Origin: Candidatus Woesebacteria bacterium RBG_16_42_24
Lineage (GTDB): Bacteria; Patescibacteriota; Microgenomatia; UBA8517
NCBI GenBank assembly: GCA_001792115.1
Contig: MGFX01000002.1
Span: forward strand, 4,965 to 68,964
Reading direction: 5' to 3'
Length of the DNA: 64,000 nt
Shown here: positions 1 through 64,000 of the stretch, one piece after another
Layout of the letters: the number at the start of each line of letters is the position of its first letter
Numbering within the stretch: the stretch's first letter is position 1
Translations under genes and position numbers: made by a program
Notes under the pieces: model-generated
Told to the model about the DNA's origin: nothing
The model's database searches: none
What the model saw: the letters and a program-made list of their open reading frames with translations, nothing else

Positions 1-483
1 GGTTGAATCGACAACATTTTTGAAATTAACAAAAACTCCTTGTGTAATTTCGCCCCGAAGATAGGCCTTTTCTTTAGGTTCAGTGGTACCCAAAAGAACC
101 TCCGTCATCAAGTTAAAAGTTTTAGCATCGGTCCATTGGGCTTTTCCATCGTGCTCACTCTCGTGCCTTTTAAGGTCTTCTTCGTTATCAGCTCGAAAAC
201 GCTTGTGGCAAGTTTTGCACTCAACCAAAGGGTCCGTCAGGGCTTTAAGGTGACCTGATTTATCCCACACAATTGGGTTCATAATGATTGCAGCATCAAG
301 CCCAACAACGTCGTCGCGGGAATAAACCATGTCCCTCCACCAAGCTTTTTTGATATTGTTTTTTAGCTCAACCCCGACCGGTCCATAATCCCAGAAACCC
401 CCAAAGCCACCATAAATTTCACTTCCGGGATAAATAAATCCCCGCCTTTTGGCTAGAGCGACTATTTTCTCCATTAAATCCAT
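1..483 (-). CDS. glyQS: Glycine--tRNA ligase (class II, dimeric GlyQS type), N-terminal part; the gene continues past the window start
   Basis: My own translation of the minus strand from the ATG at 483..481 gives MDLMEKIVALAKRRGFIYPGSEIYGGFGGFWDYGPVGVELKNNIKKAWWRDMVYSRDDVVGLDAAIIMNPIVWDKSGHLKAL..., a classic GlyQS N-terminus. It is missing from the ORF track because it runs off the window edge. Confidence 0.85.
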   Translation of the reverse strand, partial: MDLMEKIVALAKRRGFIYPGSEIYGGFGGFWDYGPVGVELKNNIKKAWWRDMVYSRDDVVGLDAAIIMNPIVWDKSGHLKALTDPLVECKTCHKRFRADNEEDLKRHESEHDGKAQWTDAKTFNLMTEVLLGTTEPKEKAYLRGEITQGVFVNFKNVVDST

Positions 484-506
484 TACGACTTAATTATAGA
501 GCCAGA

Positions 507-1652
507 CTACGATTTTTTAAACAACCTACGCTGCGCCCGCTTACCTTCCGGCGCCCATTTTGACCTAAACCTGCTTTTTCTCGCTAATTCCGTCTCCCTA
601 TCCAAGGCTTCTTTTTCGGCTTCCTTAAGATAACCAACCAAATATTCTGCTCTGCCGAGGTGCTCCTGGCCAAGAAAATCCGAATCAATCTTATGTTCCA
701 GATGCTGCCTCCAACTTCTGATAAAACTGCTGCCGACCCATATAGTGTGAATTTTGTCATTCAAGCTTCCCCTGAGATAGGCGAAAAGTATACACGAAGG
801 CAGGGAAAAATTGCCGTCCCTGTCCAGCATTATCGTGCCCAGTTTATTCTGATAAGCCGCGATATCATATTGAAATACGGACTCGAGTTTTCTGGGTCCT
901 GAAATGTACCTTGCCCTATTTGGTACTCTAATCTCAAGGGCCCACCAAGCTTCCCCGTCGCCGAGTCTCCCTGCCACATCAAATGTGGTTTCGGTGCTAT
1001 TCTTATCCACGACCACTCCGTCGAACTGCGCAAGCTGTTTTTTGTCCTTACCAAGAAGAATAACATTCGGGACTACCCTTCCGTTTAGACTGGGAGGGTC
1101 TGCAATTGTCCACTTCCCGATTACCAACGCATTCTCCACCAGATACCTAATATTTTGACCCACCCTTCCCGTCCCGTCGCCACTTAGCTGGGCAAAGCTT
1201 TGGCCAAAATTTGTAGAATAGAGTCTGTCGACTTCTGAAAACAAATCCGCGAGGGCAGGAAAACTAGGCCAGGTCCTTTCATTCCCCAGAAATGGTGTCT
1301 CCGGCGGCTCGGTTAGACCCTGATAATTCTCGGCCAGACCAGAATGGGTTGGAAATGTATGCTGCGAAACTACTCTTAGGCTATGCCTTACTTCTGAAAT
1401 TGCGTTTGCGAGTTTCGAATTACCGGGATCCGGTGGAAATTTATTCGACCAAAGACCCATGACAATCCTTTCACAGGTGCGACCCAAGCCAGAGGTCAAA
1501 TTTCTAATCTCAACAAGCCTCTTTTGTTCATCGCCAACTGCCCGGTAAGGGTTTTCCGGCCCGTTTCTGAAAGGAACCCCCGAAAGAGGATACTGGCCAC
1601 CTATTTTTCTCTCCCGAGACATTTTCGGCCTAAGGATAGTGGGCAGGAGCAA
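507..1652 (-). CDS. Hypothetical protein (381 aa) with a possible GIY-YIG-like nuclease motif near the C-terminus
   Basis: Long ORF whose composition is richer in G/P/R than the neighbouring genes. The C-terminal segment FAYLRGSLNDKIHTIWVGSSFIRSWRQHLEH loosely fits the GIY...YIG...R...H/E spacing. I recognise no other family. Confidence 0.35.
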   Translation of the reverse strand: MLLPTILRPKMSRERKIGGQYPLSGVPFRNGPENPYRAVGDEQKRLVEIRNLTSGLGRTCERIVMGLWSNKFPPDPGNSKLANAISEVRHSLRVVSQHTFPTHSGLAENYQGLTEPPETPFLGNERTWPSFPALADLFSEVDRLYSTNFGQSFAQLSGDGTGRVGQNIRYLVENALVIGKWTIADPPSLNGRVVPNVILLGKDKKQLAQFDGVVVDKNSTETTFDVAGRLGDGEAWWALEIRVPNRARYISGPRKLESVFQYDIAAYQNKLGTIMLDRDGNFSLPSCILFAYLRGSLNDKIHTIWVGSSFIRSWRQHLEHKIDSDFLGQEHLGRAEYLVGYLKEAEKEALDRETELARKSRFRSKWAPEGKRAQRRLFKKS

Positions 1653-1765
1653 TTCCTACAAGAGGAAAAAAGCGGCGGGAAAACCGGGCACACTGCCTCA
1701 TATTGCCGCTTGGTAATTGATCCGAAAATTGAGAAACTTAAGAAAGACTTTAAACCCTTACCTAA

Positions 1766-2851
1766 GTGAAGTTAAAAATCTTACTGCCCATATTCTTTGC
1801 GACTTTTGTCCTCGCATTTTTGACGGGATATTTTGCCTCCATGTTCTCCAAGATATTCATTAAGAAAGTATCAATACAGGAAGAATCTCCCCCAATTACC
1901 ATTGACGATAAAGCACTCGACGTTTTGCTCATTGGCTACGGCGGAGCGGGCCACGATGGAGGAACCCTTAGCGACACGCTAATAGTGGTGCATGCTGGCT
2001 TTGAAAACAAAAAAATAACATTTATTTCGGTCCCCCGCGACCTTTGGGTTCCAATTCCTTACGATTGGGACAATCTTCAGAATTACAAAATTAATATGGC
2101 CCATGCAATCGGGGTTGACGACCTAAGATACGCCAATAAAAAACCTGAGTTTAGAAAAGAAGCCGGCGGGGGAAATATGGCCAAGCATGTAGTGGGCCTT
2201 GTAACGGGATTGACTATCGAGAACTTTGTCTCGGTTAATTTTGAGGGGCTAGTCAAGGTTATTGACCTATTGGGAGGGGTGGAAGTAGATGTACCCGTTG
2301 CCTTCGACGATTATCTTTATCCAGTAAAGGGTAAAGAAAACGAAACCTGCGGATTTAGCGGCGAGGAAATCGCCGAGTTCCACGCAAGCTATACCGGATT
2401 TGACCTTGAAAAGCAGTTTACTTGCCGCTATGAGCACCTGCATTTTGATAAAGGGAAAACTGTTATGAATGGGGACAGCGCCCTAAAATTCGTTCGCTCA
2501 AGACACTCCAGCCAGCACGGGGGAGACTTTGCCCGCTCAGAAAGACAATACGCACTCCTCACCGGAATTAAAAATAAAGCGGTTTCACTCGAAGCTGCAA
2601 AAAAACTCGCAAGTATTCTTGATGAGATTTCAGATAGTGTCCGCACCGATTTAACCCTGGAACAAATTACAAGCTTCCGAGGGCTCCTCTTAAAAGAGGG
2701 GGAGTATAAAGTTTCTTCAGTTTATTTGACCGAACAAAACGTATTAAATGCGGGCAGAAGCTCCGACGGCCAATTCATTTTGGTGCCAAAAGAGGGAATA
2801 AATAAATGGGGTAAAATTCAGGAGTATATTGCAACCGAGCTTGCAAAATAG
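1766..2851 (+). CDS. LytR-CpsA-Psr (LCP) family cell-envelope polymer phosphotransferase
   Basis: N-terminal TM segment, then LLIGYGGAGHDGGTLSDTLIVVH...FISVPRDLWV...NFEGLVKVIDLLGGVEVDV, which are hallmark LCP motifs. Confidence 0.85.
   Translation: MKLKILLPIFFATFVLAFLTGYFASMFSKIFIKKVSIQEESPPITIDDKALDVLLIGYGGAGHDGGTLSDTLIVVHAGFENKKITFISVPRDLWVPIPYDWDNLQNYKINMAHAIGVDDLRYANKKPEFRKEAGGGNMAKHVVGLVTGLTIENFVSVNFEGLVKVIDLLGGVEVDVPVAFDDYLYPVKGKENETCGFSGEEIAEFHASYTGFDLEKQFTCRYEHLHFDKGKTVMNGDSALKFVRSRHSSQHGGDFARSERQYALLTGIKNKAVSLEAAKKLASILDEISDSVRTDLTLEQITSFRGLLLKEGEYKVSSVYLTEQNVLNAGRSSDGQFILVPKEGINKWGKIQEYIATELAK
2812..2851 (+). repeat. 40-bp direct repeat, copy A. It forms the functional 3' end of the LCP gene. 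Partner copy at 5183..5222.
   Basis: taaaattcaggagtatattgcaaccgagcttgcaaaatag versus taaaattcaagagtatattgcaaccgagcttgcaaagtaa is 37/40 identical. Both copies read KIQEYIATELAK*, and the differences are synonymous or stop-to-stop. Confidence 0.7.
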
Positions 2852-2960
2852 CGGGCCCGCCAGGATTCGGCAATTTTGTAATCAAAATTGGTTATTTTCC
2901 TGGAAGAGCGTAGGTATTTGCAGCCCCGGATGGAAAGTATTCGAACCTATTATGTGTGGG

Positions 2961-4079
2961 TTAGGCCTTTGATTTGCGAACTATGATTATGGACATTGGA
3001 AAGAAGAAATATGGGCGAACATCTAGGATATTGAATTGTGGAAGATATTGTTTGAGGGTTTGTAATAGTGAGGTAACTAGATTGCTCCAGTCGGCAGTTT
3101 TGGTTATGGGTTTTGGAGTTATACCCTTTTTGAAGTAGTAAGGTGAATTCTTGATGGCTTGAAGGAAATCGTCCGAAAGTTGGGTACCCGCGGAGTAGGG
3201 CTTAGATAAGCGTTCTATTAGGAAGTATGCCCATTCTGAGGGAACTAGAAATCTTCCCTCACCATTTGGATTGAGAACGCGAAGGGATTCTACCAGTGAA
3301 CATGTGAATTCAGTGAAAGCCTCGGGTTCAGTTTGTCCGAGGCCTTCACGGCCATAACTGGGGTCAGTTAGGATCCAATCGACTAGATTGTTGGGGAGGG
3401 GTATATGTGTAGCATTGAAGTGAGTAATTTCAGGTGTTTTTAGTTTAATTTGTAATATGTTTGGGAGGTTGTTAAGATGTTTTTGAAATTCGGAGAGATT
3501 TTTGTCGATCGCGTAACTAAAATTACCTGGAGCTGGTTTCTTATAAAGTAAATCGTTGGCGATAATCCGGGACGGCGCTCTTAGCAAGCAAATATTGGCA
3601 AGTAAATTGCCTGGTCCGGCGAAGGGGTCTAGGACGGTACAATTTTGAGTAAATTGGATATTGTGGAGCATAAACCATATAGCGCCCCCACTCATGGAGT
3701 AGCGTCTGGATTGCCGGTCTGGAATGAGTCGGAGATCTCCGTTTGTGTTTTGATAAAAGTAGCGTTTGTGATTATTAATGTGATTATAAAATACGATATT
3801 GCTGACGGCTGTTTGGAGAGTAGATAGATTGGATTGATCTGAAAGCTTAAGGTAGGCGTTTCGGGCATGGAAGTATTTATTTTTGTAATTCTCGAAAGCG
3901 TGGGGATACTGAAGCTGCTCCATAACAGTGTCGGCCACCTCAGACAAATTATCGGCGGTTTTCATTACAGAGTTATCTGTGATGCGCCGATTAACTTCTG
4001 ATTTTTCAGCTTCTGTTAAAGAGTCTAGGGGGAAAAGTTGTGTTTCTAGTTTATTAAAATCTATTTGAGGGAGGTTCAT
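2961..4079 (-). CDS. SAM-dependent methyltransferase, UPF0020/Trm11-like (N2-G RNA or N6-A/N4-C amino-methyltransferase type)
   Basis: Motif I is VLDPFAGPGNLLANI. About 85 aa later there is motif IV, LTDPSYGREG (compare the DPPYGR of Trm11/RlmL). The coding strand is C/A-rich, unlike its neighbours. Confidence 0.6.
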   Translation of the reverse strand: MNLPQIDFNKLETQLFPLDSLTEAEKSEVNRRITDNSVMKTADNLSEVADTVMEQLQYPHAFENYKNKYFHARNAYLKLSDQSNLSTLQTAVSNIVFYNHINNHKRYFYQNTNGDLRLIPDRQSRRYSMSGGAIWFMLHNIQFTQNCTVLDPFAGPGNLLANICLLRAPSRIIANDLLYKKPAPGNFSYAIDKNLSEFQKHLNNLPNILQIKLKTPEITHFNATHIPLPNNLVDWILTDPSYGREGLGQTEPEAFTEFTCSLVESLRVLNPNGEGRFLVPSEWAYFLIERLSKPYSAGTQLSDDFLQAIKNSPYYFKKGITPKPITKTADWSNLVTSLLQTLKQYLPQFNILDVRPYFFFPMSIIIVRKSKA

Positions 4080-4117
4080 TAATTATAGTGTGAGGATATG
4101 AGAATTATACTATTGTG

Positions 4118-4146
4118 GCAGGGACTGGTGAACTTTGTCAGGAACT
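4118..4146 (+). repeat. 29-bp direct repeat, copy 1, about 39 nt upstream of the methyltransferase start. Candidate promoter/operator.
   Basis: GCAGGGACTGGTGAACTTTGTCAGGAACT versus the copy at 4605-4633, GCAGGGGCTAGTGAACTTTGTCAGGAACT, is 27/29 identical. On the transcribed strand this is followed by TATAAT-like hexamers before the ATG at 4079. Confidence 0.5.
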
Positions 4147-4195
4147 TCTTCTCTAATTATCGAGGTGTTTAACAAAGGTGGGACTTGCGTGTAAA

Positions 4196-4516
4196 TCACT
4201 TTGTGCCTCTCGCGATTTCTCTGTAGTAAATTACTCGTATTCCTTTATATGTTTCTCCGTAAGCAAAAGAGGGAAGAGATGTCTCTATTCCAATAACTTC
4301 AACAAATTTTCCCACATCTTTTTTCCTTAGATTACCAACGACATCGGCACCACCAACATGATATTCCGTTCCGCACCCTTCAGGTATCATACAATTCGTT
4401 ACCCTGGATAGAACACCCTGCCTCACTATTATCAATCCTGAATTAAGGATAAAGATTACAAAAGTAATGAGAAGCAATCCGGGAATCAAAATAAACAGTA
4501 TGAATTTTTTGGACAT
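4196..4516 (-). CDS. Hypothetical small membrane-anchored protein (106 aa)
   Basis: ORF with an N-terminal hydrophobic helix (FILFILIPGLLLITFVIFIL) followed by a roughly 75-aa soluble region. No recognisable family. Confidence 0.4.
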   Translation of the reverse strand: MSKKFILFILIPGLLLITFVIFILNSGLIIVRQGVLSRVTNCMIPEGCGTEYHVGGADVVGNLRKKDVGKFVEVIGIETSLPSFAYGETYKGIRVIYYREIARGTK

Positions 4517-4604
4517 AAAACTATTTTATCACGTCGACAGTGTTTGATTCTCTGTGGGGGTCATACGCACTCTGAAGATAATTGAAGTTTCAGGCTAAAT
4601 ATCT

Positions 4605-4633
4605 GCAGGGGCTAGTGAACTTTGTCAGGAACT
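4605..4633 (+). repeat. 29-bp direct repeat, copy 2, upstream of the small ORF 4196..4516
   Basis: See the copy at 4118-4146. Both lie in the 5' regions of consecutive minus-strand genes. Confidence 0.5.
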
Positions 4634-4659
4634 GGTATAGATACGAGAGAGTTAAAATA

Positions 4660-5127
4660 TCACTCGGAGGCATCTTGTCTAGCTAAATCAACAGGCTTTA
4701 CATCTCTAACTACCTGCTCCAGAAAAGTTTGGTCTTTTTCTTTTAGTTCTATTCCTGAATGCATATCCCCAAGAAGTTTTCCTACACGCTCTACTGTTTC
4801 CTCCAAATACCTAGCAATTTCTCTTAAATCTTCTGGATGTTCTCTAGCCATCCACGCTTGCCAGGATTCATAAGCTTTTATTGCAGATTCTTCTCCTGAC
4901 ATTGCTGCTGAAGCCAGCTTTAAACCGACAATTGACTTCCTCCTTAATCCAAATGCACGCTCGAATAAATCACTGCTTTCCATTATATGCATTATACCAT
5001 CTGAGGCTATTTTGCAGGCCTTAATAGCCACACTTCGAACTCTCTGGCATAAAATAAGCTCTTTTGAGATTGATGACATCCTCCGCGGACTAAAAGTCCG
5101 CGGTTTCCTTTCAAAGGAGGATGACAT
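4660..5127 (-). CDS. Hypothetical alpha-helical protein. The N-terminus and start codon are supplied by the repeat element, so the true start is uncertain (alternative M at 5079).
   Basis: The first 16 codons, MSSSFERKPRTFSPRR, are encoded by repeat-element copy 1, and a stop lies immediately upstream. The segment CQRVRSVAIKACKIASDG weakly resembles helix 2 of four-helix-bundle proteins found in 23S rRNA intervening sequences. Confidence 0.35.
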   Translation of the reverse strand: MSSSFERKPRTFSPRRMSSISKELILCQRVRSVAIKACKIASDGIMHIMESSDLFERAFGLRRKSIVGLKLASAAMSGEESAIKAYESWQAWMAREHPEDLREIARYLEETVERVGKLLGDMHSGIELKEKDQTFLEQVVRDVKPVDLARQDASE

Positions 5128-5177
5128 ATCAGTTTCAATTCATCCGCGAATTAATAATTCGCGGTGTTCTTGAAATC
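5069..5177 (+). repeat. Structured interspersed repeat element, copy 1 (about 109 nt), containing two GC-stem hairpins
   Basis: tgatgacatcctcc-[ccgcggac taaaa gtccgcgg]-tttcctttcaaaggaggatgacatatcagtttcaattcatcc-[ccgcgaatta a taattcgcgg]-tgttcttgaaatc. This aligns with copies at 56901-57004 and 51770-51894 (the latter reverse-complemented). Confidence 0.7.
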
Positions 5178-5182
5178 TGTTA

Positions 5183-5222
5183 TAAAATTCAAGAGTATAT
5201 TGCAACCGAGCTTGCAAAGTAA
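5183..5222 (+). repeat. 40-bp direct repeat, copy B. Displaced relic of the lytR 3' end.
   Basis: See copy A. There is no upstream ORF: the sequence tga lies in frame 9 nt upstream. Confidence 0.7.
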
Positions 5223-5249
5223 TTTATTCCAGAATCCCGATGTTGTTTT

Positions 5250-6251
5250 TTAGGGCGTGGGGGTTGGCGTCTTGGTGGCCGAAGGAGTAGCTGTTGGGGT
5301 AGGCGTGCTTCCCGACTTTGCCGTTCCAACGATTATTTCTACGTCAAACTCGCTACTTTCGGCAAGGTCACTTTCCTGTCTTACAATTTTATAGCCGCTC
5401 ATAGCCTCTTTCACCGCCTCATATACCGCCTCGGGAATATCCTTCTTAAGACTCACTTCGGAATCAGTATAGTCGTATGATTCCGCATTCGCTGTTTCAA
5501 TTGTCTCAAACCCCTGAGACTTAAGCGCAGTTTCTACCTTTCCGGCCTCTCCCGGAATTCCGGAACCGTTAAGAATCGAAACTTTGTATTCTGATAAATC
5601 GACCTCATCTGAAGGAGTCGGAGTAAGCGTTTCTTGAGCCGATGGCGTCGGGGTCCCTTCTTTGGCACCTTCCTCTCCACCCGAAACCTTAGTTTTGTAG
5701 TAATAAAAGCCTCCTGCGACAAGTCCGAGAATTAGAACCAAAATAAAAACTATAATAAAAACTTTCTTTCCCTTTCCTCCCCCTCCATCTTCAGGCATTG
5801 TCAAGTCCAAGGTCGGGATTTCTTCGGGTTTTACTTCGCCCAATGTCTCTGTGGCCTTTCCTGTATCTTCTAGAGATTCAACTTCAGGAGCTTCCTCTTT
5901 AGGTTTTTCGGCTTTTGGCTCTTCCGTTGGTGTTTCTTCTCCCCCTTCCTCGACCACCTCTGCCCTCCAAGCAGGCACGTTAGAAACATCTACCGCCTTC
6001 TCTGGGGTTTCGGCTTCCGGAGTTTTCGTTTCTTCTTTTACACCGATTGACGAGCTCTCCTCAGGGGTTCCGACAGATGTCTCCTCGGCTACAATTTCTT
6101 CTTTGGCTTTTGAAGTCTTACTCTTAGGAGGCATAAATACATTTTTACGCAAGGGCTTGCCCTTGTCAACCCCATTTGACGAAGTTAACTTGAATATTTC
6201 TTTCTCGAGGTCCCGAAAGCTCAACCAAGACAACCCTCTGCCAAGTTCCAA
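5250..6251 (-). CDS. LytR_C-domain (cell envelope-related transcriptional attenuator C-terminal domain) membrane protein with an acidic low-complexity N-terminal region and a PT-rich tail
   Basis: Single TM (FIIVFILVLILGLVAGGFYYY), then YKVSILNGSGIPGEAGKVETALKSQGFETIETANAESYDYTDSEV, which is LytR_C-like. The C-terminus is TPTPTATPSATKTPTPTP. The annotated N-terminus overlaps yjbQ by 85 nt, and the real start may be the internal ATG near 6134. Confidence 0.55.
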   Translation of the reverse strand: MELGRGLSWLSFRDLEKEIFKLTSSNGVDKGKPLRKNVFMPPKSKTSKAKEEIVAEETSVGTPEESSSIGVKEETKTPEAETPEKAVDVSNVPAWRAEVVEEGGEETPTEEPKAEKPKEEAPEVESLEDTGKATETLGEVKPEEIPTLDLTMPEDGGGGKGKKVFIIVFILVLILGLVAGGFYYYKTKVSGGEEGAKEGTPTPSAQETLTPTPSDEVDLSEYKVSILNGSGIPGEAGKVETALKSQGFETIETANAESYDYTDSEVSLKKDIPEAVYEAVKEAMSGYKIVRQESDLAESSEFDVEIIVGTAKSGSTPTPTATPSATKTPTPTP

Positions 6252-6561
6252 GAATTAGTTTCCCTGTCGAAACCGGAACAGAAACTGACGGCCCAATTAT
6301 AGACGCCATTATGTGCTCTCCGACGTGGGACGGGTCGTGTGGATGGCGATATGATCCTTTTGGAAACATCTTCTCTATTGCCTCGAGAAAATCAATATCG
6401 GTTCCCGGGTCAAGGTCCATCGTTGTTAGGGCACAAGTTGTGTGCAAAATAAAAAGGTTGCAGAGTCCTTCTTTGAAATTTTCTTTAGAGACAAGAACAT
6501 TTAAATTCTCAGTGATATCAACAATTTCTTTCTTTCCTTTGGTCCTAACAGAAATTTCCAT
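6166..6561 (-). CDS. yjbQ: YjbQ/UPF0047 family protein (secondary thiamine-phosphate synthase-like)
   Basis: HTTCALTTMDLDPGTDIDFLEAIEKMFPKGSYRHPHDPSHVGEHIMASIIGPSVSVPVSTGKLILGTWQRVVLVE matches conserved YjbQ-family blocks. Confidence 0.8.
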   Translation of the reverse strand: MEISVRTKGKKEIVDITENLNVLVSKENFKEGLCNLFILHTTCALTTMDLDPGTDIDFLEAIEKMFPKGSYRHPHDPSHVGEHIMASIIGPSVSVPVSTGKLILGTWQRVVLVELSGPRERNIQVNFVKWG

Positions 6562-6607
6562 TCCTTAAAGAATATCAAACGGTTCTCTCTTTCCTAATTT
6601 AGAATTT

Positions 6608-6994
6608 TTACTTTCTCTTACCGGACGAAATAATTGCCGCAAATATTATTGCTAATAAAACTTCAATCATTAACAGATCTGATTCAAATTTTGCATTTTG
6701 AGATAAGTAATAGGCGAAAATACTCAACTGTGAAACCAGGATTAAAAGAAGTATGGGAAATTTGTATAAATTGTTATGCGATATTTCCCAAATAAACCCT
6801 TTTTTATCTACTTTCATACCATCCCTTTTATCTAATAGAGCCATAATCAAAATATTCATAAGCGAAACGGCAAAGACGCTCCCTATAAAAATGATGAAAG
6901 AAGAAAAAATGTAGAAAAAACCCTTATTAATTGAATATCCAGCTACGTAGGTAAATATAAGAGCAAAAAACCAAATTATAATTTTATTAATCAT
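6608..6994 (-). CDS. Hypothetical integral membrane protein (128 aa, about 4 TM)
   Basis: Hydrophobic ORF with no recognisable motif. Confidence 0.4.
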   Translation of the reverse strand: MINKIIIWFFALIFTYVAGYSINKGFFYIFSSFIIFIGSVFAVSLMNILIMALLDKRDGMKVDKKGFIWEISHNNLYKFPILLLILVSQLSIFAYYLSQNAKFESDLLMIEVLLAIIFAAIISSGKRK

Positions 6995-7040
6995 AATATA
7001 AATTTACTATTCTCAAGATTAATTTGCCATAAGATTGGGA

Positions 7041-7586
7041 CTATGTGATTAATTTCTTACCAACGCGTGCTGAAGAAATTTGGCGCTCGGTGACAGATTC
7101 CAGTACGGCCTGCGGATTCGGTAAAACTTTTCCCCTAGGCCAGAAACCGAGAGAAGTTAAAACTTCGACAATAAAATTATTTTTCAGGGTTCTCAATTTC
7201 CTTTCAGACTTTAATAATCTCAAATTCTCAAGAATGTGCGAATAGAGCTCTCTATGGGGTTCGCCTTCGTGGGTAGTCCGGCCGATGACTTCCATGAAGA
7301 AATAGGCCAGCGCGGTCCTTTTGAGGTCCATTCTAATTTCCCCGAAATTATTTACCGTCTCGACCTCCGTGAGTATATCAAGACTTTTTCCCCGACTGGC
7401 CTGAAATTTGATTTGGGAAAAAACCTCGAGGTGTCCCCGTTTTCTACTGGTTAGCTTTCGTACCCCCTTAGCCAAGACTACAATCCTTCCGTGACTTTTG
7501 GTCAGGATTGAAATGATTCTGTCTGCTTCGGAGTAGCTACGTCTGGCAAGAACTATTCCCTCATCCGAGTATCTTCTGGGTGTCAC
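7041..7586 (-). CDS. recO: DNA repair protein RecO (short form)
   Basis: N-terminal OB-fold signature EGIVLARRSYSEADRIISILTKSHGRIVVLAKGVRKLTSRKRGHLEVFS. The size is typical of reduced genomes. Confidence 0.7.
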   Translation of the reverse strand: MTPRRYSDEGIVLARRSYSEADRIISILTKSHGRIVVLAKGVRKLTSRKRGHLEVFSQIKFQASRGKSLDILTEVETVNNFGEIRMDLKRTALAYFFMEVIGRTTHEGEPHRELYSHILENLRLLKSERKLRTLKNNFIVEVLTSLGFWPRGKVLPNPQAVLESVTERQISSARVGKKLIT

Positions 7587-9568
7587 CTAAGTTTCAACAG
7601 TCTATCCGTAGTTAAATAGAACTCTTCTTCGGTTTTGTCTATGGAAACCGTATATAGCGGACTCCCCGTCCCCGGCTGTTTTTGAATTAATAGTAAGTAG
7701 CCCCCTTTAACCTTGAAAGGAAGTTTATATCTGAATGTAACTTTGGCAACCCCCTGGGGTCTTAACTGAAAATATCCCGCAAAGACGCTTTTGCCGAATT
7801 CTTCGTAAGGATCAAATTTTTCCTCCAGCCCTTCGGAGCTAGTTAGCTCGCTACCTTTGGGAACATAAACTCGAACATAGTTTGGAAGAACGGAATTTAG
7901 CCATCCGTCGTATGGGGCCGGGTTTTTGTAAGTTATTGTCAGGGTTTTTTCTACACTTCCATCCTTGGCAACCAATATTTCCTGACTAACTTCCTGGGTA
8001 ACATAAAGGTTGGATTTTCTGCCGCCTAAATTGGCGTCGTTTATATGAAGATAGTCCCCGTCATAATCAGAGATTCTTCCTGCGATTTCAAACGATTCAA
8101 CTACCGCTTGTTTTTCAGCATCGATTAAAAAGAATAATACGTGTTTTTCGCGAAGCGACTTAAAGGCTGCCTCAAAAAGCGCCGGAAGTTTGTCTTTGGG
8201 TTGGCCAAAGGCATTGGAAAGGATTGAATTCATTAAGGGACCTATGATTTTCTTGCGATTGTCATAATTAGGGGGCGCATAAACGATTTTTCCCGGCTCG
8301 TTCTCACTCCAGACAACCGGTCCCTCGATATCTGCAAAGCTCTCAAGCTCGTGAATTACTTGTGGACAATTACACTCGGCAATTATCTCATTACTAAAAT
8401 TTCCGTACCCAGAAACGCCAATTGGACCGAGTACATCGAGTAAATAAACCAGGAGTTGAGTATCTACTGCAATTATTCCATCGATATTTTTAATTCCGAC
8501 GCTTTCGGCCTCACCAGCAAATACTTTCATACTTTCGGCAAAATCGGGCGACCAATTCATGTCCCGAAGCCGCATTTTGTGGGAGGCAACATAAGGGCCT
8601 TTGAGGTATTTAATGAAAGCTTCGGGAGCATCAATCGTTGGTCTATACGTACTATCCAAATTATAAATATCGTTTGAGGAAACGGGCTCAAACTTGCCCT
8701 TGGTAACTTTCATTATTGAATAAGCAGTCATAAATCCTCCGGTGGGTCGAAGTTCCTTGTCATTCTGAAAAAGAACCAGGTAGTTGCGGGGAGAATCGAT
8801 ACCTAGTAAGTACGGCGAGGCTTCCAATAGGGGTTTGCCGTTAATTGCGAAATAAGCTACCTCGTCAAAAATTGCCAGACCTTCTTTTAGTTTTGCCCGT
8901 ATTTCTTTATCGCCAAGCTTCTCGGGATATTTGTCAGGGTCGATACCTTCGAGTTCTTTTTGAGCGGAGGATACCTTTTGCGAAATCTCATCAGCCCTGG
9001 GGATAAGTTCTGGTATGGATTTAACTAAAAAGTCCAGTCTCTCCTGAGTAGTTTTTGCCCCATCTCCTGCTTCCTCTGCTCCCTCTCCTGCAAATCCAAT
9101 AATATCTGCATAAGGTTCAATCGCCAGCAAAAATACTTCGGTTGCGTCAATTAGATGTGTACCAGCATTTGCCGCATGTTGGGTATCGGAAACAAATCCT
9201 CCAAAATAAGGAACTATCTTCATCCAGCCAATAAGCGTCAAACTACTTCTAAACTTTATGAGTGCGCCATCTACCTTTGTGAGTTGGGATTTTACCCCGG
9301 GAAGATTTTGATTTTTGGCCTCTGTTGAAAGATTTGTAACTTCCAATGACAAAGCTTTTGCTTTTTGATAAATATTCAGGAAGGAAAAAATAAGATAAAT
9401 TGCTAGAACAATTAGAATCCCTCCTGCAATTAGTAACCACTTGGGCGTCTTTCTTGGTAGTTTTTTAACAGATTGAGGCTGAGAACCGATTTTAGGAATC
9501 AAAACTGAATCGGAGACAGGCTCCTTAGGTTTTAGTTGAGGAATATCGGAATCTTCCATACCAACCAT
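7583..9568 (-). CDS. DUF4012-like membrane-anchored protein (N-terminal TM plus large extracytoplasmic domain), commonly found next to LCP/polysaccharide genes
   Basis: N-terminal TM helix, then YLVLFQNDKELRPTGGFMTAYS, which resembles the DUF4012 NNAELRPTGGF signature. Overlaps recO by 4 nt. Confidence 0.5.
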   Translation of the reverse strand: MVGMEDSDIPQLKPKEPVSDSVLIPKIGSQPQSVKKLPRKTPKWLLIAGGILIVLAIYLIFSFLNIYQKAKALSLEVTNLSTEAKNQNLPGVKSQLTKVDGALIKFRSSLTLIGWMKIVPYFGGFVSDTQHAANAGTHLIDATEVFLLAIEPYADIIGFAGEGAEEAGDGAKTTQERLDFLVKSIPELIPRADEISQKVSSAQKELEGIDPDKYPEKLGDKEIRAKLKEGLAIFDEVAYFAINGKPLLEASPYLLGIDSPRNYLVLFQNDKELRPTGGFMTAYSIMKVTKGKFEPVSSNDIYNLDSTYRPTIDAPEAFIKYLKGPYVASHKMRLRDMNWSPDFAESMKVFAGEAESVGIKNIDGIIAVDTQLLVYLLDVLGPIGVSGYGNFSNEIIAECNCPQVIHELESFADIEGPVVWSENEPGKIVYAPPNYDNRKKIIGPLMNSILSNAFGQPKDKLPALFEAAFKSLREKHVLFFLIDAEKQAVVESFEIAGRISDYDGDYLHINDANLGGRKSNLYVTQEVSQEILVAKDGSVEKTLTITYKNPAPYDGWLNSVLPNYVRVYVPKGSELTSSEGLEEKFDPYEEFGKSVFAGYFQLRPQGVAKVTFRYKLPFKVKGGYLLLIQKQPGTGSPLYTVSIDKTEEEFYLTTDRLLKLR

Positions 9569-9577
9569 CTTACTATA

Positions 9578-10216
9578 TTAAACGGCACCCTTGCCCGATA
9601 TCATCGCCCAGGGAGTCTTAAGAAGAATCAGGAGGTCAAAAAGGAGTGACTTTTTCCTGGCATAGAAAGCATCCATCTCGATTCTCTTATCGAAATTCAC
9701 TTCGCTCCTGCCCGTAACTTGCCAGTATCCGGTAATTCCTGGCCTAACAGAGAGAGCCTCTCTGAGAAGCTTTTTTGTTTGGGGATATTTAGCCGTCTGT
9801 TCCTCAAGTTCGTCGGGGTAATACGGACGAGGCCCGACAATACTCATTTCTCCCTTTAGAACATTAATAAATTGGGGGACCTCATCTATAGAGTGTTTCC
9901 TTATAAATTTACCTACGGTCGTTACTCTAGGATCTTCAAAGAGTTTATAACTTGATTTTTTATACTGGTGGTACAATTTTTTTAATTTGGGGTCGGTCTT
10001 TAAAAGGCTGTGGGCGTTAAGTATCATCGAACGGAATTTAAAAGGGTGAAAAAGTTTGCCATTTTTTCCAACTCTTTTGGGGGTATCGGCGAAAACCGGA
10101 CCCGGTGAGCTTATTTTTATTGCTATTGCAGTTGCCAAAATGACTGGGGAAAAAACAATAACAAGAACGACAGCTCCCACCAAATCTATTAATCTTTTCG
10201 CAAACTCGTAATTCAT
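9578..10216 (-). CDS. Polyprenyl-phosphate sugar-1-phosphate transferase (bacterial sugar transferase, PglC/WbaP C-terminal-domain type); priming enzyme
   Basis: KRLIDLVGAVVLVIVFSPVILATAIAIKISSPGPVFADTPKRVGKNGKLFHPFKFRSM...DEVPQFINVLKGEMSIVGPRP, canonical motifs. Confidence 0.85.
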   Translation of the reverse strand: MNYEFAKRLIDLVGAVVLVIVFSPVILATAIAIKISSPGPVFADTPKRVGKNGKLFHPFKFRSMILNAHSLLKTDPKLKKLYHQYKKSSYKLFEDPRVTTVGKFIRKHSIDEVPQFINVLKGEMSIVGPRPYYPDELEEQTAKYPQTKKLLREALSVRPGITGYWQVTGRSEVNFDKRIEMDAFYARKKSLLFDLLILLKTPWAMISGKGAV

Positions 10217-10237
10217 ACTGGGCAGGCAGAGATTATA

Positions 10238-11386
10238 CTACAAAAGCTCTTTTCTTTTCTCGGCCTTGAGCTGTTCGACTATCTTTTTAACCGATTGGGC
10301 ACTACTTCTCTTGCAGACAAGAAGGATGTCTTTTGAATCTACTATTGCTATATCGTCAACGTCGACAATTGCAATTAGCCTCCCATCCATATGAACCAAA
10401 GTTTGGGTAGTATCAATATTTATTACCCTACCCCCGGGTTCTTCACCGTCGATAATGACATTTTTATTCTCGTCTTTGGGCAAATTTTCCCAAACTTCGT
10501 TCCAATCCCCAATGTCAGTCCAATGGTAGTTAGCAACTACCAAGAGAATATTTTTTGCCTTTTCCGAGACGGCATAGTCAATTGACATTGCCTTGCCATC
10601 CTTTGTTTTATCAGGGATTCCCTCGTACTCTCGTAGTATTACTTTTTCTTCATCTGGAGAGCCAATGGCTTTATAAATATTATCAATCGCAGCTCCTACT
10701 TCTGGTTCAAACTGCCTTAACGCTTTTAGGTAAGTATCTGCTCTAAAAACGTATTCGTTGGCGTTCCAGAAATAAAGCCCCGTTTTGTTAAACTTCTCTG
10801 CCATCTCGAGTGATGGCTTTTCAATGAAACCTTCAAACTCATAGACTTCCTCTCCCTCAAACTCCCCAAATTTCTTTCCCTTTTTAATGTGCCCATAACC
10901 GGTACCGGGGTAAGTCGGCTTTATCCCGACTGTAACTATCCAGTCCCCGCCGTATGCTGCGGCTGCTCCCGCCATTAAGGTTTTAAAATAGGTACTCTCC
11001 GGTTTTACCAAGTGATCTGCCGATTCATTTAATATGACGGCGTCTTTATCAATCTTGTGGATGTAAGCCGCACCGATTCCGTGAGCTGGAGCCGTATTTT
11101 TCCTTAGAGGCTCGACTATTATATTTTCGGGAAGAATCTGGGGTACCTCCTTCAGAATCTCTTTTTTATAAGATTCCGAAACCGTGACAACAAAAAGCTT
11201 GTCCCATGGCAAAATTTCTTTAAATCTGTGCGCCGTTATTTGGGTAAGAGTTTTACCTCCGAATAGTTTGAGAAATTGCTTTGGGACGGCATTTCTTGAT
11301 TTTGGCCAGAGTCTTGTACCTCCACCCCCTGCGACAATTAATGCGAATAAATGTTCTTTGTAACTATCCATTGAAATTATTGACAA
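10238..11386 (-). CDS. Mannose-1-phosphate guanylyltransferase (GDP-mannose pyrophosphorylase), ManC/CpsB-like
   Basis: ALIVAGGGGTRLWPKSRNAVPKQF nucleotidyltransferase signature plus a C-terminal cupin-like extension. Confidence 0.75.
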   Translation of the reverse strand: MSIISMDSYKEHLFALIVAGGGGTRLWPKSRNAVPKQFLKLFGGKTLTQITAHRFKEILPWDKLFVVTVSESYKKEILKEVPQILPENIIVEPLRKNTAPAHGIGAAYIHKIDKDAVILNESADHLVKPESTYFKTLMAGAAAAYGGDWIVTVGIKPTYPGTGYGHIKKGKKFGEFEGEEVYEFEGFIEKPSLEMAEKFNKTGLYFWNANEYVFRADTYLKALRQFEPEVGAAIDNIYKAIGSPDEEKVILREYEGIPDKTKDGKAMSIDYAVSEKAKNILLVVANYHWTDIGDWNEVWENLPKDENKNVIIDGEEPGGRVINIDTTQTLVHMDGRLIAIVDVDDIAIVDSKDILLVCKRSSAQSVKKIVEQLKAEKRKELL

Positions 11387-12473
11387 CTTCTAAAAATTTA
11401 TTTTTAAAAACGTCCTTTGAAAATCGCTCGGCGGATTCGACTATTTTACCTCTATCAAACGACATTTTTTCAAAATCTTTAACCGCTTTAGTCAAACCCG
11501 CTACCGTCTGCTTTTCAAAAAAGACCCCATTTGCACCCTCAATAACCGTATCGAGCGCGCCCCCGGCTTTGTATGCAACAGTCGGCGTGCCAGCCGCGTG
11601 GGCCTCAACAACCACTTTGCCAAAATCTTCCTCCTGCGGGAAGATTAAAGCCCGCGCCTTACTATAGTAATTAGAAAGCTTACTATCTGTCAATTTACCC
11701 AAGAATTTAATATTGCCTTTTGCCATCTTTTTTAGTCTACTTTCCTCGCTCCCTTTCCCAACGATAATAAGCGGAAGCCCAAGCTTATTAAAAACTTCAA
11801 CAGCCAGGTCGGCCCTTTTATAAGGAACTAATCTGGAAACCAATAAGAAAAAGGGCGAATTTGCGTTCACTACATTACTATATAGTATTGTAGTATTTAG
11901 GCTCGGTTTTTTAAAAAATGAAACGTCGACGGGCGGATGTATAAGCAGGGAGTCCCTTTGGTAATACCTTTTTATTCTCGCTTGCACGGTACTTGATATC
12001 GCAACCAAAAGATCTGGCCTTTGAGCGGCAATTTTATCCCATTTCCTAAGATAAGAAACGGCCGTGGCTGCTATAGCTTTAAAGGTCGGACCTTTAAAGT
12101 AGTTGTTATAGCCGCTCCATAGGTAGCGGGTTGGGGTCAGACAAAAACAAATATGTCTGGTCCTGGGCTTTGTGATGATACCCTTGGCGGCCTCGCTCGT
12201 TACCGAAACCACCAAGTCGTACTCTGAAAAGTCAAAAGACTCAAAAGCCAAGGGCATAAAGGTTCCCAAATATTCGTGCCTTTTGGGCAGAAAGGGAATT
12301 TTTTGCAAGAAAGAGGGAACTACTTTGGGAAAAACTTTAGCCCAAGGAGCTCCTTGTAACGAATAGAGTGAAGTGTATAGAGGAGCATCCGGAAAAAGCT
12401 CGTGAAGAGTGAGAAGGTCGCGCTCGGCTCCTCCCCACTTATTGACCCTATCGTAAACGAGCGCAACTTTCAT
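11364..12473 (-). CDS. Glycosyltransferase family 4 (GT-B)
   Basis: LVSRLVPYKRADLAVEVF...IVGKG...EDFGKVVVEAHAAGTPTVAYKAGGALDTV, an EX7E-type GT4 C-terminal domain. Confidence 0.8.
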   Translation of the reverse strand: MKVALVYDRVNKWGGAERDLLTLHELFPDAPLYTSLYSLQGAPWAKVFPKVVPSFLQKIPFLPKRHEYLGTFMPLAFESFDFSEYDLVVSVTSEAAKGIITKPRTRHICFCLTPTRYLWSGYNNYFKGPTFKAIAATAVSYLRKWDKIAAQRPDLLVAISSTVQARIKRYYQRDSLLIHPPVDVSFFKKPSLNTTILYSNVVNANSPFFLLVSRLVPYKRADLAVEVFNKLGLPLIIVGKGSEESRLKKMAKGNIKFLGKLTDSKLSNYYSKARALIFPQEEDFGKVVVEAHAAGTPTVAYKAGGALDTVIEGANGVFFEKQTVAGLTKAVKDFEKMSFDRGKIVESAERFSKDVFKNKFLEVVNNFNG

Positions 12474-13578
12474 ATATTTGAAGTGTCTCTTTCGCCATTT
12501 TATTCCAAGAATATCTTTTTACAAAATCGCGGGCTTTTGAAATCCTGGCCTCCCTCTCATTTCCCTCCATTCCCAAAGCTAACTCCATTGCCTTGGCAAT
12601 TGAAGAAAAATCAAAGGGATTAAAATAAATCGCGTGACAATCGTAAACCTCCTTAAGAACCGGAATTTGAGATGCGAGGACCAAAGTTCCAACTTCCATG
12701 GCATCAAGTCCGGGTATTCCAAACCCTTCGGATAACGATGGGAGAGTTAAAGCTGCCGAGTGTTTGTAAAGGGTTCCCATTTCCTTATTTGGCAAAAATC
12801 CGAGAACTTTGACGAAAGCGCCTGCTCCCATTTCGGCAATTAACTTCTCAAGTTTTTTGACGAAGAAATTCCTGGCAGAAACTATTACCAGGTGGGCTTT
12901 CACCTTGCGCTCTGTATTAAGAGAAATAGTCGCCTCAATTAATCTTTTTAAATTTTTATGGGGATAGGCATTTCCTGTGTAAATAAAATAGGGTGTTTCA
13001 ATTGCGTACTTTTTTAGAAGGAGCGAAATTGGACCTCCGCCAGATAAATCACTCACCCCCTCGTAGGTAACCAGAACCTTATCAGGGTCAAGGCTGTAGT
13101 AGTCTACCAGTTCTTTTTTCACGGACTCGCTTGGAACAATAATTTTAACTGGTCTTTTAACCGCCCTATCAAAAACAGCCCTGTAACCTAGGCGTTTAAT
13201 AAGGTACACGATGGGAGAAAGTGTGGTTGCCTCAAGTCCCTTCTTCTTATGCATCAGTAAATCGTGGATTGTTACCACATAGCTTCCTTTATAGATGATG
13301 GGTACGTTGAAATGGGGAAAATGAACAAGATCCGGCTTCTCTTTGGTAAGCAGCCTGGGAAGTGTTATTTGTTCGGCAAAAGAATATTGACGAAAATCCC
13401 CTTTAACTTTCTTGAAATTTGGTGGTAGAAGTAAACGTTTAAAATAGTTATCCCTTAATATGACAGTGTAATCATTTTTATTGTCAATTTTTACCAGATT
13501 ATCCGTAAGGTTCATTACATAAACGCCTATTCCGGTATGTTCTATTCCATACATTCTGGCGTCGATTACAATTTTCAC
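12448..13578 (-). CDS. Glycosyltransferase family 4
   Basis: FIYTGNAYPHKNLKRLIEA...LPSLSEGFGIPGLDAMEVGTLVLASQIPVLKEV. Confidence 0.8.
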   Translation of the reverse strand: MKIVIDARMYGIEHTGIGVYVMNLTDNLVKIDNKNDYTVILRDNYFKRLLLPPNFKKVKGDFRQYSFAEQITLPRLLTKEKPDLVHFPHFNVPIIYKGSYVVTIHDLLMHKKKGLEATTLSPIVYLIKRLGYRAVFDRAVKRPVKIIVPSESVKKELVDYYSLDPDKVLVTYEGVSDLSGGGPISLLLKKYAIETPYFIYTGNAYPHKNLKRLIEATISLNTERKVKAHLVIVSARNFFVKKLEKLIAEMGAGAFVKVLGFLPNKEMGTLYKHSAALTLPSLSEGFGIPGLDAMEVGTLVLASQIPVLKEVYDCHAIYFNPFDFSSIAKAMELALGMEGNEREARISKARDFVKRYSWNKMAKETLQIYESCARLR

Positions 13579-14474
13579 TTGAAGTAAACTCCTATGGTTC
13601 TATAAAGTTTGACCAATCTAATTCCTAAAACAACCAGAAGATTTAGGGCGAGAGGATACTTCTCCCACATATGTTTCCTGTAAAAAATCTCCATTGAGGA
13701 AACCCCTGTAGCACGAAAGTGTAGCCTTTTATCTTTTTCGACACTCAAAGCATGCAAGCCTTTACCTTTAGAAACACCCTTTATATGAGTAATATTGACT
13801 TTCGGGAAGTACATTATTTTCCATCCCGCCGCTTTTATTCTCCAACATAGGTCAATATCTTCCCCGTCTAAAAAATAATCCTCATCGAACCACCCGACTT
13901 CATCGAGTACACGCTTTCTAACTAAAAAGAAGGCTCCCTGAAGTGCGTCAACCTCATGCGCCGTATCCTCATTGATATACCCGTACCAATATTTGGCCAA
14001 GATTCGAGAGTGTGGAACTATTCTGTCTAGCCGTAAGATTAGGTGGGTAAGTGCCACCCAGGGCGTAGGAAAGGAGCGTCTCGCGTCTTTATCCAATTTT
14101 CCATTTGGCAATACTATCTTGCAAGTCAACGCCCCGAGATTTGAATTGTCATCAAGGTACTTAACGGTTTCTTTTAGAGTACTTTTAGGAACAATCGTAT
14201 CAGGATTTAAAAAAAGAATATATTCTCCTTGCGTGTAAGGTTTTGCTTTATTATTTCCAGCGGCAAAACCTAAGTTTTTATCATTGTCTACTAATTTTAC
14301 CCAGTCAAATTTCTCCTTAATCGCCTCAATAGTACCGTCGGTTGAGCCGTTGTCTGACACAATCGCCTCGAAATCGACCTCGCCCCTCACCTGACTTAGA
14401 GAGTTAAGGCAATCTGACAAGACTTGTTTGGTATTGTGACTCAAAATGACTATTGAGAGCTTAGGAATTTTCAT
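13575..14474 (-). CDS. Glycosyltransferase family 2 (GT-A)
   Basis: LSIVILSHNTKQVLSDCLNSL...IVSDNGSTDGT...GFAAGNNKA...ILFLNPDT. Confidence 0.8.
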   Translation of the reverse strand: MKIPKLSIVILSHNTKQVLSDCLNSLSQVRGEVDFEAIVSDNGSTDGTIEAIKEKFDWVKLVDNDKNLGFAAGNNKAKPYTQGEYILFLNPDTIVPKSTLKETVKYLDDNSNLGALTCKIVLPNGKLDKDARRSFPTPWVALTHLILRLDRIVPHSRILAKYWYGYINEDTAHEVDALQGAFFLVRKRVLDEVGWFDEDYFLDGEDIDLCWRIKAAGWKIMYFPKVNITHIKGVSKGKGLHALSVEKDKRLHFRATGVSSMEIFYRKHMWEKYPLALNLLVVLGIRLVKLYRTIGVYFK

Positions 14475-15670
14475 TTAGAGGAAACTACACTTGCATAAAT
14501 TGGGTCGTGGAGTTTTACGATAACTCTCCAATCAAAATATTTATGTACGTGGTTTTGGCCTTTTTCTCCTATATAATTAGCCAGCTTGGGGTTTTTGATT
14601 AACCTCACCGCTTCCCGAGCAAGAGCTTCATCGCTATCTGCAATAAGCGCCTGTTCCCCGTGGGTAATATGTAAGCCCGCAACTCCAATCGAGGTTGATA
14701 CAACGGGAAGACCGGCAGCCATGGCTTCCAATATTTTTAAGCGTGTCCCTCCCGCCCCTTTAATTGGCGCAACCATGATAGTAGCGCTTGCATAAGCGTC
14801 TCTTGCGTCGGGAATATTTTCGGTGACCTCAACGCTCTCGTCACTCTCTGAAAGTCTTTTAATCCATTCTGGAATCTCCCTTCCTACTATCCACACTTTT
14901 GCGTTTGGAACTTCTTTTTTAACTTTCGGCCAAACTTTATTTAGCAAACTTTCTGACGCCTCCTGGTTCTGAAGCCATTCGAAATTGCTGACCCCATAAA
15001 GTATTCGGGGGGGAAGTTTCCTTTCCATTTTTTTTGCTGCATAAAACTCGGTGTCGACCCCGTTTGGAATTACATCGACTTTTACCCCTGGGATTAACTT
15101 AATCATCTCATTTCTATCCTCAGCCGAAACTGCTACTAATTTACTTGCTTTATTCCAGTAATGCTTCTCCCAATACTTAACTTTAACAACGTCATACATA
15201 TAAAAAGGCCTCAAGATACTAGGCACTTTAGTTTCCACATGGTGCTTATAAACATCGTGCCAAATTGTCTGCTCAACAAGAATGGTGGGTACATCAGTTC
15301 TTACAAGGTGTGGCATAACATAAAAAGTTTCTGCGTGGATTAAATCATACTTTTCATTGGCAAGTTCTTCTGAAATCGCACGTCTTTCCTGCAAGGAAAA
15401 ATTTCTAATAACTAAAAGTGGGAATGGTCCGAAGAATGAAAGTAGTACATTTCTTAGGGTCCAAGGCTTTTTTGGTCTATCAAAGACCATTACTTTTTTA
15501 CAATATTTTTTTAATTCGGGGATGAACTTTTCTTCTGAAGTATCTTTGGCGAGGGAAAAAAGAGTAATGTCATGTTTTTTTGACAAATATTTAATAATGT
15601 TATACCAACGAGTCTGCCCTCCACTGGTGTCAGGTTTTGGCAGATAAGGAACGAGCATCAATATTTTCAT
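14471..15670 (-). CDS. Glycosyltransferase family 4
   Basis: VWIVGREIPEWIKRL...IMVAPIKGAGGTRLKILEAMAAGLPVVSTSIGVAGL. Confidence 0.8.
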   Translation of the reverse strand: MKILMLVPYLPKPDTSGGQTRWYNIIKYLSKKHDITLFSLAKDTSEEKFIPELKKYCKKVMVFDRPKKPWTLRNVLLSFFGPFPLLVIRNFSLQERRAISEELANEKYDLIHAETFYVMPHLVRTDVPTILVEQTIWHDVYKHHVETKVPSILRPFYMYDVVKVKYWEKHYWNKASKLVAVSAEDRNEMIKLIPGVKVDVIPNGVDTEFYAAKKMERKLPPRILYGVSNFEWLQNQEASESLLNKVWPKVKKEVPNAKVWIVGREIPEWIKRLSESDESVEVTENIPDARDAYASATIMVAPIKGAGGTRLKILEAMAAGLPVVSTSIGVAGLHITHGEQALIADSDEALAREAVRLIKNPKLANYIGEKGQNHVHKYFDWRVIVKLHDPIYASVVSSK

Positions 15671-17136
15671 TTTTTAGGTCTATGAAGGTCAGCTATTAAA
15701 TAAGTATTAGTTCTTTCTATCACCTCAAATCTCCCAATAACCTCTAGGGTGTCCTTGTCATTCAAGCTCACTGTTGCGTAATAATCCGCTCCCTTTCGAA
15801 TTATTTCCTCGACAGATGAATCAATTACCGGCCAACCTTTCCTTTTTGTCTGATAAAGAAATGCAGTATCTCCGTTATAAGGAGCTATCACTATCGCGTC
15901 TTTTGGGGTTAGTCTATCAACGGCTGCACCAGCCTCGATTATTTCTGGGTGGTTGACTTTATAAAACTCCCTAATCTCAGAAGCTCCTGTTGCAAACATA
16001 ATGAATATCGAGAATATGACCAGAGTTCTGGCTGAAAAGCGTGGAAAATCTTGGGAATTCCACAAATACAAAAGTCCCTGTGCCAAGGCTAAGGAAATGG
16101 CCGGAATGGTAATTGTCTGATAGTAATCGTGTCTTACGTTAACTGTCGCAAATACAACAACATAAGTAAACATCCCAAGAAGAAAAGTGTGAATAAAAAG
16201 ATCTTTTTTGGGTTTAAGAAGTCCAAAAGTAAATATAATAATTCCCCAATAGCCCAAGATAAGTTTTGTTAGTCTCTCCCCAAAAATCCAGCGAAAAAAA
16301 GCGGGCTTTAAACGAATTCCATCGCCATTGAACATCCAAGCCCAACCGGGTATTCCAGCAGGAAATTTGCTAATCCAAGCTCGCCATAGGAAGAAAGGAA
16401 TGGCAATGATGTTTATAAAAATCAGGAGTTTAATTAATAGTTTAGGAGTTTTAAAAATTTTCTTAAGAGAATATTTCTTTAAAATTAAATAGACTAAGGG
16501 AATAGTATAAAAGATGATAAAAGGCTTAATAAGTAACCCCAATGCGAAACACAATCCAGATAGGTACAAAAATAGAGCTTTTTCGCTGTCGATAAAAAGC
16601 ACAAAAAACCAAATACCCAAAAGGCCAAAAAATATAGCCGTAGGCTCCGGTAGTATTACTCTGGTGAAATAAATGTTAAAAGGCAAAAACAAGAAAAAAA
16701 AGGAAGCGATCACTCCTCCCCATTTATTGATAAATCTCCTTCCCAGAAGATAAACTAAAAATCCAGAACCTAAAGTAAAAATAATTGAGACCAGCCTACC
16801 CCATACTTCAAATGATAAAATGCCCAAATTTTTGGCAAGAAGCGCGTGAATTGCATTATAGATAGGGAATTCTACAAAACGGTAGCCTTCGGGGTTTAAA
16901 ATTCGAGATTGAGTTGAAGACAAATCGTAATAGCGGGGGTAAAGTAAATTAACACCATTTTCTACATAAAGTCTAGCTACACTGGCAGTGTCTGCTTGCC
17001 TGAATGAGTGCCAATCAGCTAAGGGGTTATTAATTTTATATAATCTTATTAAAAAACCGCCTACGAGCATCATTGATAATAAATAGTACTCAATATTTTT
17101 TATTGAAAATAAGCGGGTAAATAAATTATTCAGCAT
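15667..17136 (-). CDS. Polytopic membrane protein, putative GT-C fold glycosyltransferase (ArnT/PMT-like)
   Basis: More than 10 predicted TM helices, with an N-proximal loop LYKINNPLADWHSFRQADTASVARLY. This architecture is typical of lipid-linked-sugar-dependent glycosyltransferases. Confidence 0.45.
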   Translation of the reverse strand: MLNNLFTRLFSIKNIEYYLLSMMLVGGFLIRLYKINNPLADWHSFRQADTASVARLYVENGVNLLYPRYYDLSSTQSRILNPEGYRFVEFPIYNAIHALLAKNLGILSFEVWGRLVSIIFTLGSGFLVYLLGRRFINKWGGVIASFFFLFLPFNIYFTRVILPEPTAIFFGLLGIWFFVLFIDSEKALFLYLSGLCFALGLLIKPFIIFYTIPLVYLILKKYSLKKIFKTPKLLIKLLIFINIIAIPFFLWRAWISKFPAGIPGWAWMFNGDGIRLKPAFFRWIFGERLTKLILGYWGIIIFTFGLLKPKKDLFIHTFLLGMFTYVVVFATVNVRHDYYQTITIPAISLALAQGLLYLWNSQDFPRFSARTLVIFSIFIMFATGASEIREFYKVNHPEIIEAGAAVDRLTPKDAIVIAPYNGDTAFLYQTKRKGWPVIDSSVEEIIRKGADYYATVSLNDKDTLEVIGRFEVIERTNTYLIADLHRPKK

Positions 17137-18481
17137 AATTTTTCTTTCTTATAAATCCCACTAATATTCCAATTAAAATCCAAAAGATTATGGCGAACTT
17201 CGATGCTTCGAATACATCTACAAATAGAGCGTTTACAAGAATACCTAAGCTTCCACCCATCATCCCTGCTACAAATGATTTGTCAATGTCCGAAAATTCT
17301 TTCTTAATTAAAGAATATTTCGTTAGTAATATTTCGGAGATCCTTATAAAAATCAAGCTAAAGGCGACAAGTCCCAGAATACCGGTTTCTCCTAGGGCTC
17401 TTAAGTAATCGTTGTCTGTTGCGAGAGTAATTGACGAATATCCCGTACCCAATAGAGGATTTTTTGAAAAGGCCCGTATGGCTCTTGGCCACTCTACATT
17501 TAACCTTATAGAAGAAGACCTATCCTCCAAAACCGGCATTGGCGTTGGCATTGGAGTAACCACGTTAGTCCTTCTTTCTGGCAAGTCTTCTTGGGCATGA
17601 ATATAGAATGTAACCTCTCCCAATCTTTTTCTAGCCTCATCAAAAATCCGAACATATCTTGTTCTTAAATCTGACGAAAAAGAAAAAAATATCAGACTGA
17701 CACCAATGACAACCAAAATAGCTTTATATTTCCGAAGCCAAAGCAGTGCAACTGAACTAGCCAACAGGTATGAGGCTATCGAAATTCTTGAGACGGAAAC
17801 CAGAAGTAACCAAAGTCCGCAAGAAATCGCTATCCCTAAGATAATTCTAGTCTTGATTTTTTTAATAACATAAAATAAAGAAATAAAAATGGGAAGGACA
17901 AGAACCAGAAAGGTAGCGAGGTCATAATGCCCTGCAAAAGTTGAATTTATGTGGCTGCCGGGAATCCAGCGAAGTGCAATTCCTTTGGCATACTCTACAT
18001 TTTGAGTAACAATTACTGGCCAATAGAAATAGCGCTGTCCTGCTGCATAAAGGAATACTATAAATAAGGTAAGTAAAAGAATCTTGATATAAAAACCCAG
18101 ATTCTCCCTCTTTCTTGATGCGAGAACCCCCAAGAAAAATCCTGCAAAATATTCTATCCTTCTTAGCCAATGCAAAAATCCCACTTCGATTCCTGCGGTT
18201 TTCGTTATGAATATTGCAGACAGTAAAGACAGAAGCCCTACCACCAAATAGATTAAAATTGTTTTCTCGATATTCAAGGAGAAAACTCGCAACAGCCTCG
18301 GAAGTAAATAAATCCCACAAATCCCAACAACTGCCGCCATTAAAAAATCCTCCAGCCTTATTGAAACCTGCAACCCAGGAATCCTAAGAAAAGGGAATTT
18401 TGGATACAAAATTATCGTCATAATCACAGCAGCAGTTAAATATTTGAAGATGGTGTCAGGCGACTTGAAAAGCTTTCGCAT
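17126..18481 (-). CDS. O-antigen ligase/polymerase family membrane protein (Wzy/WaaL-like)
   Basis: Multi-TM protein with a large loop and a C-terminal FGTGYSSITLATDNDYLRALGETGILGL block, as in Wzy_C/O-antigen ligase. Confidence 0.7.
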   Translation of the reverse strand: MRKLFKSPDTIFKYLTAAVIMTIILYPKFPFLRIPGLQVSIRLEDFLMAAVVGICGIYLLPRLLRVFSLNIEKTILIYLVVGLLSLLSAIFITKTAGIEVGFLHWLRRIEYFAGFFLGVLASRKRENLGFYIKILLLTLFIVFLYAAGQRYFYWPVIVTQNVEYAKGIALRWIPGSHINSTFAGHYDLATFLVLVLPIFISLFYVIKKIKTRIILGIAISCGLWLLLVSVSRISIASYLLASSVALLWLRKYKAILVVIGVSLIFFSFSSDLRTRYVRIFDEARKRLGEVTFYIHAQEDLPERRTNVVTPMPTPMPVLEDRSSSIRLNVEWPRAIRAFSKNPLLGTGYSSITLATDNDYLRALGETGILGLVAFSLIFIRISEILLTKYSLIKKEFSDIDKSFVAGMMGGSLGILVNALFVDVFEASKFAIIFWILIGILVGFIRKKNYAE

Positions 18482-19370
18482 AAATTTTTACGTAGCTTCC
18501 TCCTTTCAATATTCCAAAAAGAATAATCCTTAATACCGCCCCTACTTTTAGAAGTAACCTTAAAACCAAAGTCTGCCATGAAGGCATGTGTTTTTTGTAA
18601 AATGTCTTTACTCCTTTGTACTCTGAGATAATGGGAAACTCGGAGGCGCTGCTTGCTCCTCCGAAGTGTACTATCGCCCATTTTGGCAGGTACCACACTT
18701 CCCAACCTTTTTGCTTTGCTCGAAAACACAAATCAACTTCTTCCGTATACATAAAGTAATCTTCGTCCAAAAGCCCCACCTCATCTAAAACGGGTCTTCT
18801 TAACAGATAAAATGCTCCCGTAACCCAATCTCTGAGACCAGCATTTCTAAAAAAACTTTCTCCGCGGTAAAAAAATGACTTCTCGTGCATCGGATGGAAT
18901 GGTTTTATCAATCTATCCAGAAGTGGTATATCGTCGAGAAAAAACATCCAGGAAAATACCCTCGCTAGGTTAGGAAAATATCCCCCCGTTGCTTGAATTT
19001 TCCCATTGTTCCCCTTAAGAGCACAGCTTACAATTCCAACTTTGGGATTATTATCCATATAATTTATCATTTCTCCCAAAACATTGTCCTCTATTGCCGT
19101 ATCCGGGTTAAGAAGAAGTATGTAACGCCCCGCGGCGATCTTTATGCCCTGATTGTTAGCCTTGGCAAAACCCTGATTTTGCCTATTTATAGTTATTTTA
19201 AAAAGCCTCCCCTTAAGTCTTTTTAATATATCCGCGGACCCGTCTGTCGATGCGTTATCAATTACGATAATTTCATAAACTATGCCCTTGGTATTTTTTT
19301 TGACACTCTTTATGCAGCTTAAAAGAAAATTCTTTGTGTTGTAATTCACGACTATAATCGATAAGTCCAT
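18456..19370 (-). CDS. Glycosyltransferase family 2
   Basis: LSIIVVNYNTKNFLLSCIKSV...IIVIDNASTDGS...GFAKANNQGIKIAAGRYILLLNPDT. Confidence 0.8.
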   Translation of the reverse strand: MDLSIIVVNYNTKNFLLSCIKSVKKNTKGIVYEIIVIDNASTDGSADILKRLKGRLFKITINRQNQGFAKANNQGIKIAAGRYILLLNPDTAIEDNVLGEMINYMDNNPKVGIVSCALKGNNGKIQATGGYFPNLARVFSWMFFLDDIPLLDRLIKPFHPMHEKSFFYRGESFFRNAGLRDWVTGAFYLLRRPVLDEVGLLDEDYFMYTEEVDLCFRAKQKGWEVWYLPKWAIVHFGGASSASEFPIISEYKGVKTFYKKHMPSWQTLVLRLLLKVGAVLRIILFGILKGGSYVKIYAKAFQVA

Positions 19371-19915
19371 TATTTAAACTCCTTTTTGATATCGCCCGCC
19401 GCCTGGTAAAGATTTTTCGACAAAAAGTACATAAAATACAAGGTAGATAGTCCAAGTAGAAGTCTTACAGCAAGACTACTTGGTACATATCTCACTATTA
19501 TTTTCTGTCTCCAATCTTTTCCCTCGATTCTTATCGCATCTTGAGGAAGTTTAGGTTCAAAACCGTTAACAAAGATTGACTCTCTAAAAGGATGCACAAT
19601 CTCCTCCAAAAAAGTACTCCTTGCCTGATCACGAATAATAGTCTGTGCTTCCTCGGGTGGATAATTAAGTCGATAGGTTGGAAGCGGCAATCCCAAAAAA
19701 GTTGATTTTCTAAATTGGTCCTGATAGTGAACCAAAACCTCGTTACGGCCGTAATCCGTATAATATCCTCTTCTTAATGGTGTCTCAATGTCAGCCGGTT
19801 CACGGGATTGGTAAGCTTCGTTTAAAGGCTTGGGGAATTCCGGCGAGGGTAAACTTAAGTAAAGAAGGAAAACGAGGCTAATTAGAAAGAACGTTGCCTG
19901 TAATACAATCTTCAT
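19370..19915 (-). CDS. Hypothetical membrane-anchored protein
   Basis: An N-terminal TM segment and a C-terminal TM segment. No family recognised. Confidence 0.4.
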   Translation of the reverse strand: MKIVLQATFFLISLVFLLYLSLPSPEFPKPLNEAYQSREPADIETPLRRGYYTDYGRNEVLVHYQDQFRKSTFLGLPLPTYRLNYPPEEAQTIIRDQARSTFLEEIVHPFRESIFVNGFEPKLPQDAIRIEGKDWRQKIIVRYVPSSLAVRLLLGLSTLYFMYFLSKNLYQAAGDIKKEFK

Positions 19916-19924
19916 TTCAAAGAA

Positions 19925-20527
19925 TTATTGGAAAAGTCGTGCGCGCCCTAATCTGTAGTGCAGATCCTTATTCTTCCTTTCTCCAATATTCCTTGCAGGC
20001 ACACCACCGACTATTTCATAGTCTTGAACACTTTTTGTAACCACAGCTCCGGCAGCTACAATTGCTCCTTTTCCGATTTTCACGCCGGGTAAAATAATTG
20101 CTCGAGGGCCAATAAATACATAGTCGCCTATTTCGACTGGTGCCTCTAAAGAACCAAAGTCATCCTTCTCTAAATCGTGTTCGGAATTATATATCATGAC
20201 CTCTGAGGCTATATCTACGTGTCTACCAATCGTGAGTTGGGCTCGTCCATCCAGAAAGATATGGTCTCCTACAATTGTACCTTCCCCAATCTTTATATTT
20301 CGAGGCTGGAAAAACCTTGCCCCCATATGAATTACTGTTTTTGGTCCTATCTGTATGCCTGCAAGCATGTAAAAGAGATTCCTAACAGTATGAAAAGGAA
20401 TGTGGCCTACCCAACGAAGTAACATAAGCTCAAAATCGAGCCAATAGTTATAGAAACGGTTCTTAATTTTAGGAAGAGCCTCAGAAGGTGATAGCTCTCT
20501 TCCCATTCTGTCCGTGAATATGGCCAT
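19925..20527 (-). CDS. Hexapeptide-repeat (left-handed beta-helix) acyl/acetyltransferase
   Basis: IKIGEGTIVGDHIFLDG...VEIGDYVFIGPRAIILPGVKIGKGAIVAAGAVVTKSV, hexapeptide repeats. Confidence 0.75.
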   Translation of the reverse strand: MAIFTDRMGRELSPSEALPKIKNRFYNYWLDFELMLLRWVGHIPFHTVRNLFYMLAGIQIGPKTVIHMGARFFQPRNIKIGEGTIVGDHIFLDGRAQLTIGRHVDIASEVMIYNSEHDLEKDDFGSLEAPVEIGDYVFIGPRAIILPGVKIGKGAIVAAGAVVTKSVQDYEIVGGVPARNIGERKNKDLHYRLGRARLFQ

Positions 20528-20529
20528 TT

Positions 20530-21660
20530 TTATTCAGCAGCTTCTTCTAGCACTTTCAGGGTTTCTCTAGCGGTTTTCTCCCAGGAAAAGCCTTTCACAC
20601 GCGCCAAGCCCTGCTTCACAAGCTTATTATACTGCTTCTCGGGCATCGATAGCACTTTTACTATACCCGTGGCTATACTTTCAGTATTTTTTGGGTCAAC
20701 ATAGATTCCAGCTGCACCGGCCACCTCAGGAAGACTAGCAACATTCGAGACAACTACCGGCACTCCGCACGCCAAGGCATGTAGCACATCCATACCGAAT
20801 CCCTCCCAGAAGGATGGCAGGATGAACAATTTTGCCCCTTTTATTAGGACTGGTTTTTCTTCTTCGGAAACATAATCTGTAAAGATTACGTCTTTAGTAA
20901 GACCCAACTCCTGTACCCTCTCAAAGATAGATCCATAAAGCCATCCCTTCTTGCCCGCGACAACTAGACTATAATTAGGAAAAGTTCTTTTTACCTCTTT
21001 CCAGGCGGCCAACAATCCCTCAACATTCTTACTCGGCTTAAGTGTACCAAGGTATAACACATAGTCCTTCACTATAGAATATTTTTCCTTGATGCGTCGC
21101 ACATCTTTGTCAGCAATCAATTGATTAAAGCGGGAACTATCGTTCCCATGGTGCACAACACGGATTTTTTTTGAAGCGAAAGGATAATGTCGTACAATAT
21201 CTTTCATTGTACTATTTGATACTGAAATGATACGTTTTGATATAAATATGGACCAAGCACTCCAATACTTTAACTGCCAAAAGTCATATTTTTTAAATTG
21301 TTCCGAAAATTCGAGGTAACCCAAGTCGTGTATAGCGCAAACCAAGGGAACAGGTGAAAAAGGAGGAACATAATGGCTCGGAGAGAAAAATACCCTTGGT
21401 TTGGGACTACTAAAAAAGAGGTCTGGGATTAATCTCCTAATTATCCACGCACCACTACCCGAAATTACCTTGTAATAAAAGTTATTTGAGGATTCCGGCA
21501 TAAAATTTTTGGGTTTTTCTCTCAAGTAGACGACTATCTTGTGTTTACTTTTCCACTCATCCTCTAGTTTACGTATAACCGTAAGCAGTTCATGGCAATA
21601 TTGATTAACTCCGACCCTGACTTCTAAGTTTGCCTCATTTCCATCTATCCCTATTATCAT
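20530..21660 (-). CDS. Glycosyltransferase family 4
   Basis: YLGTLKPSKNVEGLLAAW...LPSFWEGFGMDVLHALACGVPVVVSNVASLPEV. Confidence 0.8.
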   Translation of the reverse strand: MIIGIDGNEANLEVRVGVNQYCHELLTVIRKLEDEWKSKHKIVVYLREKPKNFMPESSNNFYYKVISGSGAWIIRRLIPDLFFSSPKPRVFFSPSHYVPPFSPVPLVCAIHDLGYLEFSEQFKKYDFWQLKYWSAWSIFISKRIISVSNSTMKDIVRHYPFASKKIRVVHHGNDSSRFNQLIADKDVRRIKEKYSIVKDYVLYLGTLKPSKNVEGLLAAWKEVKRTFPNYSLVVAGKKGWLYGSIFERVQELGLTKDVIFTDYVSEEEKPVLIKGAKLFILPSFWEGFGMDVLHALACGVPVVVSNVASLPEVAGAAGIYVDPKNTESIATGIVKVLSMPEKQYNKLVKQGLARVKGFSWEKTARETLKVLEEAAE

Positions 21661-21665
21661 TATTT

Positions 21666-22742
21666 TTATTGGTTTGCTTTTTGGTAAACTTTAATGGTAT
21701 TTTCTGCAACCTTAGTCCAAGAAAATTCTTCAACTCTCTCTCTTCCTTTTTTAATAAGTGATTCTCGGTCCTTTATAGCCTTTTTAACACCCTCCGCAAT
21801 AGAATTTACATCGGTCGGATCCACTAAAATAGCAGCCCCTTGACCCAACTCTTGCATAGTACCGACATTAGACGTCACAACAGGGGTTTCACACTTATAA
21901 GCTTCTAAAATTGGGAGTCCAAATCCTTCATATAAAGACGGATAGACAAGAGCTTCGGAACCTGAATATAAACCGGATAAATCAGACAATGGTACGTGTC
22001 CAAGTATTTTCACGCCCCTTACCGGTTCAATTTTCATGTAAGGATGACCTATAATTATGAGTTTTAAATCCAACCCGGGTCGAACTTTCTCAAACGCGCT
22101 TATTATTCTCTCTGTATTCTTTCTGGGATTAACCCCGATTGATAAGAGATATAAACCGCTTATCTGGTACTTTCTTTTAACCCTTTCAATTTCTAATTTA
22201 CTAGGAAGCCGTAATGCAGGATTGGGAGCTTCTGAAATTACAACTACCCTTTCCCCTATTCCAAACTCGGCAAGATCCTCTTTTGTCGTCCTTGAAGGAA
22301 CAATTACCATATCCGCTTCTCGGATTACCCACTTAAAGCGATTAAGGAGGGCTGAAACAATTTTTGGGTGGGTCAGTTTGGGAAATTTTATGGGAAATAA
22401 GTCATGAATTGTTGTTACCTTAAAAGCCTTAGTCGGAGGCTGAGTCCAATCAGATGAATGAAAAACATCAACTTCTCCAATTAGCTTCTCTATGGGTAAG
22501 GTATGTAGCCTATTCCAGATAATATTTGCGAGTGTCGGGGGAATTGGGAAAATCTTGCTTGTGAATCTGCCCCTTAGGGTCTCAAAAAAATCTTTCAGGG
22601 TGTTCATTCGCCGCAATGAACCCCCAAAGAGGATATATTCGTTTTTATCATCGAGTTTGAGTAGGCTTTCCACCAAAAGCTTCGTATACACCGAAACTCC
22701 GGTACCATAGACAACCTGGGAAACGTCAATAGCAATTTTCAT
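21666..22742 (-). CDS. Glycosyltransferase family 4
   Basis: LLSIGVNPRKNTERIISAFEKV...YPSLYEGFGLPILEAYKCETPVVTSNVGTMQEL. Confidence 0.8.
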   Translation of the reverse strand: MKIAIDVSQVVYGTGVSVYTKLLVESLLKLDDKNEYILFGGSLRRMNTLKDFFETLRGRFTSKIFPIPPTLANIIWNRLHTLPIEKLIGEVDVFHSSDWTQPPTKAFKVTTIHDLFPIKFPKLTHPKIVSALLNRFKWVIREADMVIVPSRTTKEDLAEFGIGERVVVISEAPNPALRLPSKLEIERVKRKYQISGLYLLSIGVNPRKNTERIISAFEKVRPGLDLKLIIIGHPYMKIEPVRGVKILGHVPLSDLSGLYSGSEALVYPSLYEGFGLPILEAYKCETPVVTSNVGTMQELGQGAAILVDPTDVNSIAEGVKKAIKDRESLIKKGRERVEEFSWTKVAENTIKVYQKANQ

Positions 22743-24148
22743 GGCTTTTGAAGGTATCTTACAATTCCGACTCCGGGAAAATCAAAAGCAGCTGCTTCAA
22801 TAAATCCTTCGCTTCCCAAACTTGTCACCACAATCCGCTCGGGATCGTGAAGCTCCCACAAATACTCAAAATAATAAACCCCTTTTGAGTCAAATGTTTC
22901 AAAAACTGACTTTTCCCTTGTGGGAATAGGATTTGCTGCTATTGAATCGGTTAAACCTATGGCTTTCACAGTTTTGTTACTATACCATTGGTAGGGTGCA
23001 AATGGTTCTGTAAAACTAAAAACCACCATTTCATCCCTCCCAACCCTTGATTCAACGAATTTAACTGCTTCTCTCCACTGCTCCCGCCGTTGATAAGGAT
23101 CTCTAATGTAGATAAACCAAGCAAATATATTTCCGAGAAGTATAATTCCAACAAGCACGAACCTAGTTTTACCTTTAAATTTTTCAATTCCCCAAGCCGT
23201 CAATAGATAAAATGCCGGCAAGACATATAGAAACCTAAAATAGATGAAAGCCGGAAATATTAGTGAAGTAATAAATCCAAGAACAAATGGAACTAGAAGA
23301 TATAACCATAAACTAACTACTTCTTTTCTCTCCCTAAAGGCTTTGTAGAACGCGAAAGAAAAGGGAATGGAGAAGAATCCAACCAGTGAATAATATAAAA
23401 CCTTGTCGGAAAATGATATTCTGCCAAAAACAAACTTTGCCCAAATTAGTCCCAATTGTTTGGGAGTTGCACCCCCAGCCACCTTTACCCATCCCGGAAG
23501 TGTTTCCAAAAGCCATTTACCACCTTGGGATTGAACTAAAAATGTGGGTATCCATAGCACTCCCAAAATAGTTAGAGGTAGAAATGAAACTGCTAAATTC
23601 CTCCACCACTTTTTAGACTTCCTCGAAGCAAGTCCAATAAGCCAAAAAACAGGGAGAAGAAAAACCGGCATATAGTCGGTAAAAACCAAAGCGGTGATTG
23701 TAATTGAATAAAATATCCATTTTTCCTTTATGAATAAATAAAACGCAAGTAAAGCAAGAAATGCCGCCATCATATACATTCTGGCCTCTTGAGAATAATA
23801 AATGTGGAACTGAGAAGTGGCGATAAGAACCGCCGCTAGTACTCCCAAATGCTTTCTAAGTATGTTTCCTATCTTATACACCATATAGATGGTCCCTATA
23901 CCAAAAATGACCGATAAGCTTCGTAAAGCCACTTCTGAATACCCAAACAAATCACTCCAGAGTTTAAGTGTCAAATAATATAATGGTGGATGGTTGTCGT
24001 GTTTTGAAAATTCGGTGAGAATCTGAAAAAACGTTTGATTTTTAACAACTAGTGCTCCTATAGCCTCATCCAGCCAAAAAGACTGATTAATTGCCACAAG
24101 TCTTAGGGCTAGCGCTAGGATGATTATTAAAAGAATGTATTTATTCAT
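22739..24148 (-). CDS. GT-C fold membrane glycosyltransferase, PMT_2/ArnT-like
   Basis: Polytopic protein with LRLVAINQSFWLDEAIGALV, the N-proximal acidic DE motif typical of GT39/GT83-like enzymes. Confidence 0.55.
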   Translation of the reverse strand: MNKYILLIIILALALRLVAINQSFWLDEAIGALVVKNQTFFQILTEFSKHDNHPPLYYLTLKLWSDLFGYSEVALRSLSVIFGIGTIYMVYKIGNILRKHLGVLAAVLIATSQFHIYYSQEARMYMMAAFLALLAFYLFIKEKWIFYSITITALVFTDYMPVFLLPVFWLIGLASRKSKKWWRNLAVSFLPLTILGVLWIPTFLVQSQGGKWLLETLPGWVKVAGGATPKQLGLIWAKFVFGRISFSDKVLYYSLVGFFSIPFSFAFYKAFRERKEVVSLWLYLLVPFVLGFITSLIFPAFIYFRFLYVLPAFYLLTAWGIEKFKGKTRFVLVGIILLGNIFAWFIYIRDPYQRREQWREAVKFVESRVGRDEMVVFSFTEPFAPYQWYSNKTVKAIGLTDSIAANPIPTREKSVFETFDSKGVYYFEYLWELHDPERIVVTSLGSEGFIEAAAFDFPGVGIVRYLQKP

Positions 24149-25974
24149 AAAGCGTAGGTAGTAACCCTCGGGTCATAAGCTAACACCCAGCTTAAGTGTA
24201 AAGCAAAAAGTAAGGCCAAGAAACTTAATATGATCAATTTAGTCTTAAAAGAAGATTTCTTGATTAGTTTATATATGACGAGCCCCACAGCCAAGTGAAT
24301 CGCCGGATAAATAAATAAACTCATATACGGATTTTCCCAAACCTTATCAAAATTAAGTTTAAGGAGAGAAGAGGCAACCTCATTTGGGAAATCTTGGTTA
24401 ACAAATGCTATCCTGAAAGGTTCTTGGAATTTTAGTCCAACGAACCTTAATGCATCCCAGGCAAGGCCAAAATATCGACTTGAGGAAATCTCGGTGTATC
24501 TCAGGCGGACGAGTAGTGCGTCCAGCCCAAACGTCAAAGGAAGGATTGAGGCTAAAAGACGCGGTCTAAGAAAATAGAAGCCCGCGAAAACTACCAAAAC
24601 TATAAGAGCCTGGGCCAGCGCGAGGTTTTGAAGTACAGGTCCGAAGTACACAATCCATCCGAATTGCTCGCTGGACCTTAATATCAAACCAAAGCCGGCT
24701 ACTAAAAATAGCGTTGCCAAAATAGAGTTTAATACTTTCTTTTTAAGAATGAATAAAATTGACAATGCCCCCCAAGCCAACAAGTAATATGGAAAATATC
24801 TCCCGCCGGGGCTTCTTGGATTCGACTCGAGTCTTCTATCCAAAAAGTTAGATGTGTCAGCGACAAAATAATCGGAAAAAGAGATTTGCGGGTTATAGAA
24901 AATTTCATCTCCTAATTTTTGATTCATCCTTTTTTGAGGAGTTAAAAGCCACTCAGAATCTCCATCGCTAAGACTTACTTCTTCGGGATTTTGAGAATAA
25001 TAGTTCATATAACTTTGGGCAAAATCGCTCATCGTTACAAACATAAGGTCCTGAATCTTACTAAGGGCAATTAGCTGGTTTTCATATTCAGTCAAGTAAG
25101 AAGCTCCCTCAATTCCTGTTTCAAGGCCAACCGTAACCTGTCCTATCTCATTTCCACAATCAAGATAATTCTTTATAAGCCCATTAAAATAATCGGTATT
25201 TTTCCCTAAGCTTATGTAGTCATTTGCTTGAAGTGAATAATTGGAATAAGCCGGCCCTTCCCCGTAGGCTTTACTTAGGTCTCTTTGTGCCCATTGAATA
25301 ACAACTAAATCCATTTGACTCTCTTTAGAACTCGCCGGAGTTAAAACATTTGCCTTGCTCGGATAATACGGAATCCCCCACCACTGACCCCAAACTCCAT
25401 AGTTATCGGTAGTTTTTTGGTCTGCAACAATCATGGCGGAGTTCACTCCATACTTTTGACTCAAATAGTTCAAGGAGTACGAATCAATCCACCAGGCACC
25501 GATGGATTTTGGATAATAACCGAAGGTATCTTTAAACTGGCCAAAGAGGGTATTTAGAAGCTTTCTTCGCTCGCTTTCTCGATATCCAGATAAAAACACG
25601 GCCTTGGGACTCGCCCAGGCACTAAATCCAGGATAAATCACCCTTGCGTCTTTCGCTAAATCTGGGCTTACTTCCAAGAATAAGCCAATTTCTTGGTTTG
25701 GGTCGAAACCTTTTGTCGTTGATGCAATCTCTGGGTCGATTAGTGCGTCATACTGCAAAAGCCAAGTCGCGGCAAATCCTACTTCTTTCACAAGACTATA
25801 TTGATTAATAAGTGGGCTTATGGTTTTGTCGCTCCACTTATCCCTACCCCGTACCGGATTTACCAAAGTTAGGAAGCGATTGTTACAGTCAATACTTCCT
25901 TCTTGCGCTTTTAACCCGGAGGCTATCAAAAGGAAAATTGGGGCAAGGACCAAAAAACTCCAAATAATCCTCAT
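24145..25974 (-). CDS. Hypothetical protein with a signal/anchor, a large (about 400 aa) extracytoplasmic domain and a C-terminal multi-TM domain
   Basis: Domain architecture read from the hydropathy of the translation. No motif recognised. Confidence 0.4.
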   Translation of the reverse strand: MRIIWSFLVLAPIFLLIASGLKAQEGSIDCNNRFLTLVNPVRGRDKWSDKTISPLINQYSLVKEVGFAATWLLQYDALIDPEIASTTKGFDPNQEIGLFLEVSPDLAKDARVIYPGFSAWASPKAVFLSGYRESERRKLLNTLFGQFKDTFGYYPKSIGAWWIDSYSLNYLSQKYGVNSAMIVADQKTTDNYGVWGQWWGIPYYPSKANVLTPASSKESQMDLVVIQWAQRDLSKAYGEGPAYSNYSLQANDYISLGKNTDYFNGLIKNYLDCGNEIGQVTVGLETGIEGASYLTEYENQLIALSKIQDLMFVTMSDFAQSYMNYYSQNPEEVSLSDGDSEWLLTPQKRMNQKLGDEIFYNPQISFSDYFVADTSNFLDRRLESNPRSPGGRYFPYYLLAWGALSILFILKKKVLNSILATLFLVAGFGLILRSSEQFGWIVYFGPVLQNLALAQALIVLVVFAGFYFLRPRLLASILPLTFGLDALLVRLRYTEISSSRYFGLAWDALRFVGLKFQEPFRIAFVNQDFPNEVASSLLKLNFDKVWENPYMSLFIYPAIHLAVGLVIYKLIKKSSFKTKLIILSFLALLFALHLSWVLAYDPRVTTYAL

Positions 25975-26810
25975 TTAACTTGCTTTCTTAGAAGTACAAG
26001 TTCCAAGATTCCCAAAAATATTCCAAAATCATAAATCAGCTTAAAAACTACGAAGGCTGGTTGCCAATGAACTACCGATTTGAAAATCCCCACGAGTAGA
26101 GAGACGGGAAATGAGGCTCTTAAAAGTCCCACGCAGTAACCAAGAAATCCAAGTTTATACTTTCTTTTTCCAACCCAACGAGCGTGGCCAAAAACTTCTG
26201 TCAGGCCCGAGGGGTTTTTATGATAAAAAATTGCGCCTTTAGCAGAATCGGCCATATATCCCAGCTTTTCATACAGGCTATAATCGTCTGTATAGCCTCC
26301 TGGGGTAAACCCTCCTACCTTATCAAATTCGGATTTAAGAATCGCTCTAAAAACCTTTTGCTTATCGGGATAGTATTTGGGATGCCTTCTTCTTTCTTCC
26401 CAATTTTGGTTTATGTTCCAACACCTTGCCCAAACGTTTTCCCAGTTACTCACGTATTCGTATTTTGAAAAAGTTCCCTTAGTCTTTCCAGAAAGAATTG
26501 GCTTAACTAGATTTTTCAGAAAATTTTTGTCGAAAGTCATGTCAGCGTCGACAAAAACTAAAATCTCGCCATTTGCATGTTCTGCACCCAAATTCCTCGC
26601 CGCACCCGGCCCCTTATGTTGCTCTCGCAACAATTTAGGGTTTAGGGTTTTGGGGTTAGAATTTCCGACAACACCGGGAGTGTTGTCGGTAGATCCATCG
26701 TCGACAACTATTATTTCGAAATCGTGATATGTTTGTTTGGACAGAGATTCTAAACACTCTCCTATCACGTCTTCTTCGTTGTATGTGGGAATAATTACTG
26801 TAACTTTCAT
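25971..26810 (-). CDS. Glycosyltransferase family 2 with C-terminal TM helices
   Basis: VTVIIPTYNEEDVIGECLESLSKQTYHDFEIIVVDDGSTDNT...ILVFVDADMTF. Confidence 0.8.
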   Translation of the reverse strand: MKVTVIIPTYNEEDVIGECLESLSKQTYHDFEIIVVDDGSTDNTPGVVGNSNPKTLNPKLLREQHKGPGAARNLGAEHANGEILVFVDADMTFDKNFLKNLVKPILSGKTKGTFSKYEYVSNWENVWARCWNINQNWEERRRHPKYYPDKQKVFRAILKSEFDKVGGFTPGGYTDDYSLYEKLGYMADSAKGAIFYHKNPSGLTEVFGHARWVGKRKYKLGFLGYCVGLLRASFPVSLLVGIFKSVVHWQPAFVVFKLIYDFGIFLGILELVLLRKQVK

Positions 26811-26834
26811 TACAGTATGTTATATTTTTTCATA

Positions 26835-28295
26835 TTAATTTCTGGTCCTGTCCAAACGGTAGAGATAAATACCGTCCTGCAAATCCCACTCTGCCCCAAT
26901 ACTAAAGGGTAAGAATGAGGCAATTTCCCAGATTTTGGCTCCATATAATTTTTCTTTATCTTTATCTGACACCACATACAAAAAATTGTTCATCGGGTAG
27001 TTTTCTACGGCCTCAGGACCTGCTCCATATAAGTAAGTTGAGTATCTTAATGGGTATGCGCGCGTCCCTCCATCTATTAACGATGCTACGTTAAAATTGG
27101 GATGACCGTAAGAATCCTGGCTTATGATTTTCCCGGCTAAGTTTATTTTCTTCATTGTCCAACCCTCTGGCATATTATAACCGTGATTTATGTTCAACCG
27201 CTTTGCCGAGGCAAAAAGATTAAAAACAATTAATAGCGCTACAAGAGCCATTCCTACTTTGTTAGGAAAAATCCGGATAAGAGATATAGGAAGCAAAACA
27301 ACAAATAGCATCAAAACAGGAAGAATATACTCGGGACCATAAGCCGAAAATTTTAAGCTTAAAAGAAGCAGTATCGCTACGCTAATAAAAGTTAACCTGC
27401 TTAGTTTATTTTCCGGCCGCGAAAGACGTCTTTTTGCCAGAACAAATAACAGCATGAAGGCTAAGATTATTGAACCTGCCAAAGTAAAGTTTCCTCCGAG
27501 AAACCTGGCTGCGCCCTTTGTCCATTGGCTTAATATTCCTTCTAAAAAGTTGACCGAGGGCCGTGCTCCTTCATAGCTTAAAAACAAACGTGTATTTAAA
27601 AAGTTATGCCTAAACTCAAACGCTATTGTTGGAGTCAATCCTACCAGCACACCTGCAACATAGGCCAGAATTACATCTAACTTATGTCTTTCAAATATTA
27701 AAAGATAAATAAAAAGAGCCAATCCCAGACTGATATTCAGAAAGTGTAGTTCCATCCCGAGCCCTATCGAAAGACCCATAAGAAATCCCACGAAGATGTT
27801 TTTCTTTTCGGTTAAAAACAGGTAGACAGCCAGAACGATGAAAAAAGGTAAAAAATTCTGATATAAGGGGGTGCTCCCGTAAATAATCAGTTCGGGAGAC
27901 ACTGCAAACAACATAGAACTCAACAGGGCAAATTTCAAAGAAAAATATTTCCTAACGGTTATGTAAAGAAGAATAATTGTTGCAGTTGACACAAATACCG
28001 CAGCAATTGGCCCCGCAATAGGATTCAACCCTAGTATCAGAAAAAAGGGGTAAAGCATATAAAGATATAGCGGTCCCTGGAAAAAGGGAGCAATAGAAGT
28101 TTTTAAGCCTATCAATGTCCACTTGTGATATAAAACCATCTCTCTCACTTTCAGAAAATCCATTCCTTGATCTCCCCCAAACGTGGTTAATTCATTCAGT
28201 CTATAAACCCTCAAAAATATTGCGAGAAATAAAACTATTAGAAACTGATAGTAGTTTTTAAGTAGAGCCCTGAAGGTACCCAAGAGCTTTGTCAT
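26835..28295 (-). CDS. Polytopic membrane protein, possible GT-C family
   Basis: 12 or more hydrophobic segments. No diagnostic motif. Confidence 0.4.
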   Translation of the reverse strand: MTKLLGTFRALLKNYYQFLIVLFLAIFLRVYRLNELTTFGGDQGMDFLKVREMVLYHKWTLIGLKTSIAPFFQGPLYLYMLYPFFLILGLNPIAGPIAAVFVSTATIILLYITVRKYFSLKFALLSSMLFAVSPELIIYGSTPLYQNFLPFFIVLAVYLFLTEKKNIFVGFLMGLSIGLGMELHFLNISLGLALFIYLLIFERHKLDVILAYVAGVLVGLTPTIAFEFRHNFLNTRLFLSYEGARPSVNFLEGILSQWTKGAARFLGGNFTLAGSIILAFMLLFVLAKRRLSRPENKLSRLTFISVAILLLLSLKFSAYGPEYILPVLMLFVVLLPISLIRIFPNKVGMALVALLIVFNLFASAKRLNINHGYNMPEGWTMKKINLAGKIISQDSYGHPNFNVASLIDGGTRAYPLRYSTYLYGAGPEAVENYPMNNFLYVVSDKDKEKLYGAKIWEIASFLPFSIGAEWDLQDGIYLYRLDRTRN

Positions 28296-29311
28296 CTTCC
28301 GAGATTAATAAAAAGTTGTTCATACTTTTGAACTATTTCTTTCCAATCGAATTTCTCAGCCTGGCGCCTAGGACTATCCCCCCAATCTTTATCCAAGACA
28401 CTTCTTAAGGCTGAGGCGTACTCTTTAGTATTTGTCGGGTCAACAAAAATTCCCGCTTCGCCTACAATTTCCTTTCTTATTTCGTCGTCATTCACAACAA
28501 CGGGGAGATTTGTAGCCATTGCCTCAACTATCACCATTTCGAAAGACCTAAACCAGGGGGAAGCCAGAGTGAAAAGATCTACCCTCCTATACAACTTGGG
28601 CATTTCCTCAAAATCTAAAGATACAATCTGAAATCTTTTTCCGAGTAGCCTCTCTCCCAGTTCCTCTAATTCGAACTTTTTCGGTCCTTTACCAGCAATT
28701 AGAAGGCTTCCTCTCCCAAGCTTTGCTACTGCTTTTATCACTAAGTCCATCCGCTTATCTTTATCCAACGCCCCAACTGATAAAATAATTGGCGCCTCTA
28801 GCCTAATGTCGATCTTTTCTCCTTCGGGTCTGAACTTATGAATATCTACGCCGTTCGGAATACGCACTACCCTGACTAAAGGGTTTGCTCCCCTTGCCCA
28901 ATCCATCAACTTGGAAGATAGGGCGACAAATGCATCCGGAAAACACCAAAGATTGTTCCTGTCGTCCCATCCCTTACCCGACTGGCCTGAAATGACAACT
29001 TTACCACCATATAACCAAGTGACAATTCTCACAAATGCAGGCTGCCAACCCCCATCTATTGGAATAACAACGTCGTATTTTTCTTTCCAAAGCTTTCCTA
29101 AATTCTTTAGGGTGAAAATTGCTACCTGAATACCAAATGGATCAAGATATGAACGCCAAATAATCGGCCAACGGGCCATGTAAGGCTCATTTGCCGTTAT
29201 TATATCCGTACCAATACCTTTTTCTTTAAGTTTTTTTGATAGTTCTTCAACAAATCTCTCCGCTCCTCTTTCAACGGCTCCGTAGGATATATTTAAGAAT
29301 GCTATTTTCAT
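28292..29311 (-). CDS. Glycosyltransferase family 4-like
   Basis: ILSVGALDKDKRMDLVIKAV...SFEMVIVEAMATNLPVVVNDDEIRKEIVGEAGIFVDP. Confidence 0.65.
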   Translation of the reverse strand: MKIAFLNISYGAVERGAERFVEELSKKLKEKGIGTDIITANEPYMARWPIIWRSYLDPFGIQVAIFTLKNLGKLWKEKYDVVIPIDGGWQPAFVRIVTWLYGGKVVISGQSGKGWDDRNNLWCFPDAFVALSSKLMDWARGANPLVRVVRIPNGVDIHKFRPEGEKIDIRLEAPIILSVGALDKDKRMDLVIKAVAKLGRGSLLIAGKGPKKFELEELGERLLGKRFQIVSLDFEEMPKLYRRVDLFTLASPWFRSFEMVIVEAMATNLPVVVNDDEIRKEIVGEAGIFVDPTNTKEYASALRSVLDKDWGDSPRRQAEKFDWKEIVQKYEQLFINLGR

Positions 29312-30690
29312 TTTGGCCTCCAGATTTCATAACCGTCGATCTTATCGGTTAATTTGTAATTTTCCATGATAAATTTATTTAGATGAGGAGGTTTATAGGA
29401 CCCGAGCCCAGACTCCCGATACTCTCCTTGGACTATTAGCTTGGGTTGCGAGATTTCCAAACTCACTGCCATCGCATCTTGAATGAATGGAATCTCCAAA
29501 TACCAAGGAATATAAGGCACGTGTGGTCTAGTTCCCGGAATTGTATCGGTTAGTACATAAAGACTATCCCAAGCATTAGCCACATATATTTCATCGTCTT
29601 TTTCAGTATTTTCTCTTACGTAATCTGCTACTTTTAGGACTTCTGGTTCAAAAAATCTAGTTCCGCCCCCAAAGTCTCTTACCAATTGTCGTGAAACAAC
29701 CACTGCAAATAGTAAAAGGCTAATTGCTAACGCTATTCTTTCTACCGACTTCAATTTTGAAAGATTTGATGCAACAACTCCCAAACCAATCGCTAAAAAT
29801 GGCAAGGCTGGTTGGAAATGAAACAACTCCCAGCGGGGAAATACCCCGAACGCGGCGAAAATGGCCCAAGGAAGAAGGTTCCGAACCTTCTTCAATCTCA
29901 AATTGGCTAAAACCAACGCAAGATACGGGAGTGTCGCGATAATAAATTGTCTTAGCGTCGGGAAGTGAATTTGTCCGGAAGAGGCTGGCAGTCGGGTTAT
30001 CCCAAATTTGATTGCCCATAGCCAAAAGTCCCCCCAAATCCCAAAAATTGATAATAAAATGAAGGATACAACTCCTATTAATCCCGCTCCAATGACAAAT
30101 TTTTTAACCCCCTTTAAGGGTTGAACCTTTAAAGCTGCTCGCAAGAATGTAAAGGCAATCGGAGGGAGAAACCAAAATGCGGTTTGTTTTGTGAAAAAAG
30201 CTGCCCCCCACCAAATCCCAGCCCACAAATAATTTTTTCTTTCCAGGTTGTAATAAATTGCAAGTGCTAATGGGGCCAAGGCCAAATCAAACCAGAGACC
30301 ATTTCCTCCATAAAAAATCTGTAAGGGTATATAGAAAAGTACTGCCAGAAGTGCGATCTTTTTAGCGCGAAGCGCCAAGCTTTGCTTATCCCAAAGTCGC
30401 CTTGCCACCCAAAAAAGCAAAAAATCCGTAGCTAAAATTAGTATCCAGGTGTAGGCTTTGAGCTGAACGAGTCCCAAACCGAAAATTTTATAAAAAATGG
30501 TTAAATCAACTAAAAGAAGTGGGGTATGGGCTATTGCAATGTCACGATAAGGAAACCAACCTTTGAGTATTAAATAAGGCCAAAATGTCATTTCGGGCCA
30601 AGCGGTAAATTTGAGAGTCAGAAGCAAAATTAAATGAAATAGTAGGATAAAAAAAATAAGTCTTTTGGCGCCTATTAAAGCCTTTAGCAT
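29308..30690 (-). CDS. Polytopic membrane protein, possible GT-C family
   Basis: Hydrophobic multi-TM ORF that overlaps the preceding GT4 by 4 nt. Confidence 0.4.
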   Translation of the reverse strand: MLKALIGAKRLIFFILLFHLILLLTLKFTAWPEMTFWPYLILKGWFPYRDIAIAHTPLLLVDLTIFYKIFGLGLVQLKAYTWILILATDFLLFWVARRLWDKQSLALRAKKIALLAVLFYIPLQIFYGGNGLWFDLALAPLALAIYYNLERKNYLWAGIWWGAAFFTKQTAFWFLPPIAFTFLRAALKVQPLKGVKKFVIGAGLIGVVSFILLSIFGIWGDFWLWAIKFGITRLPASSGQIHFPTLRQFIIATLPYLALVLANLRLKKVRNLLPWAIFAAFGVFPRWELFHFQPALPFLAIGLGVVASNLSKLKSVERIALAISLLLFAVVVSRQLVRDFGGGTRFFEPEVLKVADYVRENTEKDDEIYVANAWDSLYVLTDTIPGTRPHVPYIPWYLEIPFIQDAMAVSLEISQPKLIVQGEYRESGLGSYKPPHLNKFIMENYKLTDKIDGYEIWRPK

Positions 30691-30718
30691 TATTCTATTT
30701 TAACCTTTTTACCTCAAT

Positions 30719-30747
30719 TTGACTAAATAGCAAGCTTCACGCATTAT
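30719..30747 (+). promoter_or_regulatory. Candidate sigma70-like promoter for asnB (TTGACT-17-CATTAT)
   Basis: TTGACT at 30719-30724, a 17-nt spacer, then CATTAT at 30742-30747, with the ATG at 30759. Identified by eye only. Confidence 0.25.
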
Positions 30748-30758
30748 TATCTTAATTT

Positions 30759-32645
30759 ATGTGCGGAATAGCAGGAAAAGTGTATTTTGACTCAAGGGTT
30801 GTTACACCTGTGCAATTAAGGCAATTGTCTGAAAAAATCATCCATCGAGGACCCGACGATGACGGGGTTTATGTAAGCGGCGACAAGAAAGTTGGGTTAG
30901 TAAACCGTCGCCTGGCAATCATCGACTTATCAAAAGCCGGACACCAGCCGATGATTTACAAAAACCGCTACGCAATTACCTATAACGGAGAGGTTTATAA
31001 CTTCCAGGAAGAAAGACGCAAGTTAGAAAAAGAAGGTTACGTCTTCAAATCAAATACTGATACCGAGGTGATCCTTGCCCTCTATGACAAATACGGAGTG
31101 TCCTTTTTAAAAAGACTTCGGGGGATGTTTGCTTTTGCAATCTATGACGATAAAGAAAAAACTTTGTTTCTTGCCAGAGACAGAATTGGTAAAAAGCCTT
31201 TAAAGTATTTCATTAAGGGTGGTACTTTTATCTTCGCATCAGAGCTAAAAGCGATTCTTACCCAACACGAAGTCAAAAGAGCTATTGACTACAATGCAAT
31301 ACAATTTTACTTAGTCTACGGCTACACTCCGGCACCCCTTACCGGTTTTGAGGGTATCAAGAAGCTTCAACCCGGTCACTACATACTAATGAACTTAAGG
31401 CGAAAAACATTTGAAGTCAAAAGATATTGGGAACCGGTTTTCAGAAATAAGCTTCGCTTAACGGAGAGTGAGTGGTGCGACAGGATTCTTGAAACCTTAG
31501 AAGAATCTACCAGACTTCGAATGATTTCGGACGTACCTATCGGAGCTTTTATCTCCGGAGGAGCTGACTCGAGCGGAGTGGTTTATGCCATGAGCAAATT
31601 CTCGGATAAGCCCATAAATACTTTTACAATTGTTTTCGAAGACAAAAGGTGGAGCGAGGCTAAATACGCAAGGGGCGTTGCCAAAAAATTCGAGACCAAC
31701 CACCACGAACTTTTGGCAAAACCTGAGAATGTCGAAATCCTTCCTGAACTTGCCCATCAGTACGAAGAACCTTTTGCGGATGCCAGCAACGTTATTACTT
31801 ATATGGTTAGCCGTCTTGCCAGAAAGTATGTCACTGTCGTTTTAAACGGAGATGGAGGGGATGAGCTTTTTGCCGGATACCCTAATAGGTATTTTAGGCT
31901 GAAAAGGGACGTAGATTTTTACGAATGGATAAACAGAGTCAGACCAATGGCGGTTACTGGTTTAAAAGGATTACAGAAAATCTCTAAAAGCGCACTGCTT
32001 ACAAGGTCAACCAATTTCTTTGAAAAATCGAGGCTTCCGCTTTATCAGCGCTTTGCCTCCTATAACCAAATATTTTCTTTTGAAGAAATCGTCAACATGT
32101 CTAAGGACGCGTTGGTCAAGGTCAATAGCACCCAGAATCCGTACGCAATTGTAGAAAATAGTTTCAGAATGTTTAAAGGCAAGGACCTTAAAGATGCAGG
32201 GTTGAAATTCGACCTTTTATACTGGCTGCCGGATGACCTTTTGGCCAAAGTTGACATCGCTTCCATGGCGAGCTCTCTTGAAGCCCGCTCTCCCCTACTG
32301 GACCATCATATGATAGAGCTTGCAGGCAAAATTCCTTTCAGATTAAAGGTAAAAAATGGAGAGAGTAAATACATCTTCAAAAAGGCTCTTGAGAGAGTCG
32401 TTCCTCGGGAAAATTTATACAGGCCCAAGATGGGCTTTGGGGTTCCCCTCCATATTTGGTTCTCCGGGAAATTAAATAGTTATACAAAGGGAGTTCTACT
32501 TTCCAAAAAGGCAAAGATTAAAGGGTTAATTAGACAAGATGTTATCAAAAATATGCTTGAGGGTCATTCGGAAACCAGTGATTTCGGCCCACGCCTCTGG
32601 GCTCTACTTTCATTGGAGCTCTGGTTACGAAGGTTCTTCGACTAA
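30759..32645 (+). CDS. asnB: Asparagine synthase (glutamine-hydrolysing) family amidotransferase (AsnB/WbpS-like)
   Basis: MCGIAG N-terminal nucleophile start, a PP-loop SGGADSS, and a full-length 628 aa. Confidence 0.85.
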   Translation: MCGIAGKVYFDSRVVTPVQLRQLSEKIIHRGPDDDGVYVSGDKKVGLVNRRLAIIDLSKAGHQPMIYKNRYAITYNGEVYNFQEERRKLEKEGYVFKSNTDTEVILALYDKYGVSFLKRLRGMFAFAIYDDKEKTLFLARDRIGKKPLKYFIKGGTFIFASELKAILTQHEVKRAIDYNAIQFYLVYGYTPAPLTGFEGIKKLQPGHYILMNLRRKTFEVKRYWEPVFRNKLRLTESEWCDRILETLEESTRLRMISDVPIGAFISGGADSSGVVYAMSKFSDKPINTFTIVFEDKRWSEAKYARGVAKKFETNHHELLAKPENVEILPELAHQYEEPFADASNVITYMVSRLARKYVTVVLNGDGGDELFAGYPNRYFRLKRDVDFYEWINRVRPMAVTGLKGLQKISKSALLTRSTNFFEKSRLPLYQRFASYNQIFSFEEIVNMSKDALVKVNSTQNPYAIVENSFRMFKGKDLKDAGLKFDLLYWLPDDLLAKVDIASMASSLEARSPLLDHHMIELAGKIPFRLKVKNGESKYIFKKALERVVPRENLYRPKMGFGVPLHIWFSGKLNSYTKGVLLSKKAKIKGLIRQDVIKNMLEGHSETSDFGPRLWALLSLELWLRRFFD

Positions 32646-34097
32646 TAGCACTCCTTTTTCTTCTATAAACTTATACTTGAAACCTTTTAATCTCTCGCTT
32701 CTTAGAAAAAGTTGAAGAGTTTCCGATTCATAAACAAACTTCATATCCTCACCCATTTCGGCTTCTTCTAGCCCAATTTCAGATCCTCTTGTAATTTCTC
32801 TATTTTGGGAAACTTCTTCTATTTTTTTTGTGACACCAATTACTTTTCCTTTGAGCTCGTTTTTCCATGTGTATTGAATCAAAAAACAGTTATCCATAAA
32901 TAACTTATTAAGCTTAAAGACCCCGATAGCCAAAATTAAAATGAAATAAATATTGAAAATTTTAAGCCAGACTTTTGGCCTCTTCATCAGCCGGCTTTTA
33001 ACTGCTGAGTGTACTTCGAAAAGTAAGAAAGTTAGGCCCATAAAAAGAAAAAATGCCGCGATATAAACGTAATAATTAGAAACTCTTTTCTCAAAGAGTA
33101 GGGAGGGTCCTAAAAAAGCAAAAAATGATATAAGAAAGGGGGTCATTATAGCCTTTCTCTTTATCAAATCGAAGAAAATAAACGATAAGAATAATACTAT
33201 TAAGGCTATTAGGGAAGACTCAACAATCGGAAACAAATAACCTCCATAGAAAAGGAAATTTTCAGCTATGGCGGGGGTATTGACGCCAATTTTATATGAA
33301 TCTTGACTCGGAAGGCTTCGATAGTTAAGAAAGCCGGTTGCGTAAGTAAATAGATAAATAATAAAAATGACCGCAAACGGTAAGAGTGCTCGTATAACCC
33401 TAGCAAAATTAAGGCGAGAGACATTGTTGTGGTAAAAGACAGTAATCGCGCCCAGAGAAATTGGGAGAACGAAAGTAATCTCCTTGGTTAGTATGGCGAG
33501 AATATAGAAAAAGATTGTCCAAATGTAAGTTTTTTCTTCCTTTTTGAGCCACTTAACCCACAAGAAAGTTGAAAGAAGGACAAATGTCGCCCCCATAATC
33601 TCGTGCATATTTGAAATCCAGGTCAGGTAATATGAACCCACAATAAAGGCAGAAAACACTGCAAACGAGGTTTTCTTTAACTTTTGGACTATTAGGTAAA
33701 AGAGCAAAACATTGGCCGAGTGCAAAATAAAATTAGCCGCAAGGAAAGCTTCGGTTTTTATACTAAAGAGTTGAAATATAGCCTTAAAAAGCCAGAATGC
33801 TCCGATAATCCTGTGTCCCACCCAAATTCCCCCAGCCGTAAAAGCCATTCTTGCTATATCAAAATAAGAGTTTTCATTTACAAGGCGTAAGTGTGCAAAA
33901 TCATCGGACAGAAAAAATGGGTCGTTTCTCAAAAGCCGAATAAAAATGACGGTAGGGGGTAGAAGAATTAACAAAAAACTAAAATATTTATTTTTAAATA
34001 GGCGGGAAATGAAGTTATAAAAAACTATTACAGGAAGTGAATATTGAAGGAGAAGTGGTATTTTTACCCCAAAAACTAAGTAACAAATTCTATCCAT
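32625..34097 (-). CDS. Polytopic membrane protein, hypothetical
   Basis: Multi-TM ORF whose end overlaps asnB convergently by 21 nt. Confidence 0.4.
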   Translation of the reverse strand: MDRICYLVFGVKIPLLLQYSLPVIVFYNFISRLFKNKYFSFLLILLPPTVIFIRLLRNDPFFLSDDFAHLRLVNENSYFDIARMAFTAGGIWVGHRIIGAFWLFKAIFQLFSIKTEAFLAANFILHSANVLLFYLIVQKLKKTSFAVFSAFIVGSYYLTWISNMHEIMGATFVLLSTFLWVKWLKKEEKTYIWTIFFYILAILTKEITFVLPISLGAITVFYHNNVSRLNFARVIRALLPFAVIFIIYLFTYATGFLNYRSLPSQDSYKIGVNTPAIAENFLFYGGYLFPIVESSLIALIVLFLSFIFFDLIKRKAIMTPFLISFFAFLGPSLLFEKRVSNYYVYIAAFFLFMGLTFLLFEVHSAVKSRLMKRPKVWLKIFNIYFILILAIGVFKLNKLFMDNCFLIQYTWKNELKGKVIGVTKKIEEVSQNREITRGSEIGLEEAEMGEDMKFVYESETLQLFLRSERLKGFKYKFIEEKGVLLVEEPS

Positions 34098-34889
34098 TTA
34101 CCCCTCTTTCCTAACCTCGACCAATAAATGTGGTCCCCATAAGTAAAATGGGTAAATAAACCTACTTCCCAAAAATCGAAAAAACTTCTGAATAAAGCTT
34201 GCACTGAGTAATTCCTCCCTCCAGCAAGAAGAAAAATATTCTATTAAAAGTCCTCTATCCTGAAGAAACTTTATAAGGGAACCCAGATAAGGTTCGATGG
34301 TGGTATCCCAATCGATTTCATATTTCTCACTTGTTGCAATAGGTTCTACTTTATTCCAATTTAAGCCTGATTTTGGGAAAAAATCGAGGACAAATCCTCT
34401 TATAAGCTTTATTATTCTATTCCCCTTAAAGGGCGGGGAGGCTCTATTGGGCGCACCGAAGTTGGGAGCAACTATTAAAAGACTCCCACCTTTCCTAAGT
34501 ACTCTTATACCTTCTTTCAATGCAGTCTCAGGACTTTCTAGATGTTCAAAAACAAAAGCGCAGTAGACAAGCTCAAAACTCTCATTTCTAAAGGGTAATT
34601 CCTCTAAATCTCCTTGCCTAAAATCTAACTTCGGATATTTCTTTTTCGCAAGCTCAATCGCCTTCCGGCTAATATCAATACCGACCGCTTTTTGAGCTCT
34701 TTTGGCTAACAAGTTTAAGCGCGTTCCCTCTCCACAACCCATGTCGAGTATTGAGCTTACCTGACCTGCAAGCCTAGAAAGTCTTTTCATGGCAGGATGA
34801 GAAGTCTCTGAGCTGCCGCATCTTGCTGCGAGGTAATAATCTTTTTTACTCCAAACCTCTTTCCTTAGTACCCTGCTTTTGAACCCCAT
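34098..34889 (-). CDS. Class I SAM-dependent methyltransferase
   Basis: ILDMGCGEGTRLNLL...FELVYCAFVFEHLESPETALKEGIRVLRKGGSLLIVAPN. Confidence 0.75.
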   Translation of the reverse strand: MGFKSRVLRKEVWSKKDYYLAARCGSSETSHPAMKRLSRLAGQVSSILDMGCGEGTRLNLLAKRAQKAVGIDISRKAIELAKKKYPKLDFRQGDLEELPFRNESFELVYCAFVFEHLESPETALKEGIRVLRKGGSLLIVAPNFGAPNRASPPFKGNRIIKLIRGFVLDFFPKSGLNWNKVEPIATSEKYEIDWDTTIEPYLGSLIKFLQDRGLLIEYFSSCWREELLSASFIQKFFRFLGSRFIYPFYLWGPHLLVEVRKEG

Positions 34890-35704
34890 ACCTTTCTTTT
34901 TATCTTTCTTAAAGGAGTCTCAAGAATCGCTCTTGCTTGAAATGCTGGGCTCATTTCCCCCCATGGGGAGGGAACAATATTTGGCCGGTCTCTAAAAAAA
35001 ACTTCGGGATAGTAATAATCCAATGGAAAAGATAAACCCAACTCGTATTTGAGCTTTTTAGATCTTTTGGCAACTGCCAGGTCCTCACCCTTACTACCTG
35101 CTCTTTGCAAAAATGAAAAATGAAGGTATGGGGCTTCCATATACTTTATTTTTGCCGGGTCTCTATCTTGAACCATTTTCCCTTCCTCATCCGCCCAACC
35201 CCAAGTCCCATGAGGATTTACAGAATGCAAACCAGGAATTCCTCTTTTAAAAGCCCTTTGATTGTAATGGCCAACTCTTCCAGAAAATTTATACATTCCT
35301 GCCGCCTTTTCTTGGTAATGGAAAATATCTCCAACAACAAGAAAGTTCGGAACAACTATCGACTCTATACTGTTACCATGCTGTCTTATTGTTTCTGTAA
35401 CTTTCTTGATTGAGTCCTCCCACCAAACCTCGTCGCCGTCGAGAATAATAAACCAGTCCGAATCTGTTTGGTTTAGCATCTCTTGTCGAACTAAAGTGAA
35501 ATCATCCGCACTTTCTTGCTTAACCTGCCGAAAGCCTATTTTTTCAGGAAATCGATTTATCAGCTTTTTGCAGATTTCAAGAGTTCCATCAGTACTTCCT
35601 GTATCCCAAAGAAGAACCTTGTCAACGAAGGGGGCGACACTCGCGACCGAGTACCAAAGGTACCTTTCTTCATTTTTGACTAAAGTGTGAGCCCAAATAG
35701 ACAT
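34865..35704 (-). CDS. Putative GT-A fold glycosyltransferase
   Basis: IWAHTLVKNEERYLWYSVASVAPFVDKVLLWDTGSTDGT and a DxD-like ILDGDEVWW. Confidence 0.5.
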   Translation of the reverse strand: MSIWAHTLVKNEERYLWYSVASVAPFVDKVLLWDTGSTDGTLEICKKLINRFPEKIGFRQVKQESADDFTLVRQEMLNQTDSDWFIILDGDEVWWEDSIKKVTETIRQHGNSIESIVVPNFLVVGDIFHYQEKAAGMYKFSGRVGHYNQRAFKRGIPGLHSVNPHGTWGWADEEGKMVQDRDPAKIKYMEAPYLHFSFLQRAGSKGEDLAVAKRSKKLKYELGLSFPLDYYYPEVFFRDRPNIVPSPWGEMSPAFQARAILETPLRKIKRKVWGSKAGY

Positions 35705-35788
35705 AGATAATAATATCCAAACTCAAAATTCTAAACTTTAATTAAGTCTAAAATTCAAATTTGAAATTTCCAAATTAAATATTTGAAA

Positions 35789-37090
35789 CTATTTTGAAAT
35801 TAGAGTTTTGGGTTTTGGATTTACCCAATAGTGCCTAAAAACTATTATCCAGGAATAAACCGCAAGGATTGTGTTTACCACAAAAAAGGCTACCAGAGGT
35901 CCAAAAGCCCCAAGTTTAGGAATAAGGAGGATATTTATTAAAAAAATCGCGGCTAACTGGAAAAAGGAAAAGTAGCCGATATAAACCGGTCTTTTAATCG
36001 AGTAGATTATGGCAGTTACGGGAGGCGTCGCCAAAACAAAAGGGATAAGCGAGCCAACAAACGCCCTAAAAATTGGAACCGCTTCTTCATACTTTTGCCC
36101 AAAAAGAAATGTTACAAAAGGTCTGGCAATAATCATCCAAACTACCATCCCAAAAACAATTACTAACGTCGCGAGTGTTGCTTTTATAATGTAGACTTTT
36201 TCCTTGTGCCTATCTTCAAAGGAGGAAAGTCTTGGAGCCATCACATTTGAAAGGCTTGAGGTAAGAACCGCTATAAAAAGGGCCAGACGTTGAGCAATTG
36301 AATATTGGCCCGTTATTGTAGCCCCCGACATAACAGCCAACATTTGTACGTCAAGCCTGCCCGAGATCGCAGAAACCACCCTATTTACTCCAACCCATCC
36401 GGAAAAACGAAGAAGTTTTGAGTAAACTTCTTTTGGAGTATCCACCTTCAGAAAGGACGGCCCGAGCAGTAATACACCCAAAACTGCTGCGGCTAGACCT
36501 CCCACTGTAAAAGAAAGAAACGAGGTGTTAAGGGTAAGAACGCCTGCAACAAAAAAAACGTAAACCGACAAAGCTCTAACAATGCCTATTGTAAGATCAA
36601 CCGAAACTGAGGCGATAAAGCGCTTGTAAGCCTGAAGTGCCGTAGGAAAATAAGCCCAAAAAAGAAGCCCGAAAGAAAGAGCCACACTCCAATAAATCAC
36701 TGACATATCTTCGCTTGCAAGAAGCTTCTTTACCGAAGGTGCAAATGCCAAAACAAGAAGAGATAGAAGCGATGTGGCTGCAACTCTTACAACAAGTGAC
36801 GCCTTCAAAAATCTATGAGAGTTTTTTGTGTCCCCCTTGGCCTGGAAATTCGCAACAAAAGTAACAAGCCCCGCGGAGATCCCGACATCGGCGAGGGAAG
36901 AGATGATAGCTATCAGGTTATTGACGGCAGAAAAAACTCCGAAATCACCGACTGATAATCCTCTCGCAATAATTAAGGTAAACAAAAAACCCAGAAAGGC
37001 AGAGGCCACGTTTCCGGCAAATAGAACGTACGTATCTTTTGCTGACTGGGATTTCGCAAGTCCGACAGCCCTATCAATATAAGCCCTCAT
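35789..37090 (-). CDS. Polysaccharide/oligosaccharide flippase (Wzx-like, MOP superfamily)
   Basis: A 12-14 TM protein with GNVASAFLGFLFTLIIARGLSVGDFGVFSAVNNLIAIISSLADVGISAGL, typical of PST-family flippases. Confidence 0.7.
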   Translation of the reverse strand: MRAYIDRAVGLAKSQSAKDTYVLFAGNVASAFLGFLFTLIIARGLSVGDFGVFSAVNNLIAIISSLADVGISAGLVTFVANFQAKGDTKNSHRFLKASLVVRVAATSLLSLLVLAFAPSVKKLLASEDMSVIYWSVALSFGLLFWAYFPTALQAYKRFIASVSVDLTIGIVRALSVYVFFVAGVLTLNTSFLSFTVGGLAAAVLGVLLLGPSFLKVDTPKEVYSKLLRFSGWVGVNRVVSAISGRLDVQMLAVMSGATITGQYSIAQRLALFIAVLTSSLSNVMAPRLSSFEDRHKEKVYIIKATLATLVIVFGMVVWMIIARPFVTFLFGQKYEEAVPIFRAFVGSLIPFVLATPPVTAIIYSIKRPVYIGYFSFFQLAAIFLINILLIPKLGAFGPLVAFFVVNTILAVYSWIIVFRHYWVNPKPKTLISK

Positions 37091-37170
37091 TAGACAAATT
37101 GTAGCTTAGCCGAAGATTATTTTCTAATTTATGTCGACGACTTAGCTGATTAGGTATTAGAAATTAGTAA

Positions 37171-37914
37171 TTAGGAATTGTTACGATACTTGAAGCCTGT
37201 GCCCTTTTTAAGGAGTAACTTAACCCCCTCCTTCAAATAGTAAAAAGGGCTATCCAGATAAAAAAGAACAGATCCTCTTTTTAACTTGCTTTTATTTCTT
37301 TTAACAAAACCTTTGTATTCATGAATTAATTCATGAAAGTGAAGGGTCCGAACTTCCTTATGGTCAATTTTGTCTTCCCAATAATACACAAACTCCTCCT
37401 CTCCGCTCCAATGGGTAAAATGGAAGTTGCTTGAGTAAAGAAGTGGGTAGTTTTTTGGGACAACGTAGATCACCTCACCCTTTTCATAGAATAACCATTT
37501 ATGATGAGCCTGTCCCGGCACTCTTCTTGAACCTGTAAGCCAGTCAGTGAAGTTTATGTGGGAAAAAACCATATCGGCGCCCATTGAAGGTGTAACAATA
37601 AGTCCTCTTTTTGCAACCCTAGACATCTCTTCGATTGCCAAAAATGGATAGCTCAAATCCTCGAGCGTGTGTGAACATATACAAAAATCGAATTCTTTAT
37701 CAGCAAAGGGCAGTTTATCCCTAGTTACATCTACTTTGACGAAATTTTTAGCTCTAAGTTTAGTTGGACCATATGGCGCTTCTTCTGGACTGATAATATC
37801 TACGAGCGTGTCCACCCGGATTTCGTCTCTTTGTCTCATGCTTCCTCCAATATCCAAAATTCTATCTTTGGGTTTTATTTTGAAGCGGGAAATTACCTCT
37901 CTATCGCTAATCAT
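37171..37914 (-). CDS. Class I SAM-dependent methyltransferase
   Basis: ILDIGGSMRQ...FDFCICSHTLEDLSYPFLAIEEMSRVAKRGLIVTPS. Overlaps the upstream membrane gene by 4 nt. Confidence 0.6.
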   Translation of the reverse strand: MISDREVISRFKIKPKDRILDIGGSMRQRDEIRVDTLVDIISPEEAPYGPTKLRAKNFVKVDVTRDKLPFADKEFDFCICSHTLEDLSYPFLAIEEMSRVAKRGLIVTPSMGADMVFSHINFTDWLTGSRRVPGQAHHKWLFYEKGEVIYVVPKNYPLLYSSNFHFTHWSGEEEFVYYWEDKIDHKEVRTLHFHELIHEYKGFVKRNKSKLKRGSVLFYLDSPFYYLKEGVKLLLKKGTGFKYRNNS

Positions 37915-39389
37915 CTATTTTTCCTGACTAGAAGAACTGCCCGAGCGGGTTCTCTCTCGTATGTCTCATCAGACAAAATCATAAATTCCTTCTTAAATTC
38001 AAAGTTACTGACAATAAATTTATCCTCGATATCTTTTGGGTTCTCAAAAGCTTGCCTCCACTCGGGTCCCATAAAATAGTTTTCATCGTCTATTAAATAA
38101 CTCGTGAGAAATATTGCATCAAACGGGTTTTTTTCTGCCTCAATATCTAGCTGGTCCGGTTTTAAAGGAAACCAGACTGTCTTTCTTTCCCCATACCAAC
38201 TTCCCCATGTGTCAAGATTGGTAACAATGACGTCTTCTGGGCTGGTATTTTCTCTTAGCGTCCTGGAAAGGGTGACGTAAACGGGGGGTTTTCCTTTGTT
38301 GACAATCTTTGCTTTGTGCCTTGAATCAAGAAAAATGACTCCGAGGGTTTGGCCAACTACAAAAACAAAGACCAGCAAACTCGAAACCAGAATTCTGGCT
38401 TTGTTTTTGTTAATACCTAAACCCAAAATCCTAAATCCTAATCCCTCCACTATCCAAACCAGCGTCGCTACTGCGAAAAGATAAACCAACGGAACCACTG
38501 GGTGAAGATATCTAAAAAGGGGAATAGTTAAGGCTGCAACTAAAAAAGTAGCTACAACCATAAAAATTGTTGAAATCTTTAGATAGTTTTCTATTTTGTT
38601 TTTTGACCACATAAATAACCCAATTATAAAAAGCGCCCACATATAGGGCGAGGTAATCTGGGGTAGAAGTTTGTAGAAATTATAGAGATTATAAAAAACC
38701 TTTTTAAATATAGCAATTATGTTTGTTTCCTGCACCGCTCCTCTTAGGGCATCCGATGTGGCCTGACCAGGCAGGTGTTGGGTAACTGCAAATATTCCTT
38801 GCTTGGAAATGAAGAAGTATAGTGCCGATCCTGCGACGAAAGTCGCTATGAAATAACTCAGTGCCTTTTTTATAGGAAAGTTAAGAAGAAAAAATAAAAA
38901 TAAAAGTCCAAAAATATAAATAATCGCCTGAGCGCGTGTGAAATAAACTAAAACTAAAACTAAAAATCCTAAGATATTGGCCCATTTCCTCCTCATGATA
39001 AAAAGATAGGCCCCAAGAATTATCTCGCATGCAAATAATGTCTCGGAAGCGCCGCTTGTGGCATATTCCAGGAAATTTACATTGAAAGCAACTGAGATTG
39101 CTCCCAATAATCCTACGAGCTGTCCCCACAACTTCTTGCCAAGAAGATAAGTTGTCAAAACGAGGAGTAGATAAAAGAAGGATGAGGTTGCTATAACGCT
39201 TAAATCCGAAATTCCGAATATCTTAAAGAATCCCGCAATTGCCAAGGGCATACCTGGTTGTATCACTTGTGCGTTATTTGCACCCCAAAAATTGAAGGAC
39301 GAGGAAAACTCATTCCCTTGAACAATACTTCTGGCTATATCGGCATATTTAGCACCATCTGAAAACGTCAAATAAAGATGGAACATCAT
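37911..39389 (-). CDS. Polytopic membrane protein, possible GT-C glycosyltransferase
   Basis: N-proximal SDGAKYADIARSIVQG followed by 11 or more TM helices. Confidence 0.4.
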   Translation of the reverse strand: MMFHLYLTFSDGAKYADIARSIVQGNEFSSSFNFWGANNAQVIQPGMPLAIAGFFKIFGISDLSVIATSSFFYLLLVLTTYLLGKKLWGQLVGLLGAISVAFNVNFLEYATSGASETLFACEIILGAYLFIMRRKWANILGFLVLVLVYFTRAQAIIYIFGLLFLFFLLNFPIKKALSYFIATFVAGSALYFFISKQGIFAVTQHLPGQATSDALRGAVQETNIIAIFKKVFYNLYNFYKLLPQITSPYMWALFIIGLFMWSKNKIENYLKISTIFMVVATFLVAALTIPLFRYLHPVVPLVYLFAVATLVWIVEGLGFRILGLGINKNKARILVSSLLVFVFVVGQTLGVIFLDSRHKAKIVNKGKPPVYVTLSRTLRENTSPEDVIVTNLDTWGSWYGERKTVWFPLKPDQLDIEAEKNPFDAIFLTSYLIDDENYFMGPEWRQAFENPKDIEDKFIVSNFEFKKEFMILSDETYEREPARAVLLVRKNR

Positions 39390-40169
39390 CTACTCCTTTA
39401 TTGCTACCACAACTAAAGAATTGCCAAAATATCCAAAAATGAAATTGAATAAGTAAAAGAAAAAAGTAAAAAACGAAAAAGAAATTTTATTATTAAAATA
39501 AGGATAGATGTGCTGAGTCAAAAAATCAAAATGATAAACCCAAGAAGTCGATATTTTGTAATTTGGAATTTTTATATCTCTCATAAATTTTCTTATTTCA
39601 TCGCGTGTAAATCTATAAACAAAATTCCCAGATTCTTCATATTCTAGCGCTAGATTTAGTTTAATTAATATTTTAGTAATAAAATTTCTTTGAGCTTCGA
39701 TAAACACGAACCCCCTTTTACTAATTCTATTCATTTCGAGCAAGCCTTTGTATGGATAAGGAATATGATGCAGGCCGTGGCGAACTATAACTAAATCAAA
39801 ACTTTTATCTCTAAACGGCAAATTCTCCGCATCGGCAACCACACCTCTTAAATATTTGCACCTTCTTTTCGCTGCTTTTACGGCTTCGAGGGAAAAATCG
39901 CTGACAGTAACCTTTGCCCCCAATTTATACAAATACTCCCCTTCGGCGCCATCCCCACAACAAATACTCAAGACAGTCTTATTTTTAACCTTAAAAGGCA
40001 ACAAAGAAACGGCTTCCTTTAAAGTATAGTACTCCATAAAATTTCCAATTAAGCTTTCCTTATAGAAAGTTTTCGATCCGTCCCTAAAACGGGATTTAAA
40101 AACATTGTCCATATATATTTTCTGGTAAAACTTTTGTTTGACGGGATCTTTCTGTTTTCTAATTTTCAT
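39390..40169 (-). CDS. Class I SAM-dependent methyltransferase
   Basis: VLSICCGDGAEGEYLYKLGAKVTVSDFS...FDLVIVRHGLHHIPYPYKGLLEMNRISKRGFVFIE. Confidence 0.7.
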   Translation of the reverse strand: MKIRKQKDPVKQKFYQKIYMDNVFKSRFRDGSKTFYKESLIGNFMEYYTLKEAVSLLPFKVKNKTVLSICCGDGAEGEYLYKLGAKVTVSDFSLEAVKAAKRRCKYLRGVVADAENLPFRDKSFDLVIVRHGLHHIPYPYKGLLEMNRISKRGFVFIEAQRNFITKILIKLNLALEYEESGNFVYRFTRDEIRKFMRDIKIPNYKISTSWVYHFDFLTQHIYPYFNNKISFSFFTFFFYLFNFIFGYFGNSLVVVAIKE

Positions 40170-40222
40170 ATTCGAAATAGTAACATATATTGCCTTTGAA
40201 ACTATACTGCTGATTAATTAAA

Positions 40223-41188
40223 ATGTATACTGCGCATCAAATAAAGATGATTAACTTTATCAAAATATCCGACTTTCCTAAATATTTCACTTGTCCGTAT
40301 TGTCCTAGGAATGGTAAAACCTCCTTACAGGTAATAAAAAACGGGGTCCATTGTCAAAAATGCCAAAGAAAATTTCTAATCAGGAACCATATTCTTGAGT
40401 TTGTTATTAATAAAGAATTGGATAGCGAAACTAAACGAGAACTCAAAGGGAACAGTTACCCTCTTACCAAAAAGAATATCGAGCATTACGCAAACAAAGA
40501 CAAATGGAGTGCTTATTATAATCATTTTGTTAACCAAAAATTCGAATATCTATTAAAATTTCTAGACTCAATACATATGGGAGGGATTATTTCTTTGGGA
40601 TCCGGTCATGGTTTTGAACTCAAAGAAATATTGAAACGAAAAAAATTTAACCTTGTGTTTTCATCAGATCTTGCATATGCCGCCACAAGTATCGTGCCAG
40701 TTACACTCAAGGATTACAACGTCGACCTTGGCCTTTTTACCTCAGATCTTAATCACACCCCGGTGATACCAAACAACGATATGCCCATTTTAATATACGA
40801 GGCTTTACACCATACGGGAGACATACATTTTACTGTAGAAGAACTGCTTAAAAGAAAATTCAAAAATATTTTATTTGTCGAACCCACGACAAATTTTTTA
40901 ATTAAAATACTCGCCAAATTTAATCTGGCACAAAGAGTTGAATATTCCGGTCTTAAGCCTGACTTTTTAGATATTGATATACTTAAAAAGTTATCTAAAA
41001 AATACAATTACAATCTAAAAATTCGTACGCTTTGGGATATCCCTGAAGATTATTTTAGAGTTATCTGCAAAAGGGATTCCTTGCTCCAAACTATTCTTTT
41101 AAAATTCATTGATATTTTCTCCCAAGTTGGAAACGTTTTTCAGTTTGGCAGTTTCGCGGTTGTCTCCTTGGAACAAAGTAAGTATTGA
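40223..41188 (+). CDS. Putative methyltransferase-like protein with an N-terminal zinc ribbon
   Basis: CPYCPRNGKTSLQ...HCQKCQRKF (a CxxC...CxxC ribbon) followed by IISLGSGHGFELKEIL, a Rossmann-like motif I. Confidence 0.4.
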   Translation: MYTAHQIKMINFIKISDFPKYFTCPYCPRNGKTSLQVIKNGVHCQKCQRKFLIRNHILEFVINKELDSETKRELKGNSYPLTKKNIEHYANKDKWSAYYNHFVNQKFEYLLKFLDSIHMGGIISLGSGHGFELKEILKRKKFNLVFSSDLAYAATSIVPVTLKDYNVDLGLFTSDLNHTPVIPNNDMPILIYEALHHTGDIHFTVEELLKRKFKNILFVEPTTNFLIKILAKFNLAQRVEYSGLKPDFLDIDILKKLSKKYNYNLKIRTLWDIPEDYFRVICKRDSLLQTILLKFIDIFSQVGNVFQFGSFAVVSLEQSKY

Positions 41189-41976
41189 GTATGAAAACTG
41201 TAGCAATTGTAACCCCCTCCTACTATAAACCTCGATTTAGCGAAGAAGACCTGATTTCGCTAGAACACTTAAAAAAACATTTGGGTAAGTACGATAGATA
41301 TTTTCTTGTTCCTGACGGGATAAACTCCAATAAACTTAAAAAGGGGGGTTTTGGCTTTATCAAATTTCCTAGCGAATTTTTTGCTAGTACAAAAACGTAC
41401 AATCAACTACTCCTATCGGAAGATTTCTATAAGGCGTTTAAAAATTACAAATACTTATTAATTTATCAGCTGGATGCATTGGTCTTTTCAGACCAGCTTC
41501 TAAAATGGTGTAACCGCGGGTATGATTATATTTCTGCACCGTGGTTTAAAACGGTAATCGGATCGTTGGCTCACAAAAAAGGGTTTCCCGCCAGCGGGGG
41601 AAACGGCGGATTTTGTTTAAGAAATGTTCAAAGTTCCCTAAAAGTCCTAGAAAGGGTGAATATGTTAGCCAAAAGATCTTCTGCTAAGAGTTGGGTCAGA
41701 AAAATGTGGTTTTTTCTCGCGGTAATAACGGGAAAATCCCACAAAAAATGGCTAAATGCACCGGCTACCAATTATCCTTTTAATGAAGACGGCTTTTGGT
41801 CATTAGAGGCTCCTAAGTATCTTCCTGGCTATAGAGTCGCACCATTTAAAACAGCGCTAAAGTTTGGTTTTGAAAGATTCCCCAGAAAATGTTATGAATT
41901 GAATAAGAAAAAACTTCCCTTTGGCTGCCATTCGTGGGAAAAATACGATAAAGATTTTTGGCTTCCCTACCTATGA
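41185..41976 (+). CDS. Hypothetical protein, possibly a glycosyltransferase-like (GT-A) domain
   Basis: YLLIYQLDALVFSDQLLKWCNRGYDYISAPW. Family not recognised. Confidence 0.3.
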   Translation: MSMKTVAIVTPSYYKPRFSEEDLISLEHLKKHLGKYDRYFLVPDGINSNKLKKGGFGFIKFPSEFFASTKTYNQLLLSEDFYKAFKNYKYLLIYQLDALVFSDQLLKWCNRGYDYISAPWFKTVIGSLAHKKGFPASGGNGGFCLRNVQSSLKVLERVNMLAKRSSAKSWVRKMWFFLAVITGKSHKKWLNAPATNYPFNEDGFWSLEAPKYLPGYRVAPFKTALKFGFERFPRKCYELNKKKLPFGCHSWEKYDKDFWLPYL

Positions 41977-42000
41977 TACAATCCAAAGATTGCGCATAAA

Positions 42001-42708
42001 ATGGATAGAATGATCAATTGGTTTAAAATTATTCAGGGGCTTATCTACCATAGATTTTATATTAATCCCAAGACGGAAAAAAATGTCGTAAGGTCCTTCC
42101 ATGAATTGTATTACAACTCTACTCTATGGAATAAAGGTCTTGGCAACACCCACTGGTTCGGTATAAAAACATTAAAATGTCCTTTAGATTGCTGGATTTA
42201 TCAGGAACTAATTTACAAATTAAAGCCGGATATCATAATCGAATGCGGCACCTTCAATGGGGGCAGTGCTCTATATCTTGCAGGACTGTGTGATCTATTA
42301 AATAAGGGGAAAGTTATCACAATTGACACCGATTCCTATAAGGGCAAACCGCAACATAAGAGAATCAAATATCTATTGGGAATGTCTACTTCGGATAAAA
42401 TTGTGGATCAGGTAAAAAAGTTGGTAAGGCCAAAAGATAGGGTTTTGGTAATTTTAGATTCCGACCACAGCCGGGATAATGTGATTAAAGAGTTGAGAAT
42501 CTACAATAAGTTCGTACCTAAGGGGGGGTATATTATCATTGAGGACACAAACATCAACGGCCACCCTGTTCGACCCGAATTTGGACCCGGACCCATGGAG
42601 GCCGTAGAAATATTTTTAAAAGAGAATAAGGACTTTGCCATAGATAAAAGTCAGGAGAAATTTTATCTGACTTTTAATCCCAACGGGTATCTTCGAAGAA
42701 TTAAGTAA
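42001..42708 (+). CDS. CmcI-family (cephalosporin hydroxylase/rhamnosyl O-methyltransferase-like) SAM-dependent O-methyltransferase
   Basis: WIYQELIYKLKPDIIIECGTFNGGSALYLAGL...VILDSDHSRDNVIKELRIYNKFVPKGGYIIIEDTNINGHPVRPEFGPGPMEAV. Confidence 0.65.
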   Translation: MDRMINWFKIIQGLIYHRFYINPKTEKNVVRSFHELYYNSTLWNKGLGNTHWFGIKTLKCPLDCWIYQELIYKLKPDIIIECGTFNGGSALYLAGLCDLLNKGKVITIDTDSYKGKPQHKRIKYLLGMSTSDKIVDQVKKLVRPKDRVLVILDSDHSRDNVIKELRIYNKFVPKGGYIIIEDTNINGHPVRPEFGPGPMEAVEIFLKENKDFAIDKSQEKFYLTFNPNGYLRRIK

Positions 42709-42733
42709 GTTCTCACCTTGCCCAAAAGAATAT

Positions 42734-44065
42734 TTATTTATCTTTAGGCGACACTTTCCCTAAGACCAAACTAATGTAGTAAATCATGAGTGGAGGAAAA
42801 AACATGGACATCCTTATCGCAGAATCCGGAATATCTTTCCATTCTTGAAATCTAATACTAAACAAATAAGTACCAGTATATATAGTCATAAAATTCGCTA
42901 ATATTATTAGTAGCATTATCAGATTCTTCCTGGTAATCCAGTTTTTTATGTCAAAAAATACTGCAATCAAAAAAATCGCAAGTATTGGTCCCCAAGATTG
43001 AACTACGTTTCGATATACATAGAGAGAAACGTCCCAAATTCTTTTGAAATCGACGCCGGTTGATAATATCGCAGGTATTAGAGAGATTTGACCGGCGGTT
43101 GAAAGCGTAGGTCCATACAAACGGGCCTGAAATATATTCCATGGCTGTTGGATTATAAAAAAAGGAACAAGGAATATTAACGCGGAGTATATGCTTTTTT
43201 TGCGTACAGCGTAAATTAAAACTATTAAAATCTCTGCCAACCATAAGGGCTCTGCGGATCTTGCCCAAGTACTCAATCCAACTAATAAAGAGGACATAAG
43301 CAAATAATCGGGCCTATTTCGAGTAACGGCAATATAAAGATATATAATCCCAATTACATAAAAGGCTGTATACGGCAAATTTGTATATGCAAATGTTGAG
43401 TGCGCAAATAATGCCGGGGTCGTGACCAAAAGTAGAGTTGCAAACAAGGCGGCGGGCCTACTAGCTCCTTTCCTGATGACGCTGTAGAAGATGGCAGCAA
43501 AAGAAAAAAAGTATAAAGAATATATAAATTGAGGGTTGCTACCTCCAAACAAATAAACGATTGTATGTCCGAGAGGCACTAAAAGCGGATACTGAGCAAA
43601 ATAAAAATATTGATTGGCAATTTGTACGAAATAGCCAGTCTGGGCCACAATCTTCGCGGTAAAATCATATAGGGCCAATGCATCCCAGACGTAAACCGGA
43701 TAATAAAGAGCGATTAGAAGACTCAATGAGAAAATTACCCCTATTACCAAGCAAATTATTTTTTCGAACCAACTAAGTTCTATAAAAATTCGTTGCACAT
43801 TTGGCAACCTAATTTCGATTTTCCTCTTCAATAAAACGAGTACGAAAAAGAGTAATGAAATCAATCCTGACACAATTGCTATAATACTGGTTGCGGTAAT
43901 TTTGATACCGGCCCAGGAAAAGAAAAATATTAGGAGTGTGATAAGGCCCATACCCAACAAATAGGACAGTCCCCCCCTCTCAGCTAGCGGCAGGTCCTTA
44001 ATAATAAGAGAGGAAAACAAATAACCAAAAACCACAATTAGTATAAAAATTAACAATACTTGCAT
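42734..44065 (-). CDS. Polytopic membrane protein, possible GT-C family
   Basis: Multi-TM ORF convergent with the CmcI-like gene. Confidence 0.4.
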   Translation of the reverse strand: MQVLLIFILIVVFGYLFSSLIIKDLPLAERGGLSYLLGMGLITLLIFFFSWAGIKITATSIIAIVSGLISLLFFVLVLLKRKIEIRLPNVQRIFIELSWFEKIICLVIGVIFSLSLLIALYYPVYVWDALALYDFTAKIVAQTGYFVQIANQYFYFAQYPLLVPLGHTIVYLFGGSNPQFIYSLYFFSFAAIFYSVIRKGASRPAALFATLLLVTTPALFAHSTFAYTNLPYTAFYVIGIIYLYIAVTRNRPDYLLMSSLLVGLSTWARSAEPLWLAEILIVLIYAVRKKSIYSALIFLVPFFIIQQPWNIFQARLYGPTLSTAGQISLIPAILSTGVDFKRIWDVSLYVYRNVVQSWGPILAIFLIAVFFDIKNWITRKNLIMLLIILANFMTIYTGTYLFSIRFQEWKDIPDSAIRMSMFFPPLMIYYISLVLGKVSPKDK

Positions 44066-45039
44066 TATTTTTTAACTTTAATTAATCCCCACATTTGCTT
44101 ATTCTCTACCTTTTTATAGATATAGTCTTCTTCTCTTTCCACCGTTTTTCCCTCGTTTAGCATATAAACTATTTTCTCTGCCTTTACGTCAAATTTAGGC
44201 CACCCGTTGGTCTGAACTCCAGCAGGGGCATCCAACTCTCCCCATGTAAGTAACACATAATCGATATCTTCTTTATTCAAATCATATTTCGGAGAGTATT
44301 CTTCGCCGTTTAACAAAACCCTCGGATATAAGAAGTACGTCATATAGGGGATGTTTCCTGATTGGGCCCAGGGCCAAGTTGGAAATGGAGGAATTAAAAT
44401 CTTTGAATCCTCGGGAGTACTTTTCTTGACAAACAAAACGTAATCATAAAATTTTTTACCCAATTTTTCTTCCATTTTTTGATCGTAGGAGGCGGTCGGA
44501 TTTTTAATGATAAACGAAACATCGCGCGCGACGCTCGTTCCTAAATCGATAAAGCTCTTTACCAATATCCACGAAGTAATAACCACGACAGGAAACCATT
44601 TGTATAAAATTTCGGGATTTTTTCGAATCACCAATAAAACATCTTTCGAAGATATAATGAATGCGTATATTGACAGTGCCAACGGCGTTCCCAATTCCAG
44701 AGGGTGGATATGAAAAGTCGAAAATACGTAATTAGGATAGTGGATTTTTTCCAGTAAATAAAAAGTATAATATCCTAGTCCGAAGACATATATTGAATAA
44801 AAACTAACCGTGCGAAATGAGCGAATAGGCTGCTTCTTCCACCCAGAACCATAAAACCCAAACGATCCTGCAATTCCAAACGTCAGATAGATGAGAAGTG
44901 GTTCTATAGAAGTGTGTTTCAATAAAACACCCGGGTAAAAATATGCTTCTGCGAAACTGACCGCCAATGCCACCAGCCACACAACTGGCAGAAGAAACAA
45001 AATATATTTAATATAGCGTGCCAAAAACCTATTGAACAT
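44065..45039 (-). CDS. Hypothetical membrane protein (N-terminal TMs plus C-terminal soluble domain)
   Basis: Similar architecture to ORF 45765..46796, a possible paralogue. Confidence 0.4.
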   Translation of the reverse strand: MFNRFLARYIKYILFLLPVVWLVALAVSFAEAYFYPGVLLKHTSIEPLLIYLTFGIAGSFGFYGSGWKKQPIRSFRTVSFYSIYVFGLGYYTFYLLEKIHYPNYVFSTFHIHPLELGTPLALSIYAFIISSKDVLLVIRKNPEILYKWFPVVVITSWILVKSFIDLGTSVARDVSFIIKNPTASYDQKMEEKLGKKFYDYVLFVKKSTPEDSKILIPPFPTWPWAQSGNIPYMTYFLYPRVLLNGEEYSPKYDLNKEDIDYVLLTWGELDAPAGVQTNGWPKFDVKAEKIVYMLNEGKTVEREEDYIYKKVENKQMWGLIKVKK

Positions 45040-45051
45040 TTCTTATTGGAA

Positions 45052-45768
45052 CTAGGGCCTTTTTCTAATAATTAAAGCTACGTTGGGACTCATTGTTTTA
45101 AAGTATGTTCCCCCATTTATCACCATCAAAGCCAGAAGAAAAAGATGTAAGAGTTTTTGTAAAATGATTCTGGCCACGTTTACTACGCTGTATGGGGGAA
45201 TCGAATAGCCTTTAATATCGAAGTCAAAATTGTTAATGCCGGAGCCGATGGCTAAATCCTTTAAAGATTGCTCCGTAAATGCCATTTGGTGTTGCAAATC
45301 GCCGTAACGCTCAACCAAACCGAGAGGATTACTTGCGTTTGGAACAACGATGAGAATAGACCCATTATTTTTGACTCTAGAAAACAATGTTTTGATAGTC
45401 GAAAAATAAATTTTTGGAGACATATGCTCCAGAACCTGAATTAATATGACCAAATCATACCGTCTTAATTTATTCTTTATAGAAGTAACATTGTCGAAAT
45501 TATAGGCATTGGTAATATTAAAATTCTTTTGCAGACTTTTCAGAACGTTTTTGTCTTTGTCGATAATATCAATATCTTTAATTCCGCATGTGTGAAGATA
45601 CTTGATGAACTCCCCCTTCCCGGGCCCTACTTCCAACACCGAAATATTTTTCCTTGTTTTGAGGTTTCGAATAATCGGTCCAAAATTGTACCTAATATAA
45701 TCAACTTTCCTTTGAAAAGACTTTTTATTATAGATGCCTTCGAGACGAGATAAATATGAACCTTTCAT
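45052..45768 (-). CDS. Class I SAM-dependent methyltransferase
   Basis: VLEVGPGKGEFIKYL...YDLVILIQVLEHMSPKIYFSTIKTLFSRVKNNGSILIVVPN. Confidence 0.7.
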   Translation of the reverse strand: MKGSYLSRLEGIYNKKSFQRKVDYIRYNFGPIIRNLKTRKNISVLEVGPGKGEFIKYLHTCGIKDIDIIDKDKNVLKSLQKNFNITNAYNFDNVTSIKNKLRRYDLVILIQVLEHMSPKIYFSTIKTLFSRVKNNGSILIVVPNASNPLGLVERYGDLQHQMAFTEQSLKDLAIGSGINNFDFDIKGYSIPPYSVVNVARIILQKLLHLFLLALMVINGGTYFKTMSPNVALIIRKRP

Positions 45769-46796
45769 TTTTTTCCTCCCTTACCCTTATATAGATATAG
45801 GCCCGGTATAACCTCGCTTGATTGGCATATATATTGATTGTTGACTACCTTAAGATATTCCATAATATTACCATTTGGATCACCCTTCTTTTCTTCTAAT
45901 TTGCGGTCGCAAGGAGTAATCGAAACAAGGAGCATGTTGTCTTTTCCAATATAACTATACGATTTATTCCATGAATAAATGTTTGCAAAATAACAATTGG
46001 TTAAAAAAACCCTTGATAGGCCTTCGTAATTCATCCAAATCATTTCAGGATCAAATGTAACAAGCTCCACTGGTTTACTTTGTTGGTCACACCAATTCAC
46101 TATATCTTTCGTCTTGGGAAAAAATTCTGCTATCCATTGATAGATATCCATTTTTTTTAAAGCATATTTTAATTCGTTTTTCTGCAAGAAAGCATTCTCT
46201 TCCGTATAAAACTTGTAAACAAATCTCAGTGAGCCCGTTAAGATAAATACAAACAAAACAGCAGAGTAAATTATTAGTATCGAATCCTTGATTGTCGATG
46301 CTGAAACTTTTGTTCCTCTTAGGAGCCTTATTTTGAAAAACCGTCCATAGCCACCCGCTCGAACAACGAGCCAGAAATTTACACATAGAGAAAAGATTTG
46401 TAATATGACAGTTTTAATAAGTAACTTCGGCTGTAGATGAATTTTGCTATAGATAAAATTATTGTAATTAATACGCTCTAGTACATTAATCGTCAATGCG
46501 GTCAATAAAAATGCGGTAAGAACATAAACATTCACTAAAAGAAATTTCTTAATTAGCTTCACCCACTTTTGGCTTATATTAATGTCGAAGGGAATAAGAA
46601 AAATTAATAATCCAAATCCAAAAAGGGCATAAATAAAAAATTCTAGCGATACTCCAAAGTGCTTAAGAAAGAAGCCTGAATACGAAAAACTCTCCAGAAG
46701 GCTAATGAGTAGAGACGACAACAGGAAAAGTGTATAACCAAGTAACAAAAAGAAGTAAAAATATTTGAGGGCTTTTCTTGTAATCTTAGATTTCAT
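45765..46796 (-). CDS. Hypothetical membrane protein (N-terminal TMs plus C-terminal soluble domain)
   Basis: Overlaps the downstream MTase by 4 nt. Architecture like 44065..45039. Confidence 0.4.
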   Translation of the reverse strand: MKSKITRKALKYFYFFLLLGYTLFLLSSLLISLLESFSYSGFFLKHFGVSLEFFIYALFGFGLLIFLIPFDINISQKWVKLIKKFLLVNVYVLTAFLLTALTINVLERINYNNFIYSKIHLQPKLLIKTVILQIFSLCVNFWLVVRAGGYGRFFKIRLLRGTKVSASTIKDSILIIYSAVLFVFILTGSLRFVYKFYTEENAFLQKNELKYALKKMDIYQWIAEFFPKTKDIVNWCDQQSKPVELVTFDPEMIWMNYEGLSRVFLTNCYFANIYSWNKSYSYIGKDNMLLVSITPCDRKLEEKKGDPNGNIMEYLKVVNNQYICQSSEVIPGLYLYKGKGGKK

Positions 46797-48213
46797 GGTA
46801 CGCCTTTTTTTTGATTTTGTTCCAGAGTAATTGAAATATTTTTACTTCTTTCAGGGCGGCGAGTGGCGCTACAAGGATTAATATTGAAAAAGTTGCCCAA
46901 TGATAAAAATACCTACCATCATATCCAGTGATATTTCTGATAAGAATTATCTCAATCGCCACAAATAACAAAATAAACAAAACCATATTTTTAACTTTTT
47001 TCAGTCCAAGAGTCAAAGAGAGAACAATACTTACAATTAACATCGTTTGAAGAAATTTATCATCTAAGAATATTCTTGAGTAGATAGCTTGAATGTTTGA
47101 AATAATAAAGGGTGTTGTATATCCAAAAGATATTGTTTCACAATTTTCTAATCTACATCCAAATAGAATCGGATAAATTGGGTTTCCTGTAACAATAAGG
47201 TTTTTAACATACCAGTACCCTCCTAAAACGAGAGACAAGGCTACACCGGCCAGAAGTTTCTTGCTTTTTAAAATTAAGGCTTCTTTTCTTAATAATACTA
47301 AGAATGCAGCGATTAGTAAGAATGATACAAACTGGGTTAAAGCAGAATACTTTGATCCTATCGCCATCCCGAAAAACGCAAAACTAAACTTTAAACTATC
47401 AGAGTTTCTATCAAGAAAATAGTCCAGAAAGGAGATAAATCCTATCATCACAAAAGACGTTGTACCAATATCAACGTATCCAAAAGTAGACCACAAAAGA
47501 AAATTCTCGCGATAAAAGAAGGTCATTACAAAAAATGCTATTGCCATGGCAATACCAAATCTTTGTTTTAAAAATGAGTATGCTGTGAGAAGAAATGTAA
47601 CAAAAATTGAAAATTGTAATAGCCTCGCAACTGAATAGGTTTTAGTTAAAGAAAATAATGAGATAAACGCTGTATCTAAAAGTCTGGGCAAATTTAGGTA
47701 TAAACTGACCCCCGTATCCCATACCTTTTCAAAATAGAGGGTATAAGGCGAAATATAATGATAAGACATTTCATCCCACACATATGGCGGTTGTGATGAT
47801 TTAACAAATACTTGAGGCAAGACAAGTAAGACTATAAAAAGCGGTAATTTATTATCTCTAAGAAAATCGGATAAACTCTTTAGGCCTTTTTCGCCGATAT
47901 AATATTTCACTGTGGGAACTAACAAAACGATTAAAACAAATAATATTGTTGGAAAAGAATACGGTACAAAATAATGAGACAGAAAGTAGGCAAAAACAAC
48001 TATCCCCATCCCCAGCAACCAAATAGCTCCTCTTAAAAAATAAGGTATTTTTCCAATAAACAACTTTGCAGGTCTATAGCCAATAATTTCACAACAGGCA
48101 ACAAACGAAAAAAAGATTAGCAGATTAGATATGTTAAGGGGGCCAAAAAAATCACTTAGGTTCAACATTGTTATCCTTTCGCGTAACAATATAATCTCCG
48201 ATTGCCAACTCAT
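46786..48213 (-). CDS. Polytopic membrane protein, possible GT-C family
   Basis: YVWDEMSYHYISPYTLY in the first loop, a WDE acidic motif, plus more than 10 TMs. The start probably lies at an internal M, because the annotated start overlaps the carbamoyltransferase by 62 nt. Confidence 0.4.
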   Translation of the reverse strand: MSWQSEIILLRERITMLNLSDFFGPLNISNLLIFFSFVACCEIIGYRPAKLFIGKIPYFLRGAIWLLGMGIVVFAYFLSHYFVPYSFPTILFVLIVLLVPTVKYYIGEKGLKSLSDFLRDNKLPLFIVLLVLPQVFVKSSQPPYVWDEMSYHYISPYTLYFEKVWDTGVSLYLNLPRLLDTAFISLFSLTKTYSVARLLQFSIFVTFLLTAYSFLKQRFGIAMAIAFFVMTFFYRENFLLWSTFGYVDIGTTSFVMIGFISFLDYFLDRNSDSLKFSFAFFGMAIGSKYSALTQFVSFLLIAAFLVLLRKEALILKSKKLLAGVALSLVLGGYWYVKNLIVTGNPIYPILFGCRLENCETISFGYTTPFIISNIQAIYSRIFLDDKFLQTMLIVSIVLSLTLGLKKVKNMVLFILLFVAIEIILIRNITGYDGRYFYHWATFSILILVAPLAALKEVKIFQLLWNKIKKKAYHEI

Positions 48214-49948
48214 CTATGCAATCCCAGAGAAGGTGGTTAATGGCGTCTTCTGGAGAATTGACTATGGGCAAACCGTGCTTATTGAAACTCGTATTTAGGA
48301 TTACCGGAATTCCCGTTAAGCCGTAAAACTCTTTTATTATTTTATAGTAAAATGGGTTAGCCGTATTCGAAACAGTATTGGGTCTGGCAGTATTATCTAC
48401 ATGAATCGCCGCTTGGATTTCTTTAACTTTCTTTTTTTTAACATCAAATGCTGTTGTCATAAATGGAGATTTTTTATAATTCAAAAAATAATCATTTCCG
48501 TATTCCTCCAAGATACTAGGTGCGAATGGCATAAACCATTCTCTATTTTTCAGAGTGTTATTTAGTTTCTCTTTTATATCCATCCGGCGAGGATCTATCA
48601 AAACACTCCTATATCCCAGTGCTCTCGGACCCCACTCGCTCCTTCCTTGAAACCAACCCACTACTTTTCCAGCAACAAGTTCTCTTGCAACTATCTTGGG
48701 AATTTCTTTGTACTTACGGAAAAATATTTTCTTTTTATACTTCCTAAGAACTTTTAGAACTTTGCTTTCTGTAAACCCACTTCCCCAAGAAACGTCTTTT
48801 ACTGCTGAAGGAGTCCTCGTAAATCCATATTTTTCCGAATAAACTTGTAGTGCGGCGCCAAGGGCAGCTCCTCCATCTCCTGCATTAGGTTGGACATATA
48901 TACCTTTTACTCCTCTTATTTCAGATATACTTTTGTTCATCTTCACATTGAGAAACAATCCGCCAGCCAACACCAAATCAGTTTCCTTATATCTTTCAAC
49001 AAGGTACCTGAAATATTTAACAACCTCCTCTTCTAAAATCCTTTGGGCACTTGCTGCCACATTCTCTCTCCCAGATCTAGAAATTAATTCCTCAAGAACC
49101 ATTCCAATTGGCAGAGAATTAAAAATTGGACGGAACTCTTTACGTATTGAAAAAAACATCTCTGCCCAATACGGAGAACTTAACCACTTGCCAAATTTAA
49201 AATGGGGGGCAATCTTACTTAAAGGAACATATACTTTGGAAGAATTACCATATGCAGCAAGACCCATTGTTTTTCCTTCACCATCCCCAGGGGTAAAACC
49301 TAGTGCTTGCGTCACCGCTGTATAAAATAAACCTATTGAAGAGTTAACGGCAATCTCCTCCAAGGGCTCTCCAATCTTACTATCTTTACAAAGATAAACC
49401 GCCCCTGATACAAGTTGGCCTGAAAGCTTGGGTCCAAAAGCGTCCATGCAAACTGCAAGACACCCCGAATAACCGCTTGTAAAATATGCACTTGCCGCGT
49501 GTGATTGGTGGTGAGAGACATAAACCAATTCTTTTTTCTTAAGAAAACTTCTCGCCTTAACAGCCTTTGAGTTTTGTACGATTTCTCCATATAAAATTTT
49601 CAGAACATCTAATACAAAAAGAAGTTTACGACCTTTAATCCAGTTTAGTACGATAACAAACAGGTCAAACAAATTTGGGCCCAAAAAGGGGAGTAAAAAT
49701 AATCTATTTGGATAGCCAACTGCAATAATGTTTATATCTTTTTTGGAAATTTTGGAAAAACTAAGAGCTTCTTTAATTGATAAAATTGGAAAGTTCTTGT
49801 CATGCTTTATTCGAGAGTATCTTTCTTCGGACGCAGCGAAAATCACTTTTCCGTCTTTTGTTAACGCTGCACTATTATCATGAAAAGCAGTTGATAACCC
49901 AGTAATCCCCAAAATATAAACCTTGTTTTCCTTTCCAAATTTTTTCAT
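48152..49948 (-). CDS. Carbamoyltransferase, NodU/CmcH family
   Basis: YILGITGLSTAFHDNSAALTKDGKVIFAASEERYSRIKHDKNFP N-terminal signature. Length 598 aa. Confidence 0.85.
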   Translation of the reverse strand: MKKFGKENKVYILGITGLSTAFHDNSAALTKDGKVIFAASEERYSRIKHDKNFPILSIKEALSFSKISKKDINIIAVGYPNRLFLLPFLGPNLFDLFVIVLNWIKGRKLLFVLDVLKILYGEIVQNSKAVKARSFLKKKELVYVSHHQSHAASAYFTSGYSGCLAVCMDAFGPKLSGQLVSGAVYLCKDSKIGEPLEEIAVNSSIGLFYTAVTQALGFTPGDGEGKTMGLAAYGNSSKVYVPLSKIAPHFKFGKWLSSPYWAEMFFSIRKEFRPIFNSLPIGMVLEELISRSGRENVAASAQRILEEEVVKYFRYLVERYKETDLVLAGGLFLNVKMNKSISEIRGVKGIYVQPNAGDGGAALGAALQVYSEKYGFTRTPSAVKDVSWGSGFTESKVLKVLRKYKKKIFFRKYKEIPKIVARELVAGKVVGWFQGRSEWGPRALGYRSVLIDPRRMDIKEKLNNTLKNREWFMPFAPSILEEYGNDYFLNYKKSPFMTTAFDVKKKKVKEIQAAIHVDNTARPNTVSNTANPFYYKIIKEFYGLTGIPVILNTSFNKHGLPIVNSPEDAINHLLWDCIDELAIGDYIVTRKDNNVEPK

Positions 49949-50631
49949 AGTTTAACTATCATAAGATGAGTTGGGAATATTCCTATACTCCTAAATTTTA
50001 TGATTTTTATTCCTTTTTTATACGGCAAGACCTCTTTTATTTCTTCGACGCCTAAAGGGTTAAAGTTATTAATATCGGCCCAGAAGGTTTTACCTAATAG
50101 TTTAGCTATTTTACTAAAATATTTATGAGGGAACCAATGAATAAAGAATAATCCAGAATGAGGATCATAGAAAAAATATTTGTTGGGTGTTGTAATAAAA
50201 ACTTTTTTACCGACTCTAAAAATTTCTTTCAAAAATATTCTTTGTTCAACTGACGAACCGACATGCTCCAGTGTCGCCCAGGAAACAACCACATCAAAAG
50301 CATTATTCCGAAAAGGAAGTTTTTTGTTTGCATAGACTTTAATAAATTTAATCTTTGAATATTTCCTTCTGAGCCCCGTTATATCTTCTATGGATAAAGC
50401 CGTAAGCTTATCTGAAAAAGGATATCTTTTTTCAAAATAGTTGGAATCTACTAAAGTCTCGTCTTTCCTCACACCAACATCTAGGACTTTTTCTGTACGT
50501 TTAGGTTTAAGGAGTTTCCAGAATATTCTAAACTGACGCTCTCTAACAATAAGAGATGTATGGCTCAACAGTTTTTGTGGTAAAGTGATCTTATTCTCCG
50601 GGTTGGTAGACCAATCAACGCCTGCTATCAT
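49945..50631 (-). CDS. Class I SAM-dependent methyltransferase
   Basis: VLDVGVRKDE...FDVVVSWATLEHVGSSVEQRIFLKEIFRVGKKVFITTPN. Confidence 0.65.
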   Translation of the reverse strand: MIAGVDWSTNPENKITLPQKLLSHTSLIVRERQFRIFWKLLKPKRTEKVLDVGVRKDETLVDSNYFEKRYPFSDKLTALSIEDITGLRRKYSKIKFIKVYANKKLPFRNNAFDVVVSWATLEHVGSSVEQRIFLKEIFRVGKKVFITTPNKYFFYDPHSGLFFIHWFPHKYFSKIAKLLGKTFWADINNFNPLGVEEIKEVLPYKKGIKIIKFRSIGIFPTHLMIVKL

Positions 50632-51692
50632 GCTTTTTCCGGAAGTGTGTTAACTAGATGTGTCTTAATTGTTTCAATTAAAAAAACCCAAATATCAAAA
50701 ATTGCAGCCTCTCCAACGATAAAAAGCTCTATTTCCGGCTGAAAAATCCCAAGTACTATAATAAACGCTGCTAAAAATGTTATTGCCCCCCCCAATAATA
50801 CTAATGGCAATCTCATTACAAATACTACCATCGTGCTTTTTCTATTATCTATTGCGAAATTTAGCAATTTTGCTGCAAGAGTTGATAGGAAGAGGGCAAA
50901 ACTCAACTGCACAAATAATAAAGAGATAGAAAGGGAACTATTAAAAACTAATAATGCAAGAAGTAATAAAATTATTGTCGGTAAAAATAAAAAGTTAGGT
51001 TTGATAAGTAATATTGCCTTAAGATGTCTCCAACCGTCGGTCCACCTAGCCAGGTGAGGGACAGACCCTCTTCTATCTCTGTAAAAATTAATCGGAACCT
51101 CGGCATACTCACCTCCTATTAAAGCTGTTTTGAGTATTAGTTCACTCGCCCATTCCATGCCGGAATTCCTCATGTGTAGTTTCATGTAGAAATCTTTTTT
51201 GATAAGCCGCATCCCCGAATTACAGTCTGTCGTTTTAATACCATACATTATTCTAATAAGCCAAGTAAGGAAAGGGGTACCGAAATATCTATTTAAATAG
51301 GGCATTGCCCCCTCGAATATTCTACCTTTATATCTCGATCCCAAAATTAGATCGTAGTGTCCCTCTGCAAATTTTAGAAATTTCCTAATCTCCATAAAAT
51401 CATAGCTTAAATCTGCATCTGCAAAAAATACGTAGTCTCCCTTTGCTGCAATTATTCCCCAATGAAGTGCTGCTCCATAACCCCTGACAGGAACCCTCAC
51501 AAGTCGAGCTTTTTGGTAAGATTTGATAAGCTCTATAGATTTATCTGTACTCCCATTATCGGCAACTAATATTTCAAAATTTGTTATTCCATATTTTTTA
51601 GCAGCCTTATTGGCTTTATCTATAACCCTAAGAATTGTTCCAGCTTCATTTAAACAGGGTATAAGAAAGGAGATTGATTTATTATTTTTCAT
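50628..51692 (-). CDS. GT2 polyprenyl-phosphate sugar synthase-like (DPM1/GtrB/ArnC type) with C-terminal TM helices
   Basis: ISFLIPCLNEAGTILRVIDKANKAAKKYGITNFEILVADNGSTDKS...YVFFADADLSYDF followed by about 4 TM helices. Confidence 0.7.
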   Translation of the reverse strand: MKNNKSISFLIPCLNEAGTILRVIDKANKAAKKYGITNFEILVADNGSTDKSIELIKSYQKARLVRVPVRGYGAALHWGIIAAKGDYVFFADADLSYDFMEIRKFLKFAEGHYDLILGSRYKGRIFEGAMPYLNRYFGTPFLTWLIRIMYGIKTTDCNSGMRLIKKDFYMKLHMRNSGMEWASELILKTALIGGEYAEVPINFYRDRRGSVPHLARWTDGWRHLKAILLIKPNFLFLPTIILLLLALLVFNSSLSISLLFVQLSFALFLSTLAAKLLNFAIDNRKSTMVVFVMRLPLVLLGGAITFLAAFIIVLGIFQPEIELFIVGEAAIFDIWVFLIETIKTHLVNTLPEKA

Positions 51693-51769
51693 AAAATTCT
51701 TGTTTCATTTTCATTGAATTTTTCAAGAGGGGTCTCCTCTTTTTCTTTAGACATAATGGAATTATAGCA

Positions 51770-51894
51770 GCATTCGAGAAGACTGCCGATCTTCGGTCGG
51801 GAGATGAACCTGCCTGCCGGCAAGGCTGGTTGAACGCTGATATGTCATCCTCCTTTAGAGGGAACCCCATTCAAAGCGGGGAGGATGTCATAAA
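51770..51894 (-). repeat. Structured interspersed repeat element, copy 3 (about 125 nt, minus orientation), in the intergenic region
   Basis: The reverse complement reads tttatgacatcctccccgctttgaatggggttccctctaaaggaggatgacatatcagcgttcaacc...ttctcgaatgc, which aligns end to end with copy 2. Confidence 0.7.
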
Positions 51895-51933
51895 CTTACC
51901 AGATATGAGTTAAAAGTGTGGTGTTTAGCTATA

Positions 51934-53430
51934 TTAATATCCCAGAAATTGTCGCGATTCAATCGGCCAGGTATTTCTTCCGAAATCACCCTTAAAACGT
52001 TTGTATTCCGCTGACAATTTGTTATTCCAGAAAACCTTAAAATAGTTTTGGTCAGATAAGGTTACCTTTAAAATCTCCGTCGGGCTCCAGGGTAAATCAT
52101 TGTCTTCGTCGGTATCGTAAAAGGCTATGGTTTTATATTTCTCAAGAGTCTCGGCGTTTTCGAGAAAATAATTGTGAACCCTTTTGGCAGTTTGGGCACC
52201 CTTAGTAATCCAATTGGTTTCGGCCGTTAAGTTCAGTGTCAAAACTGAAAGGATCAGCCAGATAGCTAAAAAACTGAATATGGCTAGTGGTTTGTGATTA
52301 GTGACTAGTGAATAAGAAATGAAGACTACTACCCCCATGAGGGGAAGGGTGAGATAGAAGGTGAATTTGTGAAGAGGAAGAAAAAGGACGGGAAGAAGGG
52401 TAATTAGGAACCAAGAGGTTCCAAAAATTACTAATTTTAAATTTCTAATTTCTAATTTTCTTATGCTAGAAGAAAAAAACTTGTAAACAGCAGCTGACAA
52501 CAGAAACAACTCCAATAAAAACAAGGTTAAAATAGGAATAATTTGGCTGGACCAATACTTAAAAAGGTTGGGGTTGAAGTGAAAGCCGGGGCCAACAAAA
52601 TCAACAAGCATTTCAGGCAAATTAAATGACCAAAGTCCATACCAGCCGAGGGTATTTACCGCCCTTTTAACTGAGAAATCCCAAACATAGCTATCCCCCG
52701 TGGCAAAGCCATAATAAGCAAACCTAAAGTAAAAATAAAAAATCAAAATTAAAAAATAGGGAGCGGTACTAGCAATTAATCGATTGATCGGTAGGGGAGC
52801 AGATTTCTTAGTTAACTTGAAAAAAATATATATTAGAAACAGACAGAGTGGCAAAACGACGGCGGTTTCTTTGGATAATAAACTTAAGACAAAAAACAAA
52901 AGACTTAATAGTAAATAATTTGTTGACGACTTATGCAGAAATTTGATGAAAGATAAAACCGAAAGAAGGAAAAATAAAGCTAGCCCAAGTTCTTGAAATG
53001 CGCCCAAGAAATAAAGATGGCCGAAATGAGTAGCGGAGGTAGCATATAGGAAAGCTGCGAGGAGAGAAATGTGATTGGTGAATGGTGATTTGTGATCGTT
53101 AAGTAATAACAAACAGAACTTGTAAACGAGAAAGATAACCGCGAAGAAAATGAAAAACGAAATTACATGAAGACCTAATGGATTTAAGTTAAAAATTTTC
53201 CGAGCCAGAAAATAGAAAACCTGGGTAGTAAGTGGTCTATACATTCCCAATCCGTCGGGGCCTCTAGTCAGATTAAAAAAGTTTAGAAATTCCTTTACAG
53301 AGTTTGCTTGGGAAATTTTTAGAAGAAAAAAGTCGTCGTTGGTGTAAAAAGTAGACAACGAGGGAAGAAAAAGAAAAAAAGAAATTAAGAAAATAAGAAA
53401 TAAATACTTGGTAGACAAAGAAAATTTCAT
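51934..53430 (-). CDS. GT-C fold membrane glycosyltransferase-like (PMT/ArnT-like)
   Basis: N-proximal FYTNDDFFLLKISQ DD motif, about 12 TMs. Contains (AATTTCT)n heptamer repeats at about 52439-52458 and GTGATT-type repeats at 52291-52316 and 53071-53098. Confidence 0.5.
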   Translation of the reverse strand: MKFSLSTKYLFLIFLISFFLFLPSLSTFYTNDDFFLLKISQANSVKEFLNFFNLTRGPDGLGMYRPLTTQVFYFLARKIFNLNPLGLHVISFFIFFAVIFLVYKFCLLLLNDHKSPFTNHISLLAAFLYATSATHFGHLYFLGAFQELGLALFFLLSVLSFIKFLHKSSTNYLLLSLLFFVLSLLSKETAVVLPLCLFLIYIFFKLTKKSAPLPINRLIASTAPYFLILIFYFYFRFAYYGFATGDSYVWDFSVKRAVNTLGWYGLWSFNLPEMLVDFVGPGFHFNPNLFKYWSSQIIPILTLFLLELFLLSAAVYKFFSSSIRKLEIRNLKLVIFGTSWFLITLLPVLFLPLHKFTFYLTLPLMGVVVFISYSLVTNHKPLAIFSFLAIWLILSVLTLNLTAETNWITKGAQTAKRVHNYFLENAETLEKYKTIAFYDTDEDNDLPWSPTEILKVTLSDQNYFKVFWNNKLSAEYKRFKGDFGRNTWPIESRQFLGY

Positions 53431-54212
53431 CGAATCCCCAAAAGATTAAGCGTTATTACGCGTCCTAAATTGTGCAAATAATGAAGCATCAGAATAACCA
53501 CATTGTCTGTATATTTCTCAACAATTTTCTCATCCGCAAGTAGTACTTTCTTAAACTCTGTTGTTGATATTGAGCCTCTTACCAGCCGAAAGCTGGAAAG
53601 AGTACAGTCTAATATTTTGGGCATTTCAACTTTACCGAGCTTTAACCAAAGGTCGTACTCCATAACTGACGTGTCGGTACCTGTAAAAGGCCCGTATTTC
53701 TGGTATGCACTTCTGCTCAAAAAAACTGAGGGCTGTACTAAGTAATTATTGATAAGTAGTAGGCTATAAGAATTTTGCGAAAGTAAGATATTCTTGTAAG
53801 AGGAGATGACTTCTGCAATTTCTTTTTCATGTTCATTAATAATGTTCCCCTTTCCGGCGAGCCACAGGGTCTTGGGGTGATTTGAAAAATATTTACCAGC
53901 GCTTAAAAGGGCGCCCTTTAGATAAACGTCGTCGGCATTGAGATAGGTTAAAATATCCCCCGTCGCTATCTTTAATCCCTGATTTATTGCTCCCGACTGC
54001 CCTTCTCCTTTTTTTATCATCCAACTCACCATCTTAGGGTACTTTTGAGTGTATTTTTTTATAATTGCCAGAGTGCCATCTGTCGAACCACCATCACGAA
54101 TTATAACCTCAAGATTTGGATAGTTCTGGTCGATTATTGATTGAAGAGTGTGGCCAATATAGTCTTTCTTATTAAAAGACGGAATTATAATGGAGATTTT
54201 GGGTAATTTCAT
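53427..54212 (-). CDS. Glycosyltransferase family 2
   Basis: ISIIIPSFNKKDYIGHTLQSIIDQNYPNLEVIIRDGGSTDGT...ILTYLNADDVY. Confidence 0.8.
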   Translation of the reverse strand: MKLPKISIIIPSFNKKDYIGHTLQSIIDQNYPNLEVIIRDGGSTDGTLAIIKKYTQKYPKMVSWMIKKGEGQSGAINQGLKIATGDILTYLNADDVYLKGALLSAGKYFSNHPKTLWLAGKGNIINEHEKEIAEVISSYKNILLSQNSYSLLLINNYLVQPSVFLSRSAYQKYGPFTGTDTSVMEYDLWLKLGKVEMPKILDCTLSSFRLVRGSISTTEFKKVLLADEKIVEKYTDNVVILMLHYLHNLGRVITLNLLGIR

Positions 54213-54277
54213 AAATCATAAACTCTAATTTCTAAACCCAAAATAGTTTCAAAATCTAAAATCCGAATTCACAATTA

Positions 54278-54658
54278 TTACTTATTGAATTTTTGAATTT
54301 GTTTGGAGTTTAGAGTTTTGGATTTAGAATTTATTAATCCTTTTAGGGCTTCTTGTCTAATAAAACGCTCTAGTTTTTTTTCAATTCTTTTGGTTCTTAC
54401 ATAAGCTATCGCGACCATTGTAATCACCAAGACGAAGCCTCCCAGAACCAGAAGATCCAGAAGTCTTGAAATGAAAAAGGTCTGTGCAAAGGCTCGAAGC
54501 GTATCCGGGAAAAGAACCATGAATGAAGCCGCGCCCCATGCAGAAACCCATATTGATAGTTCAACCCTGTTAATTTCCTTTCGTTTGAAATTAACATAGG
54601 CAAAGTAAATCATTACAAGAGCAAAAACTACGGCCAATATTTGAAGACCGAATATCAT
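54278..54658 (-). CDS. Small membrane protein, DUF2304-like (often paired with a GT2 polyprenyl-phosphate glycosyltransferase)
   Basis: 126 aa with 3-4 TMs, and a 4-nt overlap with the downstream GT2. I recall the family pairing but cannot verify it here. Confidence 0.4.
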   Translation of the reverse strand: MIFGLQILAVVFALVMIYFAYVNFKRKEINRVELSIWVSAWGAASFMVLFPDTLRAFAQTFFISRLLDLLVLGGFVLVITMVAIAYVRTKRIEKKLERFIRQEALKGLINSKSKTLNSKQIQKFNK

Positions 54659-55302
54659 CTTAGTCTAAAAAGTATTAAATCGAACAAAATTTCAAGACCC
54701 GTTTCTGGCGTTAGGCCTTTAAACTTATCATAGTATACGGTGGCCACGGGTACCTCGCAATATTTAAGGTGGTTTTTTCCGGCAAGTGCTACAATCTCTG
54801 TCTCTACACTATAACCCAGCGAGCTCCAGCGAATTTTATTAAAAGCACCTCGGCTGAAGGCCTTAAACCCGCACAAAATATCGCCAACTTTTATGCCGAA
54901 TAAAAGGCTTGTAAGAATGGTTATCAGCCTATTTCCCAAAAGTCTGACCGCAGGCGTTCCTTTGAAATCCCTTGCGCCAAATACTACATCGTAAGTTTTC
55001 AGTGCATGAACGAACTTTGGAAGGTCGCTAGCTTTGTGCTGCCCGTCAGAGTCCATGAGAATGGCGGCTTCTGCCCCAAGTTTAAATGCAGCTAGACAAC
55101 CAGTTTTTAATGCGGCCCCTTTGCCAAGATTAATTGAATGTCTTAACACGTAGGGGGTATATTTTTTAGCAACTTGGGAAGTTTTATCCTTCGATCCATC
55201 ATCCACCACAACAAAATCAAACCCCCGAGTACGGAGTTCCGAAAGGACCTTCCCAATTCTTGTTTCTTCATTGAACGCCGGAATTACGATAAAAATTTTC
55301 AT
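54655..55302 (-). CDS. Glycosyltransferase family 2, DPM1-like soluble form
   Basis: IFIVIPAFNEETRIGKVLSELRTRGFDFVVVDDGSKDKT...ILMDSDGQH. Confidence 0.8.
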   Translation of the reverse strand: MKIFIVIPAFNEETRIGKVLSELRTRGFDFVVVDDGSKDKTSQVAKKYTPYVLRHSINLGKGAALKTGCLAAFKLGAEAAILMDSDGQHKASDLPKFVHALKTYDVVFGARDFKGTPAVRLLGNRLITILTSLLFGIKVGDILCGFKAFSRGAFNKIRWSSLGYSVETEIVALAGKNHLKYCEVPVATVYYDKFKGLTPETGLEILFDLILFRLR

Positions 55303-56057
55303 CTACTTAATCTAAAAAATAACCCAACAGTATCGTAAAACATCCTCAAAGACGCAAGCAAAAGCTTAGACCATGAGTCTATGGTTGAGGATTTTTCGGA
55401 GTTGACCATACTCACATTAATAGGGGCTTCGTAAATTTCATTAAAACCTGAATTTTTAGCCTGGGTTAGCATTTCGATGTCAAAAGCAAAGCCGTCTATA
55501 TGAAGACCGGGAAGAATTTTTTTTATGACTCCCCTTTTGAAGATTTTTATTCCCGCTTGAGTATCACTCAATTTAGGATTAAAAAGTAATTTTACAAGAT
55601 AGTAATAAACGTCAGAGATTATCTGTCTTAACACGGGGTATTGCACTATCGAGTCCGGATGTCTCTTTGAACCTACGACTATATCGGCATTTTCTTTTTT
55701 TTGAATTTCAATTAGGTTTTTCAGGCTTTTGGGGTCTATTTCCAAACCCGCGTCAATAAAACCCAGAATCTCACCTTTCGCCAATTTCATTCCATACCTC
55801 ACCGCATAACCCTTTCCTCTGTTTTGAGAGTAACCTGCTACTTTAATGGTTCTAGACTTTTTAGCCAGATTGGCTGCCAAAGCGTATGTTTTGTCAACCC
55901 CTCCGTCGACTACGCAAATTAGCTCATAACTTTCTGCCAACCCCCTCATAACATTCTCGATTTTAACCAAAGACGGAACAATAAATTCTTCTGCCCTATA
56001 GGCGGGAACAATTATTGATAAAGAGTGGAGGCGCCCTGAATCATTGTTCATGCCCAA
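55299..56057 (-). CDS. Glycosyltransferase family 2
   Basis: LSIIVPAYRAEEFIVPSLVKI...LICVVDGGVDKT...ILGFIDAGLEIDP. Confidence 0.8.
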   Translation of the reverse strand: MGMNNDSGRLHSLSIIVPAYRAEEFIVPSLVKIENVMRGLAESYELICVVDGGVDKTYALAANLAKKSRTIKVAGYSQNRGKGYAVRYGMKLAKGEILGFIDAGLEIDPKSLKNLIEIQKKENADIVVGSKRHPDSIVQYPVLRQIISDVYYYLVKLLFNPKLSDTQAGIKIFKRGVIKKILPGLHIDGFAFDIEMLTQAKNSGFNEIYEAPINVSMVNSEKSSTIDSWSKLLLASLRMFYDTVGLFFRLSR

Positions 56058-56072
56058 AGTATAGCATCTGGA

Positions 56073-57386
56073 CTAGGACACCCAATAGCCTCGCGAAAAG
56101 AGGGCGAGGGAAATTGCGGCTAAGAATAGTAATGTCAAATAAACCAACCCTTTAACCAACTTTGATTTTTTGTTAAGCCAAAGGGCCATAAGAATATAGG
56201 CGGGGAAAAGAATAAGAACATAGCGTGGGAAAGAGGAGAAACTTCCGGAAAGGGGCGGGATTAGGTATCCCGCCGCTAGAAACAAGGAATAGCCAAGTCT
56301 CAATTTAAAAAACGACCATACACCAAGGATTCCAAATATAATAGCCGAAGCTATTTCAAGATAGGTAGTAAATACTATCGGGAAATAATTGTAATTAAGG
56401 CTGGGAAGAACCTTGAAAAAATATCTATAAAAAACTTGCGGGAGAAGAATTAGAGTACTTGAGCGCTGCTGCCCAAAAATCGAAACATTATGAACGAATT
56501 CAAGCGGGTCCCCGGTTATCCTATATAAATAGTACATATAGGCCGCCAGGCCTAGAGGGATAAGAAGCAGAGAAACAATTTTTTTAAGGTTGACGGCAGT
56601 GATTAGTGAATACCCGCCAGCAACGCTTGAAGCGTAGCTTCTACGGGCTGGGTGATTGGTGAATGGTGACTTCTTGTAAAAATACTCGACTGCAATTGCC
56701 GGAACAAGTGCCAATGCGGTAATTCGGGTTGCGGTTGCAAAAGCTCCAAGAACTCCTGCAAAAATCCAGCTCCTTTTTCTTGCAAAGTAAAACGACCAAA
56801 CGATTAAGGCCAGTGTTAAGCTCTCCGTATAAAAAGCCCCGAAATAAAAAGACGTTGGAAAAAGGATTAATAAAAGAAGAGTCATCTTTGCAATATTTTC
56901 TTTATGACGTCCTCCCCGCCTTAAAAGGCGGGGTTTCCCTAAGGAGGACGACATATCAGCGTTCAATTCATCCCCACCCTCCGGGGCGAGGTTTTCTTGA
57001 ATGCTGTTATAATCAAGCCGTATAAGTTTCCACAAACCAATTAAACCTACAAGGAATGATAAGTTAGAAATAAGAAGTCCGGTAAAAGCTATCGTAATAT
57101 ATTCGGGATTTATCAAAGACGCGGCGATACGGGTGACAAGCGGGAAAAGGGGAAAAAAGAAATAGGTCAAAGGCTGATACCCTTGGTGGGCAATCGCCGC
57201 ATAGTGCTCCCCGTCAAAATTCAGCCAAGACCAAAAATAAGGATTTTTAAGATAGTTTGACAAACCTCCTCCAAGAAAATCCTTTTGAAAAGGAAAAAGG
57301 CCAGCCGCTAAAAAAACTACTCCAAAAAGAAAGAGTCTCCAGGTGACAAAACTTCCCAAAATAAATCTCCAATTATCGCCTTTCAC
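56073..57386 (-). CDS. Polytopic membrane protein (GT-C/DUF2029-like) carrying two in-frame repeat insertions
   Basis: A hydrophobic protein interrupted by the hydrophilic stretch NSIQENLAPEGGDELNADMSSSLGKPRLLRRGGRHKENIAKM, encoded by repeat-element copy 2. A second segment, SPFTNHPARRSYASSVAGGYSLITAVN, is encoded between GTGATT-type direct repeats. Confidence 0.45.
   Translation of the reverse strand: MKGDNWRFILGSFVTWRLFLFGVVFLAAGLFPFQKDFLGGGLSNYLKNPYFWSWLNFDGEHYAAIAHQGYQPLTYFFFPLFPLVTRIAASLINPEYITIAFTGLLISNLSFLVGLIGLWKLIRLDYNSIQENLAPEGGDELNADMSSSLGKPRLLRRGGRHKENIAKMTLLLLILFPTSFYFGAFYTESLTLALIVWSFYFARKRSWIFAGVLGAFATATRITALALVPAIAVEYFYKKSPFTNHPARRSYASSVAGGYSLITAVNLKKIVSLLLIPLGLAAYMYYLYRITGDPLEFVHNVSIFGQQRSSTLILLPQVFYRYFFKVLPSLNYNYFPIVFTTYLEIASAIIFGILGVWSFFKLRLGYSLFLAAGYLIPPLSGSFSSFPRYVLILFPAYILMALWLNKKSKLVKGLVYLTLLFLAAISLALFSRGYWVS
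56599..56669 (+). repeat. Pair of GTGATTRGTGAAT(GGTGA) direct repeats flanking a ~40-nt insert, inside ORF 56073..57386
   Basis: gtgattagtgaata at 56599-56612 and gtgattggtgaatggtga at 56652-56669. The 18-mer also occurs identically at 53071-53088, in a different gene. Confidence 0.55.
56901..57004 (+). repeat. Structured interspersed repeat element, copy 2 (about 104 nt), inserted in frame within ORF 56073..57386
   Basis: tttatgacgtcctcc-[ccccgcc ttaaaa ggcgggg]-tttccctaaggaggacgacatatcagcgttcaattcatcc...gttttcttgaatgc. Confidence 0.7.
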
Positions 57387-57428
57387 ATTACGTATGATAT
57401 ATCATCTTATCATCCATGAATTATATAG

Positions 57429-58511
57429 CTAGCCTAGAACTTTTTTGTAAATTTCTAACGTTTCCCTGGCGGTTTTCTCCCACGAATAATTTTTAACCAA
57501 TACCTTACCTTTTTCCACCAGCTGATCCCTTAGTTCCCCGTCATTAAAAACCTGGGATATTTTATCTGCTATATCCTTGGGGTTTTTAGGGTCGGCAAAA
57601 AGACATGCTGGCTCACCAATTTCAACCAAGGCCTGAGTCTTGCTTGCAACCACAGGACATTCGCTTGCAAAAGCCTCAAGTACAGGAAGCCCAAATCCTT
57701 CATAAAAAGAAGGCTGGCAATAAAGAGTCGCTAAATTATAAAGACCAACTAAATCTTCATCCGGAACAAATCCTAATCTAATGACTTCTTTATCGTCTCC
57801 GTACTTTTCAAGAAGTTTAATAAGTGGTTTATTTTCCGTGTGAGTCTCGTCAAAATCAGCCGAAGCCGCCTGCTTACCGGCTATCACAAGTGGAATTCTT
57901 ACAATTTTGCAAGCTTGGATAAGTCCCAACAAATTTTTATTGTAATTAACGTCACCAACATATAATACAAAACGCTCCGGAAGACCGTAACGTTTTTGAA
58001 TTTCCAATTTCCAATGGTTCGACGGGCTCACCATCCTGAGCGAAGTCGAAGGATTTCCAATCTCCAATTTCCTGAAAATTTCGCGTGGAGCCTCGTGTAT
58101 TACTGATATTTTTTCTTCAGGTATTCCTAAAAATCTTATAATGTCTTTTTTCGACGTCTCCGATACCGCGATAATTGCATCTATCTTAGAGATCAGAAAT
58201 TTTTGAATAATAAATCTCAATTTGCCCTTAATTCCCGGCGGATAGTGCTCAGGGTATATCAGATAAATTAGGTCGTGGATGGTAATAACAGATGGAATGG
58301 ATTTGGTTAAGGGAACACTAAAAAAATAAGGGTGAAATTTTTGATAATGGACGATATCGTACTTCGTTAAATCGTTCTTGGAAGCATCGACCAAATCCAA
58401 CTCAACACCGTCTAATTTTTTGAGATGTTTAACTAGCTCTTTAGTATAAAAACCTATCCCCCTCCCCACATCACCTTCCGACATGGGTCCTGTATCAATT
58501 GCTATCCTCAT
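57429..58511 (-). CDS. Glycosyltransferase family 4, with a short insertion flanked by direct repeats
   Basis: FVLYVGDVNYNKNLLGLIQA...QPSFYEGFGLPVLEAFASECPVVASKTQALVEI. The segment IGNPSTSLRMVSPSNHWKLE is encoded between TTTCCAATTTCCAAT at 58001-58015 and TTTCCAATCTCCAATTTCC at 58054-58072. Confidence 0.8.
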   Translation of the reverse strand: MRIAIDTGPMSEGDVGRGIGFYTKELVKHLKKLDGVELDLVDASKNDLTKYDIVHYQKFHPYFFSVPLTKSIPSVITIHDLIYLIYPEHYPPGIKGKLRFIIQKFLISKIDAIIAVSETSKKDIIRFLGIPEEKISVIHEAPREIFRKLEIGNPSTSLRMVSPSNHWKLEIQKRYGLPERFVLYVGDVNYNKNLLGLIQACKIVRIPLVIAGKQAASADFDETHTENKPLIKLLEKYGDDKEVIRLGFVPDEDLVGLYNLATLYCQPSFYEGFGLPVLEAFASECPVVASKTQALVEIGEPACLFADPKNPKDIADKISQVFNDGELRDQLVEKGKVLVKNYSWEKTARETLEIYKKVLG

Positions 58512-59365
58512 TTTCTTAAATATCTAATATATGCCCGCGGAAATCTTAATGCTGAAAAAAATGAAAATATTATCCCCTGAAACCCATCCAAAATTCCTTT
58601 GTGTCGAAGAAGAGTAAGAAAAAACCACCAAATTGGTTTAACTAAAACATAATTTAAAAATTGCCAAATGCTTTTTTCTAAATTCTCTTTTTTCATATCC
58701 GTAACTATCAAGTCGATGTAATAACTATTCCTCTTAAGATATCTGGAGAACGTTGGGTCGGCCATATGTATAAGATCGTTTTGAAGCCATCCCACCTTCC
58801 CGTCAACTGCCATCACCTCGTGCACACTTTTTGCTGGAAAGTGGGCTTTTCCTTTTTTAACTAATCTGATTACTCCGTCCGGGTAGACTCCCCCATAGCG
58901 CAGGTATTTGCCCAGAAAATAATTTAGCCTGGGAATAAAAAAACCGGCATATACCCCTTCTTTTCCAACTGCCCCATCTCTTTCCTCAATAAGCTTTTGG
59001 TGACGCAAAAAAAGCCTACGATTTGTTAAAGTCTCCTGGTATTTATGTATTTCCTCATCCGACATCCCAATTACCCTTCGGATTTCTTCGGCAAGACTAG
59101 GAGTTACCCTTTCGTCAGCATCCAGCTGTAGTATCCATTCACCTTGAGCCTCCTCAAGCGCCTTTTGTTTAGTTATATGAAAAATTGGCGAATGTTTGAC
59201 TTTAATAACTCTCGCGCCGAAAGATTCCACAATTTCCAGAGTCTTATCCCTCGACTCCTCATCCACCACAACAATTTCGTCGGCTATCCCTTTAATCGAG
59301 GAGAGGCATTCCCCAATATTTTTCTCCTCGTTTCTCACTGCTAAAACTACAGATAATTTCGTCAT
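58508..59365 (-). CDS. Glycosyltransferase family 2
   Basis: LSVVLAVRNEEKNIGECLSSIKGIADEIVVVDEESRDKT...ILQLDADERV. Confidence 0.7.
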   Translation of the reverse strand: MTKLSVVLAVRNEEKNIGECLSSIKGIADEIVVVDEESRDKTLEIVESFGARVIKVKHSPIFHITKQKALEEAQGEWILQLDADERVTPSLAEEIRRVIGMSDEEIHKYQETLTNRRLFLRHQKLIEERDGAVGKEGVYAGFFIPRLNYFLGKYLRYGGVYPDGVIRLVKKGKAHFPAKSVHEVMAVDGKVGWLQNDLIHMADPTFSRYLKRNSYYIDLIVTDMKKENLEKSIWQFLNYVLVKPIWWFFLTLLRHKGILDGFQGIIFSFFSALRFPRAYIRYLRK

Positions 59366-59366
59366 G

Positions 59367-60644
59367 TTATCTCGATTGTATCACCATATTTGCGGCTTTT
59401 TCTCCAAGCTCAACCGCATAATTGGTCCCTCTATCCCAAGGGTAAACCTGCTGGATGTTTGTAAGAAACAAGCCTTCTATGGGAGTTTTTATTTGCGGCA
59501 TTATTTTAGAGTAATTTAAAGGAACAATTGGCTGGGCAAAAGGAGCTGTAAATTTATTGGCTTCCATTACCCAATTTTGTCTAAACTCCGGGTTTATCTT
59601 TTGCAAATATGGTAAAAATAATTCAAAAAGTTCTCTCGGCTCTTTGGAATAGAAAGGATGATCCTGGGGGAGGTAGTTTCCAACATAGATAATGTGATTT
59701 CCACCGTAATATCTCTTGTCCATGAAATTGGTGTGTTCCACAACCGCCAAAAAAGGAAAATTTTCTTCACTTACATTCAACCAATATATGTCGTTTTTAA
59801 GAAACTCTCTTTTTAGAACAAGCATTAAGTTAACGGCCCCTATACCTTTAAAGGAAAGGAGTCTTTGGGAGTAAGGTTCGGGGAGATCCTGGACGATATT
59901 TGCAAAAGAGGCGTATGGAAGCGTACAGATAACTTTGTCAAATTCGAATCTTCCTTTATCCGTCAATACTTCCAGTTTAGAATCTACCTTCGTTATTTTT
60001 TCAACCCTGGTTTTGTATAAAATCCTTCCTTTATTTTGCCTAATTAATGCATCAAGCCTAGTTGCAAATTTTAAAAATCCTCCCTCGGGGTATCCCAGAG
60101 ATGAGCTTCTTTTTTTAATTCTCGCCCAAAACCACGAGGCCGGAATTTGGTCTGCAAAATGGCTGAATTTTTTTTCAAAAAGTGGTCTCCATAGCATATC
60201 CCAAGTTTTCTCGCCGTTATATTTTGCCAGAAACCTCCTCGCTGTAACTTTCTCAAGAGGTTTCCAAAATGGAGTAAGTTTTAAAAAGGCTAAAACTAGA
60301 CCGGTGCGAATTCTATCTAATAATGACAATTTATCAAATAGCATAAGGCTTTGGGGGGAATCCAGCTGGTAAATTGTCCCCTTAATAAAGGTCGAAGTTT
60401 TTGTCGGCAAATAAATATATTTGTGCCCAGTCTCTTTAGCCAATTTCCTAATTGCAAAGTCGGAATAAAACCAATGATGGTAATGCTTCTCCAAACTCCA
60501 CTTCCACCCTTTTTTAGTAAACCCTACCGCAAGGCCCCCGGGATAGTCCTCTCCCTCAAAGACAGTAACTTCGAATCCTTGCTTGGTTAGTCTATGAGCT
60601 GCCGCCAACCCAGTGAATCCCGCACCGATTATTCCAATATTCAT
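59367..60644 (-). CDS. FAD/NAD(P)-binding oxidoreductase (amine oxidase/HemY-like fold)
   Basis: MNIGIIGAGFTGLAAAHRLTKQGFEVTVFEGEDYPGG, a dinucleotide-binding GxGxxG with a downstream GG. Length 425 aa. Confidence 0.55.
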   Translation of the reverse strand: MNIGIIGAGFTGLAAAHRLTKQGFEVTVFEGEDYPGGLAVGFTKKGWKWSLEKHYHHWFYSDFAIRKLAKETGHKYIYLPTKTSTFIKGTIYQLDSPQSLMLFDKLSLLDRIRTGLVLAFLKLTPFWKPLEKVTARRFLAKYNGEKTWDMLWRPLFEKKFSHFADQIPASWFWARIKKRSSSLGYPEGGFLKFATRLDALIRQNKGRILYKTRVEKITKVDSKLEVLTDKGRFEFDKVICTLPYASFANIVQDLPEPYSQRLLSFKGIGAVNLMLVLKREFLKNDIYWLNVSEENFPFLAVVEHTNFMDKRYYGGNHIIYVGNYLPQDHPFYSKEPRELFELFLPYLQKINPEFRQNWVMEANKFTAPFAQPIVPLNYSKIMPQIKTPIEGLFLTNIQQVYPWDRGTNYAVELGEKAANMVIQSR

Positions 60645-60648
60645 TTTT

Positions 60649-62310
60649 CTAATTAGCTACAGCCTCGAAATAAAGATATCCGTTTGTCCCGTATATCCTT
60701 TTAACAATATTTGCCTCATTCGGTATTTCCTCGTCGGTTCCTACAATTAAACTCCCGGGGTTTTGGGGTTTAATAGTGTCAAAATCTATCGGCACAAATT
60801 CGTATTTGCCAAAACTTCTGACTGTTGAAAAGCCATATTTATCTTTTGCCGTAAGCGTATGTTCCAACTGAAACTTTTGGGGTGGGTATTTTAAATAAAA
60901 AAGGAAAAGAATATAAGGCTGGTCGTAGCGATCAGTAACTATTATCTTCTGGTTCGCTTTCTCCTTAGTATAGCTTACCAACTCCTTTACCCCATACTGC
61001 GATGAGAAGGGAAACTCCTTAGCCATATGGACCCAATACATATGCTGATACCTGGCAAAACCCCAGATTATCAAGACCCCAAGCGCCAAATAACCCCATA
61101 ATCGAATTTTCCTTAGATTGTTAAGCCATGAAAGGGTTGTCATAAGACCATATGCACTGATTACAGTTAATGGAATCGCCATATTTTGGGCCCTTAGGGC
61201 GTGGGGAGACTGAAAAGTCAACGCCGAAGCGGTTGGAGCCAACAAAAGCCACACTAAAATCACTCCCCAACCCTGCCTGCCGGCAGGCAGGCTTTTAGAA
61301 CTCTTGGCAATTGCCAAAAGACCGACAATCAAGAAAAGTATGTCAAATAAATACATCTGCCCCGTTTCGGGAACCTTATCCCTCTCAATGGCGTCTCCCG
61401 TAAGGAAAAGGAATTCTCCCCAGAAATGCTGCGAATAGTTTTGGGCAAAGGCCAATGAGTAATTAACCACCTTGTTGTGAATGGCTTTAGGGACAAAAGC
61501 CAAATAGTCTTGGTGCTCTCCGCGCTGCTCGTTAATCCTCGAAAGAGGCCCGGGATCCGCAAAAAGGCCGACCCCTGCAACCCTTGAACCCACCTCCCCT
61601 TTCGCAATATCAAAACCCAAGGGGGCAAGTAAAATTAATGCTGCAATTCCTGAAATAATAAAGGATTTAATGTCTGGACGGATTTCTTTACGGTAAATAA
61701 GACCCAAACCAATGACTAGTAAGGGCACAACTACCCTTGCGGCGTGGTAAGTATATAGGGACAGTACAAAGCTGATAGTACATAGGGCATAGTAGTTTGG
61801 ATTTTTAAGCCCTTTCAAATACAGTAAAAGACCAAGGCTAATAAAAAAAGTGGCTACATTTACTTCCCAACCGCCTCTCGAGAAGTGTATGTGCCAGGGC
61901 GAGATTGCAAGGAAAAGCGCTGCAAACTCGCCAATTTCCAATTTCCAATTTCCAATTTCCAATTTTTTATCCGGAAACAGTTCTCTACACAGAAAATAAA
62001 CGACCAGAACGGTGGCAACGCCAAAGAGGGCTCCCGGAATTCGGACTGCGAGCTCACTTAGTCCTAATACTTTTACAAATGGCAAAACTAAATAGAAATA
62101 GAGACCAGGTTTGTAATCGTTGAACGACTGAAAATGGATTGGCCAGGCATTTCCATGCTCGTCTTTGCCAGTTTCGATTAGAGAGTAGGCATTATAGCCA
62201 ATTGCCGCCTCATCGGCATTAAGTGCTGGATAGGAACCAAGTCTCCAAAACCGTAAAAAAGAGGCTAACAGCAATATTAAAAACAGTAGTAACTTTCTTT
62301 TTCTTAACAT
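60649..62310 (-). CDS. GT-C fold glycosyltransferase, PMT_2 family (bacterial dolichyl/polyprenyl-phosphate-mannose protein-mannosyltransferase-like)
   Basis: FLRFWRLGSYPALNADEAAIGYNAYSLIETGKDEHGNAWP, an N-proximal DE motif. Contains (CCAATTT)4 at 61931-61958 encoding KLEIGNWKLEIG, and the 20-bp palindrome at 61274-61293. Confidence 0.65.
   Translation of the reverse strand: MLRKRKLLLFLILLLASFLRFWRLGSYPALNADEAAIGYNAYSLIETGKDEHGNAWPIHFQSFNDYKPGLYFYLVLPFVKVLGLSELAVRIPGALFGVATVLVVYFLCRELFPDKKLEIGNWKLEIGEFAALFLAISPWHIHFSRGGWEVNVATFFISLGLLLYLKGLKNPNYYALCTISFVLSLYTYHAARVVVPLLVIGLGLIYRKEIRPDIKSFIISGIAALILLAPLGFDIAKGEVGSRVAGVGLFADPGPLSRINEQRGEHQDYLAFVPKAIHNKVVNYSLAFAQNYSQHFWGEFLFLTGDAIERDKVPETGQMYLFDILFLIVGLLAIAKSSKSLPAGRQGWGVILVWLLLAPTASALTFQSPHALRAQNMAIPLTVISAYGLMTTLSWLNNLRKIRLWGYLALGVLIIWGFARYQHMYWVHMAKEFPFSSQYGVKELVSYTKEKANQKIIVTDRYDQPYILFLFYLKYPPQKFQLEHTLTAKDKYGFSTVRSFGKYEFVPIDFDTIKPQNPGSLIVGTDEEIPNEANIVKRIYGTNGYLYFEAVAN
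61274..61293 (+). repeat. 20-bp perfect palindrome CCTGCCTGCCGGCAGGCAGG inside the PMT_2 ORF. A near-copy lies at 51811-51826 in the intergenic region.
   Basis: It is its own reverse complement. 51809-51826 reads acctgcctgccggcaagg, a 16/17 match, immediately adjacent to repeat-element copy 3. Confidence 0.6.
61931..61958 (+). repeat. Heptanucleotide tandem repeat (CCAATTT)x4 within a coding sequence
   Basis: ccaatttccaatttccaatttccaattt. A unit length of 7 is not a multiple of 3, so a change of one unit would frameshift the PMT_2 gene. Confidence 0.8.
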
Positions 62311-63165
62311 CTATTTGACCAACAATAAACCCAAAAGACCCAGAAGGGATCCTACAATCTTCCAAATAATTCTCTTTCTTTCATTAAGAAAAAGAATCGC
62401 AAAAATCACAGTTACGACAACACCTATGGAATTTAAAGAAATTACTTGTGATGAATTTTCCGTAATCTGCAATGCATAGAAAAACAAAATTATAGACGCT
62501 GCATAGAATAAACTTAAGGTCGCCATTCTAACAAATCTTTCCTTCACTAGAAAAACTTTCATGTTTTTAATCCTGCCAGAGTAAAATGCTAGAATCGACA
62601 ATGCTGGAAGGACAAATCCAAGGAATGAGTACGGGAAAACGTCAAAGTGTCTAAGGAGAAATCTGTCGTTGACAACGGCAAATCCGTAAAACATTGCAGC
62701 CAAAAGAGCATAAATTTCTTTAAAGGAGAATTTAATTTTCTTTGTTTCCAAAGATACAATAACTGCAGCAGAAAGAATAAGCAACGTACCTATCCATTGT
62801 GAAACCGTAAGAGTTTCCTTCATTAGAAGCGAAAAAGCCAATACTGCAATAATTGCCCTGGAACTAAAGATGACAGAAAATTTTGATGCCTCGGTTTTTT
62901 TTAATGCTTTAAACACAAAAATGTTACCAAGTGCGTAAAGAACTATCATTAATAAAAAGTTCAATATTAAGGGCTTGAAATCAGGGTACTTCATTGAGGT
63001 AAATAAATAGCCGAAAATCCCTATCATTAGTCCCGTTAACAGTTGAGAGAAAGAAGCATAAGCCACCGGGTCACTGCCCTTTTCCGTGACCAGTATTCTT
63101 TGCAGCAATACCGAGACAGAATAACAAATAACGCTCAAAATAATTAGTATTTGCCAAGTCACCAT
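62311..63165 (-). CDS. EamA/DMT-superfamily transporter-like membrane protein
   Basis: A 10-TM protein with two internal repeats of EamA-like helices. Confidence 0.5.
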   Translation of the reverse strand: MVTWQILIILSVICYSVSVLLQRILVTEKGSDPVAYASFSQLLTGLMIGIFGYLFTSMKYPDFKPLILNFLLMIVLYALGNIFVFKALKKTEASKFSVIFSSRAIIAVLAFSLLMKETLTVSQWIGTLLILSAAVIVSLETKKIKFSFKEIYALLAAMFYGFAVVNDRFLLRHFDVFPYSFLGFVLPALSILAFYSGRIKNMKVFLVKERFVRMATLSLFYAASIILFFYALQITENSSQVISLNSIGVVVTVIFAILFLNERKRIIWKIVGSLLGLLGLLLVK

Positions 63166-64000
63166 TATTTAGCCTCCATTATCAAAAACGCCAGCGAACC
63201 GTCGGGCCTAAGGACCTCTTCAAGAATTCTATAATCTACTAAAACACGATCTTTTGGGGCAACCACCTCATCGGCGACTACTACTGTGCCACTAGGAAAT
63301 TTAAACGGCCAACTCAAGAACTGAAAGCTTAAGTTTTTATACTCGCTTACCAACCCGACGTCGCCGACGCTGCTGGGCTCATAAACCGCACTTTCCCAAA
63401 ACTCTCGCGAGTCCTCCTTCCAATAGAAAAGGAAATAAATAAAAGGCTGGGCGTAAGACTGCTGAAAAACTATTTCTCGCGAGTCCAAACCTGACTCCTT
63501 TAAATATTCAACTGCCTCTCTATACCCATATTCCCAGTATTTGGCTGAGTGCGTTGGGAGGTGCACAAAGTAAGAATCCAGATAGTACAAATAGTTCAGA
63601 AAATATAATGCCACAAATGCCAAAACGGCTATTTTTATTAAAGTGCCCTTGAACAATTTCTCAAAAAAGCCATAAAGCGCCAAAGAAGAAACAACAATTA
63701 GCGGGATAACCATTTGAATACTCCTTACCCCATGAACAGGATCCCTTGACAATATTGAAGGTATGGGTGCAAGTACCAGCCAAAGAAGAATAAATAAGAA
63801 ATATTTATTCTTGATGTTTCGGACAAACTTAACAAGCCCCGCCAAAATTAAAATGGAATCGGCCAATAAAAACATCCCCATATTTGGCGGGCTATGTCGG
63901 GGGTTATTCCAATCGCCCTCAAAGAATAGAAACCTTCCCGAAAAATGATTAAACCACTTTCCCGCAATCACCCTTGCCCAGTTCAGAGTCTCCGTATGAA
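63165..64000 (-). CDS. GT-C/PMT_2-like membrane glycosyltransferase, C-terminal portion. The gene continues beyond the window end.
   Basis: The frame stays open upstream of the GTG at 63971 through position 64000. FFEGDWNNPRHSPPNMGMFLLADSILILAGL resembles the ...FLTGDAIERDKVPETG...DILFLIVGL region of ORF 60649..62310, a likely paralogue. Confidence 0.5.
   Translation of the reverse strand, partial: HTETLNWARVIAGKWFNHFSGRFLFFEGDWNNPRHSPPNMGMFLLADSILILAGLVKFVRNIKNKYFLFILLWLVLAPIPSILSRDPVHGVRSIQMVIPLIVVSSLALYGFFEKLFKGTLIKIAVLAFVALYFLNYLYYLDSYFVHLPTHSAKYWEYGYREAVEYLKESGLDSREIVFQQSYAQPFIYFLFYWKEDSREFWESAVYEPSSVGDVGLVSEYKNLSFQFLSWPFKFPSGTVVVADEVVAPKDRVLVDYRILEEVLRPDGSLAFLIMEAK

What the first reader, a model, noticed from the sequence alone, without database searches (positions are those of the whole stretch)
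37171..40169. Recurrent 'polytopic membrane protein + SAM methyltransferase' modules with 4-nt start/stop overlaps
MTase 37171..37914 overlaps membrane ORF 37911..39389 by 4 nt, and MTase 39390..40169 abuts it on the other side. The same membrane/MTase arrangement recurs at 44065..45039 next to 45052..45768, and at 45765..46796 overlapping that MTase by 4 nt. The two membrane proteins have similar architecture (N-terminal TMs plus a C-terminal soluble domain) and may be paralogues. A carbamoyltransferase, MTase and polyprenyl-P-sugar synthase are likewise chained by 4-nt overlaps at 48152-51692. This suggests translationally coupled modules that methylate glycan intermediates at the membrane, possibly with each membrane protein acting as substrate carrier or scaffold for its MTase.
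Basis: partly seen in the sequence, partly recalled or inferred. Interest (0 to 1): 0.5.

Follow-up and report, generated by a model that had tools for sequence, protein, structure and literature searches.

The report
Methyltransferases interleaved with GT-C glycosyltransferases
The "membrane protein + methyltransferase modules" are part of a very large cell-surface sugar-polymer gene cluster of a tiny uncultured bacterium (Woesebacteria-like), in which the membrane proteins are themselves sugar-transferring enzymes or their partner subunits, not carriers for the methyltransferases.

Summary

- **New partner family:** 44065-45039 and 45765-46796 share a paralogous five-helix membrane domain (hhalign 98%). 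They belong to an unannotated family (about 1,000 cluster representatives). That family sits next to GT-C cores (14 pairs) and is fused to one in two proteins.
- **4-nt overlaps are generic:** ATGA-type overlaps occur at 18 of 53 same-strand junctions, and only 4 involve a methyltransferase (MT).
- **Adjacency inside the window:** MT-membrane adjacency is not beyond chance (P = 0.09).
- **Adjacency across species:** In 30 species-level loci an MT flanks the GT-C more often than shuffling gives (18 against 11.5, P about 0.006).
- **Conserved orders:** GT-C -> MT(37171) -> Wzx flippase recurs with -4 to +4 nt junctions. A cassette GT-C-like / partner / MT / partner / GT-C recurs in three other genomes, with a different MT in the same slot.

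Best reading: this is one lipid-carrier glycan assembly line. Cytoplasmic SAM MTs, two of them with hydrophobic segments, methylate lipid-linked sugars on the inner face. GT-C enzymes then add sugars outside.

This is an ordinary kind of system. It has two unusual components: a split or partnered GT-C, and GT-C variants that lack TM1.

The parts
39390..40169 (-). MT_B: class I SAM methyltransferase (259 aa) with a hydrophobic segment of about 20 aa just before its last strand. It is probably the first gene of the sub-operon.
   Evidence: Methyltransf_11 scores 67 bits. The hydrophobic stretch covers residues 239-257. Orthologues at 59-66% identity in L041 and L060-62 keep the same tail. A weak PDB match to D-glucose O-MT 6uv6 has E 3e-5.
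37911..39389 (-). GTC*: ArnT/PMT-like GT-C-fold glycosyltransferase (492 aa), a variant that lacks TM1.
37171..37914 (-). MT_A: conserved class I SAM methyltransferase (247 aa), coupled to GTC* by an ATGA overlap.
   Evidence: Methyltransf_11 scores 34.6 bits. The alignment comprises 26 sequences (the window protein plus 25 orthologues); LDxGGS, D39, D62 and HxLEDL are invariant or nearly so. Synteny is GTC* -> MT_A -> Wzx.
35789..37090 (-). Wzx-type (MOP) flippase
   Evidence: Polysacc_synt scores 70.7 bits. It lies downstream of GTC* in nearly all related loci.
34865..35704 (-). Soluble GT2 glycosyltransferase (GT2a)
   Evidence: Glycos_transf_2. It is conserved directly after Wzx.
34098..34889 (-). 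MT_C: class I SAM methyltransferase that abuts the next GT-C with no gap.
   Evidence: Methyltransf_11 scores 93 bits. An MT_C-like gene followed by a GT-C recurs in 13 loci.
32625..34097 (-). GT-C-like glycosyltransferase (PMT_2)
   Evidence: PMT_2 scores 26.8 bits.
40223..42708 (+). Three-gene insert on the opposite strand: a zinc-ribbon + MT-like protein (40223-41188), a DUF5672 protein (41185-41976) and a CmcI/rhamnosyl O-methyltransferase (42001-42708).
   Evidence: Pfam. 40223-41188 weakly resembles MT_B (E 1e-4). The CPYC..CQKC and GSGHG motifs are read directly from the sequence.
42734..44065 (-). GT-C core (443 aa) with no soluble domain; partner of 44065-45039.
   Evidence: PMT_2 scores 32 bits, above the 26.1 cut-off. 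It carries a WDALALYD motif. It aligns to the N-terminal halves of the fusion proteins P0195 (E 3e-18) and P0194 (E 5e-13).
44065..45039 (-). mem44065: member of a new family with five TM helices and an extracytoplasmic alpha/beta domain; a GT-C partner.
45052..45768 (-). MT_D: class I SAM methyltransferase with a C-terminal hydrophobic segment. It occupies the slot between the two partner proteins.
   Evidence: Methyltransf_23 scores 54 bits. The hydrophobic stretch covers residues 195-220. In L060-62 an MT_B orthologue occupies the same slot.
45765..46796 (-). mem45765: paralogue of mem44065 in the membrane domain, with a different C-terminal domain.
   Evidence: hhalign gives 98.2% probability, E 3.9e-14. 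Only 13 homologues were found. It follows a mem46786-like gene in L060-62.
46786..48213 (-). mem46786: polytopic membrane protein, GT-C-like by inference (it carries a WDE motif).
   Evidence: It has a weak LIC_10190-family hit. Hydropathy gave 12 partly overlapping hydrophobic windows, roughly 8-10 distinct segments by eye. The YVWDEMSY motif is read from the sequence. The GT-C fold was not verified.
48152..49948 (-). NodU/CmcH-type O-carbamoyltransferase
   Evidence: Carbam_trans_N and Carbam_trans_C; NodU-like.
49945..50631 (-). MT_E: class I SAM methyltransferase
   Evidence: Methyltransf_11 scores 30.6 bits. Orthologues follow the GT2 synthase in L060 and precede mem46786 in L062.
50628..51692 (-). 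GT2 with C-terminal TM segments, resembling a polyprenyl-phosphate sugar synthase. It is the first gene after a 241-nt gap.
   Evidence: Glycos_transf_2 scores 96 bits. The best NCBIfam models are AglJ, Dol-P-hexose transferase, PpgS and ArnC, all below their cut-offs. TM segments lie at residues 234-339.

Best explanation
The region belongs to one lipid-carrier-based surface glycan (cell-wall polysaccharide) assembly line. It spans at least about 54 kb (from about 9.6 kb to the window end) in a Woesebacteria-like Patescibacteria genome.

Proposed sequence of events:
1. Cytoplasmic GT4 and GT2 enzymes build a polyprenyl-diphosphate-linked glycan.
2. GT2 synthases with membrane anchors (50628-51692; 54655-55302 with DUF2304) make polyprenyl-phosphate monosaccharide donors.
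3. Class I SAM methyltransferases and a carbamoyltransferase decorate sugars on the cytoplasmic face. Either the lipid-linked oligosaccharide or the lipid-linked monosaccharide donor could be the substrate. Two MTs (39390-40169 and 45052-45768) associate with the membrane through a hydrophobic insertion.
4. Wzx flips the intermediate.
5. Many GT-C-fold transferases add further sugars on the outer face. These include 37911-39389, 42734-44065 with its partner 44065-45039, and probably 46786-48213 with 45765-46796.

The MT/membrane adjacency reflects co-inherited 'transferase + decoration' cassettes in a very compact operon. The ATGA overlaps are generic translational coupling.

Shown here: the GT-C fold of 37911-39389, the MT domains and their motifs, the synteny statistics, and the partner-GT-C linkage.
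Inferred: sidedness, substrates, the order of steps, and membrane association of the MTs.
For: Identity of the components:
- Ten ORFs in the window hit PMT_2, PMT or ALG10. GT4, GT2, Bac_transf, Wzx, Wzy_C and LCP genes are also present.
- MT_A motifs are conserved across 26 sequences.
- The GT2 50628-51692 resembles Dol-P/Und-P sugar synthases and has C-terminal TM segments.
- A PpgS-like GT2 lies next to a DUF2304 gene.

Synteny:
- The core order GTC* .. Wzx - GT2 - (MT) - GT-C - GT4 - GT-C - GT2 is conserved across more than 30 Microgenomates loci.
- GTC* -> MT_A junctions are -4 to +4 nt in 17 of 18 loci; the exception (-53) is an ORF-calling artefact. MT_A -> Wzx is seen in 26 loci.
- An MT flanks GTC* in 18 of 30 species-level loci, against 11.5 +/- 2.4 by shuffling (P about 0.006).
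- The cassette mem46786 - mem45765 - MT - mem44065 - GT-C recurs in L060-62. There an MT_B orthologue takes the place of MT_D.

Where the MTs act:
- GT2-MT fusion proteins occur in L064 and L061. This links the MTs to cytoplasmic transferase steps.
- Tailoring of lipid-linked monosaccharide donors before GT-C transfer is known. Examples are the auxiliary epimerases of three-component systems (PMC11127046) and ArnD in the Arn pathway (my own knowledge).
Against: - No substrate or product is known, and no glycan structure exists for any Microgenomates organism.
- The NCBIfam matches of the GT2 synthases fall far below their curated cut-offs.
- No GtrA-type flippase was recognised.
- The cross-species enrichment is modest, and the loci are phylogenetically related, so P is optimistic.
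- The GT-C nature of 46786-48213 is unverified.
- The window GT-C lacks TM1, which is atypical for the fold.
- The hydrophobic segments of MT_B and MT_D were not modelled.
Confidence: 0.62

Rival explanations
1. Donor-tailoring three-component systems. Each MT (and the carbamoyltransferase) modifies the polyprenyl-phosphate monosaccharide made by a GT2 synthase on the inner face. A dedicated GT-C, or a GT-C + partner pair, then transfers the already methylated or carbamoylated sugar outside. On this reading the MT/GT-C adjacency reflects donor specificity. This is a more specific version of the best explanation.
For: - The chain GT2 synthase -> MT_E -> carbamoyltransferase -> GT-C-like is linked by 4-nt overlaps and is conserved in L060.
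- A GT2-synthase-like -> MT pair lies beside GTC* in L012, L013, L021 and L023.
- The hydrophobic segments of MT_B and MT_D suggest a membrane-embedded substrate.
- Non-orthologous MTs occupy the same slot between the partner proteins.
- Tailoring of lipid-linked donors has precedent (PMC11127046).
Against: - I know of no characterised case of O-methylation of a polyprenyl-P-monosaccharide, and the literature searches found none.
- GT2-MT fusions fit methylation of the growing chain equally well.
- MT_A tracks Wzx, the flippase for the oligosaccharide, not a synthase.
Confidence: 0.25
2. Each membrane protein is a carrier or scaffold that physically holds its MT, forming a translationally coupled membrane-MT complex.
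For: - The GTC* -> MT_A junction is tight and conserved.
- MT adjacency to GTC* is enriched.
- MT_B orthologues are always followed directly by a membrane-protein gene.
- MT_B and MT_D carry hydrophobic segments.
Against: - The membrane proteins are enzymes or enzyme partners in their own right.
- In L001/L022 and L009, MT_A follows Wzx directly rather than GTC*. It lies two or more genes from GTC* in L011, L017, L023 and L036.
- The flanking MTs belong to several unrelated families.
- Partner-GT-C arrays exist with no MT between them.
- None of the 120 listed GTC* homologues carries an MT domain.
- The idea that MT_B donates the missing TM1 is refuted by L041. There MT_B keeps its tail while the GT-C has its own TM1.
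Confidence: 0.08
3. Pure chance and operon compaction. MTs and membrane proteins are simply both abundant, and adjacency carries no functional information beyond membership of the same cluster.
For: - The within-window permutation gives P = 0.09.
- MTs make up 22.5% of the genes around GTC*.
- 4-nt overlaps occur at 34% of same-strand junctions.
Against: - The cross-species enrichment has P about 0.006.
- The GTC* -> MT_A -> Wzx order is conserved at 55-71% identity.
- The MT slot in the five-gene cassette is conserved despite MT replacement.
Confidence: 0.05

Closest known systems
ArnT / PMT (GT39, GT83) GT-C glycosyltransferases
   Different: - No sequence-level match to any PDB chain.
- Pfam PMT_2 falls below its gathering score for the window protein.
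- The window protein lacks TM1, as do at least 14 other orthologues (L003, L004 and 12 genome loci).
- Donor and acceptor are unknown.
Three-component extracytoplasmic glycosylation systems (GtrA/GtrB/GtrC; the pentofuranose systems of Kelly et al. 2024, PMC11127046; Arn pathway; mycobacterial PpgS/Rv3632/GT-C)
   Same: A GT2-type polyprenyl-P-sugar synthase sits in one operon with GT-C transferases, and auxiliary enzymes could tailor the lipid-linked donor. The PpgS-like + DUF2304 pair is present.
   Different: - Many GT-Cs occur per locus (at least 10).
- The candidate tailoring enzymes are methyltransferases and a carbamoyltransferase rather than epimerases or deformylases.
- No recognisable GtrA, SMR or MATE donor flippase lies next to the synthase.
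- An extra partner family (mem44065) is present.
Archaeal N-glycosylation clusters (Haloferax agl: AglP methyltransferase, AglD/AglJ Dol-P-sugar synthases, AglR flippase, AglS/AglB GT-C). This comparison rests on my own knowledge.
   Same: The logic is the same. A SAM MT acts on a lipid-linked glycan at the cytoplasmic face. The cluster also holds a Wzx-like flippase, Dol-P-hexose synthases and GT-C enzymes. The window GT2 at 50628-51692 scores best against AglJ.
   Different: This system is bacterial. LCP and Bac_transf genes suggest a cell-wall polymer rather than a protein N-glycan. Far more MTs and GT-Cs are present. No orthology was shown.
GT-C enzymes with accessory subunits (for example PIG-M/PIG-X, Pmt1-Pmt2). 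This comparison rests on my own knowledge.
   Same: A GT-C core works with a second membrane protein. Here that is supported by conserved adjacency and by natural fusions.
   Different: The partner is a new five-TM + alpha/beta-domain family with no detectable similarity to known subunits. The complex itself was not demonstrated.

Membership tests
GT-C glycosyltransferase superfamily (for 37911-39389) | GT-C fold: a polytopic helical core superimposable on solved GT-C enzymes | tested here: met
GT-C glycosyltransferase superfamily (for 37911-39389) | Conserved acidic residue in the first extracytoplasmic loop | tested here: met
   The FSDxAKFADIARN motif has D11 in at least 90% of 23 orthologues. 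A catalytic role is inferred, not tested.
GT-C glycosyltransferase superfamily (for 37911-39389) | TM1 preceding the first extracytoplasmic loop | tested here: not met
   The window protein starts 8 residues before the motif. Orthologues P0002, P0003, P0015, P0022 and the L041 protein have a TM1. The window protein and at least 14 other orthologues do not.
GT-C glycosyltransferase superfamily (for 37911-39389) | Pfam PMT_2 (PF13231) at gathering score | tested here: not met
   The window protein scores 23.2 bits against a cut-off of 26.1. Most homologues carry a precomputed PF13231 hit.
GT-C glycosyltransferase superfamily (for 37911-39389) | Uses a polyprenyl-phosphate-linked sugar donor on the outer face | not testable with these tools
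   This needs a biochemical assay.
Class I SAM-dependent methyltransferases (37171-37914, 39390-40169, 45052-45768, 49945-50631, 34098-34889) | Pfam methyltransferase domain above the gathering score | tested here: met
   Scores are 34.6, 67.1, 54.4 (Methyltransf_23), 30.6 and 93.3 bits.
Class I SAM-dependent methyltransferases (37171-37914) | Conserved SAM-binding motif I and acidic residues | tested here: met
   LDxGGS, D39 and D62 are invariant or nearly so in 26 sequences.
Class I SAM-dependent methyltransferases | Sugar O-methylation activity | not testable with these tools
   Support comes only from genomic context and a weak hit of MT_B to D-glucose O-MT 6uv6 (E 3e-5).
Three-component extracytoplasmic glycosylation system | Polyprenyl-phosphate sugar synthase | tested here: inconclusive
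   50628-51692 has a GT2 domain plus C-terminal TM segments. Its best models are AglJ, Dol-P-hexose transferase, PpgS and ArnC, but at 82 bits or less against cut-offs of 325-529.
Three-component extracytoplasmic glycosylation system | Dedicated lipid-linked-donor flippase (GtrA, SMR or MATE) | tested here: not met
   No GtrA hit was found. The candidates are only the Wzx at 35789-37090 and the EamA transporter at 62311-63165.
Three-component extracytoplasmic glycosylation system | GT-C transferase in the same locus | tested here: met
Partnered/split GT-C (42734-44065 + 44065-45039; 46786-48213 + 45765-46796) | Conserved adjacency of a partner-family gene and a GT-C core | tested here: met
   There are 14 pairs at -10 to +9 nt. 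Tandem arrays occur in L001, L063-65 and L067.
Partnered/split GT-C | Natural fusion of the two parts | tested here: met
   P0194 (781 aa) and P0195 (759 aa) each have a GT-C-like N-terminal half and a mem44065-like C-terminal half. Both are uninterrupted ORFs in L066 and L067. Within the arrays the fusion joins the G of one pair to the m of the next.
Partnered/split GT-C | Physical complex and requirement for activity | not testable with these tools
   No multimer prediction tool was available.
   18 of 53 junctions carry it, and only 4 involve an MT.

The most novel reading that the evidence does not exclude
Microgenomates carry a previously undescribed multi-component extracytoplasmic glycosylation machine. 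GT-C cores that lack a soluble domain work with a new five-TM partner family. That family has about 1,000 sequence clusters, conserved E/Y/K-H and N/H/H motifs on the outer face, and an outside alpha/beta domain. Membrane-associated SAM methyltransferases encoded inside the cassette pre-methylate the polyprenyl-phosphate sugar donors. Methylated sugars would then be installed outside the cell. This route to O-methylated surface glycans has not been described.
Probability: 0.2. Interest if true: 0.65.

Novelty: new variant of a known kind. Interest (0 to 1): 0.4.

Why it matters
Patescibacteria (CPR) are ultra-small, mostly uncultured bacteria that live attached to other cells, and their surface chemistry is essentially unknown. 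This window shows that a Woesebacteria-like genome devotes more than 50 kb to one glycan pathway. The pathway has at least 10 GT-C transferases, and about one gene in five near the conserved GT-C is a methyltransferase. That predicts a heavily O-methylated and carbamoylated wall polymer.

The work also assigns a context-based role, as a GT-C partner, to a sizeable family that has no annotation. It flags TM1-less GT-C variants as well. Both are testable by structure prediction of complexes and by heterologous expression.

The specific idea in the finding, that membrane proteins act as MT scaffolds, is not what the data show.

Tried and rejected
1. **MT_B donates the missing TM1 of the GT-C.** MT_B and the GT-C are in the same frame, and the hydrophobic tail ends 11 residues before the stop. 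L003 looked like a second case. I rejected the idea for two reasons. At least 12 TM1-less orthologues have unrelated or opposite-strand upstream genes. In L041 the MT_B orthologue keeps its tail while the GT-C has its own TM1 and a 49-nt spacer.
2. **Read-through or fusion of MT_B and the GT-C across the TAG.** No fused homologue appears among the 120 listed, and L041 has a spacer.
3. **mem44065 as a diverged homologue of the GTC* family.** Full-length hhalign was negative. The C-terminal domains alone gave E 0.03 and 1.6% probability, which is inconclusive.
5. **hhalign of the GTC* profile against 46786-48213 and 42734-44065** was uninformative.
6. **Literature searches** for CPR, Microgenomates or Woesebacteria GT-C and glycan clusters, and for MT + GT-C + polyprenyl, found nothing specific except PMC11127046.
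7. **Signal scans.** The promoter/terminator scan showed no enrichment, and Rfam gave no hit.


Full report
**1. Observation**

- 37171-37914 and 37911-39389 share ATGA. So do 45052-45768 with 45765-46796, 48152-49948 with 49945-50631, and 49945-50631 with 50628-51692.
- 39390-40169 ends with TAG, directly followed by ATG ATG of 37911-39389 in the same frame. An AAGGAG Shine-Dalgarno sequence lies inside the MT 3' end.
- The methyltransferase (MT), carbamoyltransferase and GT2 domain calls are correct.

Two qualifications apply.
- The 4-nt overlap is the default junction of this operon. It occurs at 18 of 53 same-strand junctions, and only 4 involve an MT.
- Within the window, MT-membrane adjacency (7 observed) is not beyond what shuffling the gene order gives (4.3; P = 0.09). 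The reason is that 18 of the 50 cluster genes are polytopic membrane proteins.

**2. Where it comes from**

Homologues of 37911-39389 are named Candidatus Woesebacteria, Microgenomates or Patescibacteria. A contig with a 99% identical copy (L004) has the same gene order.

From about 9.6 kb to its end, the window is one glycan locus. It contains:
- a Bac_transf initiating transferase;
- several GT4 and GT2 genes;
- Wzy_C and Wzx;
- ten ORFs that hit PMT_2, PMT or ALG10;
- six clear class I MTs plus one MT-like protein;
- a NodU-type carbamoyltransferase;
- AsnB, and a PpgS-like GT2 next to DUF2304.

LytR-CpsA-Psr (LCP) and DUF4012 genes lie upstream.

**3. The membrane protein at 37911-39389**

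The family has a near-invariant Asp in FSDxAKFADIARN. The window protein starts only 8 residues before this motif and lacks TM1. Closer relatives have a TM1 (P0002, P0003, and the L041 protein at 63% identity). At least 14 more distant orthologues also lack it (L003, L004 and 12 genome loci).

I tested whether the hydrophobic C-terminal segment of the upstream MT supplies this missing helix. It does not.
- Most TM1-less orthologues have unrelated upstream genes.
- In L041 the MT_B orthologue keeps the segment while its GT-C has its own TM1.

**4. The two small membrane proteins**

44065-45039 and 45765-46796 have no Pfam or NCBIfam hit.
- They are paralogous in the N-terminal membrane domain only (hhalign 98.2%, E 3.9e-14, residues 4-143). 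They share the motifs ExxxYxGFxxKH and LExxxYxNxxxSxxHxxP.
- The AF2 model of 44065-45039 (pLDDT 87) shows five long helices and a C-terminal alpha/beta domain.
- By the positive-inside rule, the conserved motifs and the soluble domain face outward. This is an inference.
- A word-based search found 59 relatives. An exhaustive profile search found 1,064 cluster representatives.

The informative result is context.
- A mem44065-like gene lies directly next to a GT-C core like 42734-44065 in 14 pairs, at -10 to +9 nt.
- These pairs often form tandem m-G-m-G arrays.
- In two proteins a GT-C-like core and a mem44065-like module are fused. P0195 has 26% identity to 42734-44065 over 324 residues (E 3e-18). 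P0194 gives E 5e-13. Both are intact ORFs in their contigs.
- 42734-44065 passes PMT_2 at gathering score and has no soluble domain.

So the small membrane proteins are partners of GT-C cores, or detached modules of them. They are not MT scaffolds.

The fusions join the G of one pair to the m of the next. It therefore remains open which neighbour is the true partner. The window shows both orders: 46786 -> 45765 and 44065 -> 42734.

**5. Is the MT adjacency conserved?**

Partly.

*GT-C-centred view.* I used 30 species-level loci and the genes within 6 kb on either side of the GT-C.
- MTs make up 22.5% of the neighbouring genes.
- An MT directly flanks the GT-C in 18 loci, against 11.5 +/- 2.4 under within-locus shuffling (P about 0.006).
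- The loci are phylogenetically related, so this P is optimistic.
- The flanking MTs belong to different families: MT_A orthologues, Methyltransf_11/25-like, FkbM-like and TylF-like.

*MT_A-centred view.*
- In 19 metagenomic loci with orthologues at 55-71% identity, Wzx follows immediately in nearly all.
- The GT-C precedes immediately in 11 of them, and in 3 more with a small ORF between.
- Where they are adjacent, the GT-C -> MT_A junction is always -4 to +4 nt. MT_A -> Wzx is typically about 30 nt.
- In L001/L022 and L009, MT_A instead follows Wzx directly. In L011, L017, L023 and L036 it lies two or more genes downstream of the GT-C.

*Second module.*
- In L060, L061 and L062 the order is 46786-like, 45765-like, MT, 44065-like, 42734-like. 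It is preceded by the GT2 synthase, MT_E and (in L060) the carbamoyltransferase.
- The MT in that slot is an orthologue of the window's MT_B (59-63% identity, same hydrophobic segment), not of MT_D.
- So an MT slot inside a membrane-protein cassette is conserved while the MT family changes.
- Elsewhere the m-G arrays have no MT inside, but they have one or two MTs just upstream.

**6. Mechanism**

SAM is cytoplasmic, and the MTs have no signal peptides or N-terminal TM segments. GT-C enzymes act on the outer face with polyprenyl-phosphate sugar donors; this is established knowledge for the fold (see PMC11127046). The two activities are therefore on opposite sides of the membrane.

The most economical model has five steps.
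1. Cytoplasmic GT4 and GT2 enzymes build the lipid-linked glycan, and GT2 synthases make the lipid-linked monosaccharide donors.
2. MTs and the carbamoyltransferase tailor these lipid-linked sugars on the inner face.
3. Wzx flips the intermediate.
4. GT-C enzymes, with their partners, elaborate the glycan outside.
5. An LCP enzyme probably attaches the polymer to the wall.

Supporting details:
- MT_A has intact SAM-binding motifs.
- MT_B and MT_D carry a hydrophobic stretch of about 20 residues just before what looks like the last beta-strand. This suggests monotopic membrane association (inference).
- GT2-MT fusion proteins in related loci tie the MTs to cytoplasmic transferase steps.
- The GT2 at 50628-51692 resembles Dol-P/Und-P-hexose synthases.

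Whether the MTs act on the oligosaccharide or on the monosaccharide donor cannot be decided here. The synthase -> MT -> carbamoyltransferase chain, and the recurrent synthase-like -> MT pairs, keep the donor-tailoring variant alive.

**7. Comparison with known systems**

The system works like Wzx/Wzy-type polysaccharide synthesis combined with Gtr-, Arn- or PpgS-type extracytoplasmic glycosylation. It is conceptually close to the archaeal agl pathways, which have an MT acting on a lipid-linked glycan (my own knowledge). Membership rows are given separately.

Differences from known systems:
- the number of GT-Cs and the density of MTs;
- the new partner family;
- the TM1-less GT-C variants;
- the absence of a recognisable donor flippase.

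I found no paper on such clusters in Microgenomates.

**8. Verdict**

Its core idea, that each membrane protein carries or scaffolds its MT, is not supported.

The system is a known kind (a glycan biosynthesis operon with tailoring MTs) with some new variants in its parts. Interest is moderate. It rests mainly on the unannotated GT-C partner family and on what the locus predicts about CPR surface chemistry.

Noticed in passing
window 37911-39389; L003, L007, L010-L014, L016, L018, L024, L032, L033: Many orthologues of this GT-C lack the first transmembrane helix and start a few residues before the conserved FSDxAKFADIARN loop. Close relatives of the window protein have the helix. Loss or gain of TM1 therefore seems recurrent, which is unusual for the GT-C fold.
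   Followed up: partly
window 39387-39395: MT 39390-40169 and GT-C 37911-39389 are in the same reading frame, separated only by a TAG stop. An AAGGAG Shine-Dalgarno sequence lies inside the MT 3' end. No fused homologue was found.
   Followed up: yes
window 44065-45039 and 45765-46796; P0193, P0204, P0194, P0195; L066:1694-3973, L067:5604-7949: An unannotated family (five TM helices + an outside alpha/beta domain) has about 1,064 cluster representatives. Some members have a duplicated membrane domain, and two are fused behind a GT-C-like core. The family typically occurs in m-G-m-G tandem arrays followed by a GT4.
   Followed up: partly
window 54278-55302: A PpgS-like GT2 (114 bits to the polyprenyl-phospho-GalNAc synthase model, below its cut-off) overlaps by 4 nt with a DUF2304 small membrane protein. 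From my own knowledge, this is the pairing of M. tuberculosis Rv3631/Rv3632. It recurs in L061.
   Followed up: no
window 40223-42708 (+ strand): A three-gene block on the opposite strand interrupts the minus-strand operon. It encodes a protein with an N-terminal CxxC..CxxC zinc ribbon and an MT-like GSGHG motif (no Pfam hit), a DUF5672 protein, and a CmcI/rhamnosyl O-methyltransferase.
   Followed up: no
L064:1-1151; L061:3259-4515 (-): Related clusters contain single proteins that combine a GT2 domain with a class I methyltransferase domain. This suggests the MTs act together with cytoplasmic glycosyltransfer steps.
   Followed up: no
window 60649-62310 and 63165-63971: The C-terminal part of the 553-aa GT-C-like protein (residues 289-480) resembles the N-terminal 190 residues of the neighbouring 268-aa membrane ORF (33% identity, E 3e-19). 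This could be a partial duplication or a split gene. An EamA transporter (62311-63165) lies between them.
   Followed up: no
window 30759-32645 (+); many related loci: An asparagine synthase (AsnB) gene on the opposite strand is conserved beside the Wzx/GT2 core in many Microgenomates loci (58-90% identity). This hints at an amidation step in the glycan or wall pathway.
   Followed up: no
L005, L014, L015, L019, L020, L025, L027, L029, L030, L033-L036: Several MAG records titled 'uncultured Gammaproteobacteria bacterium' carry this Woesebacteria-type locus with the same synteny. Their record titles are probably wrong.
   Followed up: no
L010, L020, L025, L033 (gene between GTC* and Wzx): In loci without MT_A, the slot between the GT-C and Wzx often holds another polytopic protein of about 435-444 aa. 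It has a VRYWxDDFCS motif and a conserved C-terminal GKLDGFxENKGWV motif, and it is unannotated.
   Followed up: no
window 51693-51933: This is the only long intergenic gap in the region (241 nt). It contains the best minus-strand promoter-like site (51789-51761, 10 of 12 matches with a TG extension). That fits a sub-operon start at the GT2 synthase, although promoter-like sites are not enriched overall.
   Followed up: partly

What the first reader, a model, noticed from the sequence alone, without database searches (positions are those of the whole stretch)
56901..57004. Structured palindromic repeat element inserted in frame inside a membrane-protein gene (RPE-like)
A roughly 105-125-nt element occurs three times, at 5069-5177, at 56901-57004 and (reverse-complemented) at 51770-51894. 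Its parts are a 5' arm ATGACRTCCTCC, hairpin 1, then TTTCCCT..AAGGAGGAYGACATATCAGYKTTCAA, a variable GC hairpin 2, and finally TTYTYGAATGC. Hairpin 1 differs in sequence between copies but keeps a GC stem and an A-rich loop (ccgcggac/taaaa, ccccgcc/ttaaaa, cccc/gctttgaat). These compensatory changes suggest selection on structure. Copy 2 sits inside ORF 56073..57386 without breaking the frame, adding about 35 hydrophilic residues (ENLAPEGGDELNADMSSSLGKPRLLRRGGRHKE) to an otherwise hydrophobic protein. Copy 1 supplies the ATG and first 16 codons (MSSSFERKPRTFSPRR) of ORF 4660..5127. In-frame, peptide-adding palindromic elements are known from Rickettsia (RPEs) but, as far as I know, not from CPR-like genomes.
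Basis: seen in the sequence. Interest (0 to 1): 0.8.

Follow-up and report, generated by a model that had tools for sequence, protein, structure and literature searches.

The report
Tiny IS200/IS605-type transposon inside genes
The repeat is a roughly 105-base, gene-less relative of the IS200/IS605 "peel-and-paste" transposons that is spread through Microgenomates (CPR) genomes; it sometimes lands in frame inside essential genes and adds 35-36 amino acids without destroying them.

Summary
Three copies lie in the window, and a covariance model finds 64 copies in about 25 Microgenomates/Patescibacteria genomes. Four helices are kept by compensatory changes. Copy 2 is an exact 105-nt (35-aa) insertion in a GT-C mannosyltransferase gene, and all homologues lack it. 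Other copies sit in frame in MurC and ArgRS.

"RPE-like" describes the behaviour but not the identity. The anatomy matches a non-autonomous IS200/IS605 element (a PATE):
- It has no terminal inverted repeats.
- A host tetranucleotide, TTAT, is conserved on one flank only.
- The element ends in TCAT, 10 nt past a hairpin.
- The 4 nt before each hairpin (AAAA, GAAA) pair with TTAT and TCAT by the IS608 rule.
- Five of the six copies flanked by TCAT have the matching guide change A to G (p = 5e-6).
- Orientation follows GC skew (44 of 58, p = 2e-4).
- The reverse strand reproducibly gives sub-threshold matches to Rfam HgcC, an RNA family linked in the literature to IS1341-type tnpB genes and to a PATE-derived RNA.

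No transposase was found in the DNA available. This is a new member of a known kind, with moderate interest.

The parts
56904..57008 (-). Copy 2: the 105-nt element itself. Its top strand (IS orientation) is the window's minus strand, which is the sense strand of the host gene. It reads 5'-AACAGCATTCAAG...GGAGGACGTCAT-3'.
   Evidence: Net insertion defined by the protein alignment and by DNA comparison with two empty homologous sites. CM match at 117.8 bits.
57009..57012 (-). Host target tetranucleotide of copy 2 (TAM, or C_L). It reads TTAT on the minus strand (ATAA on plus), lies 5' of the left end and is not part of the element.
   Evidence: Empty sites carry GATTATAAAG, and the first two T residues can only be host DNA. 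TTAT flanks 50 of 64 copies.
56957..57008 (-). Left-end domain of copy 2. It holds the outer stem P3 (56957-56966 pairing with 56997-57006), the hairpin IP_L (P4, 56972-56991) and the guide G_L (AAAA on the minus strand, 56992-56995), which lies directly 5' of the hairpin foot. There are 17 nt between the TAM and the foot.
   Evidence: Sequence, fold, covariation in P3 and P4, guide table.
56904..56954 (-). Right-end domain of copy 2. It holds the outer stem P1 (56904-56915 pairing with 56943-56954), the hairpin IP_R (P2, 56914-56933), the guide G_R (GAAA on the minus strand, 56934-56937) and the terminal cleavage motif (TEM, or C_R), TCAT on the minus strand (56904-56907). The element ends 10 nt 3' of the IP_R foot.
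   Evidence: Sequence, covariation. TEM is TCAT in 61 of 64 copies and G_R is GAAA in 42 of 64.
56073..57386 (-). Host gene: a GT-C / Gpi18-like mannosyltransferase of 437 aa. The element encodes residues 126-160, in a loop between two transmembrane helices.
   Evidence: Homologues are about 383 aa and lack the segment. In the AlphaFold model, pLDDT is below 50 for residues 128-154, between confident helices.
5073..5181 (-). Copy 1 (109 nt, top strand is minus). Its TAM, TTAT on the minus strand, is at 5182-5185. It abuts a 39-nt duplicate of the 3' end of the LCP gene (5183-5221).
   Evidence: CM match at 116 bits, sequence, repeat D10.
51766..51891 (+). Copy 3 (126 nt, top strand is plus). 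It has an extra hairpin in the left-end domain and is the most degenerate copy. Its TAM, TTAT, is at 51762-51765. It is intergenic, between the GT-C gene 51934..53430 and the GT2 gene 50628..51692.
   Evidence: CM match at 76.4 bits, sequence, ORFs.

Best explanation
The element is a non-autonomous, protein-less derivative of an IS200/IS605-family insertion sequence (a PATE-type element) made of a left-end domain fused to a right-end domain.

Proposed mechanism (inferred). A Y1 HUH transposase (TnpA), supplied in trans, excises the top strand as single-stranded DNA. It recognises the two subterminal hairpins by shape. It finds the cleavage sites through pairing of the flank TTAT with the internal guide AAAA, and of the terminal TCAT with the guide GAAA. 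It then pastes the strand 3' of a TTAT in single-stranded DNA at the replication fork, without target duplication.

Why copies survive in genes. The commonest lengths are multiples of three (105, 108, 111 nt), and the top-strand frame that reads ..DELxxDMSSS.. usually has no stop codon. Copies that land in a loop-coding part of a gene can therefore survive as 35-36-aa insertions. Copy 2 in the mannosyltransferase gene is one such case.

Shown here: the family, its structure and covariation, the exact insertion, the empty sites, the one-sided flank, the flank-guide covariation, and the skew bias.

Inferred, not shown: the transposase, the single-stranded intermediate, and that the altered proteins are made and work.
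For: 1. Family size. 58 stretches carry the exact core, about 55 of them true copies, all in Microgenomates/Patescibacteria MAGs. The CM gives 64 matches.
2. No terminal inverted repeats. The two halves fold separately, and the stems covary.
3. One-sided flank. In IS orientation, TTAT precedes the element in 50 of 64 copies. The other flank is only weakly A/T-biased.
4. Empty sites. Two mannosyltransferase homologues and a MurC at 87% amino-acid identity lack the element. These give net insertions of 105 and 108 nt, and for copy 2 they show that the TT of TTAT is host DNA.
5. IS608 rule. For IS608, C_L is TTAC with guide AAAG (PMC3201880); C_R TCAA is from the same paper, but its guide GAAT and the pairing pattern are from my memory. 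Here C_L is TTAT with AAAA and C_R is TCAT with GAAA. Both guides lie directly 5' of the hairpin feet, and the element ends 10 nt past the foot of IP_R.
6. Flank-guide covariation. Five of the six copies flanked by TCAT have a guide beginning with G (GAAA or GATA). Only 1 of 58 others does (Fisher p = 4.7e-6). The flank is not carried by the element, so these are independent insertions.
7. Strand bias. The top strand lies on the G-rich strand in 44 of 58 copies (p = 2e-4). Bias relative to gene direction is weak (36:23, p = 0.12). This fits the lagging-strand-template preference of the family (PMC5027513).
8. HgcC. Seven of eight copies tested match Rfam RF00062 over the full model on the top strand, at 26-34 bits with E from 5e-4 to 0.045 in a 64-kb search. 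The literature links HgcC to RNAs from IS1341-type tnpB genes and to a PATE-derived RNA (PMC4615843 and PMC4247193).
9. Recent activity. Copies within one genome (LBWP01) are 89-98% identical.
Against: - No tnpA or tnpB gene, and no full-length IS with these ends, was found. This covers about 500 kb of window and loci (crude motif filter; recurrent-ORF clustering) and a metagenome scan designed to skip the fused junction.
- The HgcC matches are below Rfam's gathering score of 50 bits.
- The absence of a target duplication cannot be proved, because TTAT|AA and TCAT|AA leave a 4-nt junction ambiguity.
- G-U versus A-C counts show no strand asymmetry once one column is set aside (28 against 30).
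- The outer stems P1 and P3 are not part of the IS608 paradigm.
- GC skew over 8 kb is only a proxy for replication direction and is partly confounded with gene orientation.
- Three CTAT flanks, one TTAC flank and one TCAT flank (L056) lack a compensating guide change.
Confidence: 0.8

Rival explanations
1. It is the same PATE, but it also serves as a gene for an omega-RNA-like guide scaffold. It would be transcribed on the top strand and used in trans by a TnpB-type nuclease. This would explain the conserved unpaired junctions and the extra stems P1 and P3.
For: Reproducible full-length similarity to HgcC. The literature links HgcC to RNAs transcribed from tnpB genes and to a PATE-derived RNA. 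PATEs are reported to often encode omega-RNAs that act in trans (PMC10055086). The junction sequences GATGAATTGAAC and CCTCCTTTAGAGGAAAC are more conserved than the hairpins.
Against: No tnpB was seen in any locus. No transcription data are available. There is no strand asymmetry in wobble pairs. The scores are below the family threshold.
Confidence: 0.3
2. It is a classical MITE derived from a DDE transposon. It would be cut and pasted as double-stranded DNA into TTATAA-like sites, with a 2-4-bp target duplication (AT or TTAT).
For: The reconstructed target TWAT|AAW is nearly palindromic. The junctions of copy 2 and of the MurC copy can be read as a 4-nt repeat.
Against: There are no terminal inverted repeats. 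The 4-mer on the left differs from the one on the right in more than half of the copies. Neither the flank-guide covariation nor the strand bias is expected for a DDE element.
Confidence: 0.05
3. It is a stationary structured RNA gene or cis-regulatory element (terminator, promoter cassette or riboswitch-like leader) that is conserved in place, not a mobile element.
For: Strong covariation. A GC hairpin followed by a T-run, and a TGnTATAAT-like end facing outward. In about 11 of 52 copies a gene starts within 30 nt of that end.
Against: The element is present or absent at orthologous sites. Copies lie inside unrelated genes. It occurs in both orientations relative to neighbouring genes. Near-identical copies sit at unrelated loci in one genome.
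Confidence: 0.03
4. It is homologous to the Rickettsia palindromic elements (RPEs), that is, the same family and not merely the same behaviour.
For: Same size class, palindromic, inserted in frame with a conserved encoded peptide (PMC10969869).
Against: No sequence comparison with RPEs could be made here. All hits of the exact 19-nt core pattern lie in Patescibacteria, apart from three chance matches. The mechanism of RPE mobility is unknown, so the label explains nothing further.
Confidence: 0.05

Closest known systems
PATEs (palindrome-associated transposable elements): protein-less left-end plus right-end derivatives of IS200/IS605 / IS1341-type elements. First named in Haloquadratum (PMC3119063) and also seen in Geobacillus stearothermophilus (PMC10055086).
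   Same: Fused left and right ends, no ORF, no inverted repeats, subterminal hairpins, a TAM on one flank, guide-TAM and guide-TEM pairing with covariation, and many copies per genome.
   Different: The host is CPR/Microgenomates bacteria with reduced genomes. There are extra outer stems (P1, P3) around each hairpin. Several copies are translated in frame within housekeeping genes. No cognate autonomous IS has been identified.
IS608 (Helicobacter pylori), the mechanistic paradigm of the family (PMC3201880, PMC5027513).
   Same: The target tetranucleotide lies outside the element on the left (TTAC in IS608, TTAT here). The terminal tetranucleotide lies inside the element on the right (TCAA in IS608, TCAT here), with cleavage 10 nt past the hairpin foot here against the 10 nt reported for IS608. 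The 4-nt guides lie 5' of each hairpin foot (AAAG and GAAT in IS608, AAAA and GAAA here). Both show a lagging-strand-template bias.
   Different: IS608 carries tnpA and tnpB, while this element carries nothing. The left spacing is 17 nt rather than 19 nt. The left and right hairpins differ from each other and vary between subfamilies.
HgcC RNA family (Rfam RF00062) of hyperthermophilic and halophilic archaea.
   Same: Shared blocks GAUGAxxUGAAC and CCCCGCC-UUUA-GGCGGGG-AGGAxGUCA in the same order and on the same (top) strand. The literature links HgcC to IS1341-type transposase genes and to a PATE-derived RNA.
   Different: Scores of 26-34 bits are below the 50-bit gathering score. The hosts here are bacterial. 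Transcription is untested.
Rickettsia palindromic elements (RPEs). From memory, also the MJRE palindromic repeats of Methanocaldococcus jannaschii (Suyama, Lathe and Bork 2005), which the library does not hold.
   Same: Palindromic repeats of 100-150 bp that insert in frame into unrelated genes and add a conserved peptide without inactivating them.
   Different: No mechanism is known for RPEs, whereas here the IS200/IS605 anatomy can be read from the sequence. No sequence relationship was tested.
bcr1-bcr3 repeats of the Bacillus cereus group (PMC6542083, PMC6199540).
   Same: Small structured interspersed repeats without a transposase, with mobility tied to a TTTAT motif. The 5-nt flank here is most often TTTAT or ATTAT.
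   Different: bcr1 is described as duplicating TTTAT, and a site-specific recombination mechanism has been proposed for it. No sequence comparison was made.

Membership tests
IS200/IS605-derived non-autonomous element (PATE) | No terminal inverted repeats; the left and right ends differ. | tested here: met
   The ends are 5'-AACAGCATTC... and ...GGAGGATGTCAT-3', and the two halves fold independently.
IS200/IS605-derived non-autonomous element (PATE) | Subterminal hairpins at both ends that are recognised by shape. | tested here: met
   P2 and P4 keep 94% pairing with many compensatory changes, while their sequences differ between subfamilies.
IS200/IS605-derived non-autonomous element (PATE) | Insertion 3' of a specific tetra- or pentanucleotide that stays outside the element, on the left flank only. 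| tested here: met
   TTAT flanks 50 of 64 copies (TCAT 6, CTAT 3). Its host origin is shown by empty sites. The right flank is only weakly biased.
IS200/IS605-derived non-autonomous element (PATE) | No target-site duplication. | tested here: inconclusive
   The net insertions are 105 and 108 nt, with a 4-nt junction ambiguity caused by TTAT|AA against TCAT|AA. A fixed 4-nt duplication is contradicted by unequal flanks in most copies.
IS200/IS605-derived non-autonomous element (PATE) | Guide tetranucleotides 5' of each hairpin foot pair with the left target and the right terminal motif, and covary with them. | tested here: met
   AAAA pairs with TTAT and GAAA with TCAT. Five of six TCAT-flanked copies carry a G-first guide against 1 of 58 others, p = 4.7e-6.
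IS200/IS605-derived non-autonomous element (PATE) | [quoted passage not shown] | tested here: met
   The top strand lies on the G-rich strand in 44 of 58 copies, p = 2e-4. GC skew is a proxy only.
IS200/IS605-derived non-autonomous element (PATE) | A cognate autonomous IS encoding a Y1 TnpA with matching ends in the same genomes. | not testable with these tools
   Only 8-kb stretches of the MAGs could be read. None was seen there or in the metagenome pattern scan.
HgcC RNA (Rfam RF00062) | Score at or above the curated gathering threshold (50 bits). | tested here: not met
   26.5-33.7 bits in 7 of 8 copies, over the full model length, always on the same strand. The element is related but is not a member by Rfam's rule.
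HgcC RNA (Rfam RF00062) | Expressed as a discrete small RNA. | not testable with these tools
   No transcript data are available.
TnpB omega-RNA / right-end RNA | Overlaps or follows a tnpB gene, or a tnpB gene is present in the genome to use it in trans. | tested here: inconclusive
   No tnpB-like ORF was found in about 500 kb of loci by a crude zinc-finger filter. Whole genomes could not be scanned.
Rickettsia palindromic elements (RPE) | Palindromic repeat inserted in frame in unrelated genes, encoding a conserved peptide. | tested here: met
   In-frame copies in the GT-C gene, MurC and ArgRS are checked against homologues or solved structures. CapA-like and UvrC copies rest on ORF continuity only. 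Four of the five share the frame reading ..DELxxDMSSS...
Rickettsia palindromic elements (RPE) | Sequence homology to the RPE-1 to RPE-10 families. | not tested
Classical MITE (DDE-transposon derivative) | Terminal inverted repeats and a fixed-length target-site duplication. | tested here: not met
   There are no inverted repeats, and the left and right flanking 4-mers differ in most copies.
REP / REPIN mobilised by RAYT | Palindromes of 20-40 nt with a conserved 5' GTAG-type tetranucleotide, often in inverted pairs. | tested here: not met
   The unit is 102-153 nt, with two different hairpin domains and TAM/TEM architecture.

The most novel reading that the evidence does not exclude
The copies are not only transposon relics. 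They would be working guide-RNA scaffold genes (orphan omega-RNAs related to archaeal HgcC) used in trans by a TnpB-like nuclease in CPR bacteria. The same 105 nt would then serve at once as transposon ends, an RNA scaffold and, in some genes, 35 codons of an essential protein.
Probability: 0.2. Interest if true: 0.7.

Novelty: new member of a known kind. Interest (0 to 1): 0.5.

Why it matters
- It gives a mechanistic identity to a "palindromic in-frame repeat", a class that for Rickettsia RPEs has stayed unexplained. The same reading could be tried on RPEs, on the MJRE repeats and on bcr1.
- It indicates that single-strand "peel-and-paste" transposition has been active recently in CPR bacteria with streamlined genomes. 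At three copies per 64 kb in this window, the element is a noticeable part of the genome.
- The G-guide subfamily that sits next to TCAT instead of TTAT looks like a natural retargeting experiment of the kind done by mutagenesis on IS608.
- In-frame copies in MurC, ArgRS and a mannosyltransferase show one way that proteins in reduced genomes acquire new surface loops.
- For annotation, ORF callers will extend or start genes inside these elements, as with ORF 4660..5127.

Tried and rejected
- Rfam at gathering thresholds found nothing in the window, and there are no tRNAs.
- Hammerhead and other ribozyme ideas were dropped because the core motifs are not conserved and Rfam gives no hit.
- An integron attC site and an Xer/dif-like site were considered from memory and dropped, because the copies are dispersed and lie inside genes.
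- A wobble-pair test for the functional strand gave 46 G-U against 30 A-C. This becomes 28 against 30 without one column, so it is uninformative.
- Two candidates for an autonomous copy turned out to be truncated elements. L035 is half an element upstream of an rpoD-like gene. L024 is an element missing its 5' arm at the end of a histidine-phosphatase gene. L034:7871, L047:1814 and L015:5095 are longer or rearranged copies without ORFs.
- All-against-all clustering of ORFs from the loci found no recurrent transposase, only Mur ligases, PBPs and glycosyltransferases.
- A motif filter for TnpA- and TnpB-like ORFs gave 0 candidates.
- The viral contig scan gave 0 hits.
- A metagenome scan with GTTTCCN{2,7}AAGGAGGAYGACATB, meant to catch right ends not fused to a left end, gave 35 hits. 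Of these, 34 were chance Shine-Dalgarno-plus-ATG sites and one was a mutated PATE.
- The idea that the 3' TGnTATAAT is a designed outward promoter was demoted. It is largely the TAM plus an A/T-rich flank read on the other strand, and only copy 3 scored as promoter-like.
- A fixed 4-bp or TA target duplication was rejected from the flank statistics.
Full report

Yes. The 19-nt core AAGGAGGAYGACATATCAG occurs exactly three times in the window, and no shuffle out of 100 reached three matches. A covariance model built later from 44 copies, run over the whole window without filters, finds these three and nothing else: 5070-5186 (+), 56901-57013 (+) and 51761-51894 (-). Copies 1 and 2 fold far better than shuffled sequence (z from -5.5 to -8 on either strand). 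Copy 3 is degenerate.

The window comes from Candidatus Woesebacteria bacterium RBG_16_42_24, judged by a 100% identical protein.

**2. Is copy 2 an insertion in a gene?**

ORF 56073..57386 (-) encodes a 437-aa GT-C / Gpi18-like mannosyltransferase. Its homologues are about 383 aa. In a 13-sequence alignment every homologue reads LDY|KEN..., where the window protein has LDY-NSIQENLAPEGGDELNADMSSSLGKPRLLRRGGRH-KEN. That is exactly 35 residues, or 105 nt, and conserved residues continue on both sides.

The DNA of two homologues shows the empty site GATTATAAAGA. The window has GATTATAA[CAGC...GTCATAA]AGA. An AlphaFold model (mean pLDDT 62, pTM 0.72) places the segment (pLDDT below 50 for residues 128-154) between two confident helices, so it is a loop.

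**3. How large is the family?**

An exact-pattern scan of one genome per species found 58 stretches. About 55 are true copies and three are chance hits in unrelated phyla. All true copies are in Woesebacteria, Blackburnbacteria, one Nealsonbacteria and other Patescibacteria MAGs. Several records are titled "uncultured Gammaproteobacteria", but one of them carries a MurC whose nearest relatives are Microgenomates.

The model finds 64 matches in 51 sources, including copies that lack the exact core. None was found in viral contigs. Copies within one genome can be 89-98% identical (LBWP01). The three window copies are only 49-69% alike, and each is closer to copies in other genomes. I found no description of such elements in CPR genomes in the held literature.

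**4. What is the structure?**

There are two domains.
- Stem P1 (ATGAC.RTCCTCC pairing with GGAGGAY.GACAT), which encloses a variable GC hairpin, P2.
- Stem P3 (CAGNNTTCAA pairing with TTGAANNCTG), which encloses a second variable hairpin, P4.

On 44 sequences, 94.8% of cells are paired and 18 pairs show changes on both sides. The covariation score is 0.318, against 0.114 for shuffles (0 of 500 as high) and at most 0.069 when the partners are slid. Wobble pairs do not identify a strand. There are 46 G-U against 30 A-C, but 18 of the G-U pairs lie in one column.

**5. How does it behave in genomes?**

Most copies are intergenic and lie in either orientation relative to their neighbours. Five of 52 copies lie inside long ORFs. 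Three of these were checked against relatives or solved structures:
- The window mannosyltransferase gene.
- MurC in L021. A 36-aa insert is absent from eight homologues, including one at 87% amino-acid identity. At DNA level the relative reads TTTT-G-TAAAAT, where L021 has TTTT[ATAACAG...GTCA]TAAAAT.
- Arginyl-tRNA synthetase in L049. The alignment to solved structures breaks exactly around the insert.

A CapA-like gene and UvrC are supported by ORF continuity only. Four of the five are read in the same frame, giving ..DEL(N/S)xDMSSSxxGxP..GGxHK.

Across 59 copies, 35 have lengths that are multiples of three. The frame reading DMSSS is open over the whole element in 35 of 57 copies, against about 15% for shuffled frames. 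This is suggestive only, because the copies are related by descent.

**6. What identifies the family?**

The two share GAUGAxxUGAAC and CCCCGCC-UUUA-GGCGGGG-AGGAxGUCA. In a realistic 64-kb search, seven of eight copies hit HgcC and no other family consistently, at 26-34 bits with E from 5e-4 to 0.045. This is below the 50-bit gathering score, so the element is related but is not a member by Rfam's rule. In the literature, some HgcC RNAs are transcribed from within transposase genes in Thermococcus (PMC4247193). HgcC also shares a tetraloop motif with the transcripts at the 3' end of IS1341-type tnpB genes and with a PATE-derived RNA (PMC4615843).

*Anatomy.* I therefore turned the element around into "IS orientation". 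It then reads:

5'-[TTAT] | AACAGCATTCAAG-AAAA-[P4]-GATGAATTGAACGCTG-AT-ATGTCATCCTCCTTTAGAG-GAAA-[P2]-AGGATG-TCAT | -3'

For IS608 the published anatomy is as follows (PMC3201880). The target TTAC lies outside the element, 19 nt 5' of the left hairpin foot. The terminal TCAA lies inside the element, 10 nt 3' of the right hairpin foot. Both are read by 4-nt guides immediately 5' of the hairpin feet; the paper names the left guide AAAG. The right guide GAAT, and the pairing pattern (positions 1 and 2 crossed, position 4 Watson-Crick, position 3 non-canonical), are from my memory.

Here the corresponding values are TTAT with AAAA (17 nt from the foot) and TCAT with GAAA (the element ends 10 nt past the foot). 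They follow the same pairing pattern. TTAT flanks 50 of 64 copies, TCAT ends 61 of 64, and GAAA is the right guide in 42 of 64. The empty sites show that the first two T residues of TTAT are host DNA.

*Flank-guide covariation.* Six copies are flanked by TCAT instead of TTAT. Five of them (L045, L001:1960, L032:2297, L010:4212 and L038:4707, all at different loci) have the left guide GAAA or GATA. Only 1 of 58 other copies has a guide that begins with G (Fisher p = 4.7e-6). The flank is not carried along by the element, so these are independent insertions of a retargeted subfamily. Covariation of this kind was reported for active Geobacillus elements (PMC10055086).

**7. Is there a strand bias?**

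The majority coding strand predicts orientation only weakly (36:23, p = 0.12). Among discordant cases, skew wins 11 to 2.

By the usual rule that the leading strand is G-rich, the top strand lies on the lagging-strand template. This is the known preference of IS608, ISDra2 and other members of the family (PMC5027513). It is an inference, because the replication origins are unknown. In the window, copies 1 and 2 follow the rule and the degenerate copy 3 does not.

**8. What is missing?**

No transposase was found. Truncated or rearranged copies contain no ORFs. ORF clustering and a motif filter over about 500 kb found nothing resembling a transposase. The single metagenome scan, designed to skip the fused junction, returned chance ribosome-binding sites plus one mutated PATE. 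Whole MAGs could not be scanned. The absence of a target duplication also cannot be proved, because of the 4-nt junction ambiguity.

**9. Verdict**

The interpretation "RPE-like" is right about behaviour. The element is best explained as a PATE-type, non-autonomous IS200/IS605 derivative moved as single-stranded DNA by a TnpA supplied in trans (confidence about 0.8).

Hairpin covariation is then what a shape-reading transposase would produce, so it is not by itself evidence for a small RNA. An additional omega-RNA-like role is possible (about 0.2-0.3) and would explain the conserved junctions and the outer stems.

The kind is known. The host group, the outer stems and the in-frame copies in essential genes are the new aspects.

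Noticed in passing
window 2812-2850 and 5183-5221 (with 2851-5182 between them): A 39-nt direct repeat (95% identical) that is the 3' end of the LCP gene 1766..2851. Copy 1 of the element abuts the second repeat exactly at its TAM. The 2.3 kb between the repeats holds three minus-strand ORFs (372, 106 and 155 aa) with no Pfam match. It looks like an inserted island or a capture of flanking DNA.
   Followed up: partly
window about 56600-56660 (inside ORF 56073..57386) and about 58000-58060 (inside ORF 57429..58511): Two other short GC-rich hairpins sit in frame in genes and are flanked by short direct repeats. The first encodes PARRSYASSVAGG between TTCACCAATCAC and TTCACTAATCAC; it is absent from most homologues and has low pLDDT. 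The second encodes PSTSLRMVSPSN between GGAAATTGGAGATTGGAAAT and ATTGGAAATTGGAAAT. They may represent a second kind of in-frame insert.
   Followed up: partly
window 52294-52314, 53071-53091, 56652-56672: A 21-nt repeat, GTGATTGGTGAATGGTGA(C/T)TT, occurs in two different GT-C membrane-protein genes (encoding KSPFTNH). It is up to 95% identical at DNA level.
   Followed up: no
window 4118-4146 and 4605-4633: A 29-nt repeat (93% identical), GCAGGGACTGGTGAACTTTGTCAGGAACT, lies upstream of two minus-strand ORFs inside the putative island.
   Followed up: no
window 26616-26665, 35774-35823, 54284-54333, 37150-37179, 52433-52456, 57994-58015, 61935-61956: AT-rich short-period repeats of the type TTAGAAATTAGAAAT and TTTGGGTTTTGGATTT recur in spacers and within some genes.
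   Followed up: no
L012 7070-7279 and 7290-7405; L051 5435-5553 and 5734-7436: One element copy lies directly beside a glmS ribozyme. Another lies about 180 nt upstream of a 16S rRNA gene.
   Followed up: no
L034 4869-5014, L040 1831-1942, L041 7669-7783: In three different genomes a copy sits immediately upstream of a class A penicillin-binding-protein gene, and in two of them between tandem PBP genes. This could be a shared old insertion or a hot spot.
   Followed up: partly
loci from CAYTZB01, CAYIKF01, CAYREZ01, CAYTOP01, CAYISM01 and CAZOVJ01: These MAG records are titled "uncultured Gammaproteobacteria" but carry this element. For L021, the MurC has Microgenomates as its nearest relatives, so the titles are probably wrong.
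   Followed up: partly
window 4660..5127 (-): Both candidate start codons of this 155-aa ORF (5127 and 5079) lie inside copy 1, one in each ATGTCAT arm of stem P1. Gene callers are therefore likely to mis-start genes next to these elements.
   Followed up: partly

What the first reader, a model, noticed from the sequence alone, without database searches (positions are those of the whole stretch)
56599..56669. Identical 18-bp GTGATTGGTGAATGGTGA sequence in two unrelated genes, with a repeat-flanked 40-nt coding insert
gtgattggtgaatggtga occurs at 53071-53088 (in gene 51934..53430) and at 56652-56669 (in gene 56073..57386), encoding SPFTNH in both. Variants gtgattagtga(a/c)t occur at 56599-56612 and 52291-52316. 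In 56073..57386 two copies in direct orientation bracket a 40-nt GC-rich segment (cccgccagcaacgcttgaagcgtagcttctacgggctgg) that adds PARRSYASSVAGGY to the protein. This looks like a second family of small insertion elements with target-site-like direct repeats acting inside coding regions.
Basis: seen in the sequence. Interest (0 to 1): 0.5.

Follow-up and report, generated by a model that had tools for sequence, protein, structure and literature searches.

The report
39-base hairpin element in heptamer repeats
A 39-base hairpin-forming DNA element, found almost letter-for-letter in many ultra-small (CPR/Patescibacteria) bacteria, sits inside a 7-base tandem repeat within a membrane glycosyltransferase gene and stays in frame as 13 extra codons; the two "identical 18-mers" are copies of that 7-base repeat, not part of the element.

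Summary
GTGATTGGTGAATGGTGA occurs exactly twice, and a GC-rich segment splits a repeat tract in gene 56073..57386. That segment is 39 nt (56613-56651), not 40, and adds 13 residues, not 14.

The window matches Candidatus Woesebacteria RBG_16_42_24. The 18-mers are 2.5 units of a heptanucleotide tandem array (coding strand YAWTCAC). Period-7 arrays are about 7-fold enriched in this window and in other CPR contigs.

Orthologues give a series at this site: one TAATCAC unit, then a 5-unit array, then array plus the 39-mer. So the flanking "direct repeats" are the two halves of an existing array, not target-site duplications.

The 39-mer (called E1 here) is a dispersed element. About 40 near-identical copies turned up in metagenome contigs and Patescibacteria MAGs:
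- four in heptamer arrays, always at the same unit phase;
- in tRNA T-loop DNA, including an otherwise intact tRNA-Pro;
- in a recurrent intergenic module that also has an empty site;
- nested inside related elements.

There is no target duplication, and variants carry compensatory stem changes. It most resembles the cyanobacterial SDR elements and REP/RPE elements. I rate it a new member of a known kind, in a new phylum. The mobilising enzyme is unknown.

The parts
56613..56651 (-). E1: 39-nt hairpin-forming insertion element. On the coding (minus) strand it reads CCAGCCCGTAGAAGCTACGCTTCAAGCGTTGCTGGCGGG and stays in frame as PARRSYASSVAGG (residues 246-258).
   Evidence: It is the single copy in the window and is absent from all 19 aligned homologues. 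Near-identical copies occur in 23 metagenome contigs and 10 MAG contigs. DNA fold -12.1 kcal/mol, z -4.2. Compensatory stem changes are seen across variants.
56652..56669 (-). Upstream half (in the coding sense) of the heptamer array: TCAC CATTCAC CAATCAC, encoding SPFTNH.
   Evidence: It corresponds to units of the uninterrupted array in orthologue L001.
56599..56612 (-). Downstream half of the same heptamer array: TATTCAC TAATCAC, encoding YSLIT. TAATCAC is the ancestral seed unit.
   Evidence: L036 (P0009) has only AAAC-TAATCAC-TGCCGT at this position.
56073..57386 (-). Host gene: a membrane mannosyltransferase-like protein of 437 aa, against about 383 aa in homologues. Some sources name homologues 'Gpi18-like mannosyltransferase'.
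   Evidence: It is a 100% match to hypothetical protein A2V97_00940 of Candidatus Woesebacteria bacterium RBG_16_42_24.
53071..53096 (-). Second array of the same heptamer family (ATCACAA ATCACCA TTCACCA ATCAC), encoding DHKSPFTNH in gene 51934..53430. It has no insert.
   Evidence: This loop is 6 residues longer than in many homologues. A subset of homologues has loops of the same length with residues that loosely resemble it (SRLTTH, SRITNN).
52294..52311 (-). Weak array-like stretch TCACTAG TCACTAA TCAC (SLVTNH) in gene 51934..53430.
   Evidence: It is a 3-mismatch match to the 18-mer. There is no length difference from homologues here.
51934..53430 (-). Second host gene: a GT39/PMT_2-like membrane glycosyltransferase, 498 aa.
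58014..58052 (-). A parallel case: a different 39-nt hairpin insert (plus strand ATGGTTCGACGGGCTCACCATCCTGAGCGAAGTCGAAGG) splits an AATTTCC heptamer array (57999-58013 and 58053-58072) in GT4 gene 57429..58511. It adds about 13 residues (PSTSLRMVSPS plus junction residues). The boundary is ambiguous by 2 nt.

Best explanation
Two layers are superimposed.

(1) Heptamer arrays. This Woesebacteria genome, like other CPR contigs examined, is rich in short heptanucleotide tandem arrays. Many lie inside genes, in variable loops, where they are tolerated when the net length change is a multiple of three. The 18-mer is 2.5 units of one such family (coding strand YAWTCAC, giving the peptide ...PITNH/SPFTNH...SLIT). 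At this site the array apparently grew from a single ancestral TAATCAC unit. Slipped-strand expansion is the inferred cause.

(2) E1. A 39-nt non-autonomous DNA element then inserted precisely at a unit boundary of that array, with no target duplication. Because 39 nt is 13 codons and the frame used has no stop, the gene stays open through it as PARRSYASSVAGG, in a loop whose length varies among homologues. E1 is not peculiar to this gene. The same sequence sits at the same phase of other YAAYCAY arrays, in tRNA T-loop DNA (GGTTC|GAWTCC on the tRNA strand), in a recurrent intergenic module (GGCTC|GAACCAT), and inside related elements. The shared target is roughly ...WC | NAAYC. Arrays of this heptamer family present that target once per unit, which would explain why E1 is found in them.

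Inferred, not shown: E1 is mobilised in trans as a single-stranded DNA hairpin by a site-specific enzyme. HUH/Y1 transposases of the IS200/IS605-RAYT type are the best precedent for target-specific insertion of hairpin elements without target duplication (own knowledge).
For: Lineage-specific insertion:
- The query is 437 aa against about 383 aa. The 13 residues are absent in 19 of 19 homologues.
- They are present in all three ≥99%-identical sequences of the same 90%-identity cluster (two full-length, one truncated), which come from ENA assemblies.

Array came first:
- Orthologous DNA gives a series: L036 has one TAATCAC unit, L001 has a 5-unit array, and the window has the array plus E1 exactly between units.
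- Period-7 arrays number 13 in the window against 1.8 in shuffles, and 34 against 4.9 in about 235 kb of fetched loci, nearly all CPR.

E1 is a dispersed family:
- A 25-mer core has 25 exact matches in 23 metagenome contigs.
- A 21-mer core hits 10 contigs of Parcubacteria, Moraniibacteriota, Saccharibacteria and Patescibacteria MAGs, plus one chance hit.
- A covariance model finds 34 matches in 189 kb of loci.

Precise insertion without duplication:
- L022 carries an empty site GGCTCGAACCATATTT and a filled copy on the same contig.
- In-silico excision restores an intact tRNA-Pro(CGG) with the cut between T-loop C56 and G57, in L007 and L008 and in L007 and L031. L032 carries the same flanks.

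Phase and orientation in arrays:
- All four array sites (window, L002-6598, L002-1518, L018-345) share the same phase and orientation.
- A different 27-nt insert sits at the same C|YAATCA phase in L039.

Not a selected peptide:
- E1 lies in another reading frame (TQPAEATLQALLA) in TsaD.
- It is antisense in tRNA genes and lies in intergenic DNA elsewhere.

Structure is conserved:
- 89.9% of cells are paired against 79% in shuffles (0 of 500 reach it) and 25-50% in slid controls. Four pairs change on both sides, for example CCAG/CTGG to CCTG/CAGG and GAAGC/GCTTC to GGTGC/GCACC or ATGC/GCAT.

Nested insertions occur in L016, L019 and L027.
Against: - No mobilising enzyme was identified. A tblastn with an IS200 TnpA sequence recalled from memory found nothing in about 300 kb. 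This is a weak test.
- Copy number is low: one copy in this 64-kb window and 1-3 exact-core copies per representative genome. This is unlike classical REP families.
- No filled/empty polymorphism was seen within one population. All three close relatives carry E1.
- Near-identity of E1 across CPR classes could reflect selection for a function rather than recent mobility.
- Many copies are orthologous or sit in the same repeated module, so the number of independent insertions is perhaps 12-15. The target consensus rests on those.
- The tested structure was derived from the same sequences, which inflates the paired fraction (tool caveat).
- The order 'array first, then E1' rests on one three-taxon series. 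Precise loss of E1 from L001 is not excluded.
- Whether the 39 nt stay in the mRNA and are translated has not been tested. Only an open frame is shown.
Confidence: 0.72

Rival explanations
1. One reading: a MITE-like element whose insertion generated the flanking GTGATT(A/G)GTGAAT direct repeats as a target-site duplication, with the 18-mer in the other gene being a second copy or footprint of the same element.
For: Repeat-like sequence does flank the insert on both sides.
Against: - The flanks are units of a period-7 array that is uninterrupted in an orthologue.
- The same 39-mer has unrelated flanks and no duplication at T-loop, intergenic and nested sites. An empty site shows a simple junction.
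- The 53071 array carries no insert.
Confidence: 0.04
2. E1 is removed at the RNA level, as a mini-intron or processed insertion. That would let it sit in tRNA, mRNA and intergenic transcripts without harm.
For: - An otherwise well-formed tRNA-Pro(CGG) keeps the insert in its T-loop in four related contigs.
- Patescibacteria are unusually intron-rich, though with group I introns (PMC13011429).
Against: - 39 nt is far too small for a self-splicing core, and there is no Rfam match.
- In all four coding or ORF contexts it is in frame without stops, which splicing would not require.
- Its orientation is opposite in tRNA transcripts and in mRNAs, so one strand-specific RNA signal cannot serve both.
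- The four tRNA-Pro contigs are closely related, so retention says little about function.
Confidence: 0.07
3. The element came first. E1 (or its enzyme) creates the flanking heptamers on insertion, or a heptamers+E1 composite moves as one unit. Uninterrupted arrays would then be footprints left after precise excision.
For: An unrelated 322-aa ORF carries nearly the same composite ...PITNH|PARRSYASGVAGG|RSLIT as the window's ...SPFTNH|PARRSYASSVAGG|YSLIT.
Against: - Arrays without any insert are far more common than arrays with one.
- E1 occurs without heptamers at T-loop, module and nested sites.
- The arrays hosting E1 differ in sequence (CAACCAC, TAACCAT, YAATCAC).
Confidence: 0.1
4. The 13 residues are a selected protein feature, a functional loop acquired by recombination, rather than selfish or neutral DNA.
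For: The insertion is kept intact in all three ≥99%-identical sequences of the same cluster.
Against: - The same DNA lies in a different reading frame in TsaD, and lies in tRNA genes and intergenic DNA.
- Conservation is at the nucleotide level, including stem covariation.
- The host loop varies in length and sequence among homologues.
Confidence: 0.03
5. Assembly or chimera artefact of a metagenome-assembled genome.
For: The source is a MAG.
Against: - Three further sequences with the same insert are recorded from ENA assemblies.
- E1 occurs in contigs from JGI, NCBI and ENA sources in consistent contexts.
Confidence: 0.01

Closest known systems
Small dispersed repeats (SDR1-8) of Nostoc/Anabaena (Elhai et al. 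[quoted passage not shown] The paper is not held by the library, so its features are cited from my own memory.
   Same: Both are very small non-coding elements with a conserved hairpin supported by compensatory changes. Both are often embedded in tandem heptamer repeats, are found nested in copies of themselves, occasionally lie inside conserved genes, and have no associated transposase.
   Different: - E1 is 39 nt, against 21-27 nt for the SDRs.
- The host is CPR/Patescibacteria, not Nostocales.
- E1 has few copies per genome but is near-identical across classes.
- E1 shows a clear preference for T-loop DNA.
- Sequence relatedness to SDR1-8 could not be tested.
REP / REPIN elements mobilised by RAYT (Y1 HUH) transposases (PMC3116915, PMC3733652).
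   Same: Both are 20-40-bp imperfect palindromes without terminal inverted repeats. A G(T/C)AG motif lies 5' of the inner stem. Intragenic copies that add residues are known for REPs (PMC3733652).
   Different: - REP families usually have tens to thousands of copies per genome and are mostly extragenic, often as inverted doublets. E1 has 1-3 copies, no doublets were noticed, and most copies read GCAG, not GTAG, with the motif internal rather than an unpaired end tag.
- No RAYT was found.
- I found no report of REPs in CPR.
Rickettsia palindromic elements (RPE; Ogata et al. 2000, own knowledge; RPE-4 and RPE-6 are mentioned in PMC3733652).
   Same: Palindromic selfish DNA inserted in frame into protein-coding genes and into RNA genes. 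The host proteins remain intact.
   Different: RPE-1 is about 100-150 bp. The sequences and the host phylum are different. RPEs have no link to heptamer arrays.
Heptanucleotide tandem repeats: cyanobacterial STRR (own knowledge) and TAACTGA repeats of Beggiatoaceae, Cyanobacteria and Bacteroidetes (PMC4679880).
   Same: Short arrays (2-6 units) of a few heptamer families scattered through the genome. According to the Introduction of PMC4679880, heptamers were the most abundant long simple-sequence-repeat class in most genomes surveyed.
   Different: Those arrays are mainly intergenic. Here most lie within ORFs, in protein loops and tails. The unit sequences differ (YAWTCAC, AAATTGG, TTTAGGG). 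The host is CPR.
IS200/IS605-family single-strand transposition (own knowledge).
   Same: Insertion next to a short specific target without target duplication. These elements depend on DNA hairpins rather than terminal inverted repeats.
   Different: Those elements carry two distinct subterminal hairpins and, when autonomous, a tnpA gene. E1 is a single 39-nt hairpin, and no tnpA was detected.
Archaeal BHB tRNA introns at non-canonical positions, including the T-loop, proposed to transpose between tRNA genes (Fujishima et al. 2010, own knowledge).
   Same: A short, highly similar insert at T-loop positions of tRNA genes.
   Different: The host is bacterial and is not known to have a splicing endonuclease. 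The same element also lies in frame in ORFs, in the opposite orientation. A BHB motif was not evaluated.

Membership tests
SDR-type very small mobile repeats (Elhai 2008) | Dispersed, near-identical copies at non-homologous sites | tested here: met
   At least 12 distinct site classes across 33 contigs. Within a single genome only 1-3 copies were seen.
SDR-type very small mobile repeats (Elhai 2008) | Embedded in tandem heptamer repeats | tested here: met
   Four array sites, all at the same phase.
SDR-type very small mobile repeats (Elhai 2008) | Conserved secondary structure with compensatory changes | tested here: met
   89.9% of cells paired, 0 of 500 shuffles reach it, and 4 pairs change on both sides. 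The structure was derived from the same sequences.
SDR-type very small mobile repeats (Elhai 2008) | Copies nested within copies of the same or a related element | tested here: met
   L016 (two copies) and L027, plus related elements in L019.
SDR-type very small mobile repeats (Elhai 2008) | Size of 21-27 nt, and sequence belonging to SDR1-8 | tested here: not met
   E1 is 39 nt, so the size criterion fails. Sequence comparison with SDR1-8 was not possible because the paper is not held.
REP/REPIN (RAYT-mobilised) | 20-40-bp imperfect palindrome | tested here: met
REP/REPIN (RAYT-mobilised) | Unpaired GTAG (or CGTC) tag at one end | tested here: not met
   The motif is internal, between the outer and inner stems. 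It reads GCAG in most copies. GTAG occurs only in the window copy and one L016 copy.
REP/REPIN (RAYT-mobilised) | High copy number, mostly extragenic, often as inverted doublets | tested here: not met
   One copy in 64 kb and 1-3 per representative genome. No doublets were noticed in the contexts inspected.
REP/REPIN (RAYT-mobilised) | Cognate RAYT/Y1 transposase gene in the genome | tested here: inconclusive
   No hit in about 300 kb of held sequence with a recalled IS200 TnpA query. Whole genomes were not available.
MITE | Terminal inverted repeats plus a target-site duplication; usually more than 50 bp | tested here: not met
   No duplication at the filled/empty pair or at the T-loop sites. 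The element is 39 nt.
Heptanucleotide tandem-repeat arrays (STRR-like microsatellites) | Head-to-tail copies of a 7-nt unit, more frequent than composition predicts | tested here: met
   TRF found arrays at 53071-53096 and 56651-56669. Period-7 arrays number 13 against 1.8 in shuffles and 34 against 4.9.
Self-splicing or enzyme-spliced intron | Catalytic core or a recognisable splicing motif; removal from the transcript | not testable with these tools
   No Rfam family matches E1. Removal from RNA needs transcript data.

The most novel reading that the evidence does not exclude
E1 and its relatives (36-42-nt elements with ends CCWGYCCG...CWGGCGGG, and the GGTTCGAC-type hairpins) form a so far undescribed, CPR-wide system of tiny elements. 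In this reading they are kept almost invariant across classes because a conserved host or mobile enzyme recognises them. They home to T-loop-like DNA (GGTTC|GA) and to heptamer arrays that mimic that target. They remain compatible with function even inside tRNA-Pro and essential genes such as tsaD. That would imply either RNA-level removal or an unexpected tolerance of tRNA T-loop extensions in these bacteria. In the same reading, the heptamer arrays would be actively generated landing pads rather than passive slippage products.
Probability: 0.12. Interest if true: 0.85.

Novelty: new member of a known kind. Interest (0 to 1): 0.55.

Why it matters
CPR/Patescibacteria genomes are usually described as small and streamlined. 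This work shows that they carry heptamer microsatellites inside genes and a set of sub-50-nt hairpin insertions. These insertions lengthen proteins, hide a tRNA gene from a standard tRNA finder, and nest within each other. This parallels a phenomenon I recall being described only for filamentous cyanobacteria.

Practical consequences:
- Such inserts inflate 'lineage-specific loops' in CPR proteins.
- They can mask tRNA genes, which makes tRNA sets look incomplete.
- They offer markers for recent DNA exchange between CPR classes.

Mechanistically, a 39-nt element with a definable target and clean filled/empty sites is a tractable entry point to whichever enzyme moves these smallest known mobile DNAs.

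Tried and rejected
- **Target-site duplication:** rejected on the orthologue series and the empty site.
- **Chance identity of the 18-mers:** rejected statistically. Once the heptamer array is recognised, no transposition of the 18-mer is needed to explain it. The 18-mer is absent from the other 36 loci held.
- **tRNA finders on intact loci:** they missed the interrupted tRNA. Only in-silico excision revealed it.
- **Known RNA family:** none for E1.
- **Phage vector:** no E1 core in IMG/VR contigs.
- **Y1 transposase:** none detected in held DNA with a query recalled from memory. This is a weak test.
- **Fuzzy regex search for diverged copies:** timed out. It was replaced by a Hamming scan and a covariance model.
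- **Elhai et al. 2008:** could not be read, so the SDR comparison rests on memory.
- **Stop-free frames as an adaptation:** all three forward frames of the common variant are stop-free. My rough estimate is that this would happen by chance in about a third of random 39-mers of this GC content, so I do not count it as evidence. The window's GTAG variant has a TAG in the third frame.
- **The Rhizobiaceae hit L035:** a chance match of the 21-mer only.
Full report
**Observation.** The sequence is as described. GTGATTGGTGAATGGTGA is exact at 53071-53088 and 56652-56669. Allowing three mismatches gives four matches where 0.02 are expected. Both copies lie in minus-strand genes and encode SPFTNH in the same frame. 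KSPFTNH is the only notable similarity between the two proteins. The GC-rich segment between the two repeat copies in gene 56073..57386 is 39 nt (56613-56651), not 40. It contributes 13 residues, PARRSYASSVAGG. The next residue, Y, belongs to the flanking repeat.

**Source and host genes.** Gene 56073..57386 is a 100% match to hypothetical protein A2V97_00940 of Candidatus Woesebacteria bacterium RBG_16_42_24, a CPR/Patescibacteria MAG. The neighbourhood is a run of glycosyltransferase genes. The protein is 437 aa, whereas about a hundred homologues are close to 383 aa. An alignment with 19 homologues shows two lineage-specific insertions. One is a 35-residue block. The other is the 13 residues of this finding, in a loop whose length and sequence vary among homologues.

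**What the 18-mer is.** Tandem Repeats Finder reports both copies as period-7 arrays. On the coding strand the unit is YAWTCAC.
- Period-7 arrays are the dominant repeat class here: 13 in the window against 1.8 in dinucleotide shuffles.
- In about 235 kb of fetched loci, nearly all from CPR contigs, the count is 34 against 4.9.
- Most of the listed arrays lie within ORFs, in loops or C-terminal tails, and give peptides such as KLEIGNWKLEIG, SPFTNH and PKTLNPK.

Orthologous DNA at the site of the finding forms a series:
- L036 (P0009) has a single unit, AAAC-TAATCAC-TGCCGT.
- L001 (P0005) has five units, CAATCAC CAATCAC TAATTAC CATTCAC TAATCAC, which is 21 nt longer and in frame.
- The window has TCAC CATTCAC CAATCAC [39 nt] TATTCAC TAATCAC.

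Removing the 39 nt restores perfect 7-nt periodicity. The 'direct repeats' are therefore the two halves of an existing array, not a target-site duplication. The identity of the two 18-mers follows from two arrays of one heptamer family using the same two unit variants.

In gene 51934..53430 the three array-like stretches differ:
- The first array sits in a loop six residues longer than in many homologues. Other homologues share that length with loosely similar residues.
- The second stretch shows no length change.

**What the 39-mer is.** I call it E1. It is single-copy in the window but dispersed elsewhere.
- A 25-nt core has 25 exact matches in 23 JGI or NCBI metagenome contigs.
- A 21-nt core matches 10 contigs of species-representative MAGs named Parcubacteria, Moraniibacteriota, Saccharibacteria and Patescibacteria, plus three MAGs labelled 'uncultured Bdellovibrionales'. 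There is also one Rhizobiaceae hit in which only the 21-mer matches, which I take as chance.
- Copies differ from CCAGCCCGCAGAAGCTACGCTTCAAGCGTTGCTGGCGGG at 0-2 positions, while the host genes differ by 30-50% at the protein level.

The contexts are:
(a) Heptamer arrays, four cases, always in the same orientation and exactly between units. These are the window, L002-6598 (CAACCAC array), L002-1518 (YAATCAC array) and L018-345 (TAACCAT array).
(b) tRNA T-loop DNA. In-silico excision restores a well-formed tRNA-Pro(CGG) with the cut between C56 and G57, in L007 and L008 and in L007 and L031. L032 has the same flanks. Other T-loop-like sites appear to be 3' tRNA fragments beside tRNA-His and tRNA-Arg genes.
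(c) A conserved intergenic module, GGCTC|GAACCATATTT. An empty copy of this module lies on the same contig as a filled one (L022).
(d) Nested inside related elements (L016, L027).

No site shows a target duplication. Across distinct sites the flanks approximate ...WC | NAAYC. The table is offset by one base, which I corrected by eye. YAAYCAY arrays supply this motif once per unit, and T-loop DNA supplies it as GGTTC|GA on the tRNA strand.

**Structure and relatives.** E1 folds as DNA at -12.1 kcal/mol with z = -4.2. Variants and related 36-42-nt elements share the ends CCWGYCCG...CWGGCGGG but differ in the inner stem in a compensatory way: GAAGC/GCTTC, GGTGC/GCACC, ATGC/GCAT and ATCGC/GCGAT. 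The outer stem also changes from CCAG/CTGG to CCTG/CAGG. On a 12-sequence alignment, 89.9% of cells pair, against 79% in shuffles (0 of 500 reach it) and 25-50% in slid controls. Four pairs change on both sides. The structure was read from these same sequences, so the paired fraction is somewhat inflated.

**Consequence for the host gene.** In all four ORF contexts E1 lies in its forward orientation and in frame.
- In the window and in an unrelated 322-aa ORF it is in frame as PARRSYAS(S/G)VAGG.
- In TsaD, an essential tRNA-modification enzyme, it lies in another reading frame as TQPAEATLQALLA, inside a CAACCAC array. Pfam TsaD scores 3e-54, with the match split in two stretches.

The peptide is therefore incidental. 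The three sequences that are ≥99% identical to the window protein, recorded from ENA assemblies, all keep the insert. This argues against an assembly artefact and shows that the insertion is fixed in this lineage.

**Mechanism.**
Shown:
- the insertion is precise and duplication-free;
- it occupies a recurring short target, in a fixed orientation relative to that target;
- the hairpin is conserved;
- elements nest within one another;
- E1 is distributed across CPR classes.

Inferred:
- E1 is a non-autonomous element moved in trans as single-stranded hairpin DNA. HUH/Y1 transposases (IS200/IS605, RAYT) are the best precedent for this combination of properties (own knowledge).
- Heptamer arrays act as multi-copy landing pads.
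- The arrays arise by slippage from a seed unit.

Not found:
- any transposase (a weak test);
- any copy in viral contigs;
- any Rfam family for E1.

Against an RNA-level (intron) reading:
- E1 is always in frame and stop-free in ORFs;
- it lies in opposite orientation in tRNA transcripts and in mRNAs;
- 39 nt cannot hold a catalytic core.

This reading still needs transcript data to be excluded. The retained insert in an otherwise intact tRNA-Pro is the most puzzling fact.

**Comparison with known systems.** The closest match in behaviour is the SDR families of Nostoc and Anabaena (Elhai et al. 2008). From memory, these are tiny elements embedded in heptamer repeats, nested in themselves, and with compensatory stem changes. 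E1 is longer, lives in a different phylum and has few copies per genome. The paper could not be read here.

REP/REPIN elements share the size range, the palindrome and occasional intragenic copies (PMC3733652; PMC3116915). E1 fails the tests for an end tag, high copy number and doublets. Rickettsia palindromic elements share in-frame insertion into genes. MITE membership fails, because there are no terminal inverted repeats and no target duplication. Heptamer arrays are known from cyanobacteria, Beggiatoaceae and Bacteroidetes (PMC4679880), but mainly in intergenic DNA. Literature searches found nothing on such elements in CPR. [quoted passage not shown]

**Verdict.** I rate it a new member of a known kind, an SDR/REP-like tiny hairpin element plus heptamer microsatellites, in a phylum where I found no report of it. 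Interest is moderate, about 0.55. It would be higher if the T-loop insertions prove functional or if the mobilising enzyme turns out to be new.

Noticed in passing
window 56896-57000 (same gene 56073..57386); related copies at 5102-5132 (+) and 51830-51867 (-): A second lineage-specific insertion of 105 nt (35 aa, NSIQENLAPEGG...RRGGRH) belongs to another small repeat family. That family has an inverted repeat TGACATCCTCC...GGAGGATGACA around a CCCCGCC...GGCGGGG hairpin. It gives a sub-threshold Rfam match to HgcC RNA (33.5 bits against a gathering score of 50, E 6e-6).
   Followed up: partly
window 57994-58075 (GT4 gene 57429..58511); L037-L040: A different 39-nt hairpin (ATGGTTCGACGGGCTCACCATCCTGAGCGAAGTCGAAGG) splits an AATTTCC array. 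Orthologues carry different things at the same loop: four AAATTGG units (L038), four CYAATCA units (L037), or a CYAATCA array plus a 27-nt insert at the same C|YAATCA phase as E1 (L039). L040 has no array, and its loop is the same length as in L037 and L038. Arrays of different families therefore occupy one loop without changing its length, which simple slippage does not explain.
   Followed up: partly
window 61931-61965 (gene 60649..62310): Five perfect CCAATTT units (35 nt) lie inside a large membrane protein gene and encode KLEIGNWKLEIG. A gain or loss of one unit would shift the frame, so this is a candidate slippage or phase-variation site in a surface-glycosylation cluster.
   Followed up: no
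window-wide, e.g. 26634-26659, 37156-37179, 38416-38441, 52426-52458, 54301-54333: Heptamer arrays of a few unit families (AATTTCY, TTTAGGG/GTTTAGA, GTGAWTG) are about 7-fold enriched over shuffles. The same enrichment is seen in other CPR contigs.
   Followed up: yes
L007 1798-1908, L008, L031, L032: A tRNA-Pro(CGG) gene carries reverse-complemented E1 between T-loop positions 56 and 57. ARAGORN and Rfam's tRNA model do not call it until the 39 nt are removed. It is conserved in four closely related contigs, with one base difference in the acceptor stem (C·A in L007, T-A in L031).
   Followed up: partly
L022 (about 4542-4599, 6322-6370, 7442-7460), L010, L006, L020, L023: E1's most frequent host is a conserved intergenic module of roughly 70-100 nt (GGAGAAAAACA..CGGCTC|GAACCATATTTTRAWTTTGG..). 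It recurs every 1-2 kb between small genes that look cassette-like (my reading of their translations, not tested): a RelE-like toxin/antitoxin pair, a nucleotidyltransferase-like protein, and small secreted proteins. It also collects several other tiny hairpin inserts at fixed positions. It may be an attC-like or other cassette boundary.
   Followed up: partly
L016 1251-1325 and 3212-3286; L019 905-1027; L027 5191-5260: Tiny elements are nested within related tiny elements. E1 sits inside a 36-nt relative, CCTGCCCGCAATGCTA|..|CGCATAGCGTTGCAGGCGGG. A 36-nt element sits inside a 39-nt CCTGCCCCGTAG... element. Most family members are 36, 39 or 42 nt long, that is, multiples of three.
   Followed up: partly
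L026, L028, L030, L031, L032: MAGs whose record titles say 'uncultured Bdellovibrionales' carry E1 at the same tRNA-associated sites as metagenome contigs L007, L008, L011 and L021. Either the taxonomic label is unreliable or E1 extends beyond Patescibacteria.
   Followed up: no
L006 5362-5611: A group I intron (Rfam, 74 bits) lies immediately upstream of a tRNA-Val call. This fits the reported abundance of group I introns in Patescibacteria tRNA genes.
   Followed up: no
P0242 (≥99% identical to the window protein): The first residue after E1 is D instead of Y, which implies a change in the TAT codon (most simply TAT to GAT). That is a substitution in the first codon after the element's 3' junction in a near-identical strain.
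   Followed up: no
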